Below are positions 1 through 64,000 of a stretch of DNA of 64,000 nucleotides, in pieces. Under the pieces are notes generated by a model. It ran no database searches. It saw nothing but the letters and a program-made list of their open reading frames with translations, and had not been told where the DNA came from. The stretch is from assembly GCA_973895155.1 (NCBI GenBank), contig OZ316894.1, forward strand, positions 22,812,609 to 22,876,608. The letters are read 5' to 3'. Source of the DNA: Marsupella aquatica (taxonomy: Eukaryota > Plantae > Marchantiophyta). A program made the translations under genes and the position numbers. Each line of letters opens with the position of its first letter. The stretch's first letter is position 1.

Positions 1-2009
1 TTTCTTTGTACTAAGTCACTGCCCCTGTCACCACAGCATTTTCTAGGTAAGATCGGACTTATATGAGTCTAGGAAAATGGCTGATCACGTGTATTAGTCA
101 TGCCTCCACACTGCAGTCCCCCTATCCCAATGGTGGGTGAAGACCTGTCCAACAAAGTGTGTCAAAACCTTGTGATGGCAGGGCCCTATGGAGCTCCTTT
201 GAAGCTGCTTTTTGTAAGCTTTCTCTTCCTCATAGCACAACATACAAGCAAGGTATCCATAACAAAAAGTATCAAGCTAGGTCTGACTTGCTAGAAAAAA
301 TAGGGTGGCACTTCGGGTCTCTAGCCGTACTGTGCCTGTAACCCACCAGTCTGTGCTATTGACAAATTATTGTATGAGATATACACAAATACCATTTATT
401 AATGATTATATTGTGTCACGGCTGGCCATGTCCTTGTGACCATGGACTCCATTGGACAACGATGGTGGCAGCCAACTACTATGCAAGGATGATCGGTGCA
501 GTCTAACTTATTGACCACGGTAAACTGAAGGGTTAAGACTCCTTGTGACCATGCGATGCAACTCCCGCTCAAAAATTCCCAGCAATATGATATGCTCTTT
601 CATATGCCCAATTATATTATATACGTAGAAATAAGCAATGGAGGTCACCCTTTGTACCGTATGTGGGCCCTGGCAAGCTTTTTAGTTTGTTTCTTACTGG
701 AGTTTTAGTGCTTTTGCCCTTGCTGGGATTCTCCTACTTTTTGGCTCTTAGAGTTTCTTAGGTGTTTCTTCTGTTTTCTCCCCTTTCTTGGGCGGCCTTT
801 CAGATCTTGTCTTGAGGTTTGTGTCTATCTGTTCTATGAAATTTTTATTTACACACTTTGAATGGGAATTTGAAACCCCCATTGACCACAAGGTTTGTCT
901 CTAAAACCTCCATGGACTACATTTTCTAAAATCTGAGCTTATTTTAATAACTTGATATTTATAAATTCCAATATTTTTTAGTGTTGGGGATACGCTGGAG
1001 GAGTAGCTACACTTCCATCAAAGTGACAGTAAAATTTTGGCTGCTTGGTTGGGTTTCTCATCGTAGATGCGAAAGGGTAAATTCTATGATATTATTTTCC
1101 CCGTGTTAACATGAATATTTGGGCTTGTGTGTTTATGTCTCCTCTTCTCTAGTTGCCTTGCAGGTGCAACACAATGAGTTAGTTTAGAACTCCTAACCAC
1201 CAAGTTATTGGCCCCAAATTCCAATGGACCACATTTTGGAATTTGAAGCCACAATGGACTACCATGTTGGACACAGTGTACTCTATTATTCTCTTATTAT
1301 TTTTGGACTTTTGCCCTCTATTATATTATTCCCTTATTATTCTGGGACTGTGCCTTCCCTTCCAAGCCCTCTATAGTTTAGGAGGAAGTAGAGCCTTGAT
1401 ACAAGCGCCTCAATTGGCCGTTGAAATAATTGTGATTGAAAGTCATAAAATGCAATTAAATTATAGAAATAAAAACCATACACCACCCCAACCTCACACA
1501 TAGCGAGCTAGGAACAAGTGATCAAGTTATGGACCCAACTCCCATGAACCACATTTTGGTGGTCTACACGAGTACACTATCCAACATAGAGGTCCATCCT
1601 GGCTTCACTTTGGGAACATGTGATTTCATTACTTCAGTTTGAAAGTCTACTTTCATTATCCTCTTATTATTGTTCTCATCAAACGTGTAAGCCACAGCGT
1701 CTCCAACACTTTAGTGAGGAATTTCACAGGCAATAGCGCAACAAGACTTCCCTGGACCAAAGCTACTTAGACGTTGCCACCTGTCCATGCCTCTGGATTC
1801 CCGTGAATCGTGCGGTCGTCGAGTCTCCACTGACGGATGAGGGGGACGATGGACCGGGGTGTCAGAGTCAGACGATGGCCACTTTTAAAGCATGTCGGAC
1901 TCTGGTGCAGCATGACAGTCATGCGTGGGCTTACTTCAGGCGTACACAAACATCCATTGGCTGTACGATGATTGATGAATTGGTCCATGGACGAACCGAC
2001 CAACGGGGC

Positions 2010-2330
2010 CAATAGGGGTCTCAATAGGGGTCTCAATAGGGGTCGGTCTCAATAGGGGTCTCAAAGCGTTAGTTATGGTCAAGGACAAAAACAGTTATAA
2101 CTTACCTACAGTAATTCACAGCGGGTCTCAACATTGTGGAGTAGCAGGTCTCAATAGGGGTCTCAATACTTCAATAGGGGTCTCAAAGCCTTAACTTAGG
2201 TTAAAGGACAAAGATCGTTATAATATTACCTAATTCCTACATTGAGACCCCTAGTGAGACCCCTATTGTGAATTAGGTAATATGTAACATTGTTGTGTGG
2301 AGTAGCAGGTCTCAATAGGTGTCTCAAAGC
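2010..2330. repeat. Cluster of 12-bp AATAGGGGTCTC repeats, with inverted copies near 2242-2267
   Basis: About 7 direct copies of (tc)aataggggtctc plus reverse-complement gagacccc(tattg) copies. Resembles subterminal repeats of a DNA transposon. Confidence 0.7.
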
Positions 2331-4333
2331 CTTAACGTAGTTTAAGCACAAAAAATAGTTATACCTAATTGGTAGTCCATAACTTTATGCCATAAAATGT
2401 GGTCATATGTCATGAGACTGGTGAAAAATATCAAATTTGTTTTTCACATAATTCCATGAAAAAGTCGTGGTCATGTGCTTATGACCAAAAGTCATTATCT
2501 GTAACTTTGAAGTTTAAAACGCCCTAATAATATTGTGGAGGGCACTTTTCCCACTGGCATGCAGAAATGTCCGTGAATGGGACAACTGTACTCAATCTTG
2601 GGCACACAATTTTGAGACTATATGCACTTGATGTTTGATGGACTTTGCTCTTGCCAAGATGGCACTAAGCAACAACACATGAACATGCCGCCTCCCACTT
2701 CCTACACAACAATGGTCATGACACTATAGGGAAATCCTGCGGGCAGCTGGTGCGGATCACCCTTGTGGGTGCCCATCCCATGTTTGCCTGGGGCTGTGAA
2801 TGAGGTGTCACTGGGCCGTTGCAAAAATTGAGACCCCCAGTAGTAAAGTTACTCATTGTTCTAATATGCTCTTTCTCCTCCCTCCTGCATTCATGTAATA
2901 GGTTAGGGGCTTTTCTTGATTTGAGGGACTCTAGAAAAAATCTTTGTTGTGAGCCTAGTAGTGCTCTTTACTTGCAAGCTTTACTACCCTTTTCATTTTA
3001 TTGGTCAATAGGGCTTTAATTATTTTGTTATAGGAGAGGACTCTTAGGTTGTTTGGTCTTCCTGGGTTTGTCCCTTGTTTTCTCCTCTTTGTTAGATCAT
3101 CTGCCTTTGGGATCTTGTCCCCCAATTGGGCACAATTTGTTCTTGGCACTGTGTTATATGCATAAACTAAGCTTTTCAGTTCACTAAGCTTCCCACTTGA
3201 ATGTTCAATAGGGCTTTAGTTCGTTTGCTTTTGTAGGGGTCGCTAAGGCTTTTTGGCTAGGGCGGTAGTTCTTAGGGGACTCTAAGGACTTTTGGCTAGG
3301 GCTTTAATTTTTCTGTCTTTGTAGGCACTCTCATGCTTTTTGGCCATCCTGGTTTGCTTTTGTTTTTGGGTCTCGAGAGGGATTCTTCGTTGTTCTTTCT
3401 ACCGTAGGCTTTGCGTTCGTGGATTCGTTTAGGTCCCTTTAATACTAATGCTCTTTTTGGTCATTCTTGCTGCTCGGCTTCCTTCCAAACTTCGAATTGA
3501 GTTCACTGCTTTTCAAGAACCAATTGAATGAATTTGCCAAGTCATGAACTCCAAAACACTCATGATTCTGAGGTATTCTTATTCATCAGTCTTTTCAAAT
3601 GGAGTTCTTCTTCCTTCTACTTCATGCTGTCGTTTTTTGGTCTCGAAAGGACCTTTTGAGCGTTCTCTTCAAAGTACATAGTAGCCTTTGCGTTCGTAGA
3701 GTGAAGTCATGGACACCAAAACACTCATTCGTCTGATGCGTTCTTCTTCATCCGTCGTTGTTTTTTTGGTCTAGAAAGGAATTCTCCATCGTACTTTTCA
3801 AAGTATACAGTGGCCTTTGCGTTCGTGGATTCTTCTTTTGAGTTTGTGTCTCTGAACCTCTTAGCTTTCTTTCGTTTCTTGCCTTGGAATCGAAAGGAGA
3901 CCCATGGAATAGACCCATCGAATAGAGGATAGACCACTTTTGCTTTCTCACTCCATTGTACTTTTTTTTCGCCCTTTTTTGTAAATCGGTACTTTTTCTC
4001 TCTCTAGTCCTGTTGCTCTTTTTCGTCCTTGCTACGCGTATTGGCTTACTTTCAACTCCGCGACGTGCTTTTGAATAACCAATTTAATGAATTTGCAAAC
4101 CTGTATGAAGATGAGAATCGTTCACCTGTTTGGTCCACTATGATCCAGCTCTTTGCTGCTTCCGAGACTCCTCTGGACCTCGATTAGATCGCCCAGCTCC
4201 AAAATATTCCAAAAGCTGCACCAAATCACCCTCTTAATGAGAGAAAGATCTAAAGAACATGAACACTCTGTCATAGCCCCCCAATGAAGTTATCGATTGC
4301 ACCGTCTAGTCACCGCCCAATCTCAATTCTTTC

Positions 4334-5356
4334 TTTTTTGCCTCGAAAAAAACTAAAAGAATTCAATTCAATCAGTCAGCATACAGAGGGGCGGAGTCCC
4401 AGAAAGGAGCGTCAACCCAGGTGGACCGAAGGTCAAAAGTGCCGGGACCCCGGTGAAGCCGGGACCAGGTAAGAAGCAGGCCAAAGAAAGGCCACCCAAA
4501 CAAGCTATTTGGAGTCTACACAGGAGCAGCACACTCCCAAAGACCGGCCAGTGATGAAGGACCGGCGGGGTCCCAAACAGTGGTTCCGTGATAAGAAAGA
4601 ATCTATCAGTCTAAAGTAGTACAGCCTCTAAACCTGCAGACCAGAGGACATCATGGTGGCCGTGGTGGGACTGGTTGGACTTGGAGAATCTCTTCGTGAA
4701 TTTGCCAGAGTCCATTCCAAGAACCATAATCCATTGCCAACTCATGCAGAGCTTCCCCGTGATTGATCTTCCCATTTTGAATCTTGGTTCTAAGCTGTTC
4801 CAGTCACGTCTGAGGTAGGTGCTAAGTCTATGCCATGCTTTCCTAATTACTCCGTGAGGATTGGGCCGAGTGTGCTCAATAAAATGTAAACATCGTTCCT
4901 TCCAGATGGACCAGCAGATGATGGCCCGAGAAACTTGCCATAGCTTCCCCGGAACGTCCCATTCGTCTGGTAGTTCATCCCCAACAAAGATATGAGCGGG
5001 TTGTAGATGTATCCGATACCCCTGAGTGAAGGTGCTTTGTTGAAGGATGGATTGTAACCACGTCCAGACTATCTGTGACATGCTGCAATCCCAGATGCAA
5101 TGAACGATGTCCTCATGCTTGTTCAATCCGCACCTAGTGCACCATGTAATCGGGTCGCCCGGTGGTAAACGTGGGAAACGCCAATGCTGTGTGGCCGGAA
5201 TTCGATAAATTAATTGCCACAAATAACAATTTTCTCGAGCGGCGCGGAAGTTGAGCCAGGTATGAGACCAGAGTTGGCGTGGATTGGGGGTCCAATTCAG
5301 TCGAAGCGCCCACTTATGTATTGCCTTATGTAGGAATCCCGGGGCCCGACCTTGAT
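4334..5356 (-). mobile_element. 5'-truncated L1-type LINE (ORF2 C-terminal zf-RVT zinc-binding region)
   Basis: ORF 4611-5222 has CTRC..EDIVHCIWDC..W and CWSIWKER motifs. Exact 16-bp TSD CAATCTCAATTCTTTC at 4318-4333 and 5357-5372. Short poly(A), read as T6 on + at 4334-4339. Confidence 0.9.
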
Positions 5357-8167
5357 CAATCTCAATTCTTTCAGTGAGGAAATTCAGGGCCCAATCAAAT
5401 CAAAAGAGCGGAGAACAGAAAGCGGAGAACAGAAAGCGAAGAAGAGAAGGAAGGAAGCGCGGGAACGGGAACGGGAGCGGACGTAGGACGAGGTCAACCC
5501 ACAGTCAAAAAGAAAAAGACAGTCAACAAGGCCAGAAGCTGCAAATTATGGGAGGGAATTGAATTGAAGACCGACATAAATTGAGGAATCAATCACGAGT
5601 CAATTGTTGGTAAATTCAGCGTCTTCTCAAACATCCATCAGACCACTTCAATTCTGGCTTAGACTGAAAACGAATTCTAGCCCAGAATCAGTAATTGACT
5701 CGTTATTGATTTGCTTTGTGTTGATTGAAAGACAAAATGTAGGCCGGAATCACGAAGATCTAACTGAGTACAACCAAGGCCGTGTCTCTTCCTCAATCTG
5801 TCCTTCTCCAAATTGTTCGGACTAATTAGAAGAAGCTTCTGAATGAACAATAATCGAAACAACAGATTACGCTTCAAACCTTCAGCAATCTGCCAGCTAC
5901 GTTGTAAACCGGCAGCAACTCGTTGCAAATAGTGGTGCATCCGCAGTGAGAGAGACGATCTCCGGCCGCCTCCGAATTGATGCAGAGATGAGCTGATTGA
6001 AGAGAGCAAAGCTGATACAGAACGAAGCGCCGACAAAGCACAGACTCAGCAAATTGTACAGGACAGGCTACTGTATAATATACAGTAATTATTGGCGTTC
6101 CTTTTACAGTCATGATGATTTGCAGCGGGGAAAAATGGATTTGAGTCTCCCATGGACCACAGAGTTAGTCTTTGAAACCCCCATGGATCACATTTCCCAG
6201 AACCGCACTTCCTAGAATTTGCGTTTAATTTTAATAACTTATATTCATACATTTAAACATTTTATAGTTTTGGGGATGTGCTAGAAGAAAAGGTAAATTA
6301 CACTTCCATCAAAGTGACCATGAATGTTTGCGTGGATGAGTAGTTGATGTATTGGGGGAAGGATAATTTCCACTGGAGTAATTTTCTTTGTGTTAATATG
6401 AAATAATTGGGTTCGTCTTTTCTAGTCTCCTCATTCCCTAGTTGCTAGGAATAATCTTTAATGTAGCTAATGCCACGTTCGATGCAAGAGATTATGCTAA
6501 GAATTAAGATTTTCTTGCATTGCTTTCTGACTTGGAGATTTCACTAGTTTTGGATGGATATTAAATCTTGGCTAGTAAAGTCTATGGCTAGGTGGAAAAC
6601 TGGTGAATGGGAACAGAAACAGGAAAACCTGGTGAATATTATATATTGCACTAGCCCAACTACCAGTTCTTTGAACATGAATAGAGATGAGGGTAAAAAA
6701 GTGTAGACCCTCAATGACACCAGCTGACCAAAGCTTCTTCAAATTCTAGAAGAAGAGCTGGCGGTTTCACCATAGCCCTCAACCATCTATCACACAACAG
6801 AACTCTTCACATGCGGCCCCTACTCCATGGACTCCCTTCACAGCCGGCCCTTACTCCACCCCATTCCTATTTTTCACCCCCACCTCTAATTGGATTATTG
6901 TCCCCTAAGTCATTGAACATAAATAGAGAGCAAGACAATAAAGAATAGTGCAATAAAAATGATTATATAATACTATTTCTGGTTCACTTTTGTCAATCTC
7001 TGTTTTTTGTTTTGTCCTTATTGAGACTTATGGTCTATAGTCTTCACTCTACAGAGTAATCCTCAAAAGTAGCTTTGCATTGCACTTGATTAGTAAGATG
7101 TGGCTAGGTGTAAAACTGGTGAACATTTGGAAAACAGGAAGAGAAAACCTGGACGGTGAATATTATATATCAGAGTGCAAAGTAAAACCAGAAAGCGGGA
7201 GAGAGGGTTCTTACCAACAGTGACTAAACCTTTCTATGGAGGTCAAAACTACCAACTAGCAAGTTTTTGCCATTAAAAAAGGTTATTCTAGCATACATCT
7301 TGACATAATGATTTTTTTCTGAATCTCTTTTGTGGGGGAGTGGAATTGGCGACTATCTCAAGGATCAAGGAAGGAAAATAAGTAGGACCAACTTCAAGAA
7401 ATTCATACATTTATGTATAGCCAATTTTCTCTAATCTTACAGACATCCATTTGATTGTCAAGGATGGGGCCTATAGAATTTAGAGTAAATTTGACTTACT
7501 TTTCTCTCCAAAATTTCTTTTGTAGTGTTGGCCCGTCCATGAAGTTGGGATGAACCCCAATGTGTAACTATGCAATTCAGATGGACCTACAATTGTTTTA
7601 CTGGCAATAGCTTATTTTGCAAGGTAATTCCGTTTCCACCAGAGTGTGACATAGAGGATTCTAATAAGATTCTTTATCTGATTTTAGTACTTATTTCTAA
7701 GGGTTAGATCTTCTTAAACCTTCAGATTCTGGAGAATAGGTTATTGCTAGGTGAGAAACTGGCTAATGAAGACAAAAGACACCTAACAATTCTAGCTAAA
7801 AGTGTGGAATATTTTTGTGGGTGTAAGGGTGGTTTACAAGAACTTGGGGGCAGCCCTTCCTTTTTTTTAATGTGTGAGATGCAATCCACACTTCACTTCT
7901 AAATTTGGGGGCATGATCAAGCAAAACCATTACCCAACTTAGTCATCGATCCCCATTTTTTCTGGGCTCATGTGTACATATTTTTTTGTCAAACACTTAT
8001 TACACCTCCTCTTGAGTTTATCTAAAAGATGGAGGAAGGGCAACTTCTTTTCATGGATTTCATTTATTACCATTAAACAAAACCTGACACATTCTGGCCC
8101 AAACATTTTAACTTTAGTGTATGGAAGTCCCCCCACTCTAATGTAAAAACCCCCCTAATACGACAAA

Positions 8168-9145
8168 CTAGTTCAATACCTGTGCGTTGCACGATAGATG
8201 TCCTTAAGGAAAAATATGTCGTGTTGCCCAAGATTCGTTAGGAAAAAAATTCATTTTGCCAAAGACGTTGTTATGTAAAAGATGTTGTTATGTGAAAGTT
8301 GTTGTTATAAGAAAGATGTAGTCAAGTAAAAAGATGTCATTAACAAAAAAAAGTTTATTTTGCCAAAGAAATCGTTATATGGAAAATGTAATCAAGTAAA
8401 ACTATTTCATCATTCAAGTAAAAAGATGTAGTTAAGAAAAAAAAGTTATTTCAATAAGGTATCCATTCAGATTCTTTCCTTTCAAACCTTAACTTCCCCC
8501 TCTTTTCACTATTTTTGGTCTCCTCTTTTTCTCATTTACCCTCCTTCCCCTTGCTCCTCCCCCCACCCACCCATCCAAGGCTAGAGCCCTTCGAGGCACT
8601 GCCCTACATAGCAAGTGTGCCCTCGCCCAACTGCTTGCCATCAATATATGCCCATGCCATGATCTTTACTATGTATTTGGGCCTTATTGCTTTAGTTTTT
8701 TTTGGCACTGAAAATGACACAAAATATGAATGTATAAAATCACCCCAATAGTATCTCTAATTTGACTCTTAACAATTTACAGTGAGCTATGTAGTATCAC
8801 TCTAGTGAGTATGTATGTACACCCTATTGAGTATACACAGTATTTCCTTACATGGACCATGGAAGGAGTATCTTTCTCGATCCTCGTGTATAGTGTTATC
8901 GTGTTTATTGTTTGTTTATCGCATAAAAGTTACACCAAAGTTTATATACCAGGTAAATAACAAAGTTTGTTTATCCCATTTGATTTCCTCTTGTTTGGAT
9001 AATCGTGTGACTTTTTTTCATTCACACTCCAGTAAATTCACTTTTTGGCTTTATTCTTTACCAGATTTCTCAGGTTTTGTGTCCTGCAAATTTGAATGAA
9101 AATCAGAGTACATATTGGCACACCATGTTACTATAAATTTAATTT
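8168..9145 (-). mobile_element. Older non-autonomous Helitron remnant upstream of AKR copy 1
   Basis: Minus-strand 3' end cgtgcaacgcacaggtattgaaCTAG(t) with hairpin. Carries the same AAAGATGT-type minisatellite as the 13745 element, and 8970-9140 resembles that element's 5' region (15650-15825). Its left part is missing in copy 2. Right boundary approximate. Confidence 0.65.
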
Positions 9146-9941
9146 AACACCAGCCATGACATGACTGTGGCTGCTGCTCACGTGAGCCCTACCAACTTTA
9201 TCTGTGGCTTTTGGTGCTAAAACAGAGGGAAGCTTCGTGGACAGCCTTGGAGAAGCGTCCCTCTCTTTATTCATGCTTACAATCTACGACAATTGCAATC
9301 AGGCACAATCTGGTGAAAAGCCCAACTAAGGGAGGCCGACCCATCCATTGCCGAGCCTGGAAAATTGCTTTGTAGATGCCAAAAGCCCTTCGCTAGTGAT
9401 CTAAAGATTTTCTGTCGTGGTAGATGAGGGTGATGAAATGCATGATGTCCGCGTCAGCTCATTGGGGTTTTAGAGCTGAGATCGATGGCTCTCGGCATAG
9501 ACAAGTGTTGACAGATTTTAAAAAGATTTCTCGCCGGATTCTAGTGAGGGTTCGTTCATCCGGTCCTGCTTTTGATCAGTGGCTCACGCCAGTGACAAGG
9601 TGCGGACGCGTATCTTGAGGATGTTTTTAAATTGATTGCATGGCTTCTCTCACACAGCTATATAAATTCTTGCACATGAACTCTAATCTGCATCCCACTC
9701 CCTCTGTCCTGAGGCTGATCCAGTGCGTCTTAAACATCCCCTCCGATACAGTGCATTTTATTCAACGTCGTTTAGTGGTCGTCTGCTCAAAATCTCATCA
9801 TCATTCTGTTCACACTCCATTTGCCAAGTCTCTGTTGTCGTCCCACCTCAGTTACTGCCTAGTTTGAGCTAGAGACTGTAGCTCGGCTCAGTCGAGTACA
9901 TCAGCTACAGTACAGTACTGATATAGAGTGGAGGCAGCATC

Positions 9942-12900
9942 ATGGCCGAAACAATTGGCAGAAAGAAGTTAGGCACGCAAGGGCTTGAGGTGCGTGTCTG
10001 ATTCCTCTGTCCTGCCATTATGCGAAAGCATTCAAGACTGCCGTTCAAGAAAATCATCTACAGTTGCTGTTTACATAGAACAGGACCACTTCCGTTAGTG
10101 CTGGAATGAGTTAGAAAGAGCGAGGCCCACGGATACTTTTAGCTCAGCCAGTATTTGCAATGTAGGGATTGAATGCATGGAAGCTAGCTGCCTGCCAGTG
10201 AGTCAATCGTGTCGGTTTCCAGTGTCGTGAGATTTCCACAATCGGCAAATTTGGCAGCGGTGAAATGGAGATTTTCCGATACATTGAGCATTGATTTTCA
10301 CCTGGTGTCTCATTCGAATTAATCTTGGAATGCGGATTTAGGAGTGGCATGGCAACAGTAGTAATGTGTGGGAAGTGGGTTTTAGGCTGGCAATCAAGAT
10401 GAAGCTATTGAAGGGGAAGCTCAGGATAGTTATTAGAGTTCTAATTTCCTTTTCTCTGGTCTCATGTTTCTGCTTTTGTGCAGGTGTCAGCGCTCGGACT
10501 CGGATGCATGAATTTCGCAGGCTTATATCATAACAACGATATCATTCCAGACGAGAACACCATAAACTTAATTCATACGGCATACAGTAAGGGAGTTACT
10601 TTCTTCGACACTTCTGATGCATACGGCCCACACACCAGTGAGATCCTCATTGGAAAGGTATGTTCGCAACTCTGACAGTCTGTGTCCATTCGTGCACCTC
10701 AAATGGGGTTCAGATCTCAATGTTGGAATTTACAGCAAGGAGTCGGCGGTGCCCACTAACTCAAAGCTGCTGCTTGAAATTGTCATTAGGCTATCAAAAG
10801 CCTTCCTCGGGAGAAGTTACAGATAGCTTCGAAGTATGGAATTGTTTATTTCGAGAAACCTGACGGCACAAAAGCCGCGAAAGTCCGTGGAGATCCCGAG
10901 TATGTTCGGCAGGCATGCCTGGCCAGCCTCAAACGATTGGATGTGGACTACATTGACTTGTATTACCAGCACCGAATAGATGGTACCATCCCAATCGAAG
11001 TGACGGTGAGTGCCATCGTCAAGGCTGACTCTGAGCGTCGTCAGAGCAGCTAACTGAGCACTTGATGTACAGAGCATCGTGAAGTATTACTTAAAATTGA
11101 TGGTGGTCTGCATAATACGGATATTGAGTTATTCAAATAGAAGGAGCCGATGTTGTGTGGAACTCTGGATATTAACGACGAACACATGTATGTACAGATG
11201 GGAGAACTGAAGAAACTGGTGGAGGAAGGGAAGATAAAGTACATTGGTTTGTCGGAGGCAGCTCCAGATACTATTAGAAGAGCACACGCAGTTCACCCGA
11301 TCACAGCAATCCAGATAGAGTGGTCTTTGTGGACACGCGATGTTGAAGAAGAATTAGTTCCTCTCTGCAGGTTGGTAAAATTGGGTTTGCTCTGTTTTTG
11401 AGTTGGAATGCACGCCTTCGTGAAGAAATTTACAACATCGTACCTAGTTTTGTAGTTTTGGCGATAAACATACACTGTCTATCTCGCCCTTCAAGTAATA
11501 CCTGGGTAGATGCAACGGCTCGAGCGTCAATACCTGAATTTCCGCTCCTTTCCGGCGTTTCCCTCTGTACCAAGCAACATGCGTAGGTACAGAAGTAGCA
11601 GCCAATAAATGACTACGCGTGGATGATATCCTTGCTGATATTCTGATTTTGTTCATATGCAGGGAACTAGGGATTGGAATAGTCCCTTACAGCCCACTTG
11701 GACGGGGATTCTTTTCAGGAAAAGCTTCTCAGGAGACACTCGATGCGAAGGACGTTCGAGCCGTACGTATCTAGTCCAACAACTCACCGAAAGCAATTAG
11801 CGAACTGGCATTCACCAGAGTGTGTCATGGCTAATTTCGTGAGGCTAAATAATTTCAGTTCCGCAGTCTAAAGTGACACCGTTCATGTTTTGGTTCTTTT
11901 CTCGCCAACGGGATGGCTTTTCCTTAGTTGCTCGATCAAAATTGCTGTCTGATTTGGTCATCGTCTACTTGTTCTTAACGGAATGTGGACAATCCTACAT
12001 CGGAAACTGTTGGAACTTTCAACAGCATGGACGGGCTAGGAATTGAACCTAGGACCTTCCGTGTACATCGTAGTGCTCTACCACTGAGCTACAGGCTCTT
12101 CGTTCGAGTGTGGTTCTTTTCCAACACCCACCCTTGAGCCGCACTCGCTACAAGGGAAACTCCTTTTCTTTGGCTCTGATACCATGTTGGAACTTTCAAC
12201 AGCATGGATCGGCTAGGAATTGAACCTAGGACCTTCCCTGTACATCGTAGTGCTCTACCACTGAGCTACAGGCTCTTCGTTCGAGTGTGGTTCATTTCCA
12301 ACAGAAACTGCGTTAGTATTTGTCATTGCCAAGATTGACAAACGATTGCTCCTGAATCTTTGCCTCTCGTATGCTGGATTGCAGAAGTTCTACCCCAGAT
12401 TTACTCAAGAAAATGTGGAGAAAAACAAGGTGCTTTTCGAGCGTGTGTCGTCCCTTGCTAAGACGTATGGATGCACTCCCGGCCAGCTTGCGTTGGCGTG
12501 GGTGTGTAGCCAAGGGGATGAGAGCGTTAGTGTCGTACCCATTCCTGGTAAGTACTTTCCAAATTCAGATAGGAACGAACTGAGAAATCCTCTTGAAAGC
12601 TCCCTCCATTTCAACATATTAAGACTGGTCAAGACAAAACACCTTCATTTTGGTATTCATAAACCTGGTGTTAAGCTCCTCTCCGTAGCTTTTGACTACT
12701 TAGATAAGAAAATAACGAACCGAGAAATCCTCTTAACGGCTCCTCCGATCCATTTCAACATTCTAGAGACTCGTCAAGACATCACACCGCCATTTCTGTC
12801 AGCCTGAACATGAATTTCTGATGAAGAGTTTATCGCGCTTTGTTCTGCTCAGGTACAACAAAGGTTGCGAACTTAAATGAGAACTTAGGGGCTTTGAAAG

Positions 12901-13052
12901 TAAAGTTGACGCCCAAGGAGCTAGAAGAGGTGGCAGCTGCTGTGCCAAGCGCGGATGTGGCAGGCGGTAGATTTTCCGAATCCCATATACTGAACTTCAC
13001 CTGGAAGGATGCCGTCACACCGCCTTTGGAATTGACTTCGAAAACCGCATAG
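9942..13052 (+). CDS. Aldo-keto reductase (plant auxin-induced/perakine-reductase-like AKR13 type), copy 1; 7 exons
   Basis: Exons 9942-9989, 10484-10657, 10790-11005, 11198-11370, 11663-11762, 12385-12547, 12853-13052, all GT-AG. Motifs: [25 protein letters not shown] (Asp/Tyr), IASKYG (Lys), DLYYQHR (His), [28 protein letters not shown]. Frame is open across all junctions. Confidence 0.95.
12008..12303 (-). mobile_element. TRIM (terminal-repeat retrotransposon in miniature), 296 bp, in AKR copy 1 intron 5
   Basis: Two 119-bp TG...CA LTRs (12008-12126, 12185-12303; about 4 mismatches). The 58-bp internal region has a tRNA-iMet PBS TGGTATCAGAGCC and a PPT AAGGGTGGG on the minus strand. 5-bp TSD GAAAC at 12003-12007 and 12304-12308. 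Copy 2 has the empty site (~23447-23451). Confidence 0.95.
12028..12098 (-). promoter_or_regulatory. tRNA-derived Pol III type-2 promoter cassette inside the TRIM LTR (second copy at 12205-12275)
   Basis: GAGCCTG-TA-GCTC-AGTGGTA-GAGC-A-CTACG-ATGTACA-CGGAA-GGTC-CTAGG-TTCAATT-CCTAG-CCCGTCC-A. A box TAGCTCAGTGG, B box GGTTCAATTCC, intact D and T stems. Acceptor and anticodon stems are largely unpaired. Confidence 0.85.
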
Positions 13053-13134
13053 AAGTTCTCAGGCCAGACCGTGGGGCAAATAAAAATATGCCATTGTTCT
13101 GCAGGACCCTCTGCCAATTTCTGCTGTCTGCAGG

Positions 13135-13588
13135 GTCGTCATTTTGCAGAATAGGCGAAGTAGCTGGCGGTAAAATTCTCCTAAGGACCTTCTCGATCAG
13201 GATCCTCTTGTTGGGCTAGAAATGTAGTCCCTAACGACTCCAGAGAGTGATTGTGGCACCCTTTCAGCCAGCTCTCGGAACAGAACGTCAACATTGCTTT
13301 GGCAATCATCTCATCATCGATCATGATACTGTCAAACATGACGTACTTGAGAGCGTCATTTTGCAGAATAGATGGAAGTAGCTGGCTGTCTACACACCGG
13401 GTAAATTTCTCCTAAGGATCGTCTCGATCAGGATCCTCTTCTTGGGCTAGAAATGTAGTCCCTACCGACTCCAGAGAGTGATTGTGGCACCCCTTGCAGC
13501 CAGCTCTGGGAACAGAACGCCAACTTTCCTTTCGCAATGATCTCATCATCGATCATGATACTGTCAAACATGACGTACTTGAGAACGC
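13135..13588. repeat. ~230-bp tandem duplication just downstream of the AKR stop (also 24272-24725 in copy 2)
   Basis: gatcaggatcctctt...tagtccctaacgactccagagagtgattgtggcacc...tcaaacatgacgtacttgaga occurs twice in each copy. Confidence 0.85.
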
Positions 13589-13744
13589 TTTATTTGTAGA
13601 AGTGTATGAGGAAATGACACAAACTGTTGGATTTGAGCCTTTTGCCTGTACCCACTTGAGCTCCATCCTTTGGTGGAACTCAAGTTATTCTTGAATAAGA
13701 GATTTTGATACACTACTGTCACTTGCACTTTACTTTATGGTGAA

Positions 13745-15825
13745 CTAGCTCAATACCCGTGCGTTGCAGAAAAGAAGTCGTGTCGGCCAAGATGTTGTTG
13801 AGAAAAAAAGATGTTGAGTTGGCCAATCGGTTGTTGAGAGAAAAAATGTCTTGTCGGCCAAGATGTCGTTGAGAAAGAAGATGTCATGTTGGCAAAGCCA
13901 TCGTTGAGGGAAAAGATGTCGTCTCAGCCAAGATATCGTTGAGGGAAAATATCCGTGTGTTGCACAAAAGATGTCGTTAAGAAAAAAGATGTTGCCCAAT
14001 GAAAATGTCGTTAAAATAAACATGTTGTGGTGCCCAAGATATCGTTAAGAAAACAGATGTCTTGTCCCCCAAGATGTCCCTAAGAGAAAAGTGTGTGGCG
14101 CCCAAAATGCTGTTAAGAGAAAATATGTTGTGTTTCCCAAGAATGATATTCTTATGTGAAAGATGTCATGAAGTAAAACTATGTTATTAAGAAAAAGAAG
14201 TCATTTTACCAAAGATGGCATGTTGCCTAAAAGGTCATCAAGTAAAAAATTGCCGTCAAGTAAATAGATGCCATGTCGCCAATGATGTCATTATGCCAAA
14301 AGTGTCGTTAAGTATTAAGATGTTGTTAAGTAGAAAATGGTCAATAGATAAAGTATGTCATTAGTGAAAGATTTTGTTAAGCTTGGGGGGGGGGGTTCAC
14401 TTCCATGAAAGTGGCACATCACGTGCGACGAAGTATAGGCTTATTTAAATGGGTGTGGCCAAAGACTTCCAAAGCTTGGTGGAAGAACACATAGGGCATG
14501 TTTTATTAACTGGTCAACTTTAAAGAACACATAGGCCTATTTAATTGTAAAAAATACTTTGTTTAAAGTTTTTAGGGGTTTTTTTAGTAAAAAATGACAA
14601 AATTTAAAGAAAGAAAGGATTTTGCAAAAAACAAAATTTCACTTATACGTTAGGGGGGTCAAACCCTAAAACGTCGCACGTGATGTATGGTACTCCATAT
14701 AGTGACCCCCCCGAGTTGTTAAGTACATCTTGGGCCTGATACCTGTGCAAAAATGATGCATGTTGAGGCGAAAATATGTCAAGGTGAAAAAAGATGTCGA
14801 TGAGAGAAAAACATTTTGAGCTGAGAAAAATATGTCAAGGAGAGAAAAGATGGCAAGATGAGAAAAAAATGTCGATTAGAGAAAAAAATTCTGAGATGAA
14901 AAAAATACGCCAAGGAGAGAAAAGATGGCGAGATGAGGAAACATGTCAAGGAGAGAAAAGATATATGTCGGGGTGAGAAAAGATCTTGAGGTGAGGAAAA
15001 TATTTCAAGATGAGCAAAGATCTTCATATGAAGAAAAGATGTCAAGATGAGAAAATATGTTCTATATATTTTAGTTATATTCAAAATTATTTTTAAAGTA
15101 GAATTATTTATGTATATATGAATAGATTTATTTAAAATTTGATTAATTTTTTCATTGTGGCAGGTATGGGAAGGTTAAAGGGTAGCTTGGGCATTTTTAA
15201 AAAGGGGTGTATGATAGATCTGACAGTGTGGAAAGAATTATGTTTTGATGAATATTCAACATTGATTCTCACTGAAACATTGTTCTCCATTTTCATTCAC
15301 AATATGGATTTTTTTGGTTTTATTCCTTCTCGTTGGTTAGATTCTTTCATATTTTTCATGTTTGGGATATTACAAATTTGAATGACTACCATGCTATAAA
15401 AAAGTAACATTTTATTATAGCTTTTGACATTCTCCCTATCATCTAACCTATTGTGTTTAATTAACCTATTTTAATTAAATTACTACCATTATTATTTTAT
15501 ACAATATTGTAATACTTGCAATAATATATAGTATCACATACATTATATATTTTTGTATTTCTTGTGTATAGATCAGGAACCTACTTAATACTCATGCATG
15601 TGCATTCGCTCCCTTGTTTTGTGTGTCCCATTGGCTCCCTCCTTTGTGTGTCCCGTTTGATTCCCCTCTTGTTTGATTCTCCTAAACTTATTACTTTTTT
15701 GGTGCACACTAAATTTAATATAGCCTTTATTCCTTCTCTTTCATATGATTAATGTTTTTTGGACACTGCAAATTTGAATGACCACCACTTCAAAAAAAGG
15801 CGCAACCTTGTATTATAGTTTAGGA
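13745..15825 (-). mobile_element. Non-autonomous Helitron, ~2.08 kb
   Basis: Minus strand begins TCCTAAACTATAAT and ends gcaacgcacgggtattgagCTAG. Inserted between A and T with no TSD: copy 2 reads gtgaA^Tgacgagc at ~24881. Interior has AAAAGATGTC-type minisatellites. Confidence 0.9.
14382..14715. mobile_element. MITE nested in the Helitron (8-bp TSD, hAT-like)
   Basis: Imperfect ~45-bp TIRs (CTTGGGG..TTCACT..CATCACGTGCGACG and CGTCGCACGTGATG..AGTGACCCCCCCGAG). TSD TTGTTAAG at 14374-14381 and 14716-14723. Confidence 0.75.
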
Positions 15826-16029
15826 TGACGAGCTGACTGATTGTGAGCATTACGTGTATTGTATCTGAATGAGTCCGAATGATACATTTCTAATTGTAAC
15901 TTGACTTAGTCGTGAATGACGAGCAGAGTGGTCTTGAGCATTACGTGTATTGTATCTGATTGGGTCAGAATGACACCTTCCCCATTGCATGTGTGTTGTT
16001 TTGCAATATATGCTTTCAAGCAGAGTTCT

Positions 16030-17251
16030 TGAATATACACATACTTTTTACAGAAAAAGGCCAAATAGAGTACAAAAGAATAAACAAGAGAGGTCCCAAG
16101 TGGACAAAACCAAACGCAAAAGAAGTGAGCAAAAGGAAACCCTAAAAACCAAGAAAGAGGAACTAAAAGAAGTGAGCAAAAGGAAACCCCTAAAAACCAA
16201 GAAAGAGGAACTAAAACTACCGCAAATGGACCGAGGTCCTCATCATACCTAGCAAATGTGGCAACAAGCTAGTGGTCTACATCAAGTGTCGAAACTAGAT
16301 CGGCAAGTGGGACAGGAATGTCCTCTAGGGGGGCTAGCCGCTGCGGAGTCACACTAGCACCCACTGTCAGAGATCGACGATAGACGGCCCGAGCTTGAGC
16401 ACGCTGTAAGGTGACTGAAATGCGTTAGCGAAAGTGCGTGGTCAAAAAAGATAGCGGGGGCCCGGTGGGACCCATCCGGCCGTGAACATCCCGAGCAGCT
16501 TGGCGAAGAAGCCCGTCGAACTGATGATGGAGACGCCCAAATATCTCAAGAGCAAGGGGCAGGAAGCTATCAGATGAAGCTCGTGCAGCATATTTGGCCT
16601 CCTTCGTTGTTGCTGCTCGTGATGCTGCTGCCCCTGTCGTTGTTGCCGCTGTCCCAATGATGTCTTGGCGCAATGGGTTTGCCACCACTACATCTGCCAA
16701 AGTACGGTGACCTTCACGGACCATGGTAAGATCCACCCGTAACCGCTGTGATGGAGGACCAGGTAACTCGAGCACCACCTCCCGCCGCGCGCAGACCAAA
16801 GAGCCAGAGAGAACCTGAGCAGTCGCATCTCTCACAGTGTCGTGAACAAAAATGGTTTCGCCGCCCAAACTGCATTGAAAAAGATGGACACCTGTGGCAT
16901 CACAAGGCTTCCCACAAGTGCAAGTAGGAGGTAAACCAGCAAGAAGTGGGTGGGGCAAGCCCATACGAAGATGCATGGCTGTCACAAACTCCGCTGAAGA
17001 CATCCGCAGGTGAGGAATGACTGGATTGGCCTGAAGCCAGCCTCCTGCGCCCTTCCCTCCGGAAGAAAGAATCCAAGCTCGGTCCGTGTTAGGTGTCTCG
17101 GTGAGGATGCTGGAAAGGGTGAAAGCGTGCATACGCCCAACAAGGTCTGCCTGAAGACGGACGGGGTCCAAGGATAAAAACTCCTGGAATGAAGGTAACG
17201 CAGCTCGAACAGGATCGGGTAATGATGACCGCGCCGTGCGCAAATGAATTT
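16030..17251 (-). mobile_element. 5'-truncated CRE/R2-like non-LTR retrotransposon with restriction-like endonuclease
   Basis: ORF 16425-17243 has a CTCG..HLFQC zinc knuckle, a VHDTVRD (RHD-like) motif and RVDL..DV..KEAKY..FLPLALEIFGRL. A premature stop precedes RISVTLQRAQA. Absent from copy 2. Candidate 6-bp TSD AGTTCT (16024-16029, 17252-17257). Confidence 0.8.
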
Positions 17252-17682
17252 AGTTCTATTTAGTTCAGTTGTGTTTGTGAGATTACTAAGGTGAAAGAAT
17301 AAATATATATACTGCTACAATTTGTGAGCAGGCCAGTTCTACTCCATTGCTGTTTTGTTTTATTAGAAAACAATTAAACCATTATCTCACATAGTATTGG
17401 AGAACATTAAATGTTTCATGCAAGAAAAACCTACACAGAAATGTACCTCATATGAAGTGCGATAAAAACAAATAAAAAGAAGGGGGTGTATTGGTGGAAG
17501 GTACAGGAAGGGTGCTATAGATCATTATGATTGTTGTTTCACGAGGTAGTGTGGTACACATTGATATAAATAATGTATGACACACTACTGTAGTTGTTTT
17601 GTGCTGACCAGATGCGACGAGGCACTGCTCACTTAAATCCCAATAAAGTTTAAGTTCTCTCCATGACTCTGAATGATCATGC

Positions 17683-17856
17683 TAACCATTTAGCAGAGCG
17701 GTAGAAGGGAGCAATGGTGCTGGAAGGTCAAGGGTTTGAAACTAGTTGAGTATCCTTTCCAGGAGCCTTGCAACTGAGACTCTACAATATGGGGTACTCT
17801 TGCAACCTGGAAGACATGTATATGTTCTTACAAAACAAAAATAAAGAACAAAAAGC
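17683..17856 (+). mobile_element. Possible degenerate tRNA-derived SINE
   Basis: A-box-like TAGCAGAGCGG (17691), B-box-like GGTTTGAAACT (~17733) and an A-rich tail at ~17830-17855. No clear TSD. Confidence 0.35.
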
Positions 17857-20800
17857 AAGTTGACCCGGGGTTCCATCTATATTAAAAAAACTTAAAAATC
17901 AAAGAATAGGCTATGCTAAAGCTAATTAAAAACTAAATACTCACCTAGGAAAGTAGCACCCGTCAGGTGGATTGTGCCATAAGGGGAGGTCAAAAATATA
18001 TGATTGAAGTCTTCCTACTTTCTACAATGAATTCTCATAAGTAGAGACAGGCAAGAGGAGTCGGGGTACAGGGAGAGCCTTTCCTATGCATACTAAAAAT
18101 ATATTTTTAGGTAGTATTTATCACTGCTAGACTTCTACTGTAGTTGGCACGTATCACTACCAAGACATGTAGTTAGCACGTGGACTGAAAAGAATTTCAT
18201 TAGCATCACGAATATCATTTTTCTAGTTTCGGGAAAGGTATGTGAGTGATGAGACTTCACCCCTTCCTAGGAAGTGTTTCTTTCTTCAAGACATCCGTAC
18301 TATCTATGTGAGCAATTGGATTAATATACGTTTCAGGAGGACCATTAGATCTGATGTTTTGATATGAGCTATTATATTTCTCTAGATTTATGGCGAACCA
18401 TTAGATTTCAGAAACCCTCTTAGTTAGATAAAGATTTGGCTTGCCAAAAGGAAAAATCTCATTATTTTTCTGTGTACTAAGTCACTGGCCCGGTCACCAC
18501 AGCATTTTCTAGCTACGATCAGACAGGCAAGGAAAATGGCTGATCACGTGTATTAGTCATGCCTCCACCCTGCAGTCCTGCTATCCCAATGGTGGGTGAA
18601 GACCTGTCCAACAAAGTGTGTCAAAACACTGTGATAGCAGCTATGGAGCTCCTTTAAAGCTGCTTTTTGTAAGCTTTCTCTTCGTCATAGCACAACATGC
18701 AAACAAGGTACCCATAAAATAAAGTGTCTTAGCTAGGTCTGACTTGCTAGAAAAAATAGGGTGGCACTTCGGTCTCTAGCCGTACTGTGATTGTAACCCA
18801 CCAGTCTGTGCTATTGACAAATTGTTGTATGAGATATATGCAAATAACATTTATCAATGATTATGTTGTATCACGGGTGGCCATGTCCTTGTGACCATGG
18901 ACTCTATTGGAAAACGATGGTGGCAGCCAACTACTATGCAAGGATGATCGGTGCAGTCTAACTTACTGACCATGGTAAACTGAAGGGTTGGACTCCTTGT
19001 GACTTGGAAGGGAGAACTTTATGCCATAAAAATTGGTCATATGCTATGAGACTGGTGAAAAATATCAATTTTGTTTTTTACATAATTCTATGAAAAAGTC
19101 ATGGTCATTTGCCTGACCAAAAGTCATAATCTGTAACTTTGAAGTTTTGAGACACCCTAGTAATACTGTGGAGGGCACTTTTCCAACTGGAAAACCTGGT
19201 GAATATTATATATAGCACTAGCCCCACTACCAGTTCTTTGAACATGAATAGAGATAAAGGTAAAAAAAGGTCAACCCTCATTGACACCAGCTGACCAAAG
19301 CTTCTTCAAATCGTAGAAGAAGAGCCGTCGGTTTCACCATAGCCCTCAACTATCAATCACACAATGGAACTCTTCACAAGCAGCCTCCCTATTCCATCGA
19401 CTCTCTTCACATGTGGCCCCTACTCCACGGACTCCTTCACAGCCGGCCCTTATTTCAGATGCGGTGCAATACTCCCGGCACTACTCCACCCCATTCCTAT
19501 TTTTCACCCCCACCTCTAATTTTGAACATAAATAGAGAACAAGACAATAAAGAATAGTGCAATAAAAATGATTATATAATACTATTTCTTATTCACTTTT
19601 GCCTATCTCTGTTCTTTGTTTTGTCCTTATTGAGAGTTATGGTCTAGAGTCTTGAGAGTTATGGTCTATAGTCTTCACTCTACACAGTAATTTTACACAG
19701 CAGTCCTCAAAAGTAGCTTTGCATTGCACTTGATTAGTAAGATGTGACTAGGTGCAAAACTGGTGAATGGAAAACAGGAAAAGAAAACCTGGACGGTGAA
19801 TATTATATATCAGAGTGCAAAGTAACTAAAACCCCAAAGCTGGAGAGAGGGTTCTTACCAACAGCGACTAAACCTTTTTATGTCAGTCAAAACTAGCAAC
19901 TAGCAAGATTTTGCCATTAAAAAAGGTTATTCTAGCATACATCTTGACATAATGATTATTTTCTGATTCTCTTTTGTGGGGGAGTGGAATTGGCGAGTAT
20001 CTCAAGGATCAAGAAAGGAAAATAAGTAGGACCAACTTCAATAAATTCATAGATTTATGTATAGCCAATTTTCTCTAATTGTACAGACACCCATTCGATT
20101 GTCAAGGATGGCCCAACTGCTTGCCATCAATATATGCCCATGCCATGATCTTTACTATGTATTTGGGCCTTATTGCTTTTGCTTTTTTGGCACTGAAAAT
20201 GACACAAAATATGAATGTATAAAATCAGCCCAATAGTATCTGCAATTTAACTCCTAACAATATAGAGTGAGCTAGAGTAATATCACTCTATTGAGTATGT
20301 ACACCTTTCTGAGTATACACATATTTACTTACATGGACCATGGAAGGAGTATATTTCTTGATCCTCGTGTATTGTTTGTTTATACCAAAGTTTATATACC
20401 AGGAAAAGAACAAAGTTTGTTTATCCCATTTGATTTCCTCTTGTTTGGATAATCGTGTGACTTTTTTTCATTCACACTCCAGTAAACTCACTCTTTGGCT
20501 TTATTCTTTACCAGATTTCTCAGGTTTTGTGTCCTGCAAATTTGAATGAAAATCACAGTACAAATTGGCACACCATGTTACTATAAATTTAATTTAACAC
20601 CAGCCATGACATGACTGTGCCTGCTGCTCACTTGAGCCCTACCAACTCTATCTGAGGCTTTTGGTGCTGAAACAGAGGGAAGCTTCGTGGACAGTCTTGG
20701 AGAAGCTTCCCTCTCTTTATTCATGCTTACAACCTACGACAATTGCAATCAGGCACAATCTGGTGAAAAGCAAAACTAAGGGAGGCCGACCATCCATTGC

Positions 20801-21390
20801 CGAACCTGGAAAATTGCTTTGTAGATGCCAAAAGGCCTTCGCAAGTGATCTAAAGATATTCTGCCCTGGTAGATGAGGGTGATGAAATGAATGATGTCCG
20901 CGTCAGCTCATTGGGGTTTTAGAGCTGAGATCGATGGCTCGCGGCATTGACAAGTGTTGACAGATTTTAAAAAGATTTCTCGCCGGATTCTAGTGAGGGT
21001 TCGTTCATCCGGTCCTGCTTTTGATCAGTGTCTCACGCCAGTGACAAGGTGCGGACGCGTATCTTGAGGATGTTTTTAAATTGATTGCATGGCTTCTCTC
21101 ACACAGCTATATAAATTCTTGCACATGAACTCTAATCTGCATCCCACTCCCTCTGTCCTGAGGCTGATCCAGTGCGTGTTAAACATCACCTCCGATACAG
21201 TGCATTTTATTCAACGTCGTTTAGTGGTCGTCTGCTCAAAATCTCATCATCATTCTGTTCACACTCCATTTGCCAAGTCTCTGTTGTCGTCCCACCTCAG
21301 TTACTGCCTAGTTTGAGCTAGAGACTGTAGCTCGGCTCAGTCGAGTACATCAGCTACAGTACAGTACTGATATAGAGTGGAGGCAGCATC

Positions 21391-24190
21391 ATGGCCAAAA
21401 CAATTGGCAGAAAGAAGTTAGGCACGCAAGGGCTTGAGGTGCGTGTCTGATTCCTCTGTCCTGCCATTATGCGAAAGCATTCAAGACTGCCGTTCAAGAA
21501 AATCATCTACAGTTGCTGTTTACATAGAACAGGACCTCTTCCGTTAGTGCTGGAATGAGTTAGAAAGAGCGAGACCCACGGATACTTCTAGCTCAGCCAG
21601 TATTTGCAATGTAGGGTTTGAATGCATGGAAGCTAGCTGCCTGCCAGCGAGTGAATCGTGTCGGTTTCCAGTGTCGTGACATTTCCACGATCGGCAAATT
21701 TAGCAGCGGATAAATGGAGATTTTCCGATAGATTGAGCATTGATTTCCACCTGGTGTCTCATTCGAATTAATCTTGGAATGCGGATTTAGGAGTGGCATG
21801 GCAACAGTAGTAGTGTGTGGGAAGTGGGTTTTAGGTTGGCAATCAAGATGAAGCTATTGAAGGGGAAGCTCAGGATAGTTATTAGAGTTCTAATTTCCTT
21901 TTCTCTGGTCTCATGTTCTGCTTTTGTGCAGGTGTCAGCGCTCGGACTCGGATGCATGAATTTCGCAGGCACATATGATAACAATGATATCATTCCAGAC
22001 GAGAACACCATAAACTTAATTCATACGGCATACAGTAAGGGAGTCACTTTCTTCGACACTTCTGATGCATACGGCCCACACACCAGTGAGATCCTCATTG
22101 GAAAGGTATGTTTGCAACTCTGACAGTCTGTGTACATTCGTGCACCTCAAATGGGGTTCACATCTCAATGTTGGAATCTACAGCAAGGAGTCGCCGGTGC
22201 CCACTAACTCAAAGCTGCTGCTTGAAATTGTCATTAGGCTATCAAAAGCCTTCCACGGGAGAAGTTACAGATCGCTACGAAATATGGAATTGTTTTTTTC
22301 GAGAAACCTGACGGCACAAAAGCCGCGAAAGTCCGTGGAGATCCCGAGTATGTTCGGCAGGCATGCCTGGCCAGCCTCAAACGATTGGATGTGGACTACA
22401 TTGACTTGTATTACCAGCACCGAATAGATGGTACCATCCCCATCGAAGTGACGGTGAGTGCCATCGTCACGGCTGAAACTGAGCGTGGTCAGAGCAGCTA
22501 ACTGAGCACTTGATGTACAGAGTATCGTGAAGTACGACCTAAAATTGATGGTGGTCTGTATAATACGAATATTGAGTTATTCAAATAGAAGCAGCCGATG
22601 TTGCGTGGAACTCTGGATATTAACGACGAACACATGTATATACAGATGGGAGAACTGAAGAAACTGGTGGAGGAAGGGAAGATAAAGTACATTGGTTTGT
22701 CGGAGGCAGCTCCAGATACTATTAGAAGAGCACACGCAGTTCACCCGATCACAGCAATCCAGATAGAGTGGTCTTTGTGGACACGCGATGTTGAAGAAGA
22801 ATTAGTTCCTCTCTGCAGGTTGGTAAAATTGGGTTTGCTCTGTTTTTGAGTTGGAATGCACGCCTTCGTGAAGAATTTACGTACCTATCTTTGTAGTTTT
22901 GGCGATAAACATACACTGTCTATCTCGCCCTTCAAGTAATACCTGGGTAGATGCAACGGCTCGCGGGTCAATACCTGAATTTGCGCTCCTTTCCGGCGTT
23001 TTCATCTGTACCAAGCAACATGCGTAGGTACAGAAGTAGCACCCATGAATGAGAACGCTTGGATGATATCCTTTGCTGATAACAGTTTCTGATTTTGTTC
23101 ATATGCAGGGAACTAGGGATTGGAATAGTCCCTTACAGCCCACTAGGACGGGGATTCTTTTCAGGAAAAGCTTCTCTGCAGACACTCGATGCGAAGGACA
23201 TTCGAGTCGTACGTATCTAGTCCAACAACTCACCGAAAGCAATTAGCGAACTGGCATTCACCAGAGTGTGTCATGGCTAATTTCGTGAGGCCAATAATTT
23301 CAGTTCCGCAGTCTAAAGTGACTCCGTTCATGTTTCGGTCTTTTCTCGCCAGTGGGATGGCTTTTCCTCAGTTGCTTGATCAAAATTGCTGTCTGATTTG
23401 GTCACCATCTACTTGTTCTTAACTGAATGTGGACAATCCTACATCGGAAACTGCGTTAGTATTTCTCATTGGAGGATTGGCAAACGATTGCTCCTGAATC
23501 TTTGCCTCTCGTATGCTGGATTGCAGAAGTTCTACCCCAGATTTACTCAAGCAAATGTGGAGAAAAATAAGGTGCTTTTCGAGCGCGTGTCGGCCCTTGC
23601 TAAGACGCATGGATGCACTCCCGGCCAGCTAGCGTTGGCGTGGGTGTGCAGCCAAGGGGATGAGAGCGTTAGTGTCGTACCCATTCCTGGTAAGTACTTT
23701 CCAAATTCAGATAGGAACGAACAGTGGAATCCTCTTGAAAGCTCCTCAATTTCAACATATTAAGACTGGTCAGTCAAAACACATTCATTTTGGTATTCAT
23801 AAACCTGGTGTTAAGCTCCTCGCCGTAGCTTTCGACTACTTTCGAATAGATAGAAAATAACGAACCGAGAAATCCTCTTAACGGCTCCTCCATTTCAACA
23901 TTCTAGAGACTCGTCAAGACAACACCGCCATTTCTGTCAGCCTGAACATTAATTTCTGATGAAGAGTTTATCGCGCTTTGTCCTGCTCAGGTACAACAAA
24001 GGTTGCCAACTTAAATGAGAACTTAGGGGCTTTGAAAGTAAAATTGACGCCCAAGGAGCTAGAAGAGGTGGCAGCTGCTGTGCCAAGCGCGGATGTGGCA
24101 GGCGGTAGATTTTCCGAATCCCATATACTGAACTTCACCTGGAAGGATGCCGTCACACCGCCTTTGGAATTGACTTCGAAAACCGCATAG
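21391..24190 (+). CDS. Aldo-keto reductase, copy 2; 7 exons
   Basis: Exons 21391-21438, 21932-22105, 22238-22453, 22646-22818, ~23109-23208, ~23527-23689, ~23991-24190. Same splice sites and catalytic residues as copy 1; frame intact. Confidence 0.95.
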
Positions 24191-24881
24191 AAGTTCTCAG
24201 GCCAGACCGTGGGGCAAATAAAAATATGCCATTGTTCTGCAGGACCCTCTGCCAATTTCTGCTGTCTGCAGGGTCGTCATTTTGCAGAATAGGCGAAGTA
24301 GCTGGCGGTAAAATTCTCCTAAGGATCTTCTCGATCAGGATCCTCTTGTTGGCTAGAAATGTAGTCCCTAACGACTCCAGAGAGTGATTGTGGCACCCTT
24401 TCAGCAAGCTCTCGAAACAGAACGTCAACATTCCTTTGGCAATCATCTCATCATCGATCATGATACTGTCAAACATGACGTACTTGAGAGCGTCATTTTG
24501 CAGAATAGATGGCAGTAGCTGGCTGTCTACACACCGGGTAAATTTCTCCAAAGAATCGTCTCGATCAGGATCCTCTTCTTGGGCTAGAAATGTAGTCCCT
24601 AACGACTCCAGAGAGTGATTGTGGCACCCCTTGCAGCCAGCTCTCGGAACAGAACGCCAACTTTCCTTTCGCAATCATCTCATCATCGATCATGATACTG
24701 TCAAACATGACGTACTTGAGAGCGCTTACTTGTAGAAGTGTATGAGGAAATGACATAAACTGTTGGATTTGAGCCTGATGCCTGTACCCACTTGAGCTCC
24801 ATCTTTTGGTGGGACTTTGTAGAGTTATTCTTGAATAAGAGATTTTGACACACTGTCACTTGCACTTTACTTCATCGTGAA

Positions 24882-25383
24882 TGACGAGCTGACTGATCGT
24901 GAGCATTACGTGTATTGTATCTGAATGAGTCAGAATGAAAAATTTCTAATTGTAACTTGACTTAGTCGTGACTGACGAGCAGACTGGTCTTGAACATTAC
25001 GTGTATTGTATCTGAATGGGTCAGAATTATACCTTCCCTATTGCATCGTGTGCATGTGTGTTGTTTTGCGATGTATGCTTTCCAGCAGAGTTGCATTTAG
25101 TTCAGTTGTGTTTGTGAGATTACTAAGGTGGTTGAAGAGCTGACTGATCTTGAGCATTACGTGTATTGTATCTGAATGAGTCAGAATGATAAGTTCCGTA
25201 AGTCAAAACTTGACATTGTCGTGAATGACGAGCTGAGTGGTCTTGACCATTAGGAGTATTGTATCTGCATGGGTCAGAATGATACCTTCCCTATTGCATC
25301 GTGTACATGTGTGTTGTTTTGCGATGTATGCTTTCAAGCAAAGTTCTGTTTAGTTCATTTGTGTTTGTGAGATTACTAAGGTG
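24882..25383. repeat. Nested tandem repeats downstream of AKR copy 2
   Basis: Four copies of gacgagc(t/a)ga..t(t/g)gagcattacgtgtattgtatctgaatg(a/g)gtcagaat, arranged as two higher-order units of ~250 bp. Two copies occur in copy 1 at 15826-16020. Confidence 0.8.
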
Positions 25384-26217
25384 TTCTAATTTTCGGAGGA
25401 CCCCCTATCCGAATACACTACCCGTGTCTAACTTCCGTGCCTCATCTACTGTAGAGGAGGCCACAGAGGTTGACATTGCCCATCTTGCCTTTTGGAAAGA
25501 AATTGTTCTACAGTGTCGGTCGCAAATTTTCTGGTTCTCAGTCCACCGTCGTCTCTGATTTGGATCAAGCGGAACACATTAAGGGTGGGTGCCTTAGATT
25601 GAATTCTATTATCAAGCAACGAGCCAGCATATGAGCGAGCCAGATGCATACAATTTTAATTCTAAGCAGAGCTTTGAGAACGTATATCTCAGGAAATGTA
25701 ATACTAATAGGTACACTCGCTTCCCAGATTGAAGCATTCCACATACAGATTGAAGCACTACACGCACATGCCCCTTTCGTAGTTTACAGTTAATATTCAT
25801 TTTCCGCCAAAGGTTTGAATAAATGTATTATTTGGAATTCTGTTTTGCACGATCTTTAATAGGGGATTGGGAAATTAACCCTCGGGCACAATTTTATAAC
25901 ATTTCTTGTCGATCGTTTTTTTACGGAATATTTTATGAGCAAAAATGGCTAAGTGTGGGTCTCTATGTTCGGCAATCTCTATGTCAAGCGAGCTTCTTAG
26001 CTTCAGTCTAGACAGCACCGCGAGTTACTAGTTTCTCAAATAGAAGAGTTGGGGTTTCCTGGTAGAGCTAGTTAGCCCAACCATCAGGCTGTCAAATCAA
26101 CACTGGTTCCTAGTTCTAGGCTCAATGAATGGAGAAACAAAATTGTGGGTAGGAGTCTCCCAAAATCCAAGAGTAGAATGTAATTTCATCCGGCTCTAGA
26201 TCCGGACTCGGAATCAG

Positions 26218-28500
26218 TCACTCCCGATGGAGATTCTTGAGTCTAGAAGAAAGAGGGGGGTTCAAAAATCGACCATTCTCGCTAGTGCTGGTGGTGGATG
26301 CAGGCCAATCAGGGCGTTTACAAGATTGTCTAGAATTTTGCTTAGGTGAGGAGGTTTGGCCTTGTGCATCCTTCTTATTCTCCTTGGCACCCTGCAATTC
26401 GTCGCTATCACGTTCACTATACTCCACGTTGTTGTCAGAATTGTCTACTATGGTGGCTACTTTCGTGATTCGAGGTGTTGACCGTGGTCTTGCTCGAGCT
26501 GAGGGATAGGGATTGTCGTCTGGGGTGGCGACTTTTGTGATTCGAGGTCTTGCCCGTAGTTTTGCTAGAGCTGGGGGGCATTTTACAACTGGAATAGATT
26601 TACGGTGATTTGGAAATGACGTGACGGCATCGCAGCTACAAGGTGTACTAGGCGGACCTAAGCTTTGAGCTTTTGGGCTTGCGAAATATTGACGTTCAGT
26701 TGACCGCCCTCTAGGTTTTTGAGAACTTCGACTTCTGCTGACCGTCTTCTCAAGGCATTGGCCCATCTTCCGCCTCTTCAAAGAGCTCCGCAGTCCTCGA
26801 CGTCTCAAGCCCAAGCTTTGAGATCTTGGGCTTGCAAGGTTTCTATGTTCAGTAGATCGTCCTCGAGAGGTTTGACAAGTTTGCCTACTTTGCCTTCTAC
26901 GAGACGGGCCTCGCTCAAATCCTTTTAACACGCGCCCCAATCCTCGCAAACTCGAGCTTTGGGATCTGGGGCTAGCAAGGTTTCGACGATCAGTTGATCG
27001 TCCTCGACAGTTGTGATGAATTTGACTTCTACTTCTTGTCTTGTCACTGGACCGGCCTCGCTTGAATCTCCTAAACACTCTCCCCGGTGCTTGCCGCAAA
27101 CCCGAGCTTCGGGATCTTGGGCTTGCAATGTTTCGATGTTCAGTTGATCGTCCTCGAGAGTTTTGACGACTTCGGCTTCCATTGATCGTCTTCTCAGAAG
27201 ACCGGCCCCGCTTGGATCTCTTGAACACTCGCCCCAATCCTTCTCCCAAACCCGAGCTTTGAGATCTGGGGCTTGCACTGTTTCGATGCTCAGTCGATCG
27301 TCCTCGAGAATTTTGACGACTTCGATTTCTACTGATCGTCTTCTCACGAGATCGGCCCCTCTTGAATCTCTGAAAGACTCGCCCCAATCCTCGTCTCAAA
27401 CCCGAGCTTCGCGATCTTGGGCTCGCAGGATTTTGATGTTCAGTCGACTTTTCTCCAGAGCTTTGACGACTTCGACTTCTATTCAAGCTCTTCTCAGGTG
27501 ATCTGCCCCTCTTGAATCTCCCAAACACTCCCCCAAATCCTTTGGGTTTTTGGGATGTTTGATCAACCTTTCCTTCATTGCTTGCACTTGGTGTTGGCCA
27601 TAACCAACCTGTGAAGTTGCCAGTGGCACCCTTCTTGTGGGGGGTACTGGCTCCAGACCCAGTATCCTGATTCTCCCCTTGAAGATTGGGTTCAGACTCG
27701 TCTTGGGAAGTGGATTGAGTATCAGACCCACCTCCAAAACCAAACCAACTTTCAGTGAGGGACTTGGACTTGGGTCCTTTCTCTTTAGACTTGGATCCAC
27801 TCTCGCCCCGGGCCGGTTCACTCGCCAACTCGAACTTGGATCCACTACCAGAGCCACTTCTACTACCAAACCAACTCTCAGTGCTAGACTTGCACTTGTT
27901 TGATGGTTTGGGGTTTAGTGACCCTGATCTGTGGTTCGGGGATCTTGATCGGTGGTGCGGAGATCTTGACCTGAGGTTTCGAGACCTTGACCTCGGGTGC
28001 GGAAATCCACTCTTACAGCTATCATGGCTATGGCTCCTATTTCCTTCACTCATTTCTATGCCAGAATGACTATTGGCGTGACCATTGACAACCTTTTGCC
28101 TTTGAGAGTGCTCTACAAATTTTGGGCTGAGAATGTATTTGGTATTTCTTTTTCCAATAGGGATGAGTTTGCCTTGACGCACCAACTTTTCCAAGCTAAG
28201 TTTCAGTTTAGCATCAAACTTCTTCCCCAACCTCATGTCATAGTGCTTCTCAATGTCTCTAGCTATGGCCCTCTTGCTGGAGCCACGGTGTCCGAACGGG
28301 AAGGATGCACAGTTGAGGCGGAGAATTGCATCGTGAATGAGATGTGCAAACGTTCGACGGCGACACCCTTTTGACTTGGGTGTGGCCTTCCTTTTCTTTT
28401 TATATTTCTCTTCTGCTATCAGCTCATGCTTTTTCTTTGAGTGTTTTGCAATGCCCATGTCCTCCAAGGAGATGGCTTCCTCCATCCCTTCTGCTGGCAT
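26218..28500 (-). CDS. Divergent H1 winged-helix protein with Ser/Arg-rich repeat tail (protamine-like, long type B1), 760 aa
   Basis: Single ORF. TFAHLIHDAILRLNC..GSSKRAIARDIEKHY..LSLEKLVRQGKLI..YILS matches the linker-histone H15 pattern. About six 50-aa Arg/Ser repeats follow. Confidence 0.85.
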   Translation of the reverse strand: MPAEGMEEAISLEDMGIAKHSKKKHELIAEEKYKKKRKATPKSKGCRRRTFAHLIHDAILRLNCASFPFGHRGSSKRAIARDIEKHYDMRLGKKFDAKLKLSLEKLVRQGKLIPIGKRNTKYILSPKFVEHSQRQKVVNGHANSHSGIEMSEGNRSHSHDSCKSGFPHPRSRSRNLRSRSPHHRSRSPNHRSGSLNPKPSNKCKSSTESWFGSRSGSGSGSKFELASEPARGESGSKSKEKGPKSKSLTESWFGFGGGSDTQSTSQDESEPNLQGENQDTGSGASTPHKKGATGNFTGWLWPTPSASNEGKVDQTSQKPKGFGGVFGRFKRGRSPEKSLNRSRSRQSSGEKSTEHQNPASPRSRSSGLRRGLGRVFQRFKRGRSREKTISRNRSRQNSRGRSTEHRNSASPRSQSSGLGEGLGRVFKRSKRGRSSEKTINGSRSRQNSRGRSTEHRNIASPRSRSSGLRQAPGRVFRRFKRGRSSDKTRSRSQIHHNCRGRSTDRRNLASPRSQSSSLRGLGRVLKGFERGPSRRRQSRQTCQTSRGRSTEHRNLASPRSQSLGLRRRGLRSSLKRRKMGQCLEKTVSRSRSSQKPRGRSTERQYFASPKAQSLGPPSTPCSCDAVTSFPNHRKSIPVVKCPPALAKLRARPRITKVATPDDNPYPSARARPRSTPRITKVATIVDNSDNNVEYSERDSDELQGAKENKKDAQGQTSSPKQNSRQSCKRPDWPASTTSTSENGRFLNPPLSSRLKNLHRE
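26670..27545 (-). repeat. Coding tandem repeat, ~150-bp (50-aa) unit, about 6 copies
   Basis: aaacccgagctt recurs at ~27398, 27248 and 27098 (150-bp period). Unit is approximately GLGRVFQRFKRGRSREKTISRNRSRQNSRGRSTEHRNSASPRSQSSGLGE. Confidence 0.9.
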
Positions 28501-29977
28501 TTAGTTCAAAAAACACCCCTGTCTAGATACAAGTGTGCTTGACATCTCAAAGATGTATACACTACTGAAGTTTTGAGAATTGAACCTGTGGAGGATCACC
28601 AGAGCCGAAACAGTGGATAATAAGACTTTTTCCCATTTTGAGGAAATGTAAGAAGCCTACCCAACAGTGCCTCCCTAAAACAGTCTCCCTTCTTTGGAAA
28701 TTTCTTTTCATTTAATCATTCCGTATGATTACCATTCAGAACATCATAATTGTAAATAGTCCTTTCAAACCAATGTGAGACAACTGCAGAAAACTGTTGA
28801 CATATCTTGTGCTATGAAACGAGGACATGGAGCTTGAATTCTCTTCTGGTTATTAACTACAACCATCTTTGAACCCTCTATAGTTTCCTTCAAGCAGAGT
28901 TTGTCCATAAAGCGTACCGAAATAATTATGAAGACCAAAGACCTCGGAAGTGACTTTCTACGCTTATACACCGTTGGAAGGAAGAAAAAGCATACATGTT
29001 GAACAAAACAAACAATAATCCCTTCAAGATCAAGCATAGTGGTCCCTACAATAATCCGTATAGGGGTCTCTTCAAGGTCCGCATAAATTGGATGCATGTT
29101 CCACTCTCGAGACCTATTCAAAAATTGTATTTCATGGTCATTCCTTTGGTTGCTTGGGTGCTGAAAAACCATTGTAATGTGTGATGCGTCCCATGGTAGG
29201 CCCCCCTCCCCACCCTCACTCCCCTTTCCAACAGTCATGCATGGGCAACGAATAAAACTCAATGAATGATGAGAGATAAATCAATGTGTCGTTTCATTTT
29301 CCAAGATGCCCCTTCATGATGAGTGCAACCCTTTGCACGACGGTTGCATTAATTTAGAAGTTGGTCATGGTCTATACGGTCCAAAAAGACGCACATCTTG
29401 AAAAACAAAACGGTGTACAAAAATGTGAGCTGCGAGCACCAAGACTGATGATCCAACGGCAGATAATGATATACAAGATATAATTGTCAAACAAACCGAT
29501 CATGTTGGAGTTGATGTATCTTCGAAAAGGATAAATACTTACGTCAAATAAATCCATTTATCGATGATCGTGACTTTTCATGATTTCGAGAGAATTTTGT
29601 AATTAAGACCGTCGGATTGACGCCACGTCAGCAATCCGAAGTCCCCAAGCGTCATTGGATGGTTTGGGAATGTGAGGTTTGCCAAGAGGATTTTGACAGT
29701 TTTCAAGCTTAACCCAAGGCTAAGCTCATGACTGAGGAGGTGTGAATTGATCCATGTGCAAGGAAAGGAACGAATGGGATGATTGGGCATCAATTCTAAA
29801 GAGTGGCTGCAGCCAAGGATTTTTTCTATAATTACATGCTCCATACCATCCCGTCTAGTTTGTGGGGTCCTGTGTCATGGTTAGGAGATGAACTATGCTT
29901 AAATTTTAGGCCTGCCCCTGCACCATTTCTCAGGTCTTTCACAAGCATGATTGGTTAGAGGTGCACCAGTTGTCACA

Positions 29978-30649
29978 ATGAGTGTTAAGGGGGAAGACGA
30001 TTTGATGATTGGGGAGCCCTCTGGGTCTAAGGGGGCAGGCAAAGTCTTACCAACTTACAGTAGCTTAATTCACGATGTCATTAGTACGCTTAAGCAACGA
30101 GGGGGGTCAAGTGCTGTTGCAATTCGCAAGACCATTGAACAAAAGGTGGGCCCAAAGTTGGGACCTAACTACAAGAAGATTGTTGGCTCCACACTGTCCA
30201 AGTTGGCCAAGTCGGGGAAGTTGATCAAGACTGGCAACACTTTCAAGTTGAGTCCACAATTCAAGCAAGAGAATCTTCGTCGTCGGAGGCGCCATCGACA
30301 TAAGAAGGGTCGAAAGAGGCGCAGGAGGAGACGTAGAAGAAGAAGACGTGGGAGGAGAAAAGGTCGCAAAGGGAGGAAGCATAGGAGGAGGAGAAGGAGG
30401 AGGTCTAGAAAAGGTAGGAAAAGAAGAAGGAGAAGAAGAAGAAGAAGGTCAAGAGGCAGACGATCAAGATCCAAATCCAGATCAAGATCACCCCGTCGTC
30501 GTCATCGTCGCCGTCGCCGTCGGAGAAGAAAAAGCCGAGGAAGAGGAAAATCCCATGCAAAATCACATGGAACAAAAAGAGTTAGACATGCATCACATGT
30601 CCACATTCATCAAGCTAATTCAGAACAAAGTTCTATAGGGGGAGATTAG
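29978..30649 (+). CDS. H1-like protamine precursor (short type A1): H15 globular domain plus poly-Arg tail, ~223 aa
   Basis: ATG at 29978 (the ORF track starts at an upstream TTG). PTYSSLIHDVISTLKQRGGSSAVAIRKTIE..LSKLAKSGKLIKTGNTFKLS is a canonical H1 globular domain. It is followed by ~95 aa dominated by Arg runs with RSRSKSRSRSPR. Confidence 0.92.
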   Translation: MSVKGEDDLMIGEPSGSKGAGKVLPTYSSLIHDVISTLKQRGGSSAVAIRKTIEQKVGPKLGPNYKKIVGSTLSKLAKSGKLIKTGNTFKLSPQFKQENLRRRRRHRHKKGRKRRRRRRRRRRRGRRKGRKGRKHRRRRRRRSRKGRKRRRRRRRRRSRGRRSRSKSRSRSPRRRHRRRRRRRRKSRGRGKSHAKSHGTKRVRHASHVHIHQANSEQSSIGGD

Positions 30650-33600
30650 AGTCCCCTTATCCATCCTTAGTTATCAAGCAGACAATTCTTGTAGGGTGAT
30701 GCACTTTAAATATATTAAGTGTTAGCCTTCTGGAGATGTCTGACTTGAACAATTTTAGCCCTTTCAGAAGTCTGGAAATCATTTCTCATGGCTACAAGTA
30801 ATTCCAGGCAGAAAGAAAGTGAATAAACTTAATTTATGCATATGTTTTAATTTGCTTAGTAGCTTGAAAACGTGATGGAGCAAGCTAAGCCCACATATAC
30901 ACGGTGTCAATCCTTGTTTCACTATGCAACATGGTGGTGAGCATGTGACAGCTACATACACTCCTGGGAACAATTGTACTTCTACATGGTCGGTTCAAGA
31001 AAAACCATCCAAAGTTTAGGAGCAATTAGGTTAACTAGCTAGATACCAGCCAAACCAGGACCCAAACATGATTCTCAACAAGGTACCTGCTACATTGATC
31101 ATATGAAAATAAAAAAATTAAATAATGCACTTGTTTGGTGAAAATCATAAGTTGAATGTACATCTTCTACCCTTTTATCAAGCATGGTTAATGATTAGTT
31201 CAATCAACTGGAACTCACAAGAGCCCAAGGGCTACACAGACTTTTGCACAGATCCTGATATTCATGCTTCCATAGGTTTTGTTGTCTGCCAAGGCAACTC
31301 CTACATGATCTATTCTGCACCTCTTTTCTGCTTGTTGCTGAGCTGAACTAGAGTGGGCCTGCCTAGCTGATGACCATCCTCGTTCTCGTCTTGAATTTGG
31401 AGTGATCCCTCAATTTACCCCTTGATGTTTTTGAAGTTGCCTTGTTGTTTGTTGGGTAAGTCGGTTCTGTCTTGCTCAAAGTAAAGGTTCCATGCCTATA
31501 TAATTGGCAGTGCTTTTCTCTGAAATAATATATCCTGGTTTCCTTTTCAACCCTCTTAGATGGATCAGCTGCTGGCATCCCGGTCCTATTGATTTTCAGT
31601 TATAGTACATTATCTTTGAATTGTTAGCAACCCTGGCCCTGAACAACATTCTCTACAACGATGAAGGCTCCTGTGATTGAGTTTCACCATGCCTGCTGAG
31701 CATCATGCCACACGGAGTGCTTGCAAACACTATTCCTTCAATCACCTGTCCAGGATGAGTTTTAACATAACAACTTTTACGGACTCACTGTGTGCTGGCA
31801 AATTTGTTGGTGGACTTGGTTTGGCTTGTGTTAACTAAGACTCTTGAATCGTTATTGTTGGTTTGTTTTTTGTTGGTGGATACCATGATTTTGTGGCTGA
31901 CTAGATCCCACTCGAGATCCAATCTGGTCTCTTGTTCCTGACCAGCCTGCCCGTGGGTTAGGCTGCGGCTCTTGCTTGTGCCGTCTCCCTGAGTGTGGTC
32001 ATTCTCGGTTTGTATATATGTCTGTTTTCAGTTGCCCTGTTGGTTGTGGTTCTTGCCGCTCCTAGCTTGGATATAAAGTTTGCTCTGAAATAGAAGTTAG
32101 GGGAAGTCATTTGACTTCAAGTTCTACCATCCACTAACATTCGTGGTTACTTCCAGTCATTGATCTGCATGGCTGAGATGCAAAGCATCTTTCCCTATGA
32201 AACTAGGCTAGTCCACTTGGATATTCAATTGGGTTCCTAATCACTGATATTGTTTAAATTTGGGTTTAAATATCTTAATTTGAGGCTTATTCTGTTCAGG
32301 GTAGTGACTCACCAGCTACGCAAAGACTTGAACTTTATATCTAACATTTGCCATTGGCAAGTCCATGTCAGTCCCTAGTCCATAGGTGGGTGCATCGGTT
32401 ATTCTTAAAGTGTGTGAGAGATATATGTAGCTTTTGGGCAACTTCGTTAGAACTCTTACCTTCAGTATTGTACCTCTTTCTGGACAAACCAAGAGTATTA
32501 TGTTTTAAGTACAAGTCCAACAAAATGAATAGACAAAAATATGTACAAGTCCAACCTCATATCCATGGATGGATCCAGCATGTTCACTGGATTCCAAACC
32601 CCATGCAACCAAAACGGGCAGCCAATTTACATTAAAAAATTGTCTGTATGTCTGCTGAATTAATCAAAGATGCTATTTCATATGAAGAGAGGACCAAGAT
32701 TGAAGGCCAAATGAGAAATGTATGTCATCCTTAAATACCCTAAAGTGTGTGTAAGCTCAGCTCCATGATCAAATGAGTGGTGATAATGGGCTACATTACA
32801 GTACCCAAAAGCAACCACAGTTAAGGACTTTTCGCAGCTCATAATCTAAACAAAGCCCTTGAACCAGTACCTTACCCTAGTCAAAGGGTTGAAACAATAC
32901 AGGACTCTAATTAGAAGAAAACAAAAGCCACAAATATTCAGCCTTGAATGAGAACTAGGAGTAGAATCGGGAGTAAAATTAACCTTAACTAACATTTCCT
33001 GAGGAGCCCGTCCAGCCAGAGGTTTCACCCCAAAAGTTAACCTACCAACTAACCAAGTCTTCTTCTAGGGTATTCATTTAATTTATAAGCAGCTTCTTTA
33101 CAAGTAGCTAAAACTCTTTATTCTATATTATTTTGACCCCAATCTAGACAAGGTTGCTCATAAATTACAATAAATAATATTAGCTACCAGAACAAGTTGA
33201 ATGATGACAGGAAGAAACACTGCAGTATTGCTGTCCTAGATGGCACAGGCCATGCAAAAGATATTTTTTATTTTTTATTGCAGGAAATAAGACAACGCCA
33301 ACAAATATTATCCTGTTTAAATCATTGGAATTTAAAAACATTGCAGACACTGAAATGTCAGTGTTTACACCGCATGTTTAGACTGTTCTTAAAACTTGCA
33401 TAATAATTGTTTTTTCAAAGTTACACAAATGCTCTAAAATATTTTGTTGGTCAGGTCCAAAATTTGTAAGTGTTATATATTTATAGCACGATCCCCATGG
33501 GACTGCTGTACTACACACCACCAATATTCTTGTGAAAGTATGTTCCTATTGTGGATTTGTTTATAAGGAGTCTGTAGCATTAGTGGGGTAAGTAGTGCCA

Positions 33601-35449
33601 CATGTACCTAACATCTGTAAAATGGGTTTCAATCTTAGTTTGGCAGCCTTGCCATATTTAGTACATGCCTGAGTACATGTGAGCCTTGCGACCCTTTATG
33701 GTCCATTATTTTTGAATTACAAAGTGATCTCACACTGCAATGGGAGATCAACAAGTCTTATCTGGGTGCGCACAAGTTGGCCAGCTTCGCTACCTGACCA
33801 TGGACAACCTGTAACTACGCCACAAGTGAAGTCGTAAAATTTATCCAGAACTATGACCTTCATAGAAAAATGATGAAGTTCAAAAGGTCACCAATACCTG
33901 CTCAACATTACCAGCTGAGCAAGATGTTCTGGTTGCTAGAGGACAATGTCACTTTGGAGTTGCAAGGGAAGCTGTTCTTTGACTCTTTGGGCAAGCGGGA
34001 GAACAGGCATACTGTGGCCTCCTGCAAACCAACTAATTATTGCGCTGCACTTTCAGGAGCCAAGGTTGGAGATCTATGTGAGTCAGATTGTGTGCGGGAT
34101 TGTGTGCATGGGGGTGCCCAGCTGCGGAGACCGTGATTCCGGCATGTTTGATCTTGTTGCTGACCCCAGAGTGGAGTTCTTACAATCCAAGTTTTTATCA
34201 TGGAAAACCATGAGTGGATCTTAGAAGAATCTGGCAATGAGACTTGATTGGGGCTAAGGACAGCCAATTAGTTGGCATCCTTCAAATTACCTTGGAGTAC
34301 TGCAGAGAGCACCTCCAGGGCCAGGATGACAATTTGAGGAAGTCAAAAGGAGATGCTCAGAGTTAAGAGGAGCACTTTTGTGTACATACACATCACTACA
34401 CAACATACATTGTGTGTCACACACATCCAAATTAAAGTAGGCACAAACAAGCATAGGAGAATGGGATATAAGTGGAACTCATGTCCACACATGTCCAAAA
34501 CCCACAATAATCTTCACAAGAATCAAACCACAATTGATGCCAACAACACACAACCGATCACGTTTGATCCGATCACACACGTATGCTGAGCCATGTACAC
34601 GCACCTTGCGTTCAAGGAATCCATGTTTATGTATACAAATCTGGACGGCCACACCATAGCTGCCAAAGCTCATGCTTGAAGACTCAACATCAAAAGATGA
34701 GGCCTCCAAGCCGCCACAAGGGATAACTATCCCAGCCTTCAAACGTAGAGAAACCCTAAAGTGCTCAATAACACACAGTCATATGAAAGCTCTAAACTCA
34801 GACAACATGATATATTCTAATAGTGTTCATAATGGTGTGACAACGTATTGTTTTCATAACAGGCAAGCAATATTTGCATATTGTGCCAATATTATTTCTA
34901 GTCAAAGTGGTTTAGAGGCTAGGCCTTGTTAGAGGCTAGGTTGAAGATAAATTTTCTAAAATTCCACACTTCAAATAAAGTAGGAGACACCATTTAGGTG
35001 GTGCTACACTGTCTATTGTTTTCTTAGCCTTACATTGGAACATCCAAGTGATCAATATATGCATCTAAGCACCCTTTCTAAAAAATTCCCAAGTATACAT
35101 AGCTACTCTATTAATCTGTTCATGGTCTCCACATCTGAAGCTCCATATTTAAGTAAAGTAATTTGAAAGCCACAAGTAGCCACAAGTATTGGCAAAATAG
35201 CCAAATGAATACAAGTATAATTTACTTTTATGCCATGCAAGCTCTTGAAATGTTGCATACTCATGCAAAAGTAGTCTTGAACTCTTGCAAGTAAAGACTA
35301 TGAGTAAGAGCACTCTACAAGATTGACAAGCCTTGGGGATGTAAACTAGGATCTCTTGGACAGATGGAATACTCTCCGTGACCATTGAGATAAACCATTC
35401 AGTTAGGATATATGAGACTCAACATGAGATCTTCTAGCTAGACTTGGAT

Positions 35450-37000
35450 TTAATTAGGGCTGGCAGAAGGCTCTGAAGTCTGAGGCCCAATATCTAAAGG
35501 TCTCTGAGTACTAGAAGGGGTCTTGGAAAAATCTTGAGGCCTGGAGGGGCCTCCCTCACAAGTTGTAGTACTTGTACGGTCGGAGCCAAAAGCACCACGA
35601 AGAGAATCCCTAACTTTCTCCAAAAGACTTCTCCGGCTTGGAAGACCTCTACTTCTCTCCTTCATAGCATGAAATCTGTCATGCTCCTTCCTAGACCTAT
35701 TTTTTACCATGGGCGTGCTGCCTTCTGATGTTGTGTTGCTCATGTCCTCATCAGCATCCTTGTCGATGTCAGACATTGAACTGGGAGGTGTTTCATAATG
35801 AAAGTTGTCAATGGGATCCAGGGAGCCTTCAGAAGCCTCACTTGCTACATAGTGAGAATCCACTTTTGACAGGTGAAGGGATCCCATTGGAGTAAGTAAG
35901 ACAGGTTTCTCCTGACGCTCGCGGATTCGAAGCCTCTGAAATTTACCGTACCTTGATCCCTTTGCACAACCATTTGAGTCTCTACCAGATTTGTAGTTCC
36001 TTTTTTGAGACATGGGCATGTGCTTCCATTTCCCTAGCATGTGTTTGCTATAAGTTTTCCTCTCTTCATTGTGGGCCTCAGCTTTAGCATTTTTTTCGCC
36101 TTCAACTTTGTCTTCCTTGGAGGGCCAAAGCCACTTTCTTATACTACCCCCAAAATAATTGCTGCTGGATCCCTTCTTTGACTTTGTCTTCTTGCCACGA
36201 TGGCGAGCTCGGCCATGTGCACGATGTTTTGTCCTCGTCCAACCCCTCCCCCTTTTTCTCCTCCCTCTCCTCTTCCTTCTCCTCCTTCTCCTCCTTCTCC
36301 TCCTACTATGAGACCGCCTCCTATGAGATCTGCTCCTACTTCTACCCCTGCTCCTACCCCTACTTCTATATTTGCCAATTTCCACTCCATATCGGAGGTT
36401 TGCAGCTCCATCAATGACCTTGAGTCGTGCAATTTTTTTCAGAAATGCTACACTTGGTTTGTACTTCAAGCCCTTGTTCTTGCTACCAATAGAGATAAGC
36501 AAGCCTTTTGCCACAAGCCTTTCAAAACTCAGTTGTAATCTCACTTTGAACTTCTTCCCAAGTTTCAACCTGTAATGTCTTTCAATGTTCTTTAAAATTT
36601 GCTTATGGCTGTATCCAGAGCGGTGAATGTGGGAACACTTGAGGCGGAGGAAAACGTCATGAATGAGATGAGCAAATGTTGCATGGTGATGTCTAAGCAT
36701 TGACACTGTGGATTTTCTCTTCTTCCTCTTCCTCTTCTTCTTCCTCTTCTTTTGCGAGCTCTTACTCCATACCTTCCGCCACCATGATTTCTTCTTCACT
36801 TTGGTCTTCTGTTTGGCCATAGCTTTTGTTTTTATGACTGGGGGCAGCGATTGCTCTAACCTCAGCTCATCCTCCATTTCCTCCTCTTTTCCATCTGATT
36901 CGGGTCCTGGGGAAAATTCTGATGTTGACTCATATTCGATGTCATCAATGGATGCATTTTCCGAACATTGGTTACCTCGAGAGGCAAACAATGATGACAT
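35450..37000 (-). CDS. Divergent H1 winged-helix, Arg-rich protamine-like protein (long type B2), 516 aa
   Basis: Acidic N-terminus, then a Lys-rich segment, then HATFAHLIHDVFLRLKC..GYSHKQILKNIERHY..LSFERLVAKGLLI. After that come RSRGRSRG and a long poly-Arg run, and a Ser/acidic C-terminus. Confidence 0.88.
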   Translation of the reverse strand: MSSLFASRGNQCSENASIDDIEYESTSEFSPGPESDGKEEEMEDELRLEQSLPPVIKTKAMAKQKTKVKKKSWWRKVWSKSSQKKRKKKRKRKKRKSTVSMLRHHHATFAHLIHDVFLRLKCSHIHRSGYSHKQILKNIERHYRLKLGKKFKVRLQLSFERLVAKGLLISIGSKNKGLKYKPSVAFLKKIARLKVIDGAANLRYGVEIGKYRSRGRSRGRSRSRSHRRRSHSRRRRRRRRRRKRRGRRKRGRGWTRTKHRAHGRARHRGKKTKSKKGSSSNYFGGSIRKWLWPSKEDKVEGEKNAKAEAHNEERKTYSKHMLGKWKHMPMSQKRNYKSGRDSNGCAKGSRYGKFQRLRIRERQEKPVLLTPMGSLHLSKVDSHYVASEASEGSLDPIDNFHYETPPSSMSDIDKDADEDMSNTTSEGSTPMVKNRSRKEHDRFHAMKERSRGLPSRRSLLEKVRDSLRGAFGSDRTSTTTCEGGPSRPQDFSKTPSSTQRPLDIGPQTSEPSASPN

Positions 37001-37564
37001 GTTTCAATCCCGGTTTGATTTTTAATCCTGGTGAAACTGGTGACCACCTGTAATCCAATTTCTCTTGGGAATTCAGTTTGGAAACTAGCATGAAATGTGA
37101 GTACTGTGTCTTAAATTTTGTAGTGTGCCAACTTTTCTGACATTTCATGTATAGCCTTGCCAGAATTATCACCCCTTTCAATGACATAGGGATGTCAAGA
37201 GGACCAAAGAGATTATTTGGCACCTATTTCACGGGTCTTAACAGATCAGGCTCTGTAAAATGTAAAATTTGGAGGATAGTTAACCAAAAAAAAATTGATT
37301 CTGCAAAAACAAAGAATGAGTCCCAAAGTGCTTGGAAGTGGCCAAGCTCCACGGTAATTTTTTTGGCTAGGTATGATTTATGGTCAAACTGATAACGTGA
37401 TCCTAAAAGGACTGAAGCAATAAAGGCCAGATCATCAACTGTTTAGTACACTTAGAGGAAAGTCCCTAAGAATTCCCTTAATATGAGAGCTTATTCATGT
37501 GTCAATAGGGTATAATTATGTTGAAAACAGAAGCAACAACCTGTAACAATAGCAGATTTTATCG

Positions 37565-37595
<31 letters not shown>

Positions 37596-40500
37596 ATTTT
37601 ATTTGCCTCAATTGAAAAACATGCAATCAAGTATGAAACTCTCATGAGCCTTCTCTGCTACCGAGACAAACCCCCACCCACAAACCCCCACCCTTCCTGA
37701 TGAATATTTTAGTAAATATTCACAAAAGTATCAGTAAGTAGCTAAGTGGCCTTAAGATATCTTGGTAAGAACAGCTTTAATGATCTTCCCAGTATAAGAA
37801 GGATGCAATGAAATCTAGCTTCTTATGCATCAATAAAAGCAGAATCTGTGAATTAATCTCACTTTCAGATTCTACAGTAAAGCAGCACGTGGAGAAGTCA
37901 TCAAGCATTGTGGATACCAGGCCTACATGTTTTATTCATGTTTTTGTATAGTTTTGAAATGTGTGCCTTGTTGAATTTTGATGTCCTTAATTTCTACCTG
38001 TTCCAACCCCTGATTTTACCTTCTGTATACTTCCAGCAAGCCAAACTAGAGGCATTGGGCATACACAATCCTTCACAATTTCCAATTCTGACTAGGACCG
38101 ATTTGGATGCTACAGTTTCCAGGCCTCTGGTACCCCTCACGTCTAAGGAGAATGAAATCTTGATCATCTCGAAGAATGATCATAACTCTTGAACTCAAAA
38201 TAATAATTCAATTCAAACAGCATCATTGTGGAATGGGGAATGTCAAAGCAACCTCAGTTGAAATAGCACGAGCACAAATGGCGATGGCTATTCACACAAT
38301 CAATTGGACCTACATGACTTCAATGTTGTTTATTTCCCTTGCAATTTGTCCTTCCTGACGTTGGGTTTGGTTTTATTTATCTGCCAACAAATTGGACACA
38401 TTGACCATTACTTGTTGCCAGTTACACCTTTTTCATTAGAATATGCCTTGTGATGACTTTTCAGTTCCCACAATCATCCACCCACTAAATTAAGATGATG
38501 CAATTCAAGTTCTTTCTGGGATTCTTTCCAATCTAAGTTGTCGGTGCCAGGTTCCATCATTCTCCTTCTGCCTCAAGGATAGGCGCTTGCTAATAGGGCT
38601 CCTCCATTGAGTTCCTACTTGATGATTATCACTGACTAGCTTCTCTATCGAGCGAGCCACAAACATCCCATTGCACTTCGTGCTTGTCCATGCACAGTTA
38701 TAGATCCTGGTGACATTGGCCACACTTTGGGACTGCAAAACCAAATCCTCCCACTATTATTCTGACCATTTGTTGATGGTACTCTAGTTCAGGCTTACTC
38801 GTTGGTGGCTTTTCAAAGATGCCCCAATATTTTACCACTGTTGGCATCCTTTGGATGAGAAATTCTGGCGTGACCTCATGTGGAGACCCCTAGTCACCAG
38901 AATGCAGGCACCCCTCCATTGGACAAAGGTAAACCGCAGGAAAATTAAATGAGGTGTGAATGGGAAATTCTTGCATGGGAAGCCAACAATTGCAACAATT
39001 GGTACTTTTGTTACCAAATTTTCTTCGATTCTCTCAATAAGTCTCCCATGTTTGCGGATCCTGATCACAAAGCTTACAAATCCCCTTAACCTCTCTAAGT
39101 TTGGGGACTGTTTCTTGATTCAATTGGGGTTCTCAACCTTCTTCAGCTCACAATGGCTGGCCGCAAATAACCTTTGTGAACTAAAGTAGGATTTACATTT
39201 TTCATATTGTTCTGAGTACAAATACGGTGCACATAATTTCCTTAGATTAGATAGTAGTAACAAAATTGGCTATGTATTTAATACAAAATGTACTACAAGT
39301 ATTTAAAAGATCTACACAATTTTGGAAAATAATACAGTTGGCTCTGTTAAATGGTATTGACAGTGGGCCGAAAGATAGGGGAGAGTGTTTTCTTTAAGAA
39401 TTTTCTCAGTAGCTGAAGTGGTAACAGCCCATTTTTCAAGCAAGAAGGACTGGTGACCTTAGTTATGGAACTATCATTCAGGAGGGGTAGCAATCTCTCC
39501 CTAACCCAAGGGTCTATTTTTGTGGCAAACAAGAGCTATATTTGATATGATTGGACCAGAAGCAATTCAGAAAACTTTTTCTTCTAGAAAGAAGATGAAA
39601 GCCCCCCTTAGAAATCAGATTATTTGGGGAATACCGGAGATCGAGCTTCCCCAGCACACAGCTGGGATCCATAAGGATAACATTCTCTATGGCTTGTAGG
39701 ATGTCTTGGCCTGACTAGGTCCTCCTTTTGCTGTAAGCGGGCTTCCACACCTTGAGGGTGCCTGCCCTGTAATTTTTATATGCTCCTGGTCTGCCCTCTG
39801 ACCTTCTATGAAGCATTTCCCTCTTTTATTTAAAATTTTAATAAAATCCCCCAAAATGGAAAATTTCAGAAAATAGGAGATTGGCGAGTGATGGTGGGGC
39901 CTGTGGGTCAGGGTGACGACTTGGCTCCCCAAGTTATCAGAATTTCTGACAAATTGGCCGAGGCTCAGCTATGTTTTCTGTCTAAAAAACTCAAAACTTC
40001 CCTTTTGTTGAAATTAATTATGCCAGAGAACATGAGCCGAATTTTTGCTAAAGAAATATAACCTTGGTAAAAGCAAGTTATTTGTCTAAAGAAAATATAT
40101 AAAGGTGAGGGACCAATTTATTATAATAGCAAATAAACAAGGTTGGGTGCAACTAATACCCTTTTCCAAGTGTACTCAAAATGTACTGTTGGACAGTGGG
40201 TACCTCAGGAATGTTTGTCATGTTTGGTTCCAATTTCCACTCATGGCTCATGGAGGTCGAAGATGCAACACTTCCGATGGTCACAATGTTCTTTGAAGAG
40301 ATATTAATTTATTTTTTAAAACTTGTGGTTAGCCTTGGTCCTCTTTAAGTTTGCAAGAATGAATGTTATCAATCTTGCTGTTGCCTCTTAGACTTACCAA
40401 TTGACATACTTTTGCGGTTGAACGCAAGCACAGATTCTTCTGATGATCTACTGCTGATTGCTCAACTTTGTCGCATTTCTGCATCATGGGAGTTGACAAT

Positions 40501-42716
40501 GCTACTACTAGCCTAATGTATATACCTTTGTTGCTGTGGCTCAAGCTTTATATGATTGCTGATTGCTCAGAGTGGGCATTGCCCAGTTGAAAATCATATG
40601 TTTGTGGGGGGAATTTCACTCCCAAGCAGAAATTTCCAAATCAGAGAGGTTGCCAGCACAACTACATATGCAGACGTTGCTGGGTTACTTTATGTCAGGC
40701 GGAACGTCGTATGGACATGCTAAAACGTCCCGGAAGTTGTTCATAATGTTTGCGTCCTCCCATACGGCAATTAGAGTACTTCGTCTCACAAGTGATCACT
40801 TCCAATTTTTTGATTTTCAACTTGACTAGGCAGCTGAGTTCAGAGAAATGCTATCTTTTGTGGTTTTCTAAACTGAAGTGATGATTGTGGTCTAGAAAGA
40901 TTTGATTTTACAATTCCGTCCTTCCTCACTGAACTAAATGAGTGTGTCTGACTTCATGACGTGATGGCTTGATTATGCATAAGAAAGATCAAGAAGGTGC
41001 TTTAGTGCTTGATTTGTGAATATTCATTGTAGTCTTGATCTCTGGGGCACATGGAAGGGGAACCATTTGCATTGAAGTTACTTAAAATTCTCACTATATA
41101 TATAGCCTCAAATTTACTCCACGTGTACACATGATTATGCAATTATTGTAAAAGAGGGTAAGAAGGTAATTGCCTACATATCTAGTATGAAAGATTCAAC
41201 AATTGCCCTTATTTCAAAGACAGTAATAGGCCAGGCACAACTGCCAAGTTCTCTTCAGCTTTGTGCATTTTATCTGTTGACCTTTATGCAGTGTTCCAAA
41301 TTTTATTTGGAAATTGAAAGATATTACCAGGAGAAACAATTGAGAAAGAATCAGTACTCAGAGCATTATTTTCCGCAAAAATAGAATGCACTCAACACCT
41401 GGTGTGAGACATCCATGGTTTCAGTGGGAATGAATTTTGGCCAATTCTTCAACATTTATAAATACCTTGCTAAAAGCACTCAAGGCATCTATTTGGAGAA
41501 AGTCTTAATCTTGCACATTGATTCCATAGTAGTAGTTGTATGAAATCGGGTAAGAAATCAATGACTACGTAACTTCACAAGTTCCTACTTTTATTTAATT
41601 GGCCATACCTGACCTCAACAATTTAATTAGTTTAGATCAAATTAATGAATTCAACAAGACTGTTCAAAGCTATTTTATATGTTCAAGAGGAATACTTGGC
41701 TAAACCAACACATGCCAAAACGTATTTGTGAAAGGGAATGGCGATGGATTCATTGGTTGTGTAGCAAAGATCATCCCAATTACTGGCGAGCAGAACTGTT
41801 TGTGAAAATCTTTCATATATATGTAAGAGTGTCAACATGAACCTACAACCCTGTTCCAGCTCGTTTGCCTCATATATTTCATGGACCCCTTCTTAGAAAA
41901 CACCCTGCAACTTCTGAGGGAAGGAATTTACTACTTCCAAATATTGCATTAAAACTGTGGAGTGAGGAACTAAGTTTCAGGCAAAAATATGTCTTTTTCT
42001 CCATATGATGAGATTCAAGAAGATGAATTCTCAAATTTTGTTTGGAGCACATTATTCTGACTAGTAAATTGTAGTTTGCGATTGTCATTGAATTATTTAG
42101 AGCTTGTGTCAACCCTTCATATCCCTAGTTTTGGATCACATCTTGAACTCCACTTCAAAACATTCACTACTGATGTTGCCTCAATTCTACAACTTTATTA
42201 TTTCCTCTGCATATATTATAGACATTTCCTCATTAAGACTTCACACTCAAAAATAGGCCCCAGTCTCAATGTACAATGCTTTCATATTTTAACTACAAAT
42301 CTCAAGAAATGTTGGATTGGCACGCAGTATTAAGCACTATCCACCAAACTGCCTGAGGAGGTTTTGGCCCCGCAGGTAACCTCATTGGCAAGATGGATAT
42401 TACATTTCAATGAAAATTTGCAAACATCCCATTAACCTGTCACAAATGGCATCTCCAATCCGGGCTCCAATTCAATTCACCAATTCAAACGCAAGAATGT
42501 TATATGTATTCCCCAAAATTGTGTGCTCCTCATGGAGCATTACTTTAGCTTTTCCTTGACCTTATCTCTTGCTTTTGTATCTTTCATCAGGTTTCTGTGT
42601 AAAGGTTGTTGTCTTGTCTTTCACCCACGATGGATTTCTTGAGTAGTGGTGCTTCTCTAACAGTCGCTTAAGATCAAAATCAGGGGCTTTTGGCTCACTT
42701 TGGTTGAAGAGTATAG

Positions 42717-43466
42717 TTACCTTCGTCTTCTTCTTGGGCTTCTACTCTTGCTCTTGCTCCTACTTCTATTTCTATTTCTATTCCTACTTCTGCTTCTACT
42801 CCTGTGTTTACGAGGGCTCCTGCTTCTGCTCCGACTTTCACGGATTGTGATGCCAAATCTTCGGTTTGCACCACCACGAATGACTCTTAGTCGTTCAAAG
42901 TGCTTACAAAATGCTCTTGTGAGTGTGTAGTGTTTGCTACCGACCTTGCTTTCATAGCAATCCAGCTTCTTTTTTGAAATCAGCTCAGACAAACTGGCTT
43001 GAAGGTTCTTTTTGAACTTTCTTCCCAACTTCAATTCATACCAATCTTCAATGTTCCGTACCATGGCCCTTTTGCTGAACCCATGGTATCGTTTCCTGTT
43101 GCGGGTTCTTCCACAATTTAAGCGAAGGAGGGCGTCATGGATGAGATGGGCAAATGTTGCATGATGCTTCTTTCGCATAGCTGGTGTAGAACCCCCCCTC
43201 CATCGCCCCCTTCTCCCCTTTCTTGTGGGTATTTTTCTTCTTTTCCATCGATGATATCTCTTCTTTAATTTTCTCTTCTTCCTAGGATGCTTTTGTTTTT
43301 TGCCGTGCCTCGTCTTTAATTTTGTTTCCTGTGGACCTCCTTTCTCATCACCCTCTTCCTTAGGTTTCTCTGGTGGTGATCCTTCCTCTAAATTCCCATC
43401 TGGATTTGGACCTTCAGGTGCTGTAGCTGGGGCGTCAGCCCCTTGAGGATCACCACTACCACTCAT
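42717..43466 (-). CDS. Divergent H1 winged-helix protamine-like protein (type B3), ~249 aa
   Basis: ATG at 43466 (the ORF track starts at a GTG). Acidic/Pro N-terminus, basic segment, HATFAHLIHDALLRLNC..GFSKRAMVRNIEDWY..ASLSELISKKKL, then an RS-repeat tail. The stop overlaps a possible AG|GTAACT splice donor, so the C-terminus is uncertain. Confidence 0.85.
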   Translation of the reverse strand: MSGSGDPQGADAPATAPEGPNPDGNLEEGSPPEKPKEEGDEKGGPQETKLKTRHGKKQKHPRKKRKLKKRYHRWKRRKIPTRKGRRGRWRGGSTPAMRKKHHATFAHLIHDALLRLNCGRTRNRKRYHGFSKRAMVRNIEDWYELKLGRKFKKNLQASLSELISKKKLDCYESKVGSKHYTLTRAFCKHFERLRVIRGGANRRFGITIRESRSRSRSPRKHRSRSRSRNRNRNRSRSKSKSRSPRRRRR

Positions 43467-44372
43467 GTTAGACTCCCCTTCAATTTCTCTCAGGGATCCC
43501 ACGTGTCAACCCTACAACTCATTGATGATTACTGGCATCACAAAATCTTGCTTAGCTGATTGCTTTGCTTGATGTGTCCCTTCGTGTCATCATCAGCTGG
43601 TGCTGTCTAATGAGTGTAACATTTTTGTCATGTGCCACAATTACAACCTCCACATGAGGGTCATGTGTACATACCCCTTGAGTCAATCCAAAATTGAGTG
43701 TGGAGGGCACAGATGATTTGCAATACTCTCACCTAGCAATTTGATTGGCTATCCAAAGGTTGGCAATGACATATAGGTTGGATCACCATATGAAAGGGTA
43801 CTATAGGGTTCTAGCTTAATTGGTGACTCTTGAAGTGTACCCATTGTTTCTAGTGACTAGAGCCGTTGGATGCTATGACACATCATCAATCCAAAAGCAA
43901 TGGCTCATCTAGCGGCTGAGATTAAGCCTGACTGTGAAAGATGGTGAACATTGAGAGGGAATTGTGGAGGGGTGGTGGACCAATCTGTGGGTGCTGCATC
44001 CTATGTTAGTGATTGGTAACTATTGGCAGCAACCTTTGGAAAGAGTTGCTGCATTTGAGATCTCCCTATATGTTATAAGAGGACCTCAATTCTGGTTTAT
44101 AATTTTTGGTCCATGTGTTCTTTGTAGGTCTTCAATGTTGTTTTTGTAATTCTGCTTATGCATTGTTTTATTTTAGGAACAATGGTCATAGTTTAGACTC
44201 TAGTTAGTTCACCCTTCCCCCTTCCTTTTTTTTCCTTTAGAGTCAGATTTTTGGTTCCTACTCCATCCATAAGCAACTTCCACAACATTTATGTAGTGAA
44301 GGCTACAATTAAAGCAAGCTGGCGTTGTTAACTGCACCTTCTAGTGCAGGGTGTGAGAAAGTTGCCACAACC

Positions 44373-44969
44373 ATGAATGGGGGTGGGGATTTGATGATGG
44401 GGGATCCATCAGGGTCCAAAGGAAAGGGGAAGAACTTCCAGCACCCCACTTATGCACATTTGATTCATGATGCAATCAGCACACTTAAGCAAAGGGGTGG
44501 GTCAAGTGCCATTGCCATTCGTAAAAATATTGAACAAAAAATGGGACCTGTGTTGGGACCTAACTACAAAAAAATTGTTGGTTCTACTCTCTCCAAACTT
44601 GCAAAGTCTGGGAAGCTGATAAAGACTGGAAACACTTTCAAGTTGAGTCCTGAATTCAAGCAAGAGCACCTGAGACGTCGTAGACGCCATCATCATAAGA
44701 AGAGGAGACGACACCGAAGGCGCAGGAGGCGAAGAAAAGGACGAGGGAGGAAGAAAAAGAAGGTTCACAGGAGAAGGAGGAGAAGAAGAAGAAGACGAGG
44801 AAGAAAAGGAGGCAGGAGGAAACGCAGACATAGACGCAGGAGAAGATCACATTCTCCCAAACATAAGCATCGGCGCCGACGCAGGAGAAGAAGAAGAAGA
44901 TCAAGGTCTCGAAGGAGAGGAAGATCTCATGCTACAGGTTGGAAGAGAGAGTTTGTCGTTATTGCCTAA
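44373..44969 (+). CDS. H1-like protamine precursor (short type A2), ~198 aa
   Basis: ATG at 44373. HPTYAHLIHDAISTLKQRGGSSAIAIRKNIE..KTGNTFKLS is nearly identical to A1. Poly-Arg/His/Lys tail. Confidence 0.92.
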   Translation: MNGGGDLMMGDPSGSKGKGKNFQHPTYAHLIHDAISTLKQRGGSSAIAIRKNIEQKMGPVLGPNYKKIVGSTLSKLAKSGKLIKTGNTFKLSPEFKQEHLRRRRRHHHKKRRRHRRRRRRRKGRGRKKKKVHRRRRRRRRRRGRKGGRRKRRHRRRRRSHSPKHKHRRRRRRRRRRSRSRRRGRSHATGWKREFVVIA

Positions 44970-46853
44970 AGCACTCCCAATCTTTAAAAAAAAAACAAGC
45001 AGTGACAATGTCAATAAGTCCACTATTAATAGAGCCATGATCGGCACATGAGATAAGCATCTATGGACATCACTCTAAAATGGAAAGGCTCCTATGTACC
45101 CAAAACTGACTTTAACTAGTAAAAAAGCAGATACATTAGTTCAACATATCTTGCTTTGTTAGAATCAGTAGAGAACAGGCTTATGGCATAATATAATAAA
45201 GGAAGAAATAATACTTTTATGACTAGTAGGTGGTATAAGAGTCATAAGTTTATAACTATTTCCCCTTTGCATGTTGACCATCGAGAAAATATTTGTGGGC
45301 AATTAAGATTTCATAACGTTTAGAAAGCCACATAATCACTTACAGAAAAATGCCCCTCGAATATCCTCACTCATAATTAAAATACTGGAACTTTAGTCGC
45401 ACCTATGTCACCCATAATGAAATTGGCTCGACTGAGTCCTACAACCTTTGATGATGACAATGCAGGAACACGCTCACCCAGCAAACGAGCTGTGGAAGAG
45501 TTGAACGATTAATGAGACTTGGTGGGAGACAAGCCATTGAACCTACAGACAAATCTTAATGAATTCATAGCAGAAACGTTGATGATCAATCTTACACTAG
45601 ATAAATAATACAGAAGGGATTGATACGTCCATATGGAAAACCCATTCTAGATCACATCCAACAATATGATGAAGTTTCTCTAATATAGAATCAGTTATGA
45701 GTCTCTTCTTCAAGTGTAATTGAAGAAAACTATGACAGCAAACTCTAAGCAACAGATTCTTATCTTAATAATCTAAATAAAGCGTGAACGCCATATTCTT
45801 GGGCTCTGCAGAGTATAACCAAATGCTACATTTTAGACACGTTTTTCCGTGTCTTCTGCAAGAGACCTTTCATCGTTTGGTGATTCTCATTTAATCTACT
45901 TTAGGTGGGGTAAGATGCGCTAGATTACATGATAACTGGCCAAGGTTATGCAAATGAAAAGTTTTATCTTGACGAAGTGCTAGCGTCTGTCTCTAAACTT
46001 GAAATTTGTTGAAGAGAAACCTACATTGGGCAAGATGGCCGCCTTCCAAATAGACCAAACTTTTCTCAGATGTTGCAAATGTCTTTTGCATGCACAACCT
46101 TGAAACAAAGAATATAGAAGTTGTGTTAAAGAGGAGACGGTCACACTTGGGTCAGTCTTGTCTGCTCATAAGAATCAATTGTGAGTTCTGTTGGTTCTTT
46201 AGAACAACTAAACATCTCGTCAATGAAGATCAACAAATCTCGAATCTCAGTGCTTGAAACCCGAACACTATGGTGTAGAGACTTCTGAAACATTTGTTGC
46301 TTTTCAACAAGAGTCTATAGAACTGAGCATTCATTCCTGAAAATAAAACGGTGAACGACTTGGGGGGGAATTGTTGCGTAGGTTGGATCACTGGAGAAGT
46401 AATCAAACAACCTGGATACAAGGGTACTATAGTCTGAATCAGATTCCATGAGAACTAGGAAAATGGTCGCAAAGCATTGCTGTGAGCACAATCATGTAAA
46501 GAATCACTATTGTGATAACGTTCGCGACCTCTTCACAAAATCGTCACGCCGAAAATAGTGCTTACATCTTTGGTATTGATCTTTCATGTCCACAGATGGT
46601 AATTAGTATTGGCCTCACACATTTGAAATATACTTTGGCAAGCGCAGTACATATAAATTATCAATTGGATCTTAAAACCTGAAGTCATAGCTTACTCGCT
46701 TCAAACATAGCATTCTTCGCAGAGAGCATCACCGGGGTGTATCGAGACATTGAAGGAATCACTTTATTTACAATTACACTGATTGCGAGAACGCTATAGG
46801 TAAAAATGGAACTTTTTGACCAGTGGCGATAAAAGGTTCAATCGGCTCATACA

Positions 46854-49800
46854 TCATTGGTCCTCTAAAAGTTCCGAGTTAGTGCTGACAAAGAATACTC
46901 TACTCAGTCCCTGCCATCTGAAAACAACCACTCCTTTATATCCCGTTCGTGGCACTCCATCCTGACGAACACCGTACATGCAAGTTGCGTCAATGTCTTT
47001 CAGCAAACCCTTTCAGCGAAAGACTTACGTCATACCGATATTTATCTAGTGGACACTACTCAGTTCTTTAATGCAATGAATACAATAAAACTTCTGAATA
47101 GAGAGAGAACAAAGGAGAATAGAGGAAAGCGTGGGGAGCAGGACAAAGATTGAGGGCAGAAGTACAGCAAAAACATTGAGAAGAGAAATAACCAAGGCCT
47201 CGTTACACTTGCACAATCAAGAAGCAACAAGTCAGCACCGGAGGTGACTTCTATAGCTGAGGAAATTTAAGGCCTTCGTAATTACAGTGGCATAGGAAAA
47301 TGACAATTGAACCTTCACCAATTGTTAACGAGCCCCAATATGCTTGACGTAGACAGATCTTGACCGAACGTCACCTGGATAGCAAGAAAAAAATTAAGGT
47401 ACCTTCCATTCTTCGAAAACACCAAACTGTCGGGCCGCTTCCTCGAACATTCCTTGATGAACGTATTCAATCCGTACATCTGCTTCCAGCCTGGTGGCTT
47501 CCAAGGCAGCTCCTTCGAGACGGATTGGCATTGCTTCATTCATTACAGCTGCAAAGTCCTTAGAGTATTGGGGCTGCGTAAATCACCCACACAAATTCAA
47601 GTGGGAATCAGCCGGAAGAAATTACACACTTCACATCCCTAGTTTGACTAACTGTACCTGGTCTTAAACTGCCAGTACACCGTTGCGTTGGTATTATTCA
47701 AAACGAACAGCGAGTACTCAGAACTCCGCAAAGCCATGCCCTTTTCCCCTTAGTTTCCACATTAAATGTGGATCATTAGTACCTTGATTTTATCATAGTC
47801 TCTTTCCAGGGTTTGAGTTTGGTGTAGGTAGTTAATGCCACTACTTTCTTAGGTTTCTTTGGCATTCTCAGGACGTTTTTCTCCGTTTTTTTTGCTGTAC
47901 TTTGTTGACACAAATTCAGCAAATCTGTTCTTCCCTTTTCAAGATCGTACTGGCGTTGACTGCCAACTCTCCTGCTCTAACAGTTAGAGCTACCTCCAAA
48001 GAAAACCAGTGAAAAACGTTTCAAGATCGTAACAATTCGTATTAAATGACAGGGTCAATTTTATTAAACCGTTTCACAAGCCAACCACATTTTCTCTCTC
48101 CTGCACGAACTATCGCAAGAAGTTTGGCTCCTTAAACCCATTAAAATACATTTAAAAGGAAAGGGGAATTTGTACCTCGAGTAAATAGCTCAAGTCAGCC
48201 GTTTTCCAATCGACCTGCGCAGACGCAATGACAAAATCAATTTCTGAAGAACCATCCAACCCTGCTCGCTAGAAGAAGGCACTGAAGTTACCATAGACAA
48301 TGTGCTGAATAGAAAGCTTGCAAATAGGTCTCCACGAGACAGTTTCGGAGTGAGTTCTCAACAACTACTGTCTATTGGACTTGGGATCACAGATAAATTA
48401 AGAAGTTCAAATCAGACATAACAGAAACCTATCAAGTCATAATATATTATTAGAGAACTTTCACTAATCTCACTGATGCCAAATAATCCAGAAAGCCAAG
48501 CCGTTAATGTACTTGCATATACTATCCTTCTTACGAGACAGGGGAAACCTTACAGGTTCATCGTTGAGCTTGATAGGCGCCAGATACTGTTTAAAAAACT
48601 GCCCTTGGCTTGACCCCTGCCCAATGCAACAGATATATTTTCAAAAGCTGATTGGCCATTGCCAAATCTGCTTCTCCAATAAACAACGTAGCAAGTCGAG
48701 CTATCCACGTGAGAATATTACACAATCGACTTAGCGACACATCCAAAAACGAAAGGACACTATGGTTTATACGGGCACTGTCATCTAAGAGGTCCGGATG
48801 AAATTCATTTCTTAAAACCGCTGTAGCTGAAAACCTACTTCTAGAATTTGAAATGACATGTCAGTTTCTTTCAGACAGACGATCAAGCCATAGGAAAATT
48901 TGAAAAGGTAGAGAAGTCGTGCGCGAAGAAGTACATACTTGCTCGCCGAAATTGTATGTCCGGCATACTTCTGGTCTGATGAAATGTCTACCTTTCCGGT
49001 TAGCGCTCTGTCTCATCCAATCATCCCAATATGTGTGATAGAAGTTCAGGAAGTATGCATGTATTAAGGAGCAGCAGGCAAAAGGCATTCCCTAAGAGGT
49101 CATCTTGGTGAATACCAAATCCATTGGTAGATCTATCAAAAGTTTTGATACCTACCCATTTTTATTACCTCAAAAACAACAAAAAGAAGTTAACTTAGAG
49201 GACATCCAAGTTGCGACGGGACAGTCATTATCATCTAAACCTGCACGTTTGACAGCCAACTAACTAGAAAGCTAACTTTTGTCGATCCTCCAGTAACAGA
49301 ACGGTTGTAAAATGCATGATAAAGAGGATATGCATCGGGCCACTTAGGAGCCAGCTCATCCCAGATCGCTTTGTTTAGCATCCAGCCAAGACCTGGAAAG
49401 AAATCAGAACGATAAAGCTTCTCTGCCAATGACCACAAACGAAGGAGATATCAGCGATCAATATAGTTTAGTAAGACCTGTTTAGGATCTCCACATGAAT
49501 ATGCAATGTCGGGCTGATTTTCTCTATAAACACTTGCAAACGAGCAAAACTGAGGCAAGACACTCAGGAACAGAACCGGGCTCTTAAAGTTTTACCTGAA
49601 TCTTGAACAAATTGTTTCTGGCCATTGTCATTCCATGATGATACAGCCATGAGAGATCTGAGATTGGAATCAACCCGATAATCATTTCAGATCTAACGCC
49701 AAAGTCAGGAGGATAAAGAACATATTAATCAGGGCAGGGCAGGGCAGCTTCTACAGGTCCCCGATTGATAAACACTATTAAAGTACAATGATGAATTCGA

Positions 49801-52800
49801 CCGCAACATGAAGTCACTCACCTGTCACTATCCAAGAAAGCCCCAGTAGCCTCAAAATAGCCGAAGAAATCAGGTGCAATCTCCATGTCATCTACTATTC
49901 ACAGTAGCAATTAGTAAGGTACGGACCAACACCAACAACAGGACAGATCAGAATACCATGACATCACAATTTTCTTGCATTCTTTAACGTAAGGGCTTCC
50001 TATAGCATATAACAAAAAATAACATCTCCGACAAAAACTGGCCATTGCTGTCTTTAATGCTAAGCACCTCTTCCACGAGAGTAAGCAGGGGAAACTGGAG
50101 AGAGATTGCCGTGATGAGACTCGAGGTCAACGTTTTCGGTAAAGCCAATCTATTCAGCGTAAGAATCGACATCTACACTAAACCAAAGATTCACGAGTAG
50201 GGTCTCTGCTTTACCTTCTAGAATGATCACTCGCTGAAATTCACTAAACAATTTCGAGAGAGCCCATTTGTAGTGACCTGGAAAAACAAATCAATCGTTT
50301 GGATTGTTTCAAAAACCCTTTCCTCATAGGATAAGATCGTAACTTCCAAGCGCACTTGAACAATTAAGATAGCACTATATGCTATGTGACGAAGGTCAAA
50401 GTGAACAGGCCATCATATAATTAAGGACTAATATCCACTCATTGTCTCTGTGTCCATCAGGTACACACTCTGCGTTCAAGCTACCCACTACTGACATATC
50501 CGGGATCAGATTATAACTCATTATTATTTGTACATAAAACCCCTATACCTTTCCGCAATACCAAATAGACCATCTAGTCTAACACAGGATAAACATGTCA
50601 AGGCTTAAGGAAGGACCTTACTGGCAATCTTATAGTATGCAAGCAAGTGACTCGCTGGACGTGGTGTTGGTTCCCGGAAGTTCAAGTGCTGCATGATATG
50701 GTATCACAAAAACGACTTAGTGCCATTATAAAAAGTCTTCCTAGATAACGACTAAGGAAATTTCCTAAAATTTAAAAATCAAAAAATGACTGTCAGTCCT
50801 GAACGGTGGTGTCCTGACATGCCAGGTAGCATGTGCAGGGTTTTCTATCTGTACAGCACAATTTTGGACTTTACTACTTATGCCACACATGAGGTTAAAC
50901 GTCACAAAATCGACTATTTTCACAAGGATTAATACGTTGAGGAGAAATCACTGGAAGTTCTCTTTGATTGAACGGTTGTCCATGTTCCGCAAAAATGGTA
51001 CTGGTTCGGTGAGAACTATTGTAGACATTGCACAAAGGTGCAGGTACGTTGCCCAATCTTTGCTCAGTACCATCATCGTAGGTTGTTATCCATATATTTC
51101 GCGTGCCAAGACCATGATGGTTTCAACGTACGTACAGAAAACAAGTTCAATTGTTCAATAGAAGTGCATGGAGACCGAGTTATTCCAGCGGTAAGGGAAA
51201 GTGTGACCCTTAGGCGTTTTAATCTTGGTCAATACCCGAGTACGAAATCCAAGATAGGAATCAACTTTAAATTGGTAAGCAAAGCTCAGGCAGCTAGGAA
51301 ATGAATCGTGCAAATCATTGAGAAGGCACGGGATTTCCTTTGGTACTTCTACCTGCATGAAAGTGAACTCGGAGTGACTTTTGGAAAGTGTCTCCACCCC
51401 CGCATCTGATCCATCCTTTAAGCACATGAGCAAGACAAAGAGAAAGAATGCTGTAACTGTAAGCCAGAAGACCGAAGAAATCCAGGACTTTCATTCACAA
51501 GAGTACCGTGACGAGGACAAGCGTATAATACCTGAGATATGAAAAGAGGGAATTTGGAAGCCACTGCGCCATGATATCTGCATAAACATGAAAATGGACT
51601 CAGCCATCCAAGGCTTGAATGGAGGATCTACTAGCTGTAGACAGGTAGCGCCAATGACTCTTATGTAAGGCATTAAAACTCACTTCAGCACAGATTTGAT
51701 TGTTCGCTCCAAGTAGTCTTGACGGTTGCAAGCCATGATAACAACAGCAGCAAAGGGGCCCTGGAATTCCTCAAAATGAAACAATCATGTAAGTAGTCGT
51801 AAGCCCAAACTGTAGTTTTATAACACTGGACAGTCGGTATCCACATATATAGAAACACTTCAGAAGGGTCCAGAATCCATAAGTGAAAGAGACTGTGAAA
51901 GCTTTTGAATTTTTGCAAATAGAAACATTGAGAGCTGAGTTAGGCCATTGATGCATACCCTATTCTCGGGCTCTGAGATTCTTGACGTGTCTTTTCCTGC
52001 GTAAGACACTGAATTGTGTTAAAAATTCGAGACCAACTTGATCTCCAATAATTAAAGCCCCCCGCTAGAACAGACTATCACTAGTACGTACTTTCCTAAC
52101 AACCTAAAAGTGTCTTCTCACGAACTGGCTTTGAAATATCTAACATGTGGCAATTGAAGTGACATACCGCCATTGTCATGAAGGAGCGTGCTCAGTTGGT
52201 GGACTTTAAATTCCAATGTGTTTTTCTGCTCTGCTTACGAATCAAGTAACGCAGGTCAGACCTTCAGAAGAAAGATGAGACCAAAATGCCATGTCTTAAC
52301 TTATATATTTCAATGTTACTGCAAAGAACTGCATCACTTCCTTCTTCTGTTCTCTCGATTTATGTTCAAACATCTTATTATCGAAGAGGTTGAGAATCCA
52401 TATGGCAGTGCATTCACAGGAGTTTGACGTTCCTACATCTCACAAATTAAACGGCTGAAAATCCAAGTGTGTGTATCTTTACTCGAAATGAAATTTCGAT
52501 CCCAAAGGTCGAAGTCGAGAAGCCCTTTGTGTACAACTCCACGCTCACCTTCTAATGCACTTAGTTGTCCTTGGTTGGTGTCGAGTCGATCTACTAGTAC
52601 TCGCATCCGATCTGTGCAATCATTGTCACTTCTTATCTGTGCAATGTAAATAAACGATACCATTAAATCAACACAAGGCAGTGAAGTCGAGTCACTTCTG
52701 GGTCCATTGTCGGGTAGACTAACTACTCTACAAAATTGGCTTGGACTCCAAGATTATGAAGCCAAAGAAGGCTATAGCTATCGGCTGAATCAATCTGACA

Positions 52801-53710
52801 CTAAGTACACATATTCTACCACAACCCCAGAGTTCTCTGACCTCTAAAGCCGGCACATTAGCCGAAACCAAATTTTGAATACATACTGGATAACCACCCC
52901 GTTTTCTTCGTGTGAGAAATTCACAATTGCGGGTCTTATGGGTGGAACTACTGAAATTTGCATAGACACGAGGGAGTAATCTACTGAGATTATTTTGCTG
53001 TCACACTTTTCCAAGCTAATTATGTGTAAACTCAACACAGTTGCATTTGCAAGTCATCTTCTTGCACACCATGCATGGCACAAAAGATTTCATAGGGGTG
53101 TCTCAAAATATTACAGGGGTTGGTCCAGTGAAGGACCAGCACAGGGATGGAGCTGGCAATCACTTACCACAGATTTTATTTCATCGATGTAGTCGGTTTG
53201 AGTTCGAAAGAGTCTGATCTGTCCCACCACATGACAACAATGCAAGTAGGTAATTGTCCCATTAACCCACCACGTCAAAACCTTATCTCAGTTCCCTGCC
53301 CGGTACCACGCAAAGCAACACTTGAATTGCGTATTTTCTCACATTACATCAACAGCAGAGAGAACAATTTCAAACATTGAATGGATCTCTTCTTCGTGGA
53401 CATCAACATCCTCTTAAGGGCTAGCATAGGCGAAGATTCAGCAAAGCCCCAAAATTCCACAACAGAGACGCAAACGGAATTCACGGAAACCCAATAAGAC
53501 CTAGACCAGTTAGACCTAGTGCAGAGAGGTGAGAGAAGTTGGCAGCAAAAGATCAGAGAGAACCGAGGAAAAATTCTTCGACGTGCTCACTGAGAGGAGA
53601 AATTGCAATGGGAACGTTTTCAACTATTGCATTGAAGTTACCTGGACGATCAAGAAAAACATGGCCGCAGCGCCGAGAATGGTATTCCAACTAAGTAGAG
53701 AGCGCGCCAT
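46854..53710 (-). CDS. GNTI: Alpha-1,3-mannosyl-glycoprotein 2-beta-N-acetylglucosaminyltransferase (GnTI, GT13); many short exons
   Basis: Exon 1 53710-53642 MARSLLSWNTILGAAAMFFLIVQ (signal anchor). Exon 2 53218-53168 IRLFRTQTDYIDEIKSV. Further exons encode AAVVIMACNRQDYLERTI, FPLFISQ/DG, YYKIA, VIILE/DDMEIAPDFF, SSWNDNGQ, LYRSDFFPGLGWML, YWDDWMR..FIRPEVCRTYNFGE and GVFEEWK/DGVPRTGYKGVVVF..EDQ* (stop 46856-46854). Confidence 0.95.
49033..49331 (-). other. U12-type AT-AC intron in GnTI
   Basis: 5' site GC|ATATCCTCT. Branch-like TCCTTAAT (49070-49063) and TTCCTGAAC (49052-49044). 3' site CAC|ATATTGG. Removal restores KWPDAYWDDW. Confidence 0.9.
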
Positions 53711-53977
53711 CGCTCCGATCGGGATGACTCGGCCGAGCCGGCAGATGTCAAACGACCTTCAAATCAAAGACATCCTGATTTCTTGCTCACGAACAGAATG
53801 ATCTCCGGACATTAATAAATGTTGCGCACTCTTCAGTCTCTCTTTCGTTCTGCTCCAACGTCTGACACTGACCGGAAGTTTGACCGTTTACAGTGTCACG
53901 CAGTCAAAGAAAATTACGATGCGACAGAAGGTAAAACGATGCTAATTCGTACTTACTGTAGCTGTTTTCTGGCGAAA

Positions 53978-54290
53978 TTTGGCCAAATCACATCTCTGCC
54001 AAATTAACGTGTGAAAAAGGGACCTTCACATGTTAATTTTCAGGCTTATGTTTGTCAAGAAATATGGCCAAATCACACCTCTGCCAAAACTAGGGTGTCG
54101 AAAAGGGACCTTCAGATGTTAAATTTCATGCTCATGTTTGCACACCTCTGCCAAATTAACGTGTGAAAAAGGGACCTTCACATGTTAATTTTTAGACTCA
54201 TGTTTGTCAAGAAATATGGCCAAATCACACCCAGATTACGGTGTCGAAAAGAGACCTTCAGATGCTAAATTTCATGCTCATGTTTGCCAT
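53978..54290. repeat. ~60-80-bp tandem repeat, 4 copies, upstream of GnTI
   Basis: cac(a/c)tctgccaaa..gtgt(c)gaaaagggaccttca(c/g)atgttaa(a/t)ttt..ctcatgtttg recurs four times. Confidence 0.85.
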
Positions 54291-55109
54291 TTGTGCTAAG
54301 AGCCATGGGTTGTAGGATTAGCCATGGTGAGGCATGGAACGGGAGGCAAAGCGCAGAGGGTGAGGCATGGATAGCAAGGTGGAGGGTGCGTGGGAGGTGT
54401 TTTTGGCCAATCAAATGGTGAAGATAAAAACAGTTTCTCAGTGAACAACCAGGATTTCTTCTCACCAGATGACAATTTGTAAGTAGACACTCGACCACAA
54501 TGGACTGGATTGGAATTACTGTGTGTAGCTGGCAACATTATCATACCTGAATATTATGCCTTGTCATATCCAAACATTATGCTTAGTTATCAAATATGCT
54601 ACATAGACAGATCTAAATGTGTAGCCCCTTATAGAGATCCAAACATTATGCTTTATCACATCCAAACATTATGCTTGATCACATATCAAATAGACAAACC
54701 AAAGCTTGTAAGTAGAGACTTCTAAACATCCAAATATTATGTTTATTTATCTGAGATTCAAACATTATGTCTTATCACATGTTATGTAGACAAACCTAAT
54801 GTCGTGCGCATACACATCGCTACATAACATACATCGCTTGTTATATACATTCAAACATAGTCACACTGCCACATCACAAACACAAGAGAATGGAATACAA
54901 GTGGAACTCATGTCCACATATGTCCAAAACCCACAATCGCCCCCTAGTTGGGTTTAAGGTCCCCTAACTCTAGCTAGCCATGAGTCCTACAAGGTTGATA
55001 TACATTTTTTCAGGTGTGAAGATCAGGAGGCCGGGTGCAAGTGAGCCGCAGCAATCACCTACCTGCAATCCATATATATCAAGAGAATACAAAGGATAAC
55101 TAATCAGCT

Positions 55110-56175
55110 TCACCGCCATTGAGGACACAACCATGATCCACTAGGTATCACTTGCAATGGTGGTGTCAAACACAACATGTGCCATCCTCTAGAACACTTA
55201 TCACAAATCAACATAGTAGCTGCTCCCTGAGCAGATCCACACAACATACACTTCAAGCCAGCACGAACATGTGCTAAGCTTGGATCAACCGTACCATCAA
55301 TGTTTGAAAGATGACATGGTGCACAGTTGCGCACATGATCCTTCCAAACCATATCATCACGCCCTTCCAACATCAAGACACTAGAAGGCAACACTTCACG
55401 CACATGTAAAATGGTCCGACTCGCGGTCACATCAAGTGTAGTTGGTGGTGTCTATTGCAAATAAACATAATCACCAGGATGAAATCACCGAATCTTGGCA
55501 CGGTAACCTCCTCCGCGCATAGTGGCACACCGCAAAGTATCACGATGTTGGGCAATGGCAAGGTTGTCAAAGGCCATGGGCATGACTTTCTCAAAAATCC
55601 TTGCCCTCTGAACAAACTTTGACCCAAACATCGGGATTATCCAAGTTCACAACCGATGCAATATCATGAGTATAGTTGTTGGCAAATCTGGTTCTCTACC
55701 ATAGAGCAAGAAATAAGGTGAGAAGGATGTACATAAGTGATGCTTGCCGACTGAAACAGTAACCCATAGCTAACCAAGGTAACTGGAGATCCCAATCTCC
55801 TAGATGACCAACCTGCAAGCCATACTTGTGCAATCCTCTCGATCTTCACAGTTTGCACTACTCTCTTAGCCAATCCATTTGCCTCAGGATGGTCACGAGA
55901 AGTAGCACGATGATCAATCAGAGCTTGCTCGTACAAACTCTCAAACTCTCCACGGAACTCAGTTCCCTGATCAGTCAACACCTCAGCTGGTGCTCCAAAA
56001 TGATTAAGTACACGATCCAAAAATGTGGCAGCAACTCCTCCACTAGCTTTATCTGGCAATGCCACTAGCTCAATCCACTTGGAGAAATGCTCCACCATAA
56101 CCAAAATATAACGATTATGCCGTTGGATGAGAGTCAATGGACCAACAAAGTCCAAACTTTCAGGTTTATGGCTAT
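55110..56175 (-). mobile_element. Decayed Ty3/gypsy-type pol end: integrase core followed by a PHD finger
   Basis: LDFVGPL..YILVMVEHFSKW..FGAPAEVLTDQGTEF..HPEANGLAKRVVQTVK (rve). Frameshifted continuation, then CMLC..MLICDKCSRGWHMLCLTPPL..WLCPQW (C4HC3 PHD, last Cys lost). 54870-54940 resembles 34440-34510, a related fragment. Confidence 0.88.
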
Positions 56176-56649
56176 GAGATTGGATAGTAGCAACCTCTGA
56201 TCCGAAAGTCTCCAAAACAAGCCAAGCATATAGGCACCCCTGGGCCCTCACTCTTACTATATTAAGTGAAACCCCCTAAGAACATGTTGAACTATGACGT
56301 ACTCCTTGACTAATTTTGTGCACACGTAGTCGACACAATCCAATACGTGATCCTTATGAATTATTTCAGATTAAGTAGTGCATGCTTCAGGGTTAAGGTT
56401 AGTGTTTTAGCTATATTTAGGGTTCAATAAACATACATATGAAAATTTAAACTTTTGTTATTGATGATGATATTTTATAAAAAGTGTTGTTTACATTGTA
56501 ACTTGTTATGTATTTCCAAACAAACAAAATGAATGACCTAAACCTTATCATTATTATGTTTCTTCTTGAGCAAAAGTTTTTACGGGTCCAGTTAGAGACT
56601 TCTGTAAATCTGAAAATTTTGTCAAAATTCCACGTCACCCTGTAAATAT

Positions 56650-56900
56650 CCAGCCATTAGATGGTTTGAATCCAGCCATCTACATCCATTTTGTGTGTGA
56701 AGACTCGTGTGAAGGCTCGTGTGGCCTCTCAACTGAAAATGAGCTTTCCTACCATTAGATATTATGAATCCAACCATCCAGATTCATTTTGTGTGTGAAT
56801 ACTCGTGTGGTCTCTTAGCTCAAAAGAACTTTTACATCATTAGATGTTTTGAATCCAATGATCTATGTTGCTTTTGTGTGTGAAACCTCTTGTGAAGAGT
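56650..56900. repeat. Three degenerate ~90-bp repeats (cattagat..tgaatcca..ttttgtgtgtgaa)
   Basis: Copies start near 56655, 56753 and 56838. Probably TE subterminal repeats. Confidence 0.65.
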
Positions 56901-57399
56901 AATGCCACTTCTCGACACAAACAACTCTATTAAACTAAACCTATCCATGTTTGGATGTTGACATAACTAGATTATGACGTTTATGGTGCCTAAGGAATAA
57001 CAAGAACTTGGGGAGTAGGTCGGCTTTGAAAAAAATCAATATTTGAGAAATCTCCAGCTTGGGTATTAGGTATATTTTAAAGGGAAATTTAATTGCAATA
57101 AAATAAAATAAATAAGCTTGGTAAGCAACATATAAAGCATTCTCTCAACCTCTTGATGTCATACAAGTAAAATGGGAAAGAATATTAGAAATATAAATAG
57201 GGGTGAAAAATCATGAGGAAGGTGGGGTGAATAAGCGAGGGTTTGGTCATGGGAAACTTACATTGAAGTTTAATGCAAGGATTATTACAATGTTAACATG
57301 TGAAACGGTCTAGTTATGAAAATATTGTTTTGAAGTGGTATTGAATGTTATATTTTTGGAATGTAAACTCTAGAGTATTATAACCTTGTTTTTAAGTTA

Positions 57400-58090
57400 C
57401 AACTTGACAAACAATACTCAAACCCTTGAATATATGTGTACCAATTGCTTTAACTTATGACCTTATTGATTTTGAAGTTACAAATGGGATCAAACCCTAA
57501 GTTGACAGACCCTTGTAGATGTGTGTACCAAAATGCCTTGACTTGTAACCTTCCCGGATAACCTAATTTTGATTTTGAAGTTACAACTAGGGTCAAGCAG
57601 TACACTAACCCTTGTAGATGTGTGTACCATAATGTCTTAACTTGTAGTTACCTTATATTCATGAATTTTATAAGTTACAACTGGGGTCAAACAGTACACC
57701 GACCCTTGTAGATGTGTGTACCAGAATGCCTTAACTTGTAGCTTTATATTGATTTTGAAGTTACAAATGGGGTCAAACAATACACCAACCCTTGCGGATG
57801 TGTGTATCAGAATGCCTTAACTTGTAACCTTATATTGATTTTATAAGTTACAGTTGGGGTCAACACAGTACACTGACCCTTGTAGATATGTGTACCAGGA
57901 TGCCTTAACTTGTAACTTTATATTTATTTTGAAGTTACAATTGGGGTCAAACAATACACCGACCCTTGCGGATGTGTGTACCAGAATGCCTTAACTTATA
58001 ATCTTATATTGATTTTGAAGTTACAATTAGGGTCAAACATTACACCGACCTCTGCATATGTGTGTACTATAGTTTATTGCCTTAACTTGA
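57400..58090. repeat. ~86-bp minisatellite, about 8 copies, with internal inverted motifs
   Basis: acccttg(t/c)(a/g)gatgtgtgtaccagaatgccttaacttgtaaccttatattgattttgaagttacaa..ggggtcaaaca.tacac recurs at ~57701, 57787, 57875 and 57961. Confidence 0.9.
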
Positions 58091-60536
58091 ATCATATGAT
58101 ATGGACCTTATAATTATAGTACCCGATTGATAATAAACTTAAGTGAATAATTTTAGGTACAAAGAGCTTTTTGGAATCCAACAAAGGGCAAATTTCACTT
58201 TCTTAATATGTAATGCCCTAAGATAACCATAACAATATGAAACAAAATTACAAAAGACTCATCTACCTACCAAGAGCATTGCTTTCTACAAATAAATTGC
58301 AAATTACAATTACTTATAGTTTTGTTAAGATTGCATAAATCTATTGTGTTGATTCAAATAAAAGCTCTTAGTGTTGTGGCAAATAATTAATATACTAATA
58401 TTTGCACATCCATATATGATAATGCTACAAATTTTTAGCTAATCTGATAATTTATTTGAAAATAAACTCTATTATGATCAATATTACATAAGTGAAAATT
58501 GGATTTTAAAGTATAGATAGATTCCATGCTTGATTTAGCTTTATGAGTGAACAACTTTAGCAATCACATTTATTCAACGAGGAATAAAGAGAGAAACAAA
58601 CCTCTATTTCAAGCTTAGATGATAGCTTGGGGTTATTTCTTAGTGATGCCAAAATTTGTCTACAAACTCACACAAAATTGTTCATGTCAATTGAATGGAC
58701 AAAATATCAAGTCAGTTCACAAATAACAAATAAACACAAATTCTAGTCATAAAAAACATGCACTGATATAAACATTTACCTTTATGGTAGTCACCATGAG
58801 AAATCTTAAAAAAATATCTTGTATGCCACTTGAGTGTAGCTCCCCTAGGCCTTATTCAAACATATTCCTTGAATACACACCAAAAAAGTCATAAGCATAA
58901 TGTCAAAACTCACTTGCACATTCAAAACTAATCAACTATTCTCAAAACATTAAACTATTCTATTATTATAAAATCTCTACAAAAATAAGGCTATGACTTT
59001 CTATTGATTAGTAAAACATACGTTTAAAAAACAGAAATGAAGTTAGTATGTTTCTTCTCTCATGAAGGTGCCTGTGTATAAAGTTACTCTCTTCCCAACA
59101 TGATCATTATGATTCTACACTTATGGGTTTTTTCTTTGTTTCCATTTGCCATTAAAATTGATGAGAATTTTGTTTTTGTCATTACTAGACAAATCATGAT
59201 GAATAAATTACACTTTCCAAACAAAAAGTACACTTGTCTCCCCACAAAACAATTAAAAAACCAATGCTATAAATAGGTTTTGAGTTTATGAATTTGTTTG
59301 TTAGTGATGTCAACTTTTATTATGCAAACTTCAAATACTTTTAAAAACATCTCATAATTTTATAGACAAGTCCAATGCATAATTATCCATTGCACAAAAA
59401 CATTGCAAGACAATGAAGTGCAGGTGATTGCCTAGCTCCTTGCCTCCAAGATAGTTTGTTGCTCACCCTTGTGATGAATAATTTGTCACACGAACAAGCA
59501 AGGTGATTGCTACAGTGAGGAGTTGCAATGTGAATTACATAGAGAGGTGAAAAGAACATGAGAGAGGTGGAGACAAACAAAGGATGATAACATTATGTAG
59601 CACGCTAAAAGCTCCTTCCAAATTCTTAGCACTGTATTTGGGCACATCATAGAGTTTTGGCAAACTTGATAACCAGGAAAGACCAGGAAAGAGAATTAGT
59701 AAAACAAACAAATACAATATTACCAATGTGTTAAAAAAATTGAGTTGGACCCACATACTAGTTTTGCTATACTCTCTGAATTTTTACTAGACTTTGTTCA
59801 AATAGGTATGCCCATTTTTAAGAAAATTGCAAGGATAATGATTCTATCATGGAAATTTGCAACAAAATTTTTAATCACAGATTATTTTTTTATAAGATCT
59901 TAGAATATTTTAAGTCAAGATATTCTGAACCTCAACTTAGTGGTCTAAACCCTAAATTGAGTCTCATTCTTATCCATTACCAGAATAAATTTAATACTTG
60001 CTCCTTTTAAGTTCGGCTTATTGTGACCAAACCCTCTTCACGGGCCTGGTTAGAAATCTTGCTGATATGAGTCGGCGTGATTCAATTTCGTTTTGGATTG
60101 CAGAAGGAGAGAAAAATGCAGGCACGCGAATTTCTGTCCGCATGATGTTCCGTCGAGGTATTTGCTTGATCAACCCCCAAAATGAAACTTGTTACTTGAT
60201 CGAGCCCTGGAGGTCTATCAACGGTCCAGATCGGAGATCGAAAGGTCCATCAAGGGTCCAGAGTGGGGGAAAGGGGAAAGTATAGAGGGGGTTGATTAAG
60301 CAAACTTTTTTGAGAAGGGGGTCTACTAAGCATATCTCTCTCTTCCATCACATTACAATCGTGGAAAGTGGGGCAGAGTCCTCTCCACTGTCTACTCTAG
60401 TGTGATGTAGAGTAGAGCCTCTTCTCAGTTTTCACCGGTAGTCGTAGGTAGCGTATGTGTCAAGCAACCTACTACTGTGGGTCGTCACTGTGGTGAGACA
60501 GGGTCGTCACCGGATACTGGAGTACGCAGATCCCCA

Positions 60537-60875
60537 ACTTCGGGGTACTGGACAGTGAACTGGAACGAGGGCATTTTGACTCGAGAGCGTTCTGGCCAGA
60601 ACTCTCATGGAGTCTCGATCATGATCCACATTGGAATTTCGTGTCTGGAGTGAGCGGCTGAACTATGTTCAGCTATGTGATGGGGGACCAAAAAAGTCCC
60701 CCAAGATACTTTTGTTGTGGAATATATACATGGACTGCAATAAGATGGACTAAAGTACTTCGGGGTACTGGACAGTGAACTGGAACGAGGGCATTTTGAC
60801 TCGAGAGCGCTCTGGCCAGAACTCTCATGGAGTCTTGATCATGATCCACATTGGAATTTCATGTCTGGAGTGAGC
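60537..60875. repeat. Pair of 119-bp direct repeats (60537-60655, 60757-60875) separated by ~100 bp
   Basis: Near-identical acttcggggtactggacag...gtctggagtgagc with about 3 mismatches. No TG..CA ends, PBS or TSD seen. Confidence 0.85.
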
Positions 60876-63800
60876 CCTTCGTTAAGTTGTGGAGGCCATC
60901 TGTGCAGGGTTTGAAGCTGAAACCTCGGTCTGTCGCTGACTGGTCTTGGATTGTCTCCTCAATGATCCTCGACCTGTGAATAGCCGCTTTCCTTCACCTG
61001 CCTGATGTGTGATGCACCAGTGACTAGTCATTCAATATGGGTTTGCCGACTGTCGCGGTGTTAGAAGAAGAGGTTAGGGCCAGGGATGGCTCGAATTCTG
61101 CTGCAGCGATTAGTGGTCACACAAACGGTGATGGCTCTCTCTCGATAGTCGTAGCTTTCGTGAGAGTGAGGAGGATGAAAGTTCACCCTGCTTTACTACT
61201 TCTTGCGCTTTTAGGAAACCAAGCATTGTCGATGGTCTGATTGGGAGAGCAGTGTGACCAATGCCAAGAGCTCTGACCGTTGTCTTCAATTGTCGCAGAT
61301 CCTGCCGATCTAGGAGAAATTGATGCGGTAAGTGACTTTCTTAACACATATTGTCGCTGTGTTTATATTGGTCTACACGGAACAAAAGTCTCGGAGATGA
61401 GAGTTTTACATGGTTACGTTTTTGCATGTCGGGAGAAATGGTTGAAATTGCTTCCCCTTAGTGAACATGGGATCAGGCCTGTTCCGTGACCTCTCTGTTA
61501 ATTTGAAAGCAAGGCAAATCCCGAAATGTCTGAAATTTTACTTTCGAAGTTAGAAAACGGTACTCTTGCAGGAATCGATACTCCCTGCAAATCGGCAGAC
61601 TTGGGTAATGCAAGTAAGGATGGTGTGTGCAGGTCTTGGAAGAGAGAGCGAAGAAAGCTCTAGAGTGTCCATGCTTGGATGACCTCCGGGGTGGCCCGTG
61701 CGGACGAGAGTTTAGTACAGCATTTGTTTGTTTCGTCAAAAGCCAACAACCCGAGAAGGTATGGTGTGGTAGCCTTGCTGTCTTTTGATTTATTAATTCT
61801 AAAATACACAGGACCGCTCATCGCAAACGCTGACCAACAATTTTATGCTAGAAATGTCCCGACCTTTTTGACAGGACCTATCCTGATAGAGGCACTTATG
61901 AAATGTCATATTTCCTTATTAATACACAAATATCTTTTGACCAAGATATATCGCGATCAGCCTTACTATAGATATTTAGATTGTGGAAGTGCATTCTACG
62001 TGTAATAAATGGATGGATAGAATGGGTGACTCGGGAAGTTTTGGTGTATAGGACATGTGATTGTTAGTTTTTGAAAGGGCACTGTTGGAAGCAATAGGAT
62101 TTTTTAAATTTCATTGCAAGTTGATACGTGTTGCTCGTCCGTTTGTCTCCACAATTCATGCACTTTTTCTCGTTTTCGTCCGAAGACTATTGCCAATCGA
62201 CAATGTTGATGACAGAAGGTGAGAAAGTCTCTATGAGCCGGTTCCTGTCCGCATCACCTAACTTCTAGTAAGCTCAATTGCGCTTTCACGCTGTGTTTGG
62301 AAAGCTCCGAGTTGCTTTGGAAGCAAGCTATTAAATATTTACATGCAGTTTTGTCCATACGGTGGCAGGGATCTGATTGCGTTGCGCCATTTGAGAAAAT
62401 GCAACACTGCATGAATAACAATGCCGACAAGTTTTTAAGTGCGAAAGATTCTGACACACATACGCCCATGGCTAGACAGGGGCACAAACCGCCTTCCGAA
62501 GAGGATGAGAGTGAGGCTGAGGATGAAGATGACGATATAGGCAACGATGACGAAGAAGTAGACGATGATAGTAGTCATGGAGTGGTTCCTGGTCCTCCAC
62601 AATTTCCAAGTAGTTCCGTCAAACTTCCTCCTTGGTATAAAAAGAAAGTCTCCGACAACAATGAATCCAGGTAAATTTTGAGAAATATGGTAGTCCAGAA
62701 CTACCTAATCTGAAGTCCACCTAAATACCAACAGAGGATGTAGGATAGTGGCGAATCATACTCATCGAGTCCTACAATCGTTGAAGTGCTATGGTAGGGT
62801 CAAGACGTCGTTGTCTGGGGCAGTGCAAATCTATCGCCACCGAGACATCAAATGCAGTCATTCCCTAACGTCAAATGCTTTATGAGTCTGACATTGAGGG
62901 AACCAGGGATTGCCATAGGTGGATCTTGTCATGCTGGGAAGTTCTTACGTCAATACAACCCCAAGGTTTCAGGGGAACTCCAATTGGAACAAGGTGCTGC
63001 TGGAGTCCTCCTGAACTGTTGAACTACACGTAACGCAACGGATTTCTCTTTTTCCACGATCTATGCTCATGGAAACATTACTGGAAAAGGTTTCAAAGTT
63101 ACCATCCGCGGGATCGTCTGTTTTAAATAAATCAGTTTTACTACAGCAGTCAAAGTAGTGTACATACCTGAGGAGCTTCTAGGTTTCTTTTGGTTGTTTT
63201 GTTTTGTCCACCTGTTTATCTTTAGATATTTGCCTTTATTTTCCCGTTTATCGATTTCTCGGTTCTTTCTGAGAAATCAGGATGGCCAAGCAAGCCAATA
63301 GAAGACATTGTAATCCACATAGAGCCACAACAGTATGAAGTGTAGTCCGGAATCAGCCAGAACTGATGAAACTATTATTTGTTCCCATTACGATTCCCAG
63401 TCTTGGTAGGATGTAAGAAATTGCCCTTCAACTTGAGGATGTGTTAACGCTCGGGTGAGCAATCAATGTCCTTGTTGAAGGGAAGAAGGTCAATTCAAAT
63501 TTGACTCGAACTCAGGTAATTTGGTGGCGAAATTTCCAGTCATTACCTGGGTTTCAGTAGGATTGTATCTAATATCTAGTGTCGAAATGTAGACCATCCG
63601 ATCTCCAATTATGCAGACATTGAGGTAGAAACTACATGTGGTACATCTGAAGAGCCTAACCTGCCTCAATAGATGGAATGGATTCAATTTTCAGTCGGAA
63701 GCGGTCTTCCTCAATTGCATTCCTTTCCTTCTAATCTCGTTTCTAGCTTTAACGTTTTTTATTCTTTGGATCTCCAGCTTGCCAACAGTCTGCCTTCACT

Positions 63801-64000
63801 ACTCGTTTCCAGAGTATTCCACAGCATTAGTTTAGTACCTGTAACTTGTGCACTCAGAAGACGGTTTCACATCAGAGGGACTACTTTTGAGCATGAAATC
63901 TTACACCAAGCAAACGAGTTGAGTTTTTCACTCTGCTCGACGAGAACTCAGTTGGAAGTGAAATCTATGCACTTGAGTTCGAGTAAGTTTTATTCATAGA

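What the first reader, a model, noticed from the sequence alone, without database searches (positions are those of the whole stretch)
12008..12303. Miniature LTR retrotransposon whose LTRs are mostly a tRNA-derived Pol III cassette
Seen: a complete 296-bp TRIM with TG..CA LTRs, iMet PBS, PPT, 5-bp TSD and an empty site in the paralogue. About 71 of the 119 LTR bases form a tRNA-length cassette in the element's sense orientation. A and B boxes and the D and T stems are intact; acceptor and anticodon stems have decayed (GTA at the anticodon position). Established: Cassandra TRIMs carry 5S rRNA sequence in their LTRs and use Pol III. Inference: this is a tRNA-based counterpart, a SINE-like promoter with LTR-type replication, that was mobile after the AKR duplication. 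I do not recall a described family of this kind but could not search.
Basis: partly seen in the sequence, partly recalled or inferred. Interest (0 to 1): 0.85.

Follow-up and report, generated by a model that had tools for sequence, protein, structure and literature searches.

The report
Liverwort Helenus-type tRNA-bearing mini-retrotransposon
A 296-base, gene-less retrotransposon in an intron of what is likely a liverwort carries a tRNA-like sequence in each end repeat and is likely copied by RNA polymerase III; this kind of element was described in 2024 as Helenus, so this is a new host record and not a new kind.

Summary
Window 12008-12303 is a complete 296-bp TRIM on the minus strand: two 119-nt TG..CA LTRs (4 differences), a 58-nt core with a Met-type PBS and a PPT, a 5-bp TSD, and an empty site in the paralogous aldo-keto reductase gene. 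Each LTR holds a 71-nt tRNA-like cassette (Rfam tRNA 32.7 and 32.6 bits) with A and B boxes. Contigs from four public runs show many copies with different flanks, and one run appears to carry the empty allele of this locus.

The novelty claim fails. TRIMs with tRNA-derived LTRs were described as Helenus/TRIMp3 (Kojima 2024, PMC10886601). The one plant family there, Helenus-1_SMo of Selaginella, has nearly the same layout. This scan also noted Helenus-type elements before: 111 findings in at least 21 other genomes.

What is new is modest. The host is most likely a leafy liverwort, a lineage absent from that paper and from my literature searches, and the element is shorter than any listed Helenus (311-1263 bp). 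Pol III transcription and the autonomous helper are inferred, not shown. Verdict: new member of a known kind, interest 0.3.

The parts
12003..12007 (+). Target-site duplication, left copy (GAAAC)
12008..12126 (-). 3' LTR, 119 nt, TG..CA ends, 8-nt terminal inverted repeat
12028..12098 (-). tRNA-like cassette in the 3' LTR (A box 12091-12081, B box 12049-12039)
   Evidence: Rfam RF00005 32.7 bits, E 6.3e-5; stems counted
12127..12135 (-). Polypurine tract next to the 3' LTR (8 of 9 purines)
   Evidence: sequence
12127..12184 (-). 58-nt non-coding internal region; no ATG-started frame over 38 codons anywhere in the element
12173..12184 (-). Primer-binding site directly after the 5' LTR; assignment to the 3' end of initiator tRNA-Met is recalled knowledge, not from a call
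   Evidence: sequence; only one such motif next to an LTR end in the window
12185..12303 (-). 5' LTR, 119 nt
12205..12275 (-). tRNA-like cassette in the 5' LTR (A box 12268-12258, B box 12226-12216); predicted Pol III start near 12275
   Evidence: Rfam RF00005 32.6 bits, E 6.8e-5; start site inferred
12304..12308 (+). Target-site duplication, right copy (GAAAC)
11763..12384 (+). Host GT..AG intron of an aldo-keto reductase gene (622 nt; 321 without element and one TSD); the element lies antisense to the gene
   Evidence: tblastn exons, splice sites; exact bounds inferred
23447..23451 (+). Empty site (single GAAAC) in the paralogous AKR copy of a ~95% identical segmental duplication

Best explanation
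This is a multi-copy, gene-less LTR retrotransposon of the Helenus (TRIMp3) type in what is likely a leafy liverwort; its tRNA-like cassette likely acts as an internal RNA polymerase III promoter, and the transcript is predicted to be copied and integrated by the proteins of an unidentified autonomous LTR retrotransposon. Shown: the LTR/PBS/PPT/TSD anatomy, the tRNA-like cassette with A and B boxes, insertion after the AKR duplication, and many copies with different flanks. Inferred: TFIIIC and Pol III would start near 12275 in the 5' LTR. The sense strand has no run of four T inside the element, so the RNA would read through both LTRs and stop in the flank, as SINE transcripts do; the first T4 is at 11941, 67 nt past the end. 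Host initiator tRNA-Met would prime at the PBS, the 91-nt strong-stop DNA would jump to the 3' LTR, the PPT would prime the second strand, and a helper integrase would leave the 5-bp TSD. The helper is likely a Copia or a chromovirus, the groups that use full-length tRNA-Met primers in plants. My odds: Helenus-type TRIM 0.95, Pol III-driven about 0.7.
For: Anatomy and empty paralogous site. Rfam tRNA hits above the gathering score in both LTRs, with intact D and T stems but a short, mostly unpaired anticodon arm and no ARAGORN call; Kojima reports this pattern for Helenus. Multi-copy: (4 of the 11 listed runs laid), contigs break off at the LTR termini with heterogeneous flanks: 12 contigs in X2 and 14 in X3 at 12008 (agreement 0.41 and 0.43), 9 in X2 at 12303, 8 in X5 at 12185. 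Depth in the internal bin 12134-12164 is 10-42 times the flank median (the tool warns this is not a copy number). Related contigs rejoin the LTR end after 14-24 different letters just 5' of the cassette (tables 5 and 5c), so U3 varies while the cassette and terminus are kept. Probable empty allele: X5 record 32 starts at 12304 and has 2 differences in 297 nt from this gene copy, against 14 substitutions and one gap between the window's paralogues; its 54 unplaced letters fit 11949-12002, as does the depth (7.35 x 30/31 = 7.11). Host: four AKR exons are 176 of 201 aa identical to a Calypogeia fissa protein, against at most 147 for Ceratodon, 130 for Marchantia and 135 for Selaginella, and they pair with it at 99/97 support. 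Helper class: PMC6317226 passages.
Against: No expression evidence bears on Pol III use, and the paper lists only Cassandra as validated. The lack of a T4 run is unremarkable: 74% of shuffles also lack one. None of 7 common LTR variant positions falls in the 22 box nucleotides, but that has P = 0.23, and only 40 of 145 variant rows were shown. The cassettes do not fold into a cloverleaf and are not clearly more stable than shuffles (z = -0.98 and -1.78). LTR divergence (4 of 119) is somewhat high for an insertion absent from an allele that differs by 7 of 513 nt (P about 0.08). The X5 joint row itself was not among the rows displayed, and contigs can be chimeric in repeats. No helper element was found in the window. 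The host rests on one gene family and a 20-row tree with one leafy liverwort species.
Confidence: 0.8

Rival explanations
1. An ordinary Pol II-transcribed TRIM in which the tRNA-like sequence is an old captured tRNA or SINE head that now rides along, or the element spreads by read-through from host promoters.
For: Pol III activity is unproven here and for Helenus in general. Box conservation across copies is not statistically shown. The element sits inside a gene, as TRIMs often do.
Against: The cassette fills 71 of 119 LTR bases, leaving 28 nt upstream for a Pol II promoter. Both boxes are intact at tRNA-like spacing (31 nt between them). Related copies vary just upstream of the cassette but keep it. 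The same boxes are kept across Helenus families in fungi, animals and Selaginella.
Confidence: 0.15
2. The cassette supplies the element's own reverse-transcription primer (self-priming) instead of, or besides, a promoter.
For: The cassette's 3' end reads CCA, as a mature tRNA does. Earlier unchecked scan notes raised this for diatom elements.
Against: The 3'-anchored ungapped match between the cassette end and the PBS complement is 3 nt in both LTRs. The PBS is the common plant Met type (recalled). Kojima found no such complementarity in Helenus.
Confidence: 0.03
3. Not a mobile element: a local tandem duplication of a tRNA pseudogene inside an intron.
For: Both repeats score as tRNA in Rfam, and some of the depth over the T arm may come from true tRNA genes or SINEs.
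Against: TG..CA ends with terminal inverted repeats, PBS and PPT in the correct places, a 5-bp TSD, a clean empty site in the paralogue, and many contigs breaking exactly at the LTR termini with different flanks.
Confidence: 0.02

Closest known systems
Helenus-1_SMo of Selaginella moellendorffii (Kojima 2024, PMC10886601; whole text read, supplement searched, figures not visible)
   Same: LTR 120 vs 119 nt, 5-bp TSD, cassette in the same orientation and place (starts at LTR position 33 vs 29; 16 vs 20 nt after it). By-eye comparison with the supplement sequence: 23 of 26 identical over the 5' part of the cassette with a 20-nt exact run, 25 of 30 over the 3' part, last 8 LTR bases identical, first 8 match at 7, PBS at 11 of 12. 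The 20-nt motif occurs once in the whole supplement, in this family (line breaks could hide others).
   Different: Core 58 vs 85 nt and total 296 vs 325 bp. U3, the anticodon arm and the core show no evident similarity by eye. Helenus-1_SMo has a T4 run after the cassette in its LTR; this element has none. The host is a liverwort, not a lycophyte. Common descent was not tested statistically.
Helenus / TRIMp3 as a class (fungi, animals, Selaginella; Kojima 2024)
   Same: TRIM under 1 kb with a tRNA-derived sequence in each LTR, boxes A and B conserved, non-functional tRNA, PBS and PPT, 5-bp TSD as in fungal and plant families.
   Different: Shorter than the listed range of 311-1263 bp. No bryophyte is in Table 1, and the supplement has 0 hits for Marchantia, Physcomitr-, Calypogeia, Sphagnum or Anthoceros. 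Most fungal Helenus prime from an anticodon loop; this PBS is of the 3'-end type.
Cassandra TRIMs (known here through Kojima's description and search listings; Kalendar 2008 not read)
   Same: Non-autonomous LTR element with a Pol III gene-derived sequence in the LTRs.
   Different: Cassandra carries 5S rRNA sequence, is 565-860 bp, and has validated Pol III transcription. This element carries a tRNA-type cassette.
SMART and other plant TRIMs (via PMC10886601; PMC4717578 passages)
   Same: About 290-300 bp, PBS, PPT, trans-mobilised, often found in introns.
   Different: No small-RNA cassette described. The 2016 survey found TRIMs in Selaginella but none in Physcomitrella.

Membership tests
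Helenus (TRIMp3) | TRIM: under 1000 bp, two LTRs, no coding capacity | tested here: met
   296 bp, two 119-nt LTRs, longest ATG-started frame 38 codons
Helenus (TRIMp3) | tRNA-derived sequence inside the LTRs | tested here: met
   Rfam RF00005 above gathering score in both LTRs
Helenus (TRIMp3) | Box A with TRGCY and YGG, box B with GGTTC | tested here: met
   Both boxes present in both LTRs; motifs as stated in the paper
Helenus (TRIMp3) | PBS and PPT between the LTRs | tested here: met
   the tRNA-iMet assignment is recalled
Helenus (TRIMp3) | 5-bp TSD in plant and fungal families | tested here: met
   GAAAC on both sides, single in the paralogue
Helenus (TRIMp3) | Interspersed repeat family | tested here: met
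   Contigs with different flanks at the LTR termini in 4 of 4 runs laid; no genome assembly held, so no copy count and no TSDs of other copies
Helenus (TRIMp3) | Cassette is not a functional tRNA | tested here: met
   ARAGORN none; acceptor 4 of 7, anticodon arm 16 nt with 1-2 of 5 pairs; tRNAscan-SE not available
Helenus (TRIMp3) | Boxes more conserved than the rest of the LTR across copies | tested here: inconclusive
   0 of 7 common variant positions in 22 box nt, P = 0.23; only 40 of 145 rows shown
Helenus (TRIMp3) | Transcription by RNA polymerase III (proposed, not validated, for Helenus) | not testable with these tools
   needs 5' RACE, ChIP or in vitro transcription
Helenus-1_SMo family or lineage | Same family: about 75% identity over 75% of the length (the paper's clustering rule) | tested here: inconclusive
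   By eye only: 48 of 56 identical in the cassette outside the anticodon arm, but U3 and core unlike; probably a separate family
Cassandra | 5S rRNA-derived sequence in the LTRs | tested here: not met
   Rfam scan of 11800-12500 to E = 1 listed two tRNA hits and one chance hit, no 5S rRNA
SINE2 (tRNA-derived SINE) | tRNA head with a non-LTR tail, no LTRs, PBS or PPT | tested here: not met
   LTR pair, PBS, PPT and 5-bp TSD present

The most novel reading that the evidence does not exclude
The liverwort element and Selaginella's Helenus-1_SMo descend from one tRNA-promoter TRIM that predates the split of bryophytes and vascular plants, or that moved between them. That would make a land-plant Helenus lineage older than Cassandra's reported ~250 My, kept at a minimal size and holding a tRNA-like acceptor, D and T fold through paired changes while losing the anticodon arm. 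By eye, the T stem is 5 of 5 in both with one pair changed on both sides; the acceptor is 7 of 7 in Selaginella and about 6 of 7 in common liverwort variants. Having no internal T4 run, the liverwort family would be the cleanest system for proving Pol III-driven LTR retrotransposition with a tRNA-type promoter.
Probability: 0.3. Interest if true: 0.55.

Novelty: new member of a known kind. Interest (0 to 1): 0.3.

Why it matters
The class is known, so this does not surprise a transposon specialist. It adds a second plant lineage, probably the first bryophyte, to Helenus, and it sets a smaller size than any listed family. The element is multi-copy and appears to be polymorphic at this locus, so it is a usable system for the open point in the 2024 paper: whether Helenus is really transcribed by Pol III and which autonomous element moves it. 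It also warns annotators that such LTRs pass Rfam's tRNA threshold and can inflate tRNA gene counts in liverwort genomes.

Tried and rejected
No whole genome is held, so copy number, TSDs of other copies, tandem arrays and the helper could not be searched directly. BLAST of the element against the window finds no other copy; the best other hits have E of 2.2 or more.

No RNA holder was listed among 11 runs, which says nothing about expression.

A per-position table of variation for one LTR was not obtained, so the box-conservation test rests on the 40 of 145 variant rows shown and is inconclusive.

Free folding gave no cloverleaf and z-scores of -0.71 to -1.78 for four sequences. The absence of T4 runs is not significant. 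Self-priming was rejected on a 3-nt match. Assigning the cassette to tRNA-Tyr from 'GTA' was rejected because the arm is one base short and mostly unpaired. The Rfam Plastid-ycf2 hit (18.9 bits against gathering 65.7, E 0.41) is chance. A second 119-bp repeat at 60537-60875 lacks TG..CA ends and a TSD and is not a sister TRIM.

One unexplained record: X2 record 12 joins this locus's left flank to an LTR with a longer U3. A chimeric contig through the repeat is my guess; it was not resolved.

Literature searches for a liverwort or bryophyte Helenus: Helenus + retrotransposon, 6 papers, 5 listed; liverwort + TRIM + non-autonomous LTR + tRNA since 2016, 0; liverwort + terminal-repeat retrotransposons in miniature, 2 reviews seen as listings only; TRIMp3, 9 papers, 8 listed, only Kojima relevant; bryophyte + TRIMs + Cassandra + retrotransposon, 1. 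Repbase, Dfam and most subscription journals were not searchable, so an existing entry cannot be excluded. Look-ups of earlier scan notes by sequence gave three unrelated prokaryote or phage tRNA notes; by genome and by plant words they gave nothing.

Full report
Observation. The stretch 12008-12303 consists of two 119-nt direct repeats, 177 nt apart, that differ at 4 positions. Read on the minus strand it has TG..CA ends with an 8-nt terminal inverted repeat, a primer-binding site directly after the 5' LTR (12184-12173), a purine tract before the 3' LTR (12135-12127), and a 58-nt core. GAAAC flanks it on both sides. It lies antisense in a GT..AG intron (11763-12384) of an aldo-keto reductase gene. 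The window holds a second copy of this gene region at about 95% identity, and that copy has one GAAAC and no element. With the element removed the two regions match at 311 of 325 nt. The insertion therefore postdates the duplication, since LTR elements are not known to excise cleanly (established knowledge).

The cassette. Rfam's tRNA model matches 12098-12028 and 12275-12205 end to end at 32.7 and 32.6 bits, above the gathering score of 29. ARAGORN calls nothing. In both LTRs the A and B boxes are intact and 31 nt apart, the D stem pairs 4 of 4, the T stem 5 of 5 and the acceptor stem 4 of 7. The anticodon arm is 16 nt with 1-2 of 5 pairs. Free folding keeps the T hairpin but gives no cloverleaf and no clear excess stability. 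It is a tRNA-derived sequence, not a working tRNA, and the GTA triplet does not name its parent.

Other copies. No genome is held. Eleven public runs were listed, none on record as RNA; I laid four at 80% likeness. In them 146, 373, 226 and 103 contig records fell on the 901-nt stretch, concentrated on the element. Depth over an internal bin is 10-42 times the flank median, which the tool says is not a copy number. Better evidence is that contigs break at the LTR termini into unrelated flanks: 12 (X2) and 14 (X3) at 12008, 9 (X2) at 12303, 8 (X5) at 12185. Other contigs leave the sequence just 5' of the cassette and rejoin the LTR end after 14-24 different letters, and some carry different cores. 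So there are subfamilies that share the termini and cassette but differ in U3. Common variants at cassette positions 2, 66 and 67 would bring the acceptor stem to 6 of 7 pairs, though true tRNA genes or SINEs may contribute to these counts. None of 7 common variant positions lies in the boxes, which is not significant (P = 0.23; 40 of 145 rows shown).

Polymorphism. X3 holds the filled left junction (record 17, 11816-12014, no differences, only 7 letters into the LTR). X5 record 32 begins at 12304, differs from this gene copy at 2 of 297 nt against 14 substitutions and a gap for the paralogue, and has 54 further letters that fit 11949-12002 by length and depth. I read this as an empty allele of the same locus. 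It is an inference, because the joint row was not displayed. The LTR divergence of 0.034 is a little high for that reading (P about 0.08) but compatible.

Host. The best hit to one AKR exon was a Calypogeia fissa protein at 98% (120 of 3826 hits listed). Four exons together are 176 of 201 aa identical to it, against 147 or fewer for Ceratodon, Marchantia, Selaginella, Diphasiastrum and seed plants, and the two pair at 99/97 support in a tree of 20 rows that I chose. The host is most likely a leafy liverwort other than C. fissa. This rests on one gene family.

Mechanism. Shown: the parts, the insertion and the dispersal. Inferred: the boxes recruit TFIIIC, and Pol III starts near 12275. There is no T4 run on the sense strand until 11941, so the RNA would span the element and end in the flank; this absence is not significant by itself. 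A host initiator tRNA-Met would prime (assignment recalled). The cassette cannot plausibly prime itself, with a 3-nt match. The 91-nt strong-stop DNA would transfer to the 3' LTR, and a helper's reverse transcriptase and integrase would finish the cycle. Full-length tRNA-Met primers are used by most plant Copia groups and most chromoviruses (PMC6317226, passages), so the helper is not narrowed further. No helper sequence was found in the window.

Comparison with what is known. Kojima 2024 (PMC10886601; whole text read; supplement searched; figures not visible) defines Helenus as TRIMs with tRNA-derived sequence in their LTRs, groups them with Cassandra and Ajax as TRIMp3, and says Pol III activity is not yet validated for them. 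This element meets every sequence criterion I could test. The only plant family there is Helenus-1_SMo from Selaginella (LTR 120, core 85, TSD 5). Compared by eye, its cassette sits at nearly the same place and is identical at 48 of 56 positions outside the anticodon arm, and its termini and PBS are nearly the same; U3 and core are unlike. Against common descent, tRNA D and T arms are alike across tRNAs, the B-box variant occurs 18 times in the supplement, Met PBS and TGTT ends are common in plant non-autonomous elements (PMC13570524, passages), and Kojima argues for several independent origins. Later papers only cite Helenus (passages). Five searches found no bryophyte Helenus, but Repbase, Dfam and subscription journals were out of reach. 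Earlier notes of this scan list 111 Helenus-type findings in at least 21 genomes, the eight shown being fungi, diatoms and one unnamed host, and none matched plant search words. I had found the paper before seeing them.

Verdict. Real, mobile, and a new member of a known kind: probably the first bryophyte Helenus, and at 296 bp shorter than any listed family. Interest 0.3. The boldest open reading, an ancient land-plant Helenus lineage shared with Selaginella, has about 0.3 probability.

Noticed in passing
window 26218-28500 (-), 29951-30649 (+), 35450-37003 (-), 42717-43505 (-), 44313-44969 (+): A cluster of five open frames with Arg/Lys/Ser-rich tracts; four have linker-histone H1/H5 Pfam hits (E 8e-5, 8e-10, 4e-4 below cutoff, 1e-11; none for 42717-43505). 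They recall sperm protamine-like proteins of Marchantia (recalled, not tested).
   Followed up: partly
window 60537-60655 and 60757-60875: A second 119-bp direct repeat, 97.5% identical, 101 bp apart, without TG..CA ends or a TSD. Nature unknown.
   Followed up: partly
window 1-13744 vs 18467-24881: Segmental duplication carrying two AKR gene copies, about 95% identical over 8625-13744 and 81-91% further upstream. Both versions are seen in runs X1-X3, and a third, more distant AKR paralogue shows in all four runs.
   Followed up: partly
window 55664-56275 (-): Integrase core (Pfam rve, E 6e-11), a fragment of an LTR retrotransposon; no similarity to the TRIM ends found.
   Followed up: partly
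window 4611-5399 (-) and 16425-17249 (-): Open frames that look like C-terminal pieces of non-LTR retrotransposon proteins (recalled resemblance); no Pfam hit at E 0.001.
   Followed up: no
window 26657-27542, 53974-54289, 57386-58120, 13137-13587: Degenerate tandem repeats seen in the self-BLAST; the first lies inside the 760-aa H1-like frame.
   Followed up: no

What the first reader, a model, noticed from the sequence alone, without database searches (positions are those of the whole stretch)
26218..44969. Five-gene cluster of H1-derived, arginine-rich protamine-like genes: a candidate plant sperm-chromatin locus
Seen: five single-ORF genes within 19 kb, each with a linker-histone winged-helix domain. 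Their tails are Arg-dominated (long poly-R, RS, SPR) rather than the Lys/Ala/Pro tails of somatic H1. Established: animal PL-type sperm proteins are H1-derived, and Marchantia polymorpha protamines arise by cleavage of male-germline-specific H1 histones. Inference: this is a dedicated, physically clustered sperm nuclear basic protein locus, analogous to animal protamine clusters, holding several stages of the H1-to-protamine transition. I do not know of such a clustered organisation being described in plants, but could not search.
Basis: partly seen in the sequence, partly recalled or inferred. Interest (0 to 1): 0.92.

Follow-up and report, generated by a model that had tools for sequence, protein, structure and literature searches.

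The report
Liverwort sperm-packing histone gene cluster
A leafy-liverwort-like genome carries five arginine-enriched linker-histone genes side by side: two are close relatives of a known Marchantia sperm protamine precursor and likely pack sperm DNA, and three belong to an apparently undescribed subfamily whose role in sperm is only inferred.

Summary
The five open frames are real, and all carry an H1-type winged helix (Pfam for four; profile and predicted fold for the fifth). They are not five stages of one transition but two old subfamilies. Type A (g2, g5) are co-orthologues of Marchantia PL-1, a published protamine precursor (g5 domain 70/78 identical, counted by eye). Type B (g1, g3, g4) form a separate supported clade with an enlarged domain, close to none of the three Marchantia PL domains by eye (a distant link to PL-2 is untested). 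The order is B-A, B, B-A, with two head-to-head pairs; Calypogeia fissa has g3, g4 and g5 orthologues under consecutive accessions. Against a universal cluster: Riccia relatives lie on different contigs, Sphagnum relatives stand alone, and the PL-3 type is absent from the window. Corrections: g5 probably has an intron; g1 has no poly-arginine, only RS/SPR repeats. Expression is untested, and DUO1 sites are at chance level. Verdict: new variant of the known liverwort H1-to-protamine system. The scan's notes held no earlier report on this DNA.

The parts
26218..28500 (-). g1, type B: H1-derived winged helix (about aa 49-128) with a long Ser/Arg tail; no poly-Arg
   Evidence: ORF; PF00538 23.2 bits; clade B 97/99; composition
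26661..27542 (-). 150-bp tandem repeat (5.9 copies) encoding six ~50-aa RS/SPR units in the g1 tail
28501..29977 (.). 1477-bp spacer between the divergent starts of g1 and g2 (candidate bidirectional promoter); one DUO1-consensus site at 29339
   Evidence: orientation; motif (chance level)
29978..30649 (+). g2, type A: co-orthologue of Marchantia PL-1; winged helix plus 122-aa Arg tract and a C-terminal His motif shared with PL-1
   Evidence: comparison by eye
35450..37000 (-). g3, type B: enlarged winged helix, 62-aa Arg tract, long mixed-charge C-terminus; orthologue of C. fissa CAM6088006/CAM6100798
42717..43466 (-). g4, type B: basic N-arm, enlarged winged helix, short RS/Arg tail; orthologue of C. 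fissa CAM6088007/CAM6100797
43467..44372 (.). 906-bp spacer between the divergent starts of g4 and g5 (candidate bidirectional promoter); one DUO1-consensus site at 43861
44373..44937 (+). g5 exon 1, type A: co-orthologue of Marchantia PL-1, orthologue of C. fissa CAM6088008; winged helix plus ~100-aa Arg tract
44938..45465 (+). predicted 528-bp GT-AG intron of g5
   Evidence: splicing inferred, not seen in RNA
45466..45512 (+). predicted second exon of g5 (spliced product 203 aa)
   Evidence: tblastn of P0001 residues 195-210: 87.5% over 16 aa

Best explanation
This is a cluster of five H1-derived genes from two old bryophyte subfamilies, laid out as two head-to-head B/A pairs plus one extra B gene, that likely supplies the DNA-packing proteins of maturing liverwort sperm. 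Shown: the frames, the H1-type domains, the two clades, the closeness of g2/g5 to Marchantia PL-1, and consecutive accessions of three orthologues in Calypogeia. Inferred from Marchantia (about 0.9 for g2/g5): the genes switch on late in spermiogenesis, the winged helix brings the precursor to chromatin, and cleavage frees the 100-120-residue Arg tract, which neutralises DNA and replaces nucleosomes as protamine. Inferred more weakly (about 0.6): type B proteins are made in the same cells, the pairs sharing a two-way promoter. g3 and g4 would give further Arg/RS peptides, and g1 would act as an RS/SPR-repeat, phosphorylation-controlled transition or uncleaved protamine-like protein.
For: g5 and PL-1 share 70 of 78 domain residues; g2 shares 64 of 77 plus a 10-residue His-rich C-terminal motif (counted by eye against Dataset S5 of PMC12849711, which credits PL-1 to D'Ippolito 2019). 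Marchantia protamines arise by cleavage of male H1s, and MpPRM is late-spermiogenesis-specific and DUO1-dependent (passages). Type A domain 87% identical to two Riccia proteins. Tree of 55 domains: A 96/94, B 97/99, C (PL-3 type) 100/99, all starred; all Arg-rich groups separate from Lys-rich plant H1 at 94/94, unstarred. g3 has an Arg tract that is even richer in its Calypogeia orthologues. C. fissa g3-, g4- and g5-like proteins are CAM6088006, 007 and 008 on one contig; g4- and g3-like are CAM6100797 and 798 on another.
Against: No expression or protein evidence for any of the five genes. Type B has no characterised relative, and g1 and g3 have only 0.14-0.16 net charge per residue against 0.37 for type A. 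DUO1 sites in the two spacers number 2 against 0.97 expected (P 0.25), and there is none within 2 kb of g3. The two spacers do not align better than shuffles (17 of 60 shuffles reach the score). The cluster is incomplete and not general. PL-3-type genes are absent from the window; in C. fissa one is about 235 accessions away on the same contig and two are on other contigs. Riccia sorocarpa A, B-like and C relatives lie on three different contigs. 10 of 10 moss-type loci (two genes, 2-20 kb) hold one H1-like gene only. No g1 or g2 orthologue was found in C. fissa. In a related organism 14 of 22 changed codons of a part of the g1 tail are non-synonymous, near neutral (only 25 listed differences of several hundred were used).
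Confidence: 0.62

Rival explanations
1. Only g2 and g5 are protamine precursors. Type B proteins are H1-derived chromatin proteins with another job (spores, desiccation, earlier germ-line stages), and they lie next to type A because they arose from it by an ancient local inverted duplication.
For: g1 lacks poly-Arg; g1 and g3 have long weakly charged tails. The B domain has insertions after helix 1 and in the wing, and a conserved C-terminal extension. The B relatives P0016 and P0038 are not Arg-rich (10% and 14% Arg). An A+B clade is not rejected (p-AU 0.46), so descent alone can explain the linkage.
Against: g3, g4, P0013, P0014 and P0017 carry Arg or RS tracts directly behind the domain, where type A has its tract. 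The g3-g4-g5 order is kept in Calypogeia, and the divergent layout occurs twice in the window.
Confidence: 0.25
2. The locus is an ordinary duplicated gene family in turnover: g3-g4-g5 is the working set, and g1/g2 are extra copies under relaxed selection, g1 lengthened by a recent internal repeat and without its own function.
For: No C. fissa orthologue of g1 or g2. g1 tail changes look near neutral. g2 has a longer end branch (0.23) than g5 (0.014). A g2+g5 clade is not rejected (p-AU 0.055).
Against: Both frames are open over 760 and 223 codons. g2 keeps the PL-1 C-terminal motif that g5 lacks and groups with Riccia (94/83). The g2/g5 coding DNA is only 77% identical and the spacers are unalignable, so the copies are old. 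C. fissa gene models of this family are visibly faulty, so absence there is weak.
Confidence: 0.1
3. All five are somatic or S-phase linker-histone variants, not sperm proteins.
For: No expression data here. One histone-promoter-like hexamer site lies in the g1/g2 spacer (29623; 3 in the window; the motif is recalled).
Against: Tails are Arg-rich, whereas the plant H1 rows sampled are Lys-rich. Type A is the orthologue of a male-specific Marchantia precursor.
Confidence: 0.03

Closest known systems
Marchantia polymorpha PL-1 (BAU71552; likely the MpPRM / Mp3g14390 product, link not verified), with PL-2 (PTQ35141) and PL-3 (PTQ32223)
   Same: H1 winged helix followed by Arg tracts; g2/g5 domains 83-90% identical to PL-1 by eye; several such genes per genome.
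   Different: Two PL-1 copies here, each head-to-head with a type B gene. Type B is close to none of the three PL domains by eye; g1 shares Trp/Phe-Gly motifs behind the basic tract with PL-2, so a distant link is open. The PL-3 type is absent from the window.
Animal protamine-like (PL-type) sperm nuclear basic proteins, such as mollusc PL-I
   Same: H1/H5-type winged helix with Arg/Ser-rich disordered arms, often cleaved to protamines (passages). The atlas gave a 'protamine-like' cluster at 0.81, a lead only.
   Different: The domain has plant H1 features and plant relatives; the resemblance is taken as convergent (inference; the root of the tree is weak).
Somatic plant linker histone H1 (PF00538) and histone H5
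   Same: Same fold (1hst_A Z 9.2; best PDB sequence hits H5/H1.0).
   Different: Arg/His/Ser tails instead of Lys/Ala/Pro; separate clade; type B has two insertions and a conserved C-terminal extension.
Mammalian PRM1-PRM2-TNP2 locus (recalled, not from a call)
   Same: Several sperm-chromatin genes side by side, if type B is confirmed.
   Different: Those genes have no winged helix. Co-regulation is untested here, and the cluster seems limited to leafy liverworts.

Membership tests
Linker histone H1/H5 family (PF00538) | Pfam score above the curated cut-off | tested here: inconclusive
   g1, g2, g5 pass; g3 passes only as a cut domain (23.9); g4 has no hit. 7 of 9 type B rows match at E 0.1 or better.
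Linker histone H1/H5 family (PF00538) | Three-helix plus beta-wing fold | tested here: met
   Models of the g4 and g3 domains (pLDDT 69); 1hst_A Z 9.2, rmsd 2.6 over 74 residues; A-B profile match E 3.7e-13. g1, g2 and g5 not folded.
Marchantia PL-1 orthologues (g2, g5) | Domain identity and clade | tested here: met
   70/78 and 64/77 by eye; clade with Riccia and Calypogeia 96/94 (PL-1 itself not in the tree, Riccia P0002 stands in).
Marchantia PL-1/2/3 orthologues (g1, g3, g4) | Clade with a known PL | tested here: inconclusive
   Separate from the PL-1-type and PL-3-type clades (97/99); PL-2 was not in the tree.
Protamine-like sperm nuclear basic proteins | Arg-rich tail on an H1 domain | tested here: met
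   g2, g5: 48-52% Arg tails; g3, g4: 62- and 28-aa tracts.
Protamine-like sperm nuclear basic proteins (g1) | Arginine clusters | tested here: not met
   Longest Arg run 3; no 20-aa window at 50% Arg; RS/SPR repeats instead.
Protamine-like sperm nuclear basic proteins | Expression confined to spermatids | not testable with these tools
   No RNA holder listed.
Protamine-like sperm nuclear basic proteins | Cleavage and presence in mature sperm chromatin | not testable with these tools
   Needs mass spectrometry of sperm.
DUO1 target genes | Enriched RRCSGTT sites upstream | tested here: inconclusive
   One site per divergent spacer; 2 observed against 0.97 expected, P 0.25.
Recent tandem array of one gene | The five genes form one clade | tested here: not met
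   AU test p 1.6e-54.

The most novel reading that the evidence does not exclude
Leafy liverworts have a dedicated sperm-chromatin locus built from head-to-head pairs. Each PL-1 protamine precursor shares a two-way, DUO1-driven promoter with a member of a fourth, undescribed H1-derived subfamily. That subfamily, with its rebuilt winged helix and RS/SPR repeats, acts as the plant counterpart of transition proteins that open nucleosomes before protamines load.
Probability: 0.25. Interest if true: 0.8.

Novelty: new variant of a known kind. Interest (0 to 1): 0.55.

Why it matters
Plant protamines are known at sequence level almost only from Marchantia. This locus shows the PL-1 domain held at 83-90% identity across the two main liverwort lineages. 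It adds a subfamily that partly escapes Pfam and that public gene models garble (several Calypogeia and Riccia models appear to leave the Arg frame). It also offers paired genes with short shared spacers, in which co-regulation and division of labour in the histone-to-protamine exchange can be tested directly. If type B acts as a transition protein, plants and animals would have converged on a two-step exchange as well as on protamines.

Tried and rejected
No whole genome is held, so genome-wide copy number was not tested. No RNA holder listed: not evidence either way. Homodimer prediction for the g3 domain gave no answer (score 0.03, alignment not used): no evidence for or against. Foldseek alone gave no match at E 0.001 or better; H1/H5 ranked 3, 5, 6 and 7 among winged helices. 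The wide structural search was not run. Spacer footprinting failed: no significant alignment between the two spacers or with the g3 upstream region. DUO1 sites: chance level here, and none within the upstream 0.8-1.5 kb in 6 of 6 moss loci examined. A CAACGG excess in the spacers (3 against 0.43, P 0.009) was chosen after seeing the data and is not counted. One strict histone stem-loop pattern (recalled) was not found behind any gene; it is uninformative for plants. The metagenome scan returned only moss-type A relatives and no type B locus (10 of 52 candidate stretches). A hidden sixth gene or A-type partner for g3: none. A full list of differences in g1 of the related organism was not obtained, so selection on g1 stays open. 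'Stages of a transition' rejected. Assembly artefact unlikely. Earlier scan notes: nothing by sequence or place, four unrelated notes by words.
Full report
OBSERVATION. The stretch holds five long frames: g1 (760 aa, -), g2 (223, +), g3 (516, -), g4 (249, -) and g5 (198, +). Shuffles give none of that length (0 in 100). Pfam's linker-histone model passes for g1, g2 and g5, passes for g3 only when the domain is cut out, and misses g4. A profile of the family finds exactly five domains in the 64 kb. The g4 and g3 domains model as three helices, a wing and a further C-terminal helix (pLDDT 69). g4 superposes on histone H5 at Z 9.2, rmsd 2.6 over 74 residues, tied with PadR-type winged helices; by sequence the best solved relatives are H5 and H1.0. 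Contigs of four public runs from two studies cover the stretch evenly, spacers included, so the arrangement is unlikely to be an assembly error; the best holder may be the source sample.

CORRECTIONS. g5 is probably not a single-exon gene. A GT-AG intron at 44938-45465 leads to a short exon whose translation matches the end of the Calypogeia orthologue (87.5% over 16 aa). The tails differ widely. g2 and g5 have 100-120-residue tracts of at least 50% Arg, g3 has 62 residues and g4 has 28. g1 has none: its tail includes six ~50-residue RS/SPR repeats from a 150-bp tandem array.

RELATIVES. g5 finds 6 proteins among 7985 candidates scored: Calypogeia fissa (96% in the best segment), two Riccia (87%), a Marchantia paralogue (36%) and two unnamed. 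g4 finds 3 of 5992, two from C. fissa. The g3 domain finds 1 of 127, from C. fissa. The window is thus probably a leafy liverwort (inference). A profile search gave 803 proteins at E 0.001 or better, 150 listed; these added further type B proteins, Sphagnum type-A-like proteins, a third group (C) and many Lys-rich H1s. I built a tree from 55 of 205 extracted domains, leaving out near-copies and most Lys-rich H1s; only 78 columns were kept, so deep forks are weak. Groups: liverwort A 96/94, B 97/99, C 100/99, Sphagnum 99/94, and all Arg-rich groups against Lys-rich plant H1 94/94. One clade of the five window genes is rejected (p-AU 1.6e-54). A+B together (p 0.46) and g2+g5 together (p 0.055) are not rejected. 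The genes are old paralogues, not steps of one transition.

LINK TO THE KNOWN SYSTEM. Dataset S5 of PMC12849711 lists three Marchantia proteins credited to D'Ippolito 2019. By eye, PL-1 matches g5 at 70 of 78 and g2 at 64 of 77 domain residues, and shares a His-rich C-terminal motif with g2. PL-3 is the stored protein P0004 (group C), which has no close copy in the window. PL-2's domain is unlike type B, but it carries Trp/Phe-Gly motifs behind its Arg tract as g1 does; it could not be placed in the tree, so type B may yet prove to be its distant kin. Passages state that Marchantia protamine is made by processing of sperm-specific H1s, that its sperm lacks histones, and that MpPRM is late-spermiogenesis-specific and DUO1-dependent.

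CLUSTERING. The layout is g1(-)/g2(+) head to head over 1477 bp, then g3(-), then g4(-)/g5(+) over 906 bp, between aldo-keto reductase genes and a GnT-I gene. In C. fissa the g3, g4 and g5 orthologues are CAM6088006, 007 and 008 on one contig, and g4/g3 are CAM6100797/798 on another. Adjacency is inferred from the numbering; orientation is unknown. Against generality: C. fissa group C genes lie about 235 accessions away or on other contigs; Riccia sorocarpa A, B-like and C genes lie on three contigs of different length; and ten moss-type loci, representing two genes, each hold one such gene in 2-20 kb with no GnT-I or aldo-keto reductase match. No g1 or g2 orthologue was found in C. fissa, but its models of this family are unreliable: P0007 and P0008 lose the basic tail for acidic repeats, as a frame change would give (inference).

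REGULATION. The DUO1 consensus RRCSGTT occurs once in each spacer and nowhere else between 23881 and 48066, but 2 against 0.97 expected is chance level, and the spacers do not align. No RNA run was listed. Shared control is a hypothesis from geometry only.

MECHANISM. Most likely the winged helix loads the precursor on spermatid chromatin, cleavage frees the Arg tract, and the tract neutralises and condenses DNA. This is inferred from Marchantia, about 0.9 for g2/g5. Type B probably works in the same cells (about 0.6): its insertions after helix 1 and in the wing would change nucleosome contacts, and its RS/SPR motifs are typical phosphorylation sites of sperm basic proteins (recalled). The main rival is that B has another chromatin role and is linked by descent.

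LITERATURE SEEN. Passages: PMC10858212, PMC13251019, PMC6290024, PMC10808223, bioRxiv 10.1101/2025.03.22.644562, PMC12851517, PMC9668745, PMC12216123, PMC9402228 (its supplements searched, no hit), PMC12849711 (plus one part of Dataset S5), PMC8699743 (supplement passages only; one file unreadable). D'Ippolito 2019 is not held and Higo 2016 was not looked up; I saw both only as citations, and they may discuss gene positions or further paralogues. Ten searches listed no paper on a plant protamine gene cluster or on type B; the library lacks most subscription journals.

VERDICT. A real locus, and a new variant of the known liverwort H1-derived protamine system. The new parts are the type B subfamily and the paired, partly conserved cluster; the sperm role of those parts is untested.

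Noticed in passing
window 34380-34850: A short high-copy repeat between g2 and g3: summed contig depth reaches thousands with many loose ends; probably a small transposon.
   Followed up: no
window about 11100-13100 and 21791-24276: Tandem aldo-keto reductase genes left of the cluster; Pfam hits at 12265, 21791 and 23380; near-identical segments recur in both copies.
   Followed up: partly
window 47397-49450 (-) and beyond: Exons of an N-acetylglucosaminyltransferase I (GnT-I) gene right of the cluster; gene ends not mapped.
   Followed up: partly
window 55113-56275 (-): Integrase-core fragment next to a PHD-finger frame: remnant of an LTR retroelement.
   Followed up: no
window 42753-42796 and 43461: The related organism in runs X3/X4 lacks 42 bases (in frame) of the g4 RS tract, and X4 has a 19-base insertion at the g4 start. 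X3/X4 seem to carry both a window-identical and a diverged haplotype.
   Followed up: no
window 42717-42720 (-): The g4 stop codon overlaps a strong splice-donor-like site; a further exon is possible.
   Followed up: no
window 28971, 29452, 29609, 43863: 4 of 6 TCC(A/G)ACGG sites of the window lie in the two spacers; they resemble the MYB3R/MSA element (recalled). Picked after the fact, so only a lead.
   Followed up: partly
P0002, P0003, P0007, P0008: Public Riccia and Calypogeia gene models of this family switch from the basic tail to acidic or Ala-rich text, as a wrong splice or frame would give; such genes are probably often mis-annotated.
   Followed up: partly
P0005, P0019, P0021, P0023, P0031, P0035, P0055, P0063, P0112 and others: A further supported clade (99/98) of Arg/His-rich H1-derived proteins, organism not given for the members looked up: possibly protamine precursors of another seed-free plant group.
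   Followed up: no
L001-L010; P0024, P0026, P0036: Sphagnum has at least three type-A-like genes with weaker Arg tails (3-20% Arg), apparently on different chromosomes.
   Followed up: partly
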